This document shows positions 1-20,000 of a stretch of 20,000 nt of DNA, piece after piece; position 1 is the first letter of the stretch, and each line of letters opens with the position of its first letter. The position numbers and the translations under genes were made by a program. The notes under the pieces were generated by a model. That model searched no databases, had not been told where the DNA came from, and saw only the letters and a program-made list of their open reading frames with translations. This DNA is from an uncultured virus (IMG/VR IMGVR_UViG_3300011008_000050) (lineage: Duplodnaviria > Heunggongvirae > Uroviricota > Caudoviricetes), in IMG/VR virus record IMGVR_UViG_3300011008_000050; one strand, given 5' to 3'.

Positions 1-120
1 ACAGTGATAGTGAAGGAGAGCAAGACCTGGAAGTATTACGGCAAGGCGGTGCTTGTTTGTCTCGGGTGTGTCTTTGTCGGGTTTGTCCTCGGGAGGGTAG
101 AACGGGTGCAGAAGAAATAG
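1..120 (+). CDS. 3' end of a membrane protein, possibly a unimolecular spanin or other lysis accessory (partial)
   Basis: Frame 1 reads TVIVKESKTWKYYGKAVLVCLGCVFVGFVLGRVERVQKK*: a C-terminal hydrophobic helix followed by basic residues. The 5' part is outside the window. Confidence 0.45.
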   Translation, partial: TVIVKESKTWKYYGKAVLVCLGCVFVGFVLGRVERVQKK

Positions 121-168
121 TTGCCGTGGCGGTCGAAGTTGCTGTGATGCAGGTCGGAAGGCTTGGCG

Positions 169-219
169 GTTAATACTTAAAAGTGACAAGATGTCTTAAT
201 ACATTATTTTTGCATTATG
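169..219 (+). promoter_or_regulatory. Putative late promoter: upstream box GTTAATACTTAAAA, N20, then Bacteroidota -7 box TATTTTTG (205-212), 4 nt before the ATG (probably leaderless)
   Basis: Matches the TAnnTTTG consensus. The same architecture and spacing recur on the minus strand at 5529-5579. Confidence 0.7.
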
Positions 220-684
220 ATTGATATAACTCTTACCATCAACAAGGCGGAGGTGTATGACGAGGTGGCTAAGACCACGAGTTACACGGGCGCAAAAATG
301 GATAGTGACGGCAGTGCCTACGAGCGCATCTTCACTACGGCTGAGGACCAGCTGATGCTGGAGCGTTTCTGGACTGAGGCTTGTGATGTCGTGACGGAGC
401 AGCTGAAAGCTTTTCTGAAGGATGTGAGCGAGCCATCGACCACAAGTTTCGACCTGGAGCTGGAACTGAGCAGCAGCTTTGACGAGACGCTGACGGGTAG
501 CATCAATACAAGCCTGTTCAGTTTCTTCGTGAATGCTGTCGTGAGCAAGTGGTATAAGTTCACGAACAAGGGCGAGGCTGAGAGTTACGCAGCAGAGGCA
601 ACGGTCATGATGGGTGACGTAATGCGTAAGATTTATTACAGGAAGAAGCCCAAGCGGACAAAACCCTCTGTTCTGTCTGAATAA
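217..684 (+). CDS. Putative virion head-tail adaptor/ring protein, paralog 1 (155 aa)
   Basis: Clean ORF directly after the promoter. N-terminal ITLTINKAEVYDEVAKTTSYTG and basic C-terminus resemble the next two genes. Confidence 0.6.
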   Translation: MIDITLTINKAEVYDEVAKTTSYTGAKMDSDGSAYERIFTTAEDQLMLERFWTEACDVVTEQLKAFLKDVSEPSTTSFDLELELSSSFDETLTGSINTSLFSFFVNAVVSKWYKFTNKGEAESYAAEATVMMGDVMRKIYYRKKPKRTKPSVLSE

Positions 685-715
685 TTTTTTTCACCATTTT
701 AAATAATTATCTATT

Positions 716-1237
716 ATGGCAAAACAAAATGTAAGTATCACCCTGTATGTGTCTGAAATGCTGTACGACATACAGAACAAGACGTATCTGACAGGCCGCA
801 GCCGTCAGAATGGTCAAAACCACGAAGAGGTAGCCAACATGATGGCCAGTGACGATGAGGAGAACGGCAACCAGATTCTCCGCAGTCTTTACAATGCCTT
901 CGGCAACCTGAAGAGCAAGTTGAGTGAGTATCTGGACGAGAACCAGTTGACGGGCAACAACGTCCTTGAAGGTGCTGACGAGACTGGACTTGACACCGAC
1001 AAGACGCTGGTGCTGAATCTGAAGATGCCATCGAACTACAATCAGGCTACGGTAGCGGCCATCACGGCAGGCTGCCACCAGTTCATTGTGAACACTTCGA
1101 TTGCTGACTGGTTTACCATCACGGACAAGGCCGATGCCGCCGACTATGTGAACATCGCCCAGCAGAACATCGAGCAAGTGCGCGAGGCCATCAACAAGCG
1201 TATTCGCCCGAAGTATAATGCTCCAGAGACCACTTAA
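716..1237 (+). CDS. Putative virion head-tail adaptor/ring protein, paralog 2 (173 aa)
   Basis: AT-rich leader. Motifs VSITLYVSEMLYDIQNKTYLTG and FIVNTSIADWF are shared with its neighbours. Confidence 0.6.
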   Translation: MAKQNVSITLYVSEMLYDIQNKTYLTGRSRQNGQNHEEVANMMASDDEENGNQILRSLYNAFGNLKSKLSEYLDENQLTGNNVLEGADETGLDTDKTLVLNLKMPSNYNQATVAAITAGCHQFIVNTSIADWFTITDKADAADYVNIAQQNIEQVREAINKRIRPKYNAPETT

Positions 1238-1278
1238 TCCTGCAACAAAAACGCTGGGCACTGTAATAGCAAGGGACT

Positions 1279-1794
1279 ATGTTTAAGAAAGAGTGGACGA
1301 AGCGAGTGACTATCACGTTCAAGCGTGATGAACTGCTCTACGACATCCGTAACTATGCGTGGGTTGAGGGCGACATCATGCCCGTTAAAGACGAGCATGA
1401 GCGTCATCAGGTCATTGATGTTGGTGAGGATGGCAACGTGGACAGGGTCAACCGTGTTCTTGACTTGGCCTTTGCACAGTGTGTTGAATTGTGCTATCCC
1501 TACAGCAAGGTTGCGGTAGGTGACGAGACGGAGGCCGACGATACCCTGAACGCTCCTGCAACCTACGTTCTGCGGTTGCGTGTTCCTGACGATTTCGCTC
1601 AAAGCACGGTGAACTTGCTGGAGAAGCTTATCCACGAGCTGCTGGTGTGCAAGGTGATGGCAGACTGGATGAGTATCACGAAGCCGGATGCGAAGGAGAA
1701 CTGGCAGGTGAAGATTCTGGAACTGGAGTTTCAGATAACTGCTAACCTGAACTTCCGGGTCGGGAGGGTGAGACGGAGAATGAATCCGTTTTGA
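1279..1794 (+). CDS. Putative virion head-tail adaptor/ring protein, paralog 3 (171 aa)
   Basis: Motifs VTITFKRDELLYDIRNYAWVEG and LLVCKVMADWM; basic C-terminus RVRRRMNPF. Confidence 0.6.
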   Translation: MFKKEWTKRVTITFKRDELLYDIRNYAWVEGDIMPVKDEHERHQVIDVGEDGNVDRVNRVLDLAFAQCVELCYPYSKVAVGDETEADDTLNAPATYVLRLRVPDDFAQSTVNLLEKLIHELLVCKVMADWMSITKPDAKENWQVKILELEFQITANLNFRVGRVRRRMNPF

Positions 1795-1796
1795 AG

Positions 1797-1857
1797 CCAG
1801 CGGCAGAACCGCTGGGCACAGTGACACCACTTAGCGGCAGAACCGCTGGGCACAGTG
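1797..1857. repeat. Tandem pair of the dispersed hairpin repeat (AGCGG-CAGAA-CCGCT-GGGCACAGTG twice, 34-bp period)
   Basis: The 25-bp units at 1799-1823 and 1833-1857 are identical and each is palindromic around CAGAA. Confidence 0.9.
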
Positions 1858-1865
1858 GCAAATTT

Positions 1866-1905
1866 GAAAGGCATCTATCCTCACGGACGGATGCCTTTCT
1901 TCACT
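1866..1905. terminator. Intrinsic terminator between convergent operons
   Basis: Stem GAAAGGCATC...GATGCCTTTC with inner TCC-TCAC-GGA, followed by TTCACTT. It lies between the convergent stops at 1794 and 1983. Confidence 0.7.
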
Positions 1906-1982
1906 TATAAAACCTAACTAAAACTAACCTTTCATGAAAACAAAACTACTTTTGTTGTATTGTGTCTGCTGTGGCAGGATTG

Positions 1983-4694
1983 TCATCGGGGCTGCGCTGT
2001 GAGGCGTGGCGTGAACTGTATGGTGCATCCTGATATGCTTTCGTCTTTTTGGAGAGAGCAGATGAGGGCGAGGCGGAAGTATTTGTAGGGTGTGCCACGG
2101 AATCCACGGAGGTAGTGGTCTGTGGAGGACGCGACGAGGTGCCAACTGAAGAGGTCACGGGAGCCGTAGAGTATGGTCTTAACGTGTCCTTTGCGGAAGT
2201 AGCCACGCTGGATGATGGTGTCGATGGTCTTCAGCTGGTCGGGTGTATCGAGCTTGATGGGACGTGTGATGATGATTTGGGTTGGCGGCGTGGTGTCGGG
2301 TTCCGTTTCTGAATAGTTGACGAGTTCGTGCACGGGGTCTTCTTCCGGGTCGGCAGGATTTTCGGCTTTGACCGCGATGGCATCGGGGTATGCGTTGACG
2401 TGGTACTCGATGTCGGACTGCATCATTCCCCATTGTCTTGATTTGAGGGAGTAGATGTAGGCGTAGTGCAGGGAAGGGTTGTAGGCGATGATGCGCTGGT
2501 GTATGTAGTCGTAGAGCAGTCTGCATTCCTGGAGGAACTGCCTGAATGGGACGAAGTCGCTGATGGTGGCGATGGCATCGCCACATACGGAACTGAGACC
2601 CTGGATGGATGTAGCGGTGAGGGGGAGGGGGGAGTCGATGCTGTCGGAGATGCAGCGGCTTTCTGCTCCAGAGAGGAGCATGATGCCCCGGTCGGTAGCG
2701 AAGATTACGGCGGTGTCGATGGATGTGATGCTTTTGGGGTTGATGCATACGTCGCGCGTGACGGGCTGGCGTGCCGATATGGTTCCTGTGGATGATATTT
2801 CGAGTGCCCAGACTCCTTCGGTCGTGAAGGCGTAGAGAGGAAATTGTCCGAACTGCCCTTGTGAGAGAGCCTTTGTGGCGGCGGCGATGGCCATGACGGT
2901 TCCTGTTCCGACGGTTGTGGAATAGGGGAAGGCGAAAGGGTTGTCAGGATCGGAGTAGTAGATGGGGAGCATGAGCGATTCTTCATCAGCAGTGGGTGCG
3001 GGTACCTGTTCTACGGGTATGGTTTCTGGAATGGTTTCTGGTACTTTGAGGTAGTAGGCTCCGTTGAGGAAGTCGTGTGCGGTGAGTGGCAGCTTGTACC
3101 AAGTGTCGGTTCCGACGGGGTTGATGTATGCTGTTTTGGCATTGGTGTTGGGGTAGTAGAAGAAGAATGTGGTACGTCCTCCATCGCCGTTTGTGAGGGT
3201 GAAGAGGCTGGTTCCGAGTTGTGCGGCATTGTTTTGGATTACGATGTCGCGTGAGCCGTCTCTCAGGAGTATGCGGCACTGGTATTGGCGTTGCTGCTGG
3301 TTTGTGTCGCTCATGCCTGTTCCCCGGCAGCATGATGTGTCGAGAGGGAATCCCTGAAAGTATTTTTTGCGCATGCCTGCAAGGAAAAGCCTGGCGTTAT
3401 AGACGAAAGCACAGGAGGCAATGGAAGTGTCGTTGGTAGCGGTAGCGTCGCCGGCCATTCGTTCTTTGGATGTGAGTGCGGCGAGGTAAGATGCTGTGAT
3501 GTCGATTTTTGTGTCGTTGGTGGTGAGGTCGTCGATGTTGATTTGCTTGAGCAGGTAGAAGTTCTGGTTATTGCGGTAGTCGTTACGGATGTCGTTGTAG
3601 TTGCGTGCTATGGGTAGGGCATCGATGGGGGTATTATAGAGGCGGAAGAAGCCTGACCTGTTCTCCTCGTCATGGCTGTTCTGTGCGAGGTAGGCTGAGA
3701 GTGGCGACACGCTGCCATAGCCAGCGTTGTTTCCGTATTGGCAGACAGAGCTTTTGGATGTGTAGTCAGTCTGCTGTGCGTCGATGGCTCCGTTCTGGTC
3801 GTAGGTGTAGATGGGGCTGGAGATGAATATGTCGAGAGACTGGATGATGTCTTTCCATTTCCTCAGTGCTTCGAGTGCTGCCTCATCGTTGATTTTGAAG
3901 TAGAGGTCGTGGACGAGTGCAAAGAGGACGTATGTTTGTGAGCAAGTGAAGTAATTTCTGTTGTCATCGTTTCTGTTGAAGCTATAGTAGTACTCCCTCA
4001 TGTATGGTGTGGCTCCGTCGGTTTTCATCAGTATAGGGGGTGAGAAGCGCGCGAGTGTTCCGTCGTAGAGACGGAAGGCATATCGGACAAAAAAAGGGAA
4101 TATGAAGCGTCCGGCGTTGGTGGCTTTCTCGGCGATGAAGGCATTCATGTTTGCGTTGATGTTCTGTTTGAATAGTGGTGTGAATGCTTCTATCGCGGAC
4201 AAGCTTGATTCGTATTCTCCGCTGGCCGTGAAGGTGTAGTCCTTGTATGCGAGTGTGCCCCGTAATCCGAAGGCAAGTGGTATGAAAGGTGGCAATGAAC
4301 CGATGACGGTGTATTGTGCATTTTCCCATCGGAAGTAGCGTATGTCGTCGGAAAGTAGTATGGTGAGTATGTTTCCGATGGCGGCGACCTGAATGGGGTG
4401 TGGAAAGTAGCTGTCGATGATGTAATATGTGATGCGCCCGTGGCGGTAGAGGAGTGCTTCTTCTTCAGGGTCGTAGAGGATGTAATTAGTGATGTATTCA
4501 CTCCCTGATATTACTTTGTGGATGTAGAGGACTTCCCAGGTGCCGAGGTCTTCAAGGATGGTTTTTGGGGTGGTCAGCGGATGGAAGGCTTCGTCTTCGG
4601 GAACGAGGTTGATGGCTGCTGCGAGGTCTCCGTCTGGTGCTTCGTAGTCGGATGGTGTGGCTGTGAAGCCGTTGTACTTTATTTCCTTAATCAT
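1983..4694 (-). CDS. Phage tail stabilisation / muzzle-like virion protein (P22 gp10 / T7 gp12-like), 903 aa
   Basis: Long beta-rich ORF. N-terminus GFTATPSDYEAPDG, propeller-like repeats (LYAFTTEGVWALE, VIFATDRGIMLLSG) and C-terminal YKYFRLALI..SISGCTIQF fit short-tail stabilisation proteins. Confidence 0.65.
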   Translation of the reverse strand: MIKEIKYNGFTATPSDYEAPDGDLAAAINLVPEDEAFHPLTTPKTILEDLGTWEVLYIHKVISGSEYITNYILYDPEEEALLYRHGRITYYIIDSYFPHPIQVAAIGNILTILLSDDIRYFRWENAQYTVIGSLPPFIPLAFGLRGTLAYKDYTFTASGEYESSLSAIEAFTPLFKQNINANMNAFIAEKATNAGRFIFPFFVRYAFRLYDGTLARFSPPILMKTDGATPYMREYYYSFNRNDDNRNYFTCSQTYVLFALVHDLYFKINDEAALEALRKWKDIIQSLDIFISSPIYTYDQNGAIDAQQTDYTSKSSVCQYGNNAGYGSVSPLSAYLAQNSHDEENRSGFFRLYNTPIDALPIARNYNDIRNDYRNNQNFYLLKQINIDDLTTNDTKIDITASYLAALTSKERMAGDATATNDTSIASCAFVYNARLFLAGMRKKYFQGFPLDTSCCRGTGMSDTNQQQRQYQCRILLRDGSRDIVIQNNAAQLGTSLFTLTNGDGGRTTFFFYYPNTNAKTAYINPVGTDTWYKLPLTAHDFLNGAYYLKVPETIPETIPVEQVPAPTADEESLMLPIYYSDPDNPFAFPYSTTVGTGTVMAIAAATKALSQGQFGQFPLYAFTTEGVWALEISSTGTISARQPVTRDVCINPKSITSIDTAVIFATDRGIMLLSGAESRCISDSIDSPLPLTATSIQGLSSVCGDAIATISDFVPFRQFLQECRLLYDYIHQRIIAYNPSLHYAYIYSLKSRQWGMMQSDIEYHVNAYPDAIAVKAENPADPEEDPVHELVNYSETEPDTTPPTQIIITRPIKLDTPDQLKTIDTIIQRGYFRKGHVKTILYGSRDLFSWHLVASSTDHYLRGFRGTPYKYFRLALICSLQKDESISGCTIQFTPRLTAQPR

Positions 4695-4708
4695 ATTTTG
4701 GAGAGGTT

Positions 4709-5098
4709 TTATAGAGGGTGGCGTGTGATGAGATGAACGGCCGTACTACCATTTGGACCCAAGATAACAGCAGAACCAGCAGGGAGTCGTATAGGGCGGT
4801 TGTCTGATACACGAGACACTTGTTTGATGGACGTGTAAAGCCTGTGTGAGTATGCCCTGAAATTGTTACTGTCGTGTTTCCCCTTGTTAGTTGGGTGGAC
4901 TGTGGCTTCATAGCGACCAACGCACTCGGCAGCGCGTAGGCGCACATATAGGAGGTATTCGTCATACGAGACAGCCACATCAATCACATCGCCATTTTGC
5001 AGTTGCAGCACCTTGGCAATGCGGGCAGTGATGTCGATGCGACCGTTAGGGTGGAATATGACATCAGGACGGCGGGAGTTAGGAAGCAGTGATGTCAT
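4709..5098 (-). CDS. Hypothetical phage protein, 129 aa (start reassigned to ATG at 5098, MTSLLPNSRRPD)
   Basis: The in-frame ATG overlaps the end of the upstream gene. The longer 5359 start lies inside that gene and gives an atypical S/P/T-rich N-terminus. Confidence 0.65.
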   Translation of the reverse strand: MTSLLPNSRRPDVIFHPNGRIDITARIAKVLQLQNGDVIDVAVSYDEYLLYVRLRAAECVGRYEATVHPTNKGKHDSNNFRAYSHRLYTSIKQVSRVSDNRPIRLPAGSAVILGPNGSTAVHLITRHPL

Positions 5099-5531
5099 GA
5101 GGCCGTAGTATTTTGTAGTAGGTGAATGGTTTTCCGTCGGCAGAACCGACGGGCACAGTGGCTGTTTCGACGGATAGTTTGACAGGGTGGTCGTAGGGTA
5201 TTCCGTAATCGTAGAAGATGCGATTGACGGTAGGGCAGAGAGATTCAAAGCCGATGGAGCGGTGCTTGCTGTTATACTGGATGTCGGCCAGGCATGTGGG
5301 CTGCTGGATGTCGGGATTGAGTGTGAAGGCATATATGCCAGTTCCGGCAGAGCCGTCACCTACGGAGAACATGAAGACCTTTGCCTGTTCTTGGTTCATC
5401 ACGTCCATGTGGTCAAAGAGGGCACGGGAGAGGGTGACGGAGTTGTCGGACGGGTCGGCAATGACATAGAGGGAGCGGTGACGATACCATCGCCACACAC
5501 CTAATAGCCAAAGACGGAATTTTCTAATCAT
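5079..5531 (-). CDS. Hypothetical phage protein, 150 aa; first gene of the leftward late operon
   Basis: ATG sits 4 nt after a TATCTTCG -7-like box. Contains an in-frame hairpin repeat at 5134-5160. Confidence 0.7.
   Translation of the reverse strand: MIRKFRLWLLGVWRWYRHRSLYVIADPSDNSVTLSRALFDHMDVMNQEQAKVFMFSVGDGSAGTGIYAFTLNPDIQQPTCLADIQYNSKHRSIGFESLCPTVNRIFYDYGIPYDHPVKLSVETATVPVGSADGKPFTYYKILRPHDITAS
5134..5160. repeat. Dispersed hairpin repeat inside a CDS (CCGTCGG-CAGAA-CCGACGG-GCACAGTG)
   Basis: Perfect 7-bp stem with the same loop and tail as the 1797 copy. Encodes TVPVGSADG on the minus strand. Confidence 0.85.
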
Positions 5532-5579
5532 AGTGCGAAGATAATCTGAAAGGGTGAAACGGTTGTTTTATGTTTTAAC
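5529..5579 (-). promoter_or_regulatory. Putative late promoter GTTAAAACATAAAA-N20-ATTATCTTCGCACTATG
   Basis: Aligns without gaps to 169-219 at both boxes, with identical spacing to the ATG. Confidence 0.7.
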
Positions 5580-5581
5580 TC

Positions 5582-5607
5582 TCGATGGCAGAACCATCGA
5601 ACACACT
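5582..5607. repeat. Dispersed hairpin repeat (TCGATGG-CAGAA-CCATCGA-ACACACT) at the early/late boundary
   Basis: Perfect 7-bp stem with a different sequence but the same loop. Abuts the stop codon of 5606..5824. Confidence 0.8.
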
Positions 5608-5824
5608 AATAGTCCTTGTGTGAACGGAAGGAAACGGTCTCAATGTAGAGAAACGAGCGGGTGGACTCAATTTCAAGACGGTGGCGCATTGCATCATCCT
5701 TTGAGCGGTGGATGAATGACGTTGCCTCACAGCGGTTTGTGCCGCGTGTGTTGACGATGTTCACATAATACTTATGCCCGAAGATGTGGGCAATGATGGA
5801 TTGCAGTACTGTTTCTTGTGCCAT
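5606..5824 (-). CDS. Hypothetical phage protein, 72 aa
   Basis: Fits the operon packing, 5 bp after the ASCH gene. Confidence 0.7.
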   Translation of the reverse strand: MAQETVLQSIIAHIFGHKYYVNIVNTRGTNRCEATSFIHRSKDDAMRHRLEIESTRSFLYIETVSFRSHKDY

Positions 5825-5829
5825 AGTTG

Positions 5830-6198
5830 TTAGTGAAATTTAATGATGAATACTGGTTTATCTGTAGGCGCACCCCATTCAGGTTTGCCGTTAAAGCCCA
5901 TTGTGATGCTGTCGAGACAGAAGAGCATGGTTCGCTTGGTATAGCCATAACGGAATCGAACGTGAGTATATCCGCGAGGAAAGACACGGTCTGCACCTTC
6001 AAGGGTTGTCCGATTAGGGAAAAGGATTTTCTTTGTCATCAGCTCTTTGTAGTTGTCTTCAACATACTGCTTCAGACGTTTGTAGTCGAGCAGCCGCTTT
6101 TCCCAGTAGGGTGTAATGTCCCTGTACTCTTCGCGTTTCTCTCCGCTCTCAATCATATTGTACCACTCCTTTTTAAGTGGAAGTTCAAGTATCTTCAT
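5830..6198 (-). CDS. ASCH (PUA-like) domain protein
   Basis: N-terminal LPLKKEWYNMIESGEKREEYR matches the ASCH GxKxxExR motif; downstream VRFRYGY. Confidence 0.8.
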   Translation of the reverse strand: MKILELPLKKEWYNMIESGEKREEYRDITPYWEKRLLDYKRLKQYVEDNYKELMTKKILFPNRTTLEGADRVFPRGYTHVRFRYGYTKRTMLFCLDSITMGFNGKPEWGAPTDKPVFIIKFH

Positions 6199-6476
6199 AG
6201 TTCTAACGGGGTTGTTATGACTTTTCTTAATTTATCAAATGCTTCTGTAATCTTTGGCTTGATTGCCAGTTCCAGTTTCGTTAACTCATTAAAGTCTATA
6301 TCTATACCGAGTTCTTCCGTATTACAAAGGACTTCACTGATAATTGCATGCTCTACTTCGCACTGTCCATATTCAAGCCATTCTGCACATTTTTTGCGAC
6401 GAGGCCAAAAGACACGGTTCCAAAACTTTTGCCATAACTCTTTTGGAGAGTAGAGGGTGATTGTGATTTTCTTCAT
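6195..6476 (-). CDS. Hypothetical protein, 93 aa
   Basis: ATGA overlaps with both flanking genes. Confidence 0.7.
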   Translation of the reverse strand: MKKITITLYSPKELWQKFWNRVFWPRRKKCAEWLEYGQCEVEHAIISEVLCNTEELGIDIDFNELTKLELAIKPKITEAFDKLRKVITTPLEL

Positions 6477-7420
6477 ACAAACATATTTGGGGTTACTTGA
6501 ATTTTCTGTTTAATAATTGGGAAATATTCAGGGTTGAGTTCAAAGCCTACGTAGTGACGTTGATACTGGAGTGCTACCATGACCGTTGTGCCAGTCCCCA
6601 TGAATGGATCGAGGATTATTCCACCCACAGGACAGCCAGCGAGAACGCAATCACGGATAAGCGCAGGGGGATAGGCGGCAAAGTGTACGTTAGAGCCTGA
6701 CGGTTTGGTATTCTGAATCCACACGTCACGTTTATTGACCAGTGACGACGTTGGGATGTTGTTGCCCTGAAAGGTTTTGTAGTTGTTGCCTGGCACATGA
6801 AAGTCCACCTTACGATGCTTCACTATCTTGGAACGTATCTTCGACCTTGCTGGTTGTTTGATGCTTTCTGAGTCGAAGTAGTAGCGATTGGATTTTGATA
6901 GCAAAAAGATGTATTCGTGTGATTTGGTGCAACGGTCACGGACACTTTCGGGCATTGCATTGGGCTTATACCAAACAATATCCTGACGGAGAAAGTAACC
7001 AAGAGAGCGCAGGGAGAAGGCCAGCATCCACGGTATGCCTATCAGGTCTTTATCCTTACATGATGTGATGTACTTATAGGCAGTACGGTTATTGAGAGTT
7101 CCACGATTGGAACCCTGCTTGTATTTCTTAGCGTTATCGGGATAGCGAGCTGCCCCTTTGTTGCTCCCTGCATAACTATCTCCAATGTTGAGCCACAAGG
7201 TGCCTTCGGGTTTTAGGACACGCAACACTTCGGCAAAGATTTCAGTGAGTCTTTCTATATATTCTTCAGGTGACCGCTCCAGTCCGATTTGCCCATCAAC
7301 ACCATAGTCCCGCAGACCGTAGTAAGGTGGTGACGTGATACAGCAGTCGATGCAGTCGGATGGCATGAGCCTCAGCCCTTCAAGACAATCCATGTTATAT
7401 GTGTTGTCAGGTTCTATCAT
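6473..7420 (-). CDS. Orphan amino (N4-C/N6-A) DNA methyltransferase, beta class
   Basis: Catalytic TSPPY near the N-terminus and SAM-binding ILDPFMGTGTT near the C-terminus. No adjacent restriction enzyme. Confidence 0.92.
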   Translation of the reverse strand: MIEPDNTYNMDCLEGLRLMPSDCIDCCITSPPYYGLRDYGVDGQIGLERSPEEYIERLTEIFAEVLRVLKPEGTLWLNIGDSYAGSNKGAARYPDNAKKYKQGSNRGTLNNRTAYKYITSCKDKDLIGIPWMLAFSLRSLGYFLRQDIVWYKPNAMPESVRDRCTKSHEYIFLLSKSNRYYFDSESIKQPARSKIRSKIVKHRKVDFHVPGNNYKTFQGNNIPTSSLVNKRDVWIQNTKPSGSNVHFAAYPPALIRDCVLAGCPVGGIILDPFMGTGTTVMVALQYQRHYVGFELNPEYFPIIKQKIQVTPNMFV

Positions 7421-7553
7421 TACTTCTACTTATTTGTTGCTTTCGTTGTTCTTTCTTACAAGCCTCGCTGCCGATGTGCTTGCGAAAACTGATTGCTCCT
7501 GTGCACCATTTGCCACAGTAGGGGCATTGGTAGGGTGTTCTGTCAAAAGCCAT
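7407..7553 (-). CDS. Small zinc-finger-like protein, 48 aa (MAFDRTPYQCPYCGKW...)
   Basis: YxCPYCGK-x9-H-x5-C pattern. The ATG at 7553 lies 4 bp after the DUF5131 stop. Confidence 0.55.
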   Translation of the reverse strand: MAFDRTPYQCPYCGKWCTGAISFRKHIGSEACKKEQRKQQISRSNDRT

Positions 7554-7557
7554 GTTC

Positions 7558-8283
7558 TTACAAATTAGGTAATTGTTTCCACTCCCTGCCATCGAGCAAA
7601 GAACCATTCTTGTATTTACTTCGCTTTACACCATCTTCGCCCCATGTACCCCATTGCTTGAAGAAGAAAGCCGTGTTGGTGTCAATGCAGCGGTCACGGA
7701 GTACACGAAACCAATCCGGGGACGGGCGACGGGCGCGGTTGCTACATTCTCCCCCCGTGATGAGCCAGTCGATGCCATCAAGCGTAATATCCCGCATATC
7801 TCCTAATAACGGTTCGCAACTGACAAAGCGGACGTTTGCGATGATGCGTTTCAGGTGGAAAATTCTTCCGTAGTGTTTGGCACTTTCGCAAGAGACCCCC
7901 AGCCATACGTTTTTAGGAACCTCGTACTCGTAGGTGAAGAACTCAGCCATCCTTTCAGCACGTTTCGTAAGAACCTGAAACGTGCATTGTGGGTTGTCCT
8001 GTATAGTCTCCATGACCTTTTTGATGAAGGAGAAGGGAACATCATCATGGAAGAGGTCGCTCATGGAGCAGACGAACACCATGCCATGCTTCCATTCGTA
8101 AGGTTCTTTGAGTGCTTCGTGGTGTATTGTCGGTATGAAGCCGTTGGCATACTTCTTTTGTCCCATGCCTTTCAGCCGCAAAGCCATTGTCTTAGCGTAG
8201 CAGTTGAAGCATCCTTCGCTTCTTGGTGTGCATCCCGTTACTGGGTTCCACACTCTTTCAGTCCATTCTATTTTTGTCGCCAT
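7558..8283 (-). CDS. Phage Gp37/Gp68 (DUF5131) family radical-SAM-like protein
   Basis: Motifs TKIEWT..WNPVTGCTPRSEGCFNCYA, VFVCSMSDLFH, FVSCEPLLG, WLITGGE and FFFKQWG. Confidence 0.9.
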   Translation of the reverse strand: MATKIEWTERVWNPVTGCTPRSEGCFNCYAKTMALRLKGMGQKKYANGFIPTIHHEALKEPYEWKHGMVFVCSMSDLFHDDVPFSFIKKVMETIQDNPQCTFQVLTKRAERMAEFFTYEYEVPKNVWLGVSCESAKHYGRIFHLKRIIANVRFVSCEPLLGDMRDITLDGIDWLITGGECSNRARRPSPDWFRVLRDRCIDTNTAFFFKQWGTWGEDGVKRSKYKNGSLLDGREWKQLPNL

Positions 8284-8341
8284 AATTCTGATGTTTTGAT
8301 GTTAGTTAGTTTTTTCTGATTGTGGATTCATTCTTCTTGCA

Positions 8342-8419
8342 TCCCCGCCTCGCCCTCTTGGGGAGGGCGGTGGCTGGGGAGCGAAGAAGAATGGTGTCCG
8401 TTCTGATGGGGAACAGACA
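8342..8419 (-). other. GC-rich hairpins immediately 3' of the putative DGR variable region
   Basis: On the minus strand: TGTCTGTTC..GAACGGACA, then TCCCC-AGCC-AC-CGCCCTC-CCCAA-GAGGGCG-A-GGC-GGGGA. Confidence 0.55.
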
Positions 8420-8421
8420 AG

Positions 8422-9018
8422 TTACTGAACAGCACGAACCGAGAAACCATAGTACCGAGTGTCGTAGATCTGCGGACTGACATTCGAACTATAGAAGTAC
8501 AAGTAGTATGCGCCGGAACTACCGCGGAACGAGGCAGACCAGTAGCTCCCGAGGGAACCACGACTGTAGAGCGACGTACCATAGTAGTAGCCAGCAGCAG
8601 GCAAGAAAATAGAATTGCCGTTAATCTTAGAGGTGAATAGACAGCCCTTCTTTCCCTTCACATCGACCCAACTACGTTTGCAGTTGTCGTAAAGTTCTTG
8701 GAAGTCTTCTTTCGTAGGCATGTGCCAGTCGCCACCAAGCATAGCGTGAGCGGCATCGTGTTCAAGCGGCAGATCAGTATCTATCTTCGATGCTGGTCTA
8801 TCTTCGTAGTCTGACCGATAGAATGTGTCATCACTACCATCCTCATGCCCCTCAGTGTCACCCCATGCGAAATAGAGTCCGCTTTCGTTAGGAGTGTTGG
8901 CTCCAAGATTCATATTTGCCCATTTACGTCCAGATGGCAAGCCAAGGTCAACGGCTTCGAGTGACGGGGTGGCGGTGTGCACCCTTGCTTCTTGGTTTTC
9001 TGAAAGTTCTTGTTTCAT
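8422..9018 (-). CDS. CLec-fold (F. succinogenes major paralogous domain-like) protein; probable DGR target, 198 aa
   Basis: Motifs AVDLGLPSGRKWANMNLGA, GLYFAWG, WHMPT, IFLPAAG, YWSAS and C-terminal GFSVRAVQ*. The 3' end is Y/S/G-rich and dominated by NNY codons. Confidence 0.8.
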   Translation of the reverse strand: MKQELSENQEARVHTATPSLEAVDLGLPSGRKWANMNLGANTPNESGLYFAWGDTEGHEDGSDDTFYRSDYEDRPASKIDTDLPLEHDAAHAMLGGDWHMPTKEDFQELYDNCKRSWVDVKGKKGCLFTSKINGNSIFLPAAGYYYGTSLYSRGSLGSYWSASFRGSSGAYYLYFYSSNVSPQIYDTRYYGFSVRAVQ

Positions 9019-9034
9019 AATGATTTTACAGGTG

Positions 9035-9883
9035 TTAATGGTGGCTGTTGTCAGTCACAGGTGAAACTTGTTTTGTTTTTGTTGTAGGTGGTGGTACGGC
9101 TTCTGCAACTCGTTTTTCGTATTCCTTTTCCCAAGCTTTCCTTTCGAGTTCACGCTGGATGGCTTCTTCTTCAAGTCTGGCTTTTTGTGGATTGAGACGC
9201 TGTTCGTGCTCTTTCCATTTTTTGAGTGCGACGGTGAAGTACTTCCATTTTTTGCGGAAGGGTTCGTTGGCTGCGATTTCGAGACAGGCTTGTTCGAGGC
9301 GGCGCAGGGTGCCATAGAGACACTTGATTTCCGTCCATCCATCTTCGCTGGGTGGTCTCATACGGGTGAGTTCCGGCGCGTTCTTTTGCAGCCAGCCTTC
9401 AAAGTCGCTGTAGGTGAGCTTGGTTTTGCCTTTTGTGGCTGGTTTTGGAGTCTCGCATGGCGGCACAGCATCAGCGTCAGAGGTGTCGCAGGGCGGTGCC
9501 TGGGTGTCTGTATTGGTGCTGGTCTGTTTGCGGCTGTTTGCGGTGGCTTCACCTCCTCTTCTTCCTGCCTCCGCCCTTGTCTTGCTAATAGATTCCCTTT
9601 TACCCATTCTTTCGAGGAACGACTTGGAGTAGAAGAACTTATTGTCTTCAGTAAATTCAAATAACCCATAGTTCTCGACAACGGATTTTACGAGTGCAGC
9701 GTCTTCACGTAGGTCAAAGGCTATCAAGTTGTAATCTTTGGCACACATGTAGTCGTTTTCTTCGCGCATTCTTTCGAGTATCATGAAGTAAACTCCATAT
9801 CCTGCTGATTTGTGTTGCATTCGCAAGCGTATGAGCTTTTCATCGTTTCGCGCGTTGCTGTCGTGTGGGAAGTAGTTATGCAT
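9035..9883 (-). CDS. DUF4373 (Lin1244/Lin1753-like) phage replication initiator
   Basis: N-terminal YFPHDSNARNDEKLIRLRMQHKSAGYGVYFMILE and RAEAGRRGG, followed by a low-complexity linker. Confidence 0.85.
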   Translation of the reverse strand: MHNYFPHDSNARNDEKLIRLRMQHKSAGYGVYFMILERMREENDYMCAKDYNLIAFDLREDAALVKSVVENYGLFEFTEDNKFFYSKSFLERMGKRESISKTRAEAGRRGGEATANSRKQTSTNTDTQAPPCDTSDADAVPPCETPKPATKGKTKLTYSDFEGWLQKNAPELTRMRPPSEDGWTEIKCLYGTLRRLEQACLEIAANEPFRKKWKYFTVALKKWKEHEQRLNPQKARLEEEAIQRELERKAWEKEYEKRVAEAVPPPTTKTKQVSPVTDNSHH

Positions 9884-9896
9884 GGCTTTAGGGTTT

Positions 9897-10337
9897 TTAT
9901 TTGGAATTGCCAGGGAGGTGGGAATCGGATAGATAGTTGTTGATTTCGCGCATGAAGTCGTAGAGTGAGCGGCATACGACGTATTTGTAGCCGTCTTGCT
10001 CGATGAGTCGTTGCCAGGAGCGTTGCGTGTCGGCCTGGCGACCCGTGCGTGTCTTCATTTCGATGAGGAGTGCGCCGTGATGTGCGTTGGGCTTGAGCAG
10101 GATGAGGTCTGCGACTCCGGGGAGTACGCCTTCTGCCTTCATCTTGGCAGCAGTCACCTTGTCACGATGGCCACCGTTTGGGACGGCGAAGAGGTTGTGG
10201 CGGCAGTGTGGGTATTGATAGCGGAACCACTGGAGGCAAGCGCACTGGATGCGGTGCTCTTCATCGTCAGGACGCTTGCGCGACTTTGTTCTTTGTCGCG
10301 CAAGCATCTGTTCAAAGGTTTGTCGGAGATTGCTCAT
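9897..10337 (-). CDS. VRR-NUC domain nuclease (Holliday junction resolvase-like)
   Basis: Motifs EEHRIQ, FAVPNGG, GVLPGVADL, IEMKT and GRQ..Q. Confidence 0.9.
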   Translation of the reverse strand: MSNLRQTFEQMLARQRTKSRKRPDDEEHRIQCACLQWFRYQYPHCRHNLFAVPNGGHRDKVTAAKMKAEGVLPGVADLILLKPNAHHGALLIEMKTRTGRQADTQRSWQRLIEQDGYKYVVCRSLYDFMREINNYLSDSHLPGNSK

Positions 10338-11104
10338 TACACTTCGATGATGGGGATCTCAGGAGCGAACTCCCTGATAAGGTTAATCTGTTCGTCAATG
10401 AGGCGGTCGCGCACTTCCTCAACGATGGATTCAGCATCAGGTGAAATCAATTCCAGTGCCACATCACGCCCGTTGACGGTTGCAATGACCTCAATCTCTA
10501 TCTCTTCGGGAGCAGCACCCTTATAGATGGGTATGCAGACCTTGAAGGAATCAGGGAGGTTGGAGTTGACCACCTTCTTATAGACATCGGTGACTGAGCC
10601 GTTATCCTTCTTCTCACGCTCGACCTCGGTCTCAATCTTGGCACGGAAGGCTTTCAGGTTGGAAACGAGAACCATGTTCTCGGCACGGTCTTTGAAGTAG
10701 GAGCGGTTGATGCGGAAGAAGTTTGCAAGGTCTTCGGGCATAAACTGAACGTCCATATTGACACCGAAAGCCTTGAACTGGCGAGACAACTCAATCTTGC
10801 CCGTAACGGTCATGATGTTGCGCTCGTCGGTCTCGTTGCAGACAAGCATCATCTTCAGGTTGTCACGGTCAACGACGATGTGAGTCCGTGCATGGTCAAT
10901 CTGCGGAACTTCTTCTTTTGAATCCATTGGTGCATCCCAACGCTTCTGAAGGAAAACGTATGGTGCCGTGATTGTACCAGTGATGCCAACCTTCTTAGGT
11001 TCCAAGATGGGTAGCGGCTCGTTGACGTGGTTGGTCTCACGAATGATCAGTTCCTTTACGGTTTCGCCCTCGGCGAAGTTGATGTTTAATTTCTCTGTGT
11101 CCAT
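10337..11104 (-). CDS. Conserved-looking hypothetical phage protein, 255 aa
   Basis: AT-rich leader, 1-bp overlap with VRR-NUC, normal globular composition. Confidence 0.8.
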   Translation of the reverse strand: MDTEKLNINFAEGETVKELIIRETNHVNEPLPILEPKKVGITGTITAPYVFLQKRWDAPMDSKEEVPQIDHARTHIVVDRDNLKMMLVCNETDERNIMTVTGKIELSRQFKAFGVNMDVQFMPEDLANFFRINRSYFKDRAENMVLVSNLKAFRAKIETEVEREKKDNGSVTDVYKKVVNSNLPDSFKVCIPIYKGAAPEEIEIEVIATVNGRDVALELISPDAESIVEEVRDRLIDEQINLIREFAPEIPIIEV

Positions 11105-11137
11105 TGTTTTGTGGATTTTGATTGTTGATAAAGTTGT

Positions 11138-11734
11138 TTATTCTCCTTGTGTGGAAAGACTACGTGAAACGACGTTGGGAAGAATGGGCTTGACCCAAAC
11201 GTGTGAGCCATCAGCAAGCATAAGTTTCTTGCATCCGGGCATGTCAGGCTCATTCTCACCTTCATTGCAGCGACCAGCATCAATGATGGTAGTTCCAATG
11301 ATTGAATCGGTTTCGTTCTTCTGAGCCAGTTGCGCGTCCTGTGCTTCCTTTGAGCGCATTTCCTCCTTTGCATCGTCGATGCGCTGTGCGAGTGTGGCAA
11401 GATAGCCCGACATGGCATTGGACTGATTGACCAGCCTGTCCATAGACTTCTGCGGGAGCGCACGGAAATCCTCTGTGAGCATGAAAGCCGTAGCCTTCAG
11501 GAAATTGTCGCGTACCTGGGCGAACTCAATACGCATACGGTCGAGCCGTGTTTCCGAAGGCATGTAAGTCTCTTCAAACACAGACTTAGGCGACCATGAC
11601 TGATAGCCATCAGGATATTGGATGAAATAGCCCTCAGACTCCTTGCAGTCAATCGTGCGGTTCAACTTCTGTTCTGCTTCACTCTTTGCCATCGGCATAG
11701 CCTTGATGGTCTTCGTACCTGTGTACTGTTTCAT
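11138..11734 (-). CDS. Two-domain phage protein: N-terminal GYxxxYxDGYxSWSPKxVFE domain plus crAss001 gp48-related helical domain
   Basis: MKQYTGTKTIKAMPM...EGYFIQYPDGYQSWSPKSVFEETY followed by LDRMRIE...QSNAMSGYLATLAQRI. Confidence 0.7.
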   Translation of the reverse strand: MKQYTGTKTIKAMPMAKSEAEQKLNRTIDCKESEGYFIQYPDGYQSWSPKSVFEETYMPSETRLDRMRIEFAQVRDNFLKATAFMLTEDFRALPQKSMDRLVNQSNAMSGYLATLAQRIDDAKEEMRSKEAQDAQLAQKNETDSIIGTTIIDAGRCNEGENEPDMPGCKKLMLADGSHVWVKPILPNVVSRSLSTQGE

Positions 11735-11766
11735 TTTGTTTTTTTGAATTTAATTGTTATTGACTG

Positions 11767-11790
11767 GTCGCCATGACATGGCGACATACT
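11767..11790. repeat. Hairpin GTCGCCA-TGACA-TGGCGAC-ATACT; a looser member of the dispersed repeat family
   Basis: Perfect inverted repeat 3 bp after the stop of 11794..12228. Shares the CATACT tail with the 17218 copy. Confidence 0.5.
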
Positions 11791-11793
11791 TAA

Positions 11794-12228
11794 CTACTCA
11801 TTAGCCGCCTTGCGCTGGACGGTGAAAAGAGTTGGCTGGCGCAGTTCCTCGCGTGTTGCCGGACGTGAGGAAACGAGGATTCCTTCTGCATTGTAGAAGC
11901 AAGCCATCTTTTCCTCTCGCTCGATGAAGCAATAGCACTTCTCGCGCACCGTCTTACCTTTGGACTTGATGTCAGCAAGTAGAGCCGTGCGTGTTTCTTT
12001 GAGCGGTTTCAGTTCAAGGTTCATGTTTGCACGATAATCCTTGATGTCTTCTTCGATGTCATTGATACGGATGCACGTCTCGGAAAGTTCAGTCTTCTTC
12101 CTTGCCAGTTCATCAGAATCAAATGCTTTGTGGTAGTCCATTTCCACCACGCTGTCTGCATTGTCGATGAGGAAGTTCTTTCGGGCTTCAAGGTCGGCAA
12201 TGTCCTGTCCTAATACTTTTTGAATCAT
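11794..12228 (-). CDS. Hypothetical phage protein, 144 aa (coiled coil plus C-terminal beta domain)
   Basis: AT-rich leader and operon context. Confidence 0.8.
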   Translation of the reverse strand: MIQKVLGQDIADLEARKNFLIDNADSVVEMDYHKAFDSDELARKKTELSETCIRINDIEEDIKDYRANMNLELKPLKETRTALLADIKSKGKTVREKCYCFIEREEKMACFYNAEGILVSSRPATREELRQPTLFTVQRKAANE

Positions 12229-12257
12229 ACTTAAAAATTTTTATTGGGTTATTACTT

Positions 12258-12284
12258 CCATGCGGTAAAACCGCACGGCACACT
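12258..12284. repeat. Dispersed hairpin repeat (CCATGCGG-TAAAA-CCGCACGG-CACACT)
   Basis: Directly abuts the HU stop codon and has the same geometry as the other copies. Confidence 0.75.
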
Positions 12285-12557
12285 TTACTTTACCTGTTCT
12301 TTCAGTTCCTTGCAGGGAATGAACTTCACGACCTTACGTTCAGGTACGGTGACAGAGGTTCCACGGGTGATGTTGCGGGCAGTCTTGGCGGCACGCTGCT
12401 CAATGCGGAATGTTCCGAATCCACGGAGATAGATGTTTTCTCCACGGAAGAATGCCCTTGTGGCAGAATGCATGAGTGCTTCGATGGCTTCAAGAGCCTG
12501 AGACTTCGTAAGTCTTGTGTTGCTGACCATTTCGTCAGCGAGGTCATTTTTTGTCAT
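12285..12557 (-). CDS. hup: HU/IHF family DNA-binding protein
   Basis: Motifs MTKNDL, IYLRGFGTF, ARNITRG and VPERKVVKFIPCKELKEQVK. Confidence 0.95.
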   Translation of the reverse strand: MTKNDLADEMVSNTRLTKSQALEAIEALMHSATRAFFRGENIYLRGFGTFRIEQRAAKTARNITRGTSVTVPERKVVKFIPCKELKEQVK

Positions 12558-12744
12558 TGTCTTGTTGTTTTTTTAAGTTATTTGATAGTTTTTTTGTCAT
12601 AAGGCGCATGCGCCTTATGCGATTTTGCAAACGTAGTGTGCCAACCCCCATCTTGCGTTTACGTGCTACTTCCTGTTCCGTGAGGGTGGTGCCATCGATG
12701 AGAAACTGGATGATGTTCTTGATGTCTGTCTTGCTTATTTCCAT
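12544..12744 (-). CDS. Small basic hypothetical protein, 66 aa
   Basis: Overlaps both neighbours by 10-14 bp. Confidence 0.65.
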   Translation of the reverse strand: MEISKTDIKNIIQFLIDGTTLTEQEVARKRKMGVGTLRLQNRIRRMRLMTKKLSNNLKKQQDNDKK

Positions 12745-14213
12745 GATGTTATTGTTTTCTCGTCGGCAAAACCGTCGGGTACAGTGTTTTTTTCTGTTTC
12801 GTCGGCAAAACCGTTGGGCACAGTGAATAATGAGGTGACCAGTTCGTCGAAGTAGGCTTCGGAGGTTGGAATGTCATCGTCGGAGGCCATGATTTGGCTT
12901 GCGATGGACTTTTTACGATGGATGATGTTGTAGAGCGCGAAGTCGATGGTTGCCCTGCCAATGAGGTAGTAGCAGGTCACGTTGTCACGTTGTCCGATGC
13001 GGTGTGCACGGTCTTCGCACTGGCAGCAGTCGGCATAGGTCCATGGGAATTCCACGAAAGCGACATTGGACGATGCTGTGAGGGTGAGGCCGACACCAGC
13101 AGCCTTGATGGAGCAGATGATGAGCCTGGCATGGCCGGACTGAAAGGCATCGACGGCAGCTTGTTTTGCCGTGAGGCTGTCACGCCCTGTAACACGGACG
13201 GCATGAGGGAAGGCACGGCAGAGGGCATCCACGATGTCGTGATAGGAGCAGAAGATGATGAGCTGCTTGCCTGATGCGAGGAAGTTTCGGGTAAAGTCGA
13301 TGGCCTGTTTCACTTTTCCCATGGCTGAGAGTGAGCGTAGTGTCATGAACTTGACCAGTGCTTCCATGCGCATTTTTCGCCGTATCTCAACATCGGTGCA
13401 CTCCTTGTACTGGCGAAGGTATTCAGCGAGATTGGTGGCAGCAAGGTTGTATTCGTCGCGGTTGGAAATATCGACGTAGAGGTCGCAGCGTGTCTTTTCG
13501 GGCAGTTCCGTCAGGACTTTTGCCTTTTCCCTGCGGATGAGGCAGGAGGAATAGAGCCGTGATGAAAGTTCGTTCAGGTTCTCGCCGTCGCCATACATGG
13601 AGAGGAAAGCTCCCTTTCCACCGAACTCGCTCAGGCGGTTCATGATGGAGAGTTGTGAGACGAGGTCTTCAGGACGGTTGACCACAGGTGTTCCTGACAG
13701 GAGTATGCACCAGCGTTTGCCTGTTGCAATGCCCTTGGTGAAGATGGTCTGCCCGGTAGAGGGGTCTTTCACACGATGTGATTCGTCGATGATGATGGAC
13801 TTGAAGAGTTTGATGTGTGGGCAGAAGACAACGTCTTTGAGGCGAAAGGACTTGCCGCCCTTGATGTCCCAGACGAAGAACTTGCGCAGGGATTCATAGT
13901 TGACAATGGCGACATGGTGCATCTTCATTTGCAGCAGGTACGGCCAGGTGGTGCGGGTGTTATTGTCGAGAACGAGGGCTTTCTTGTCGGTGAACTTCTC
14001 GAATTCGCGCTGCCAGTTGATTTTTAGCGAGGAAGGACAGATAACGAGGCATGGATAGGCGTTGGCTGTATCTACGATGCCGATGGATTGCAGTGTCTTG
14101 CCAAGGCCTGGTTCATCGCCGATGATAAGGCGTTGCTTTTGAAGCCCGAAGCGTATGCCCTCCAGCTGGTAGGGGTAGGGCTGCACTTTTAGATGATGTT
14201 GAAGTTCTGTCAT
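12735..14213 (-). CDS. SNF2-family (SMARCAL1/HARP-like) helicase
   Basis: Motifs GDEPGLGKT, DESH, LSGTP, GVGLTLT and QCEDRAHRIGQ. Confidence 0.93.
   Translation of the reverse strand: MTELQHHLKVQPYPYQLEGIRFGLQKQRLIIGDEPGLGKTLQSIGIVDTANAYPCLVICPSSLKINWQREFEKFTDKKALVLDNNTRTTWPYLLQMKMHHVAIVNYESLRKFFVWDIKGGKSFRLKDVVFCPHIKLFKSIIIDESHRVKDPSTGQTIFTKGIATGKRWCILLSGTPVVNRPEDLVSQLSIMNRLSEFGGKGAFLSMYGDGENLNELSSRLYSSCLIRREKAKVLTELPEKTRCDLYVDISNRDEYNLAATNLAEYLRQYKECTDVEIRRKMRMEALVKFMTLRSLSAMGKVKQAIDFTRNFLASGKQLIIFCSYHDIVDALCRAFPHAVRVTGRDSLTAKQAAVDAFQSGHARLIICSIKAAGVGLTLTASSNVAFVEFPWTYADCCQCEDRAHRIGQRDNVTCYYLIGRATIDFALYNIIHRKKSIASQIMASDDDIPTSEAYFDELVTSLFTVPNGFADETEKNTVPDGFADEKTITSWK
12760..12825. repeat. 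Tandem pair of the dispersed repeat (39-bp period), translated as the helicase C-terminal tail
   Basis: TCGTCGG-CAAAA-CCGTCGG-GTACAGTG and TCGTCGG-CAAAA-CCGTTGG-GCACAGTG, encoding TVPDGFADE and TVPNGFADE. Confidence 0.85.
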
Positions 14214-14229
14214 ATTCTTCTGTTGGGTT

Positions 14230-14255
14230 CTGACGGCAGAAGCGTCAGGCGCAGT
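14230..14255. repeat. Dispersed hairpin repeat (CTGACGG-CAGAA-GCGTCAG-GCGCAGT) overlapping a stop codon
   Basis: CTGACG/CGTCAG stem with the same loop. Supplies the TGA of 14245..14925. Confidence 0.7.
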
Positions 14256-14925
14256 TTAAGTTAAGACACCAATACTGGAAAGCCAGTTCTTCATACTTGG
14301 CACGTCCACGCTCATAGGTGGCATCGCCACGATGTATGAAGTGCTTGAAGACACGGTTTGTTTTCTTGCTGATGGCGTAGATGAAGTCACGGTCGGTGCC
14401 GGCAATGTCCATGTACCAGGCGCGGCTGCGGTCCCAGTCGAAGAAGTCAATGGCTTCTTCAAACTCCTTCTGTGTTGAGGCGAAAGTGGTTTTGAGGTCT
14501 CCGCCAATGTTGACACCAACCTTTTCTTTCGGTAGCCACCAGTCCCATTTGCACCGTGTATCAAGCATGAAGGGAAACTGACTATACTCAAATCGTTGGT
14601 TCAGACGCACCATGATGTGCTGCGTGTTGGCTTCATTGAGGACGATATTGAGGAACTGGTCTTTTATCGCTTCCCTTCTAAGTGCACCGAACATTTCCTC
14701 TGCATGGCGAAACTCGTCTTCCGTGTACTGTTCATCATCGACGGTGAGGGTGTAGAAGTTGACCCGTTTCGGCTCTGTGATGATGGCATCGACGAGGTTA
14801 CCGAATCGGAAGGCTGTCTCGCGGTCTCCGAACTGGAGGCGAGGGTGCAGAAGGTTTTTGAGGGTGGTGAGGTCTGAGTTGGAGACCTCACTACGGTGAT
14901 AGTATGTGTCGGGGTTGGAGCTCAT
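14245..14925 (-). CDS. PD-(D/E)XK exonuclease, RecE/exonuclease VIII-like (DUF3799 type)
   Basis: YY...VSNSDL, FRFGNLVDAIITEP, RCKWD and GDLKTT; lies near recT. Confidence 0.8.
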   Translation of the reverse strand: MSSNPDTYYHRSEVSNSDLTTLKNLLHPRLQFGDRETAFRFGNLVDAIITEPKRVNFYTLTVDDEQYTEDEFRHAEEMFGALRREAIKDQFLNIVLNEANTQHIMVRLNQRFEYSQFPFMLDTRCKWDWWLPKEKVGVNIGGDLKTTFASTQKEFEEAIDFFDWDRSRAWYMDIAGTDRDFIYAISKKTNRVFKHFIHRGDATYERGRAKYEELAFQYWCLNLNCA

Positions 14926-14942
14926 GCGCTTTCTTTATTTAT

Positions 14943-14969
14943 CCCTGCGGCAGAACCGCAGGGCACAGT
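14943..14969. repeat. Dispersed hairpin repeat (CCCTGCGG-CAGAA-CCGCAGGG-CACAGT)
   Basis: Perfect 8-bp stem abutting the stop codon of 14969..16165. Confidence 0.85.
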
Positions 14970-16165
14970 TACTTTGCTTTGACTTCGTCTTCGTAGGAGA
15001 TGTGTTCGGACTTGATGATTGTTCCTTCTTTTGCCATCTTTTCGCAGAATGTGATTTGCTTCTTGAATATCTTTGTCAGTTCTTCGATTGGAAGTTTGCA
15101 GCCTTCGGAAAGCCACCACATGCTGAATATTTCAGGGAAAGCTTCGGCATTGAGGGGAACGAGTCTTTTTTTGACTTGTGTCTTTGGCTGGTAGGCTGGG
15201 GCGGAGATTTGGGCTGCATCGAACAATCCTTTGATTTCAGTCTGTTTGGCTTGCATTTCTGCTTCCTTTCTCTGTTGTTGTTCCCGCTTTGCGCGTTCTT
15301 CGGCCAGCCTTGCAGCTTCTGCTGCATCTTTTTCGGCCATTTCCTTGCGGATGCGTTCTGCTTCTTCTGCGTTTGCGCTTGCGGCTTTTTCCAGTTCCTG
15401 GCGCTTAGATGGCATGAGGTCGAGGATGCGCTGGCGTTCAGCTGTCATTGCCTGTTCGAACTCTTTCTTGAAGGATGGTAGTAGTTGCTGGAGTGTGTCT
15501 TCACGTATCTGCTTCAACTCGTCTGCATCTATGAGGCCAGCCAGTGGGAGCGGGGCGGAAGAACGTACTGTCTGTGTGTAATCTTCAGGGAAAAAGTGGA
15601 CTGTATTTTGAATTTCAGCCAGACGCTGTTCGTAGTTGTCGAGGCTAACGGTTGTGAACAGTCCCTGCAGCCCTTCGATGTGGAAATCAAGAAAGCCTTG
15701 GAAGTCATTGCGGTAGTCGCTATCGCAGTCGGAGCGGTACTTGGCTTTGGCTTGTTCTATTTGCTGGCGACGCATGGCTTCACGCTGGCGTTGCGCTTCT
15801 TCTTCACGTTTCTTGGCTGCGTATCGGTTGCGTTCCTGCTGGATGAGGAAGGGGACGGTTCCGCTTTTTGTAAGGTCGATGGCGTTCTCCATGCCTGTGA
15901 ACTGGGTGCGGATGTCGTCGAAGAGTTTTGTGAGCGGTGAACGCTTGTCGTTCATCTTTCGGATAGTCTTTCGGGCTTTCTCTATGAAGATGGCGGCTTG
16001 CTGGTCGAGTTCGTCGGTCATGCCTTGTTGCATCTTTGCCAGCAGTTGTTTGCCAGCTTCGATGCAGCGGTCACGGCTGACAGCGTTTTCGTTGAAGGCG
16101 GCTGGAGCCGAGGACACAATGGTGTCGATGTTTTCCTTTCGGATGATTGCGAAATCTGTATGCAT
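14969..16165 (-). CDS. Coiled-coil protein of the recombination module, 398 aa
   Basis: Long E/Q/R/K/A-rich helical stretches; sits between recT and the exonuclease. Confidence 0.75.
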   Translation of the reverse strand: MHTDFAIIRKENIDTIVSSAPAAFNENAVSRDRCIEAGKQLLAKMQQGMTDELDQQAAIFIEKARKTIRKMNDKRSPLTKLFDDIRTQFTGMENAIDLTKSGTVPFLIQQERNRYAAKKREEEAQRQREAMRRQQIEQAKAKYRSDCDSDYRNDFQGFLDFHIEGLQGLFTTVSLDNYEQRLAEIQNTVHFFPEDYTQTVRSSAPLPLAGLIDADELKQIREDTLQQLLPSFKKEFEQAMTAERQRILDLMPSKRQELEKAASANAEEAERIRKEMAEKDAAEAARLAEERAKREQQQRKEAEMQAKQTEIKGLFDAAQISAPAYQPKTQVKKRLVPLNAEAFPEIFSMWWLSEGCKLPIEELTKIFKKQITFCEKMAKEGTIIKSEHISYEDEVKAK

Positions 16166-16183
16166 GATTGTATGTGTGTTAAG

Positions 16184-17188
16184 TTAGAATGTTCCATCAT
16201 CTTCACCTGCAGCACCAGCAGAAGGGTCAACTGTCACACCTGCTGATGTGTCGGCAGGGTTGCCGAAGGGTGTATTTGTGTCTTGTGGCATGACCTGGTC
16301 TTGCTGTCCTTCCACATGATAGAAATCATCAATGTTGGCCTGTTCCTCTTCTGGCTGCTGTGACTCCAGTTCGGCCTTTCCGATACGCATTTTCGGATAG
16401 GTCTTGAAGGCGTGTTTGATGAGTTTGGCACAGAGGAAGCCGCTGTCTATTTTACCGTTGTTGGCTGTGTAGAGTGCATTGGGAACTTCTATATACTTGT
16501 TGGCATTGGCATCCCACTTCTTGTTTGCCTTTCCGGAATAGGTCAGCAGACGCATCCAGTCTTCTTCCAGCATGACTGCGTAGTCGATGGAACCGTCTGA
16601 GCGAGTGATGCGGAGGTAGGCGGCAATGACGTGGTTTGACGTGTGAGGGAGGTGGCAGGTGTAGGATACTTGCTTTCGTCCGTCCTGGTCGGAAAACGAG
16701 AAGTTGTCTTCCTCATAGACGAGGACGGGATTGTCGGCATGACGAATCTGCCCGGAACGTGCGCGAAGCACCAATTCGCCGTAGCCGCTGATGGTAAGCA
16801 CGAGGCGACCTTCATACTGGTACATGATGTTGCCCTGACGGTCACGCAGGGGCTGTCCGCTGGTGTCGAGCTTTGGGACGTTGGTCTTGTAGTTGCGTCC
16901 CATGAGGTAGCAGAGTGCACGGGCACCTGGTTCTAATGACAGGCCGCAGACGGCGAGGTCGATGAACGATGTGAAGATGGAGAACTTGGATGCCTTCTGC
17001 AACTTCTCATCATCACGAAGGATGGCATTGAAGTGGATGCTTTCGCGCTGATAGGCTGGTTCTCCGCTACCAGCACCCCAAAGGGTGTCGTGAATCTGGA
17101 TGAAGCGTGTGCGCACGGCTTCTGACTGGATGATGTCGAGGGGGTTGAGCTTGTTGATTTGCTCAATGGTAAGTTGAATGCTACTCAT
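16184..17188 (-). CDS. recT: RecT-family single-strand annealing protein, 334 aa (start ATG at 17188, MSSIQLT)
   Basis: SIFTSFIDLAVCGLSLEP...CYL, LTISGYGELVL, VYEEDNF, AKLIKHAFK and an acidic tail. A-rich leader precedes 17188. Confidence 0.85.
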   Translation of the reverse strand: MSSIQLTIEQINKLNPLDIIQSEAVRTRFIQIHDTLWGAGSGEPAYQRESIHFNAILRDDEKLQKASKFSIFTSFIDLAVCGLSLEPGARALCYLMGRNYKTNVPKLDTSGQPLRDRQGNIMYQYEGRLVLTISGYGELVLRARSGQIRHADNPVLVYEEDNFSFSDQDGRKQVSYTCHLPHTSNHVIAAYLRITRSDGSIDYAVMLEEDWMRLLTYSGKANKKWDANANKYIEVPNALYTANNGKIDSGFLCAKLIKHAFKTYPKMRIGKAELESQQPEEEQANIDDFYHVEGQQDQVMPQDTNTPFGNPADTSAGVTVDPSAGAAGEDDGTF

Positions 17189-17217
17189 GATGTTTTGTTT
17201 TTTTATTGTTAATACTG

Positions 17218-17242
17218 GCTGCGGCAGAGCCACAGCATACTG
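17218..17242. repeat. Dispersed hairpin repeat variant (GCTGCGG-CAGAG-CCACAGC-ATACTG)
   Basis: Lies between the tRNA-like cluster and recT; stem has one mismatch. Confidence 0.6.
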
Positions 17243-17254
17243 AACACTAATTGT

Positions 17255-17336
17255 TGGTGCCAAGGAGTGGAGTCGAACCACCAACGGGACCAAATCTTAT
17301 GTGCAGCGCGTACCTTCTTATGCTGCCTTCCTTGGC
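17255..17336 (-). ncRNA. tRNA-like RNA: perfect acceptor stem, T-arm and ACCA end, no canonical anticodon arm
   Basis: GCCAAGG...GGTGG-TTCGACT-CCACT-CCTTGGC-A-CCA. Internal GCAGC/GCTGC stem. Confidence 0.7.
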
Positions 17337-17359
17337 TTTTGTTAATACTAATTTTTTTG

Positions 17360-17457
17360 TGGGAAGCGGCGGAATCGAACCGCCGTCCGAAAAGAAGCTT
17401 TTTGAAACTGAAACACAAAACTCTTGAACAGGACCTGCTTCTTTCGCCGTTCTTCCC
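17360..17457 (-). ncRNA. tRNA-like RNA resembling the tRNA-like domain of tmRNA (98 nt)
   Basis: GGGAAG/CTTCCC-A acceptor, long helix CGAAAGAAGC/GCTTCTTTTCG, GAC linker, and T-arm GGCGG-TTCGATT-CCGCC. Confidence 0.6.
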
Positions 17458-17460
17458 GTG

Positions 17461-17503
17461 TGTGGGGCTATGGCCGCTTGCCGTTGAGACTTTCCATAGC
17501 CCC
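17461..17503 (-). other. Minihelix-like hairpin GGGGCTATGG-N20-CCATAGCCCC-ACA
   Basis: Perfect 10-bp stem, 3 nt upstream of the next tRNA-like element. Confidence 0.5.
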
Positions 17504-17576
17504 GGTGTTGTCCGTGCTGTTGCGGACTGTCATCGGTTTATGGCCTTTACAGGGGGATTCCCTTCCGCTGGCTTTT

Positions 17577-17876
17577 CTATGATAGCATGAATGGGTCGTG
17601 GTAGAACTGGCTGCTGAGGTCTGAGGGGCAGGGTTGTCCGGGACGGCCTTTGCAGAGTCTCTCTTGGCCGCCTGTACGTCTGTGGGTGTGGAGATAACAG
17701 TTGGGTATGCAGCGGTAGCCGTTGCGTACAATGTTGACAGTCTCTGTAATGTCAGCCTGAATTTTCGCGTCGGCTTCTCTGATGGCATCCGCTGTTTTTC
17801 TTTTTCGTGGCTTCTGCCAGCCTTGCACTGGTCGCTGTGCGTGGATGTGGTTGAGGGTTTTCTTGATTCTTGTCAT
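17577..17876 (-). CDS. Hypothetical basic protein, 99 aa, embedded in the tRNA-like cluster
   Basis: A-rich leader AAAACAATAAAAAACATCAACC before the ATG. Confidence 0.55.
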   Translation of the reverse strand: MTRIKKTLNHIHAQRPVQGWQKPRKRKTADAIREADAKIQADITETVNIVRNGYRCIPNCYLHTHRRTGGQERLCKGRPGQPCPSDLSSQFYHDPFMLS

Positions 17877-17900
17877 GGTTGATGTTTTTTATTGTTTTGC

Positions 17901-17977
17901 TGGTGAATGGGGCAGGAGTCGAACCTGCTGTTTGCGGCTTAGGGTGCCGCAGCTCCATCCGTAGGAGTTCCCCATCC
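17901..17977 (-). tRNA. tRNA-Arg(CCT)-like gene with non-canonical positions
   Basis: GGATGGG-GA-ACTC-CTACGGATG-GAGC-T-GCGGC-ACCCTAA-GCCGC-AAACA-GCAGG-TTCGACT-CCTGC-CCCATTC-A-CCA, 77 nt. Has G8, A32 and C33 instead of U8, Y32 and U33. Confidence 0.7.
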
Positions 17978-18071
17978 GATATGCCCTGCCGCTGCAGGGC
18001 GAAAAAAAAGGTTGATGGATAAAATCACAGGGCAGATGCTTCGCAGCATGTTGTTGGTGCCCGTCTAATAC

Positions 18072-18341
18072 TTATTGAAAGTAGTCTTGATGTTTATTCT
18101 GCAGGAGTCGCAGGTCTGCGGTTCGGTATTCTACTTTGCCTGGTCGTTTGTGGCCTTCGATTTTTCCTTGGCGTACCCATCTTTCGACATTGCCTCGTCC
18201 GAAGATTCTGTATGCTTCGCGTTGGGAAACCATGTCTGGCTCTTCTTTTGCTTGCTTGAGTTGGTGGACGACGTGAGCGGCGAGGTCGGTAATGAAGGTT
18301 TCGTAGGAAACCATGCGGTCGGAGAATTGTATCTGTATCAT
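18072..18341 (-). CDS. Excisionase-like HTH DNA-binding protein, 89 aa
   Basis: MVSQREAYRIFGRGNVERWVRQGKI..KRPGKVEYRTADL fits a Xis/MerR-type winged HTH. Confidence 0.7.
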   Translation of the reverse strand: MIQIQFSDRMVSYETFITDLAAHVVHQLKQAKEEPDMVSQREAYRIFGRGNVERWVRQGKIEGHKRPGKVEYRTADLRLLQNKHQDYFQ

Positions 18342-18607
18342 GGTGGCGTGCGGTTTGTTGATGCGTGAGGGTAGCAGTAATCTGTGAGTTGGAGGTTTTC
18401 TTTTGTGATGATTTCGTCTCGATGGATTTGCCGAAGGGTCTCTGTAAGTTGTTCTTCTACTTCATCTGGGTTGTCAGGGTCGGCGTAAATCTGGACCTGT
18501 AGGGTGTGTGGTTCGCCGAAGATGGTGTAGGAGGCTTCGATGTCGAGCCATTTTGCAAAGTCGTTGATGGGCGGGTCGGCGATGTGGTTGGGATTGTAGG
18601 GTGTCAT
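18338..18607 (-). CDS. Acidic hypothetical protein, 89 aa
   Basis: ATGA overlaps on both sides. Confidence 0.65.
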   Translation of the reverse strand: MTPYNPNHIADPPINDFAKWLDIEASYTIFGEPHTLQVQIYADPDNPDEVEEQLTETLRQIHRDEIITKENLQLTDYCYPHASTNRTPP

Positions 18608-18867
18608 GGCATGTCGTCAATGTAGTTTGTTATTTCCGGGATTGATTCGGATTCCACCCAGCGGATGGTGAGGGCAGCGGCGAGTATTGCAACGAGGCAG
18701 CCTATGGCGCGGATTGCAAAGAGCGACAGGTCGGGATAGGGCGATGCCATGTGAAGGATGTGCACGGCAAGGATTTCCGGGGCGAAGACGAGTGTGGCGG
18801 CGAGCAGGAGGATGATGAAGAGTGTGTAGCTGCGCCAGAAGCGGAGGATTGCGAATAGGTACTTCAT
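18604..18867 (-). CDS. Small membrane protein with two predicted TM helices, 87 aa
   Basis: Hydrophobic runs LFIILLLAATLVFA and AIGCLVAILAAALTI; A-rich leader. Confidence 0.7.
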   Translation of the reverse strand: MKYLFAILRFWRSYTLFIILLLAATLVFAPEILAVHILHMASPYPDLSLFAIRAIGCLVAILAAALTIRWVESESIPEITNYIDDMP

Positions 18868-18881
18868 AAGTTTTTTTGTTT

Positions 18882-19019
18882 TTATTGTTTGTTAACATTG
18901 GTGCATGGTGGAATGGGTGCATGCTCTACGTAGAGCTGAATGCGTCTGCAGTAGCGTCCGTTAAGGCTGTTGTGTGCTTCAGGACAAATTGCACAAGTGG
19001 GGTTGGTTCTTGATAGCAT
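18882..19019 (-). CDS. 45-aa Cys-rich protein absent from the ORF track (MLSRTNPTCAICPEAHNSLNGRYCRRIQLYVEHAPIPPCTNVNKQ)
   Basis: ATG at 19019, TAA at 18884-18882, four Cys including CxxC. Fills the gap in the operon. Confidence 0.65.
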   Translation of the reverse strand: MLSRTNPTCAICPEAHNSLNGRYCRRIQLYVEHAPIPPCTNVNKQ

Positions 19020-19085
19020 GACTTATGTATTAAAAATTGAGTATCAATCGGCGAGGAAAAGCCCTTTTGGGGTGAATAGTTAAAA

Positions 19086-19177
19086 GGTGCTAAACTTTAA
19101 ATACTGTACGCCCGTTGGGCTTGCCCGTGCCGATGGATAGTCATACCTTTGCGGTGCTAAACTTTAAGTGTTGTACG
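19086..19177 (+). promoter_or_regulatory. Bacteroidota sigma-A promoter (CTTG 19120-19123, N20, TACCTTTG 19144-19151) flanked by 25-bp direct repeats
   Basis: TAnnTTTG match. GGTGCTAAACTTTAA-N4-TGTACG occurs at 19086-19110 and 19153-19177. Confidence 0.7.
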
Positions 19178-19179
19178 TT

Positions 19180-19383
19180 ATGATTCAGAAAGTATTCACA
19201 TTCAGTGTGGAGTGTGGCAACATTGCCGGCGGTGCTCCATGCGTTGATGGGTATGTGGACAGGATTGCCGCTGACGGTTGGCATATTACTTCCATATCAA
19301 CTACCCTTGTTCCTGTTGATGGCCTGCGTGGGAATCTGTCGTCTCACTGTGTCCTTTATTCTCTTCTGGCTGAAAAGGACTGA
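19180..19383 (+). CDS. Small antisense-oriented (moron-like) protein, 67 aa, DUF4177-like pattern
   Basis: Has its own promoter. VDRIAADGWHITSI resembles the '..GWE(L/V)V' motif of DUF4177-type proteins. Confidence 0.6.
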   Translation: MIQKVFTFSVECGNIAGGAPCVDGYVDRIAADGWHITSISTTLVPVDGLRGNLSSHCVLYSLLAEKD

Positions 19384-19714
19384 CTACCGGCGGGTGAAAC
19401 ATAAGCATTAGTTTGATGTCGTCTCTGTCGAGCGCGGCCTGTACTGCCCTGCGCAGCTCGGGATGCTTCTTGATGGCCTTTTCCATCTTGCGGAGGCGGA
19501 GCAGGTCAACGGATTCTGACTCAAGTTCTTTGCATTTCTGGTCATACAAGTCCTTGGATACAAGCTTGAAATTTTCATCTTTCTCTTCGTCTAAAAAAAC
19601 AACACTACAGTAGAATGAGAGCCACCCAAAACCAAAGCCTAAACGTGGTTTGGTGAAGAATCTCAGCGTTGGGAGAATATCGATGGTGTTGAAGTGGTTA
19701 TAGAAATTTATCAT
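19301..19714 (-). CDS. Hypothetical protein, 137 aa
   Basis: Follows 19726..19953 by 11 bp; its 3' end overlaps the convergent plus-strand gene. Confidence 0.65.
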   Translation of the reverse strand: MINFYNHFNTIDILPTLRFFTKPRLGFGFGWLSFYCSVVFLDEEKDENFKLVSKDLYDQKCKELESESVDLLRLRKMEKAIKKHPELRRAVQAALDRDDIKLMLMFHPPVVSPFQPEENKGHSETTDSHAGHQQEQG

Positions 19715-19725
19715 GATTGTTTTGG

Positions 19726-19953
19726 TTACTTGTTGCGTGTGACGTAGATGGTGGCGTAGTTGTCTGGAGTTTCAAGTTCGAAGCTGCCTGGTTCTTTTTC
19801 ATTCAGTCTCCGAATGGCGCTATAGACTGTAATCTGTGGCCCGATTTCCTTGCTTGTGAACACTGCTGTCTGACCTACAGGGATAGACTTGAACGTGTCT
19901 GGCAAACTGGGCTTCTTTACGATGGGGATTTCTATGACTTTTTTTCTTTCCAT
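19726..19953 (-). CDS. Small putative DNA-binding (Cro-like) early protein, 75 aa
   Basis: First visible gene of the early operon, with an A-rich leader. Size and position are typical, but the function is inferred only. Confidence 0.5.
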   Translation of the reverse strand: MERKKVIEIPIVKKPSLPDTFKSIPVGQTAVFTSKEIGPQITVYSAIRRLNEKEPGSFELETPDNYATIYVTRNK

Positions 19954-20000
19954 TGTTTTGATTTTTTAACTGTTTTATTTACATAAGAGATATTCTATGC

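What the first reader, a model, noticed from the sequence alone, without database searches (positions are those of the whole stretch)
17255..17977. Packed cluster of four tRNA-shaped RNAs, mostly without a usable anticodon, upstream of recT
Seen: four co-oriented minus-strand elements. These are a full cloverleaf (17901-17977), a minihelix (17461-17503), a tmRNA-TLD-like RNA (17360-17457) and an acceptor-plus-T-arm RNA ending ACCA (17255-17336). The last three are separated by only 3 and 23 nt. The three larger elements keep their acceptor stems and canonical TTCGAnT T-arms, while D and anticodon regions have diverged. Known: RNase P, RNase Z, the CCA enzyme and EF-Tu read the acceptor/T 'top half', and anticodon nucleases such as PrrC, RloC and PARIS AriB are anti-phage effectors. 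Inference: selective retention of the top half suggests function rather than decay. Options are tRNA-mimic decoys against tRNA-targeting defences, or processing signals that cut the long early transcript.
Basis: partly seen in the sequence, partly recalled or inferred. Interest (0 to 1): 0.8.

Follow-up and report, generated by a model that had tools for sequence, protein, structure and literature searches.

The report
Phage tRNA-derived RNAs upstream of recT
A Bacteroidales phage carries three worn-down tRNA genes in the untranslated leader of its recombination genes; they have lost their decoding parts but keep the end that tRNA-processing enzymes recognise, most likely so that the long transcript is cut there.

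Summary
Three of the four elements are real tRNA-shaped RNAs on the minus strand; the "minihelix" is an ordinary hairpin. None reaches Rfam's tRNA cut-off. Element 1 (17901-17977) is a tRNA-Arg(CCU)-derived cloverleaf with C33. Element 4 (17255-17336) is a tRNA-Leu-derived acceptor/T-arm RNA. Element 3 (17360-17457) is not a tmRNA.

The window is the early region of a temperate Bacteroidales phage. The leader of its recT operon is a tRNA slot: 25 of 53 distinct relatives carry an acceptor plus T-arm element there. Some are canonical tRNAs (Gln, Met, Ala); others keep only the top half.

In the five-member element-4 family the acceptor and T stems covary (4 of 12 pairs compensatory, 95% paired). 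The stretch between them is 12, 46, 79, 125 or 127 nt.

In 8 of 12 relatives it lies 4-7 nt before the tRNA(-like).

Best reading (0.4): tRNA-derived RNase P/Z punctuation of the leader transcript. Decoys for anticodon nucleases are unlikely. No expression data could be obtained.

The parts
18072..18341 (-). ORF89, a small HTH-like early protein. It is the conserved gene that precedes the noncoding leader in relatives.
   Evidence: phrog_17289 at 4.7e-8. tblastn gives 40 matches among the fetched loci. In L033, L016, L015, L034, L089, L092 and L094 it is followed directly by the leader motif.
17983..18000 (-). GC-rich hairpin 5 nt upstream of element 1, preceded by a T8 run (18002-18009).
   Evidence: Sequence and fold (last sequence).
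17901..17977 (-). Element 1: a tRNA-Arg(CCU)-derived cloverleaf ending ACCA. It is non-canonical: G8, 3 nt between acceptor and D stem, a 6-bp anticodon stem and loop ACCCUAA (C33).
   Evidence: ARAGORN tRNA-Arg(cct). Below the Rfam tRNA cut-off; tRNA-Sec 29.8 against 47. Cloverleaf MFE z -3.8. Homologues L264/L265 show 6 compensatory pairs. Shares the ACGGAT...CTGCGG words of canonical phage tRNA-Arg genes.
17577..17876 (-). ORF99, an unverified open frame between element 1 and the leader motif. Together with element 1 it is absent from the closest relatives.
   Evidence: No Pfam or PHROG family. No tblastn match in any fetched locus. No blastn match in relatives.
17510..17575 (-). Conserved leader RNA motif ('CM'): pseudoknotted core at 17529-17575 plus hairpin P4 at 17510-17527.
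   Evidence: A4 with pair counts: 90.4% paired, 5 of 12 pairs compensatory, 0 of 500 shuffles. Columns 8 and 48 switch G.A to A.G in 21 of 21 rows. Model R1 scores 69.6 bits here and hits 11 of 53 recT loci. No Rfam match.
17461..17503 (-). The 'minihelix': a 10-bp hairpin with a 20-nt loop. It forms a conserved module with element 3 and is not tRNA-like.
   Evidence: Fold z -4.2. A hairpin of different sequence but like shape precedes the element-3 homologue in L244, L252 and L260.
17360..17457 (-). Element 3: a 6-bp acceptor stem plus T-arm (GGCGG/TTCGATT/CCGCC) enclosing about 67 nt, with tail ACAA.
   Evidence: ARAGORN reads part of it (17359-17443) as tRNA-SeC(tca). Weak tmRNA-type matches only. 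Homologues in L244, L252 and L260 have the same T-arm, one compensatory acceptor pair and a shared inner word.
17255..17336 (-). Element 4: a tRNA-Leu-derived acceptor (GCCAAGG/CCTTGGC) plus T-arm RNA ending ACCA. The 46-nt interior holds remnants of the D and anticodon arms (loop CAUAAGA, A33).
   Evidence: Family alignment A5: 95% paired, 4 of 12 pairs compensatory, 0 of 500 shuffles. Alignment to a Bacteroidaceae tRNA-Leu.
17218..17236 (-). Small hairpin after element 4, followed by AGTATTAAC and the recT start.
   Evidence: Fold z -3.1. Hairpins of other sequence stand at the same place in L089, L016 and L050, each followed by (A/T)(G/T)TATTAAC.
16184..17188 (-). recT, the first gene of the recombination operon.
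   Evidence: Pfam RecT 5.8e-7. phrog_148. An exonuclease VIII-like gene lies at 14245-14925.

Best explanation
The stretch between the small HTH gene and recT is the noncoding leader of the early recombination operon of a temperate Bacteroidales podovirus-like phage. In this phage family the leader is a slot for tRNA genes.

In the window the slot holds tRNA-derived RNAs that no longer look able to decode. These are an Arg(CCU)-derived cloverleaf with a deviant anticodon loop, a Leu-derived RNA and a third acceptor/T-arm RNA. All three keep the acceptor-stem/T-arm minihelix under purifying selection.

Most likely these top halves are kept because they are what the host's tRNA end-processing enzymes recognise: RNase P at the 5' side, and RNase Z and the CCA enzyme at the 3' side. 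On this reading they act as punctuation. They cut the leader transcript into the conserved pseudoknotted leader RNA (17510-17575), the tRNA-like RNAs and the recT mRNA.

Shown: the anatomy, the homology to tRNA-Arg and tRNA-Leu, the covariation of the top half, the variable interior and the fixed position. Inferred: co-transcription, cleavage by RNase P/Z, and the benefit to the phage.
For: (1) Three T-arm words lie in one 720-nt stretch against 0.04 expected. Each abuts an acceptor stem.

(2) A slot exists. 25 of 53 distinct recT-upstream regions have a T-arm plus acceptor element within 320 nt on the sense strand. Controls give 4 of 53 antisense, 0 of 52, 0 of 51 and 2 of 50 in other stretches, and 44 of 1060 in shuffles. 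Thirteen of the 25 are close variants of one human-gut type.

(3) Occupants differ. Canonical tRNAs stand directly before recT in L018 (Ala, 60.8 bits), L036 and L031 (Gln), and L034 and L020 (Met). Top-half elements stand there in others.

(4) The element-4 family has 5 distinct members with interiors of 12, 46, 79, 125 and 127 nt. Pairing holds in 95% of cells, 4 of 12 pairs are compensatory and 0 of 500 shuffles do as well.

(5) Element 1 against L264/L265 shows 6 compensatory pairs over acceptor, D and T stems, while the loop shrinks to 6 nt.

(6) Position is fixed. In 8 of 12 leader-motif-bearing recT loci an acceptor-type stem starts 4-7 nt after hairpin P4. These are L089, L092, L016, L050, L094, L034, L018 and L015. 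This is the geometry of a 5' leader released by RNase P.

(7) From established knowledge (recalled): the acceptor/T minihelix with 3' RCCA suffices for bacterial RNase P, and tRNAs co-transcribed with mRNA are cut out, as in the E. coli tufB operon.
Against: There are no expression or end-mapping data. No RNA run holds the stretch.

The leader motif also occurs without any tRNA-like. In L033 it is followed by a U-run, and it stands alone in L037 and in a second group of viral contigs. Processing by a tRNA-like is therefore not obligatory.

28 of 53 relatives have no such element by this scan.

In the window itself a hairpin and 52 nt separate P4 from element 3. Element 1 lies upstream of the motif, beyond ORF99.

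The comparative sets are small: 5, 3 and 4 sequences, representing 5, 2 and 2 lineages.

Two of the three elements encode a full ACCA, which only 3 of 27 tRNA genes of a related host-type genome do. This could instead point to a role for the mature CCA-ended RNA itself.
Confidence: 0.4

Rival explanations
1. The RNAs themselves are the product. They would be stable CCA-ended tRNA mimics, processed and protected like tRNAs. They could act as sponges or decoys for host factors that read the acceptor/T-arm or CCA end, such as toxins that modify tRNA 3' ends. Alternatively they could serve as a constant scaffold carrying a variable working insert at the anticodon-arm position.
For: Selection acts on the top half only. 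The interior is replaced wholesale between relatives (12-127 nt), as expected of a fast-evolving working part or cargo.

A full ACCA is encoded in elements 1 and 4, although host-type tRNA genes rarely encode CCA (3 of 27).

A short word UA(A/G)GAU persists in the interiors of the window, L089 and L092.

Toxins that inactivate tRNA acceptor ends exist (PMC7450476; title and start of abstract seen).
Against: No defence or counter-defence gene is linked. The 12-nt interior of L089 leaves no room for cargo. No complementarity or target was found or systematically sought. Canonical tRNAs fill the same slot in relatives, which suits a generic processing role better.
Confidence: 0.2
2. Element 1 still decodes. 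It would be a working phage tRNA-Arg(CCU) supplying AGG codons, and the other elements would be irrelevant to it.
For: ARAGORN tRNA-Arg(cct). A full cloverleaf with a 7-nt loop, A37 and an ACCA end. AGG makes up 197 of 1310 Arg codons in long open frames of the phage, a rough count.
Against: It scores below Rfam's tRNA cut-off. It has C33 instead of the near-universal U33, G8, an extra nucleotide before the D stem and a 6-bp anticodon stem. Its only homologues have a 6-nt loop, so decoding is not what is conserved.
Confidence: 0.2
3. Neutral decay: these are dying tRNA genes without function, caught at different stages.
For: The D and anticodon parts are visibly eroded. Many relatives have lost the element altogether (28 of 53). 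The occupants of the slot turn over.
Against: Neutral decay would erode acceptor and T stems too. Instead, T stems differ at most positions yet stay paired: 92% of cells paired, with 3 of 5 pairs compensatory. The T-loop word is invariant in all five.
Confidence: 0.13
4. One reading: decoys for anticodon nucleases (PrrC, RloC, PARIS AriB).
For: Phage tRNAs are known to counter such nucleases (recalled; only review listings were seen).
Against: Elements 3 and 4 and their relatives lack an anticodon stem-loop. What is conserved is the opposite end of the molecule. No PrrC/RloC-countering genes such as RNA ligase or kinase were seen among the 26 window proteins or the 26 other proteins of the same phage that were scanned.
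Confidence: 0.04
5. Integration-site (attP) remnants of host tRNA genes, or a tmRNA-like trans-translation RNA.
For: The phage has an integrase. Element 3's 3' part aligns weakly to tmRNA models.
Against: Both acceptor strands are present and covary. The integrase lies at the other end of the 61.9-kb record, at least 3 kb away. The elements keep their place relative to recT in many phages.

ARAGORN finds no tmRNA, Rfam scores are far below cut-off, there is no tag frame, and the window has G3-C70 rather than G3.U70.
Confidence: 0.03

Closest known systems
tRNA genes co-transcribed with protein genes and cut out by RNase P/RNase Z (E. coli thrU-tyrU-glyT-thrT-tufB operon; phage T4 tRNA cluster with its small stable 'species 1 and 2' RNAs). 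Recalled, not read here.
   Same: tRNA-shaped units lie in one orientation ahead of coding genes. In T4, extra small RNAs of unknown function are processed along with the tRNAs.
   Different: Here the units have lost their decoding parts and only the acceptor/T-arm half is conserved. The interior varies from 12 to 127 nt among homologues. The host is a Bacteroidales bacterium.
tRNA-like processing signals: mascRNA at the 3' end of MALAT1, and the vtRNA-hairpin units (TMERs) of murine gammaherpesvirus 68. Recalled.
   Same: A tRNA-like fold that does not decode recruits RNase P or RNase Z to define the ends of neighbouring RNAs. The tRNA-like receives or carries CCA.
   Different: Those are eukaryotic or animal-virus cases with full cloverleaf-like folds. 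Cleavage has not been shown here.
Theta (minimal HDV-like) ribozymes next to tRNAs of gut Bacteroidota phages (PMC10879173; section 7 and search passages read).
   Same: The same kind of phage and host phylum. A structured RNA abuts phage tRNAs (Met, suppressor and Leu are the commonest partners), and few of those tRNAs encode CCA. The purpose is tRNA end maturation.
   Different: Theta ribozymes sit within 5 nt of the tRNA 3' end and cleave at their own 5' end. The window's conserved motif lies 5' of the tRNA-likes and has another fold order. No HDV-type Rfam match appeared at E<=10. There is no stop-codon recoding.
tmRNA tRNA-like domain
   Same: An acceptor stem plus T-arm with a large insertion in place of the D and anticodon arms. 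Discriminator A.
   Different: No tag frame and no pseudoknots. Scores are far below cut-offs. G3.U70 is absent in the window's copy.
Bacterial Y RNA (YrlA) tRNA-like module (PMC4201824) and the B. cereus regulatory pseudo-tRNA 'tRNA-Other' (PMC3399842). For both, only the title and start of the abstract were seen.
   Same: Non-decoding RNAs that mimic part of a tRNA. YrlA-type RNAs are also reported from phages.
   Different: As recalled, YrlA's ends lie in a Ro-binding stem rather than the acceptor stem, and it is linked to Ro/Rtc genes. No such genes were seen here.

Membership tests
Canonical tRNA (Rfam RF00005) | Covariance-model score at or above the gathering cut-off (29 bits) | tested here: not met
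   There are 0 matches in the window at gathering thresholds. Seven elements at the same place in relatives do pass, at 36.6-60.8 bits.
Canonical tRNA (Rfam RF00005) | Cloverleaf with a 5-bp anticodon stem and a 7-nt loop carrying U33 | tested here: not met
   Element 1 is a cloverleaf but has a 6-bp stem, loop ACCCUAA (C33) and G8. Element 4 has only remnants, with loop-like CAUAAGA and A33. Element 3 has none.
Canonical tRNA (Rfam RF00005) | 7-bp acceptor stem stacked on a 5-bp T stem with a TTCGAnT loop | tested here: met
   Elements 1 and 4 have 7 of 7 acceptor pairs and element 3 has 6 of 7. All three have 5-bp T stems.
tmRNA | Detected by ARAGORN or Rfam tmRNA models | tested here: not met
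   ARAGORN finds no tmRNA. cyano_tmRNA scores 16.6 against 70 and permuted tmRNA 13.6 against 47.
tmRNA | Internal tag reading frame with a stop, pseudoknots, and the G3.U70 alanine identity pair | tested here: not met
   By reading the sequence, the interior of about 67 nt has no frame that ends inside the element. The window has G3-C70. The homologues in L252 and L260 do have G3.U70.
tRNA-Sec | Model score at or above 47 bits; long extra arm; UCA anticodon; a genome that recodes UGA | tested here: not met
   The best score is 29.8 bits, on element 1. ARAGORN's SeC(tca) call on 17359-17443 uses another acceptor register. A 6468-codon frame of the same phage is open under code 11.
tRNA-like processing signal (RNase P/Z punctuation; mascRNA/TMER kind) | Conserved acceptor/T-arm minihelix irrespective of the rest of the molecule | tested here: met
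   Element-4 family: 95% paired, 4 of 12 compensatory pairs, interiors of 12-127 nt. Element-1 family: 6 compensatory pairs.
tRNA-like processing signal (RNase P/Z punctuation; mascRNA/TMER kind) | Sits at the junction of two co-oriented functional RNAs | tested here: met
   It lies between the conserved leader motif and recT. It starts 4-7 nt after hairpin P4 in 8 of 12 loci.
tRNA-like processing signal (RNase P/Z punctuation; mascRNA/TMER kind) | Cleavage at its ends by RNase P/RNase Z in vivo or in vitro | not testable with these tools
   No RNA run was listed.
Theta/HDV-like ribozyme-tRNA unit | HDV-like ribozyme whose cleavage site lies within 5 nt of the tRNA 3' end | tested here: inconclusive
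   No HDV-type match at E<=10 in 16900-18300, and the trailers are A/T-rich. The theta descriptor itself was not available to run.
attP fragment of a host tRNA gene | Only the 3' part of a tRNA, next to the integrase | tested here: not met
   Both acceptor strands are present. The integrase is at positions 1004-2050 of the 61.9-kb record, whose other end lies inside recT.

The most novel reading that the evidence does not exclude
These phages use the acceptor/T-arm minihelix as a natural 'tRNA scaffold'. It would be a constant chassis that host enzymes trim, CCA-tail and protect. It carries a freely exchangeable insert (12-127 nt) at the anticodon-arm position as the working part, for example a sponge, antisense RNA or decoy for acceptor-end-targeting defence toxins.

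Together with the unlisted pseudoknotted leader motif, this would form a new kind of early noncoding-RNA array at the head of the recombination operon.
Probability: 0.2. Interest if true: 0.85.

Novelty: new variant of a known kind. Interest (0 to 1): 0.58.

Why it matters
Phage tRNA genes are usually discussed as codon suppliers or as replacements for tRNAs that host defences cut. Here a family of Bacteroidales phages gives a natural series running from intact tRNAs to 44-nt acceptor/T-arm minihelices at one genomic position. Selection is visible on the top half only.

That would be direct comparative evidence that phage 'pseudo-tRNAs' can be kept for what tRNA-processing enzymes see, not for decoding. 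tRNA scanners miss or mislabel them; here one was called SeC.

The region also yields a conserved pseudoknotted RNA motif with no match in Rfam 15 in these searches. It is found on phage contigs and in 0 of 150 other sampled Bacteroidales genomes. It marks the start of these leaders, and its role (regulator, antiterminator or small RNA) is open and testable.

Tried and rejected
- blastn of 17100-18100 against 50,697 phage records found no match.
- The window's own assembly is not held. The nearest record, G001, is identical to window 1-16252 but ends inside recT, so it lacks the region.
- Expression: no RNA holder was listed for 17150-18100.
- Suppressor or recoding idea (CUA or UCA readings of the loops): rejected. 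A 6468-codon frame and most of the phage are open under code 11.
- tmRNA and tRNA-Sec readings were rejected.
- Theta/HDV-like ribozyme: none seen by Rfam. The authors' own descriptor was not run.
- attP reading was rejected.
Eighty loci were examined. They were mostly ordinary tRNAs (29 Leu, 10 Phe and others) and 25 were without a tRNA call. None lay beside the leader motif.
- The element-3 scan gave 22 loci, of which only 3 were true homologues, all nearly identical.
- The element-1 scan gave 20 loci, of which only 2 were homologues, plus 4 canonical tRNA-Arg genes.
- A fixed-spacing scan for the leader motif gave 3 loci and was replaced by a variable-gap scan. One of its 18 distinct hits (L058) was judged a false match and dropped before alignment.
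- Literature: searches gave no paper describing these elements or the leader motif. Supplements were not consulted.
- Complementarity of the inserts to phage or host targets was not examined.
Full report
**What is there.**
On the minus strand the window reads: ORF89 (18341-18072); a terminator-like hairpin; a T8 run and a GC hairpin (18000-17983); element 1 (17977-17901); ORF99 (17876-17577); a conserved motif (17575-17510); a hairpin (17503-17461); element 3 (17457-17360); 23 nt; element 4 (17336-17255); a small hairpin (17236-17218); AGTATTAAC; and recT (17188-16184).

The T-arm word GGTTCGANTCC occurs three times in the 20 kb, all here and all on this strand. Chance expectation is 0.04, and 0 of 200 shuffles reach 3. 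Each T-arm runs straight into a 3' acceptor strand that pairs with a 7-mer upstream: 7 of 7, 6 of 7 and 7 of 7 pairs.

ARAGORN reports only element 1 as tRNA-Arg(cct) and part of element 3 as 'tRNA-SeC(tca)'. Rfam reports nothing at gathering thresholds. With E<=10 it gives tRNA-Sec at 29.8 bits (cut-off 47) on element 1 and tmRNA-type fragments of 13.6-16.6 bits on the T-arm region of element 3.

Element 1 and the hairpin fold far better than shuffles (z -3.8 and -4.2). Elements 3 and 4 as whole molecules do not (z -1.5 and -0.6).

The 'minihelix' is a plain hairpin, and the tmRNA likeness is superficial.

**Whose DNA it is.**
Window 1-16252 is identical to the last 16,252 bases of a 61.9-kb virus record, G001, which stops inside recT. 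That phage has:
- an integrase, a P22-type portal and an SU10-type capsid protein;
- a reverse transcriptase;
- a RecT/exonuclease VIII pair.

G001 has no tRNA by ARAGORN. It also has a 6468-codon frame open under the standard code, so stop-codon recoding and a need for suppressor or Sec tRNAs can be set aside.

RecT relatives come from rumen and gut viral contigs and from Bacteroidaceae, Rikenellaceae, Muribaculaceae and other Bacteroidales assemblies.

**The slot.**
I collected 76 recT loci and dropped three with under 250 nt of upstream sequence. These gave 53 distinct upstream regions. A simple scan required a T-loop word, at least 4 of 5 T-stem pairs and at least 6 of 7 acceptor pairs.

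| Stretch scanned | Regions with an element |
|---|---|
| 320 nt before recT, sense strand | 25 of 53 |
| Same stretch, antisense | 4 of 53 |
| Other stretches of the same loci | 0 of 52, 0 of 51, 2 of 50 |
| Shuffles | 44 of 1060 |

Thirteen of the 25 are near-identical human-gut variants, and one (L035) is probably chance.

Rfam's tRNA model passes seven of the elements that stand directly before recT in the 20 loci scanned: L018 Ala 60.8, L036 Gln 60.2, L034 Met 52.1, L020 Met 45.3, L094 44.3, L031 Gln 41.9 and L008 36.6 bits. Others carry elements with D and T arms whose anticodon arm is replaced by 38-47 nt, or with no anticodon arm at all.

**Element 4.**
Four homologues share its acceptor (GCCAARG/CYTTGGY), discriminator A and tail C-N-A. 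They are L089, L092, L016 and L050.

Between the 5' acceptor strand and the T-arm lie 12, 46 (window), 79, 125 and 127 nt. On the MAFFT alignment the ends align and the middle does not.

The 12 acceptor and T pairs are paired in 95% of cells. Four pairs show compensatory changes, and the T stems differ at most positions. None of 500 shuffles does as well on cells paired or on covariation score. Slid controls give 30-52% pairing.

The acceptor is of tRNA-Leu type: 29 of 80 viral loci with this 3' word are tRNA-Leu. Aligned to a tRNA-Leu of a related Bacteroidaceae genome, the window's interior still shows remnants of the D arm and of an anticodon arm, with loop CAUAAGA (A33) and a shortened extra arm.

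This is a decay series of an ancestral tRNA-Leu in which only the top half is held. L089 is reduced to a 44-nt minihelix plus ACCA.

**Element 1.**
It shares the ACGGAT...CTGCGG words of canonical phage tRNA-Arg genes. Its deviations are G8, an extra base before the D stem, a 6-bp anticodon stem and C33.

Its only homologues, L264 and L265, stand directly after the leader motif in another subgroup. They keep the acceptor, D and T stems through 6 compensatory pairs of 22, but have a 6-nt loop. What is conserved is the shape, not a decoding loop.

In the window, element 1 and ORF99 are an insertion relative to the closest relatives. ORF99 has no family and no homologue among the loci.

**Element 3 and the hairpin.**
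Three nearly identical homologues (L244, L252, L260) have the same T-arm and an acceptor with one compensatory pair. Position 7 is mismatched in the homologues as in the window. They share the inner word GTTT(C)AGTTTC(TC)AAAAAGC and the tail ACAA. Each is preceded by a long hairpin of different sequence but like shape.

The hairpin and element 3 thus form a module. With only two lineages, little more can be said.

The stretch 17510-17575 is the best-conserved noncoding sequence here: 94% identity to L033 against 71% for RecT.

Twenty-one distinct copies align without difficulty. I propose:
- a 3-bp outer helix;
- an inner hairpin;
- a pseudoknot helix (CRxCGG with CCGxUG);
- a 3' hairpin, P4, with loop RAAYAGNA.

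Overall, 90.4% of cells are paired and 5 of 12 pairs are compensatory, four of them in the inner hairpin. None of 500 shuffles does as well on cells paired or covariation score. The pseudoknot pairs are nearly invariant and therefore untested. However, the two purines facing each other inside that helix switch together, G.A in 10 rows and A.G in 11, and both states occur in both contig groups.

No Rfam family matches the motif in the window or in ten other loci. A covariance model finds it in 11 of the 53 recT loci, and in 1 of 151 sampled genomes of the order, which is the one known prophage copy.

It also occurs on a second group of viral contigs, after a TATATAAGCC-type sequence and before a protein gene, with no tRNA-like.

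In 12 recT-linked copies the distance to the next acceptor-type stem is as follows.

| Distance after P4 | Loci |
|---|---|
| 4-7 nt | L089, L092, L016, L050, L094, L034, L018, L015 (L015's element lacks the T-loop word) |
| About 16 nt | L017 |
| 52 nt | The window |
| No acceptor-type stem | L033 (followed by a U-run), L037 |

**How it most likely works.**
The fixed order is leader motif, then tRNA or top-half element, then small hairpin, then recT. With all parts co-oriented and so closely spaced, this points to one transcript.

From established knowledge (recalled), bacterial RNase P needs only the acceptor/T minihelix with 3' RCCA. RNase Z and the CCA enzyme also read the top half.

The simplest account is that tRNA genes lodged in this leader have lost decoding in many lineages. 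They must still be cut out, so selection holds just the part these enzymes see. Cleavage would release the leader RNA with a 4-7 nt tail and free the recT message.

Against this reading:
- there are no RNA data;
- the motif exists without tRNA-likes;
- more than half of the relatives lack the element;
- the comparative sets are small;
- ACCA is encoded in two of three elements, although only 3 of 27 tRNA genes in a related host-type genome encode CCA. This hints that the mature CCA-ended RNA may matter in itself.

**Rivals.**
These are stable mimics or scaffolded small RNAs (0.2), a still-decoding element 1 (0.2, not exclusive), neutral decay (0.13), anticodon-nuclease decoys (0.04), and attP or tmRNA-like roles (0.03).

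**Comparison with what is known.**
The closest kinds are:
- co-transcribed tRNA-mRNA operons and the T4 tRNA cluster with its small RNAs (recalled);
- tRNA-like processing signals such as mascRNA and the gammaherpesvirus vtRNAs (recalled);
- the theta-ribozyme-tRNA units of gut Bacteroidota phages (PMC10879173, section 7 read).

The last of these show that these phages invest in tRNA end processing. They lie on the 3' side of the tRNA and have a different fold.

I found no description of top-half-only tRNA derivatives with variable interiors in phage leaders, nor of the leader motif, in four literature searches.

**Verdict.**
The decoy-for-anticodon-nuclease idea is unlikely. The processing-signal idea is the best current reading at 0.4. 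This is a new variant of a known kind, of moderate to good interest, raised by the unlisted leader motif.

Noticed in passing
window 17510-17575 (-): A conserved pseudoknotted RNA motif with no Rfam match. There are 21 distinct copies on phage contigs. The inner hairpin covaries, and a G.A/A.G purine pair switches in 21 of 21 rows. The motif is absent from 150 other sampled Bacteroidales genomes.
   Followed up: yes
window 8413-8610 (-), within ORF 8422-9018: Variable repeat of a diversity-generating retroelement. The template repeat and reverse transcriptase lie outside the window (G001 41836-42032 and 42076-43455). 21 of 24 differences fall at template adenines. A second variable repeat lies at G001 40762-40959.
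   Followed up: partly
outside the window: G001 4520-23926 (+): A single open frame of 6468 codons, about a third of the 61.9-kb phage record.
   Followed up: no
window 17337-17359 and 17189-17254 (-): The words ATTAGT(A/G)TT and AGTATTAAC recur after element 3 and after element 4. This suggests that the hairpin plus element 3 module was added by duplication or recombination at this word. A small covarying hairpin plus AGTATTAAC precedes recT in relatives too.
   Followed up: partly
window 18001-18071 (-): ORF89 is followed by a hairpin with a U-rich tail (terminator-like), then a T8 run and a GC hairpin just before element 1. Element 1 may therefore have its own start signal.
   Followed up: no
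L037 about 3380-3420, L110 about 2270-2310, L036 about 3200-3240: Another conserved noncoding word, GCGTT(C/T)(T/A)CATCGGAACACGCA(A/G)GGG, lies in recT leaders of more distant relatives.
   Followed up: no
L017 and L020 (recT leaders); L005/L006 1900-3000: Noncoding leaders of over 1 kb hold repeated modules: a GC hairpin followed by ATCACCCGGCCCGGG-type words, and a second motif beginning GGGAGCCCAGCGGGGCAGAAGATCCCGG. They also hold tRNA-likes of 113-135 nt with large insertions.
   Followed up: no
L146, L148, L159, L199 (unrelated viral contigs): T-arm plus acceptor-3' ends of the element-4 kind, in loci where ARAGORN calls no tRNA. A matching 5' acceptor strand lies 117-237 nt upstream. Insert-bearing tRNA-likes may therefore be more widespread in gut phages.
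   Followed up: no
window 17577-17876 (-): ORF99 has no family and no homologue in any fetched locus, and may not be a gene. If so, about 880 nt between ORF89 and recT is noncoding.
   Followed up: partly
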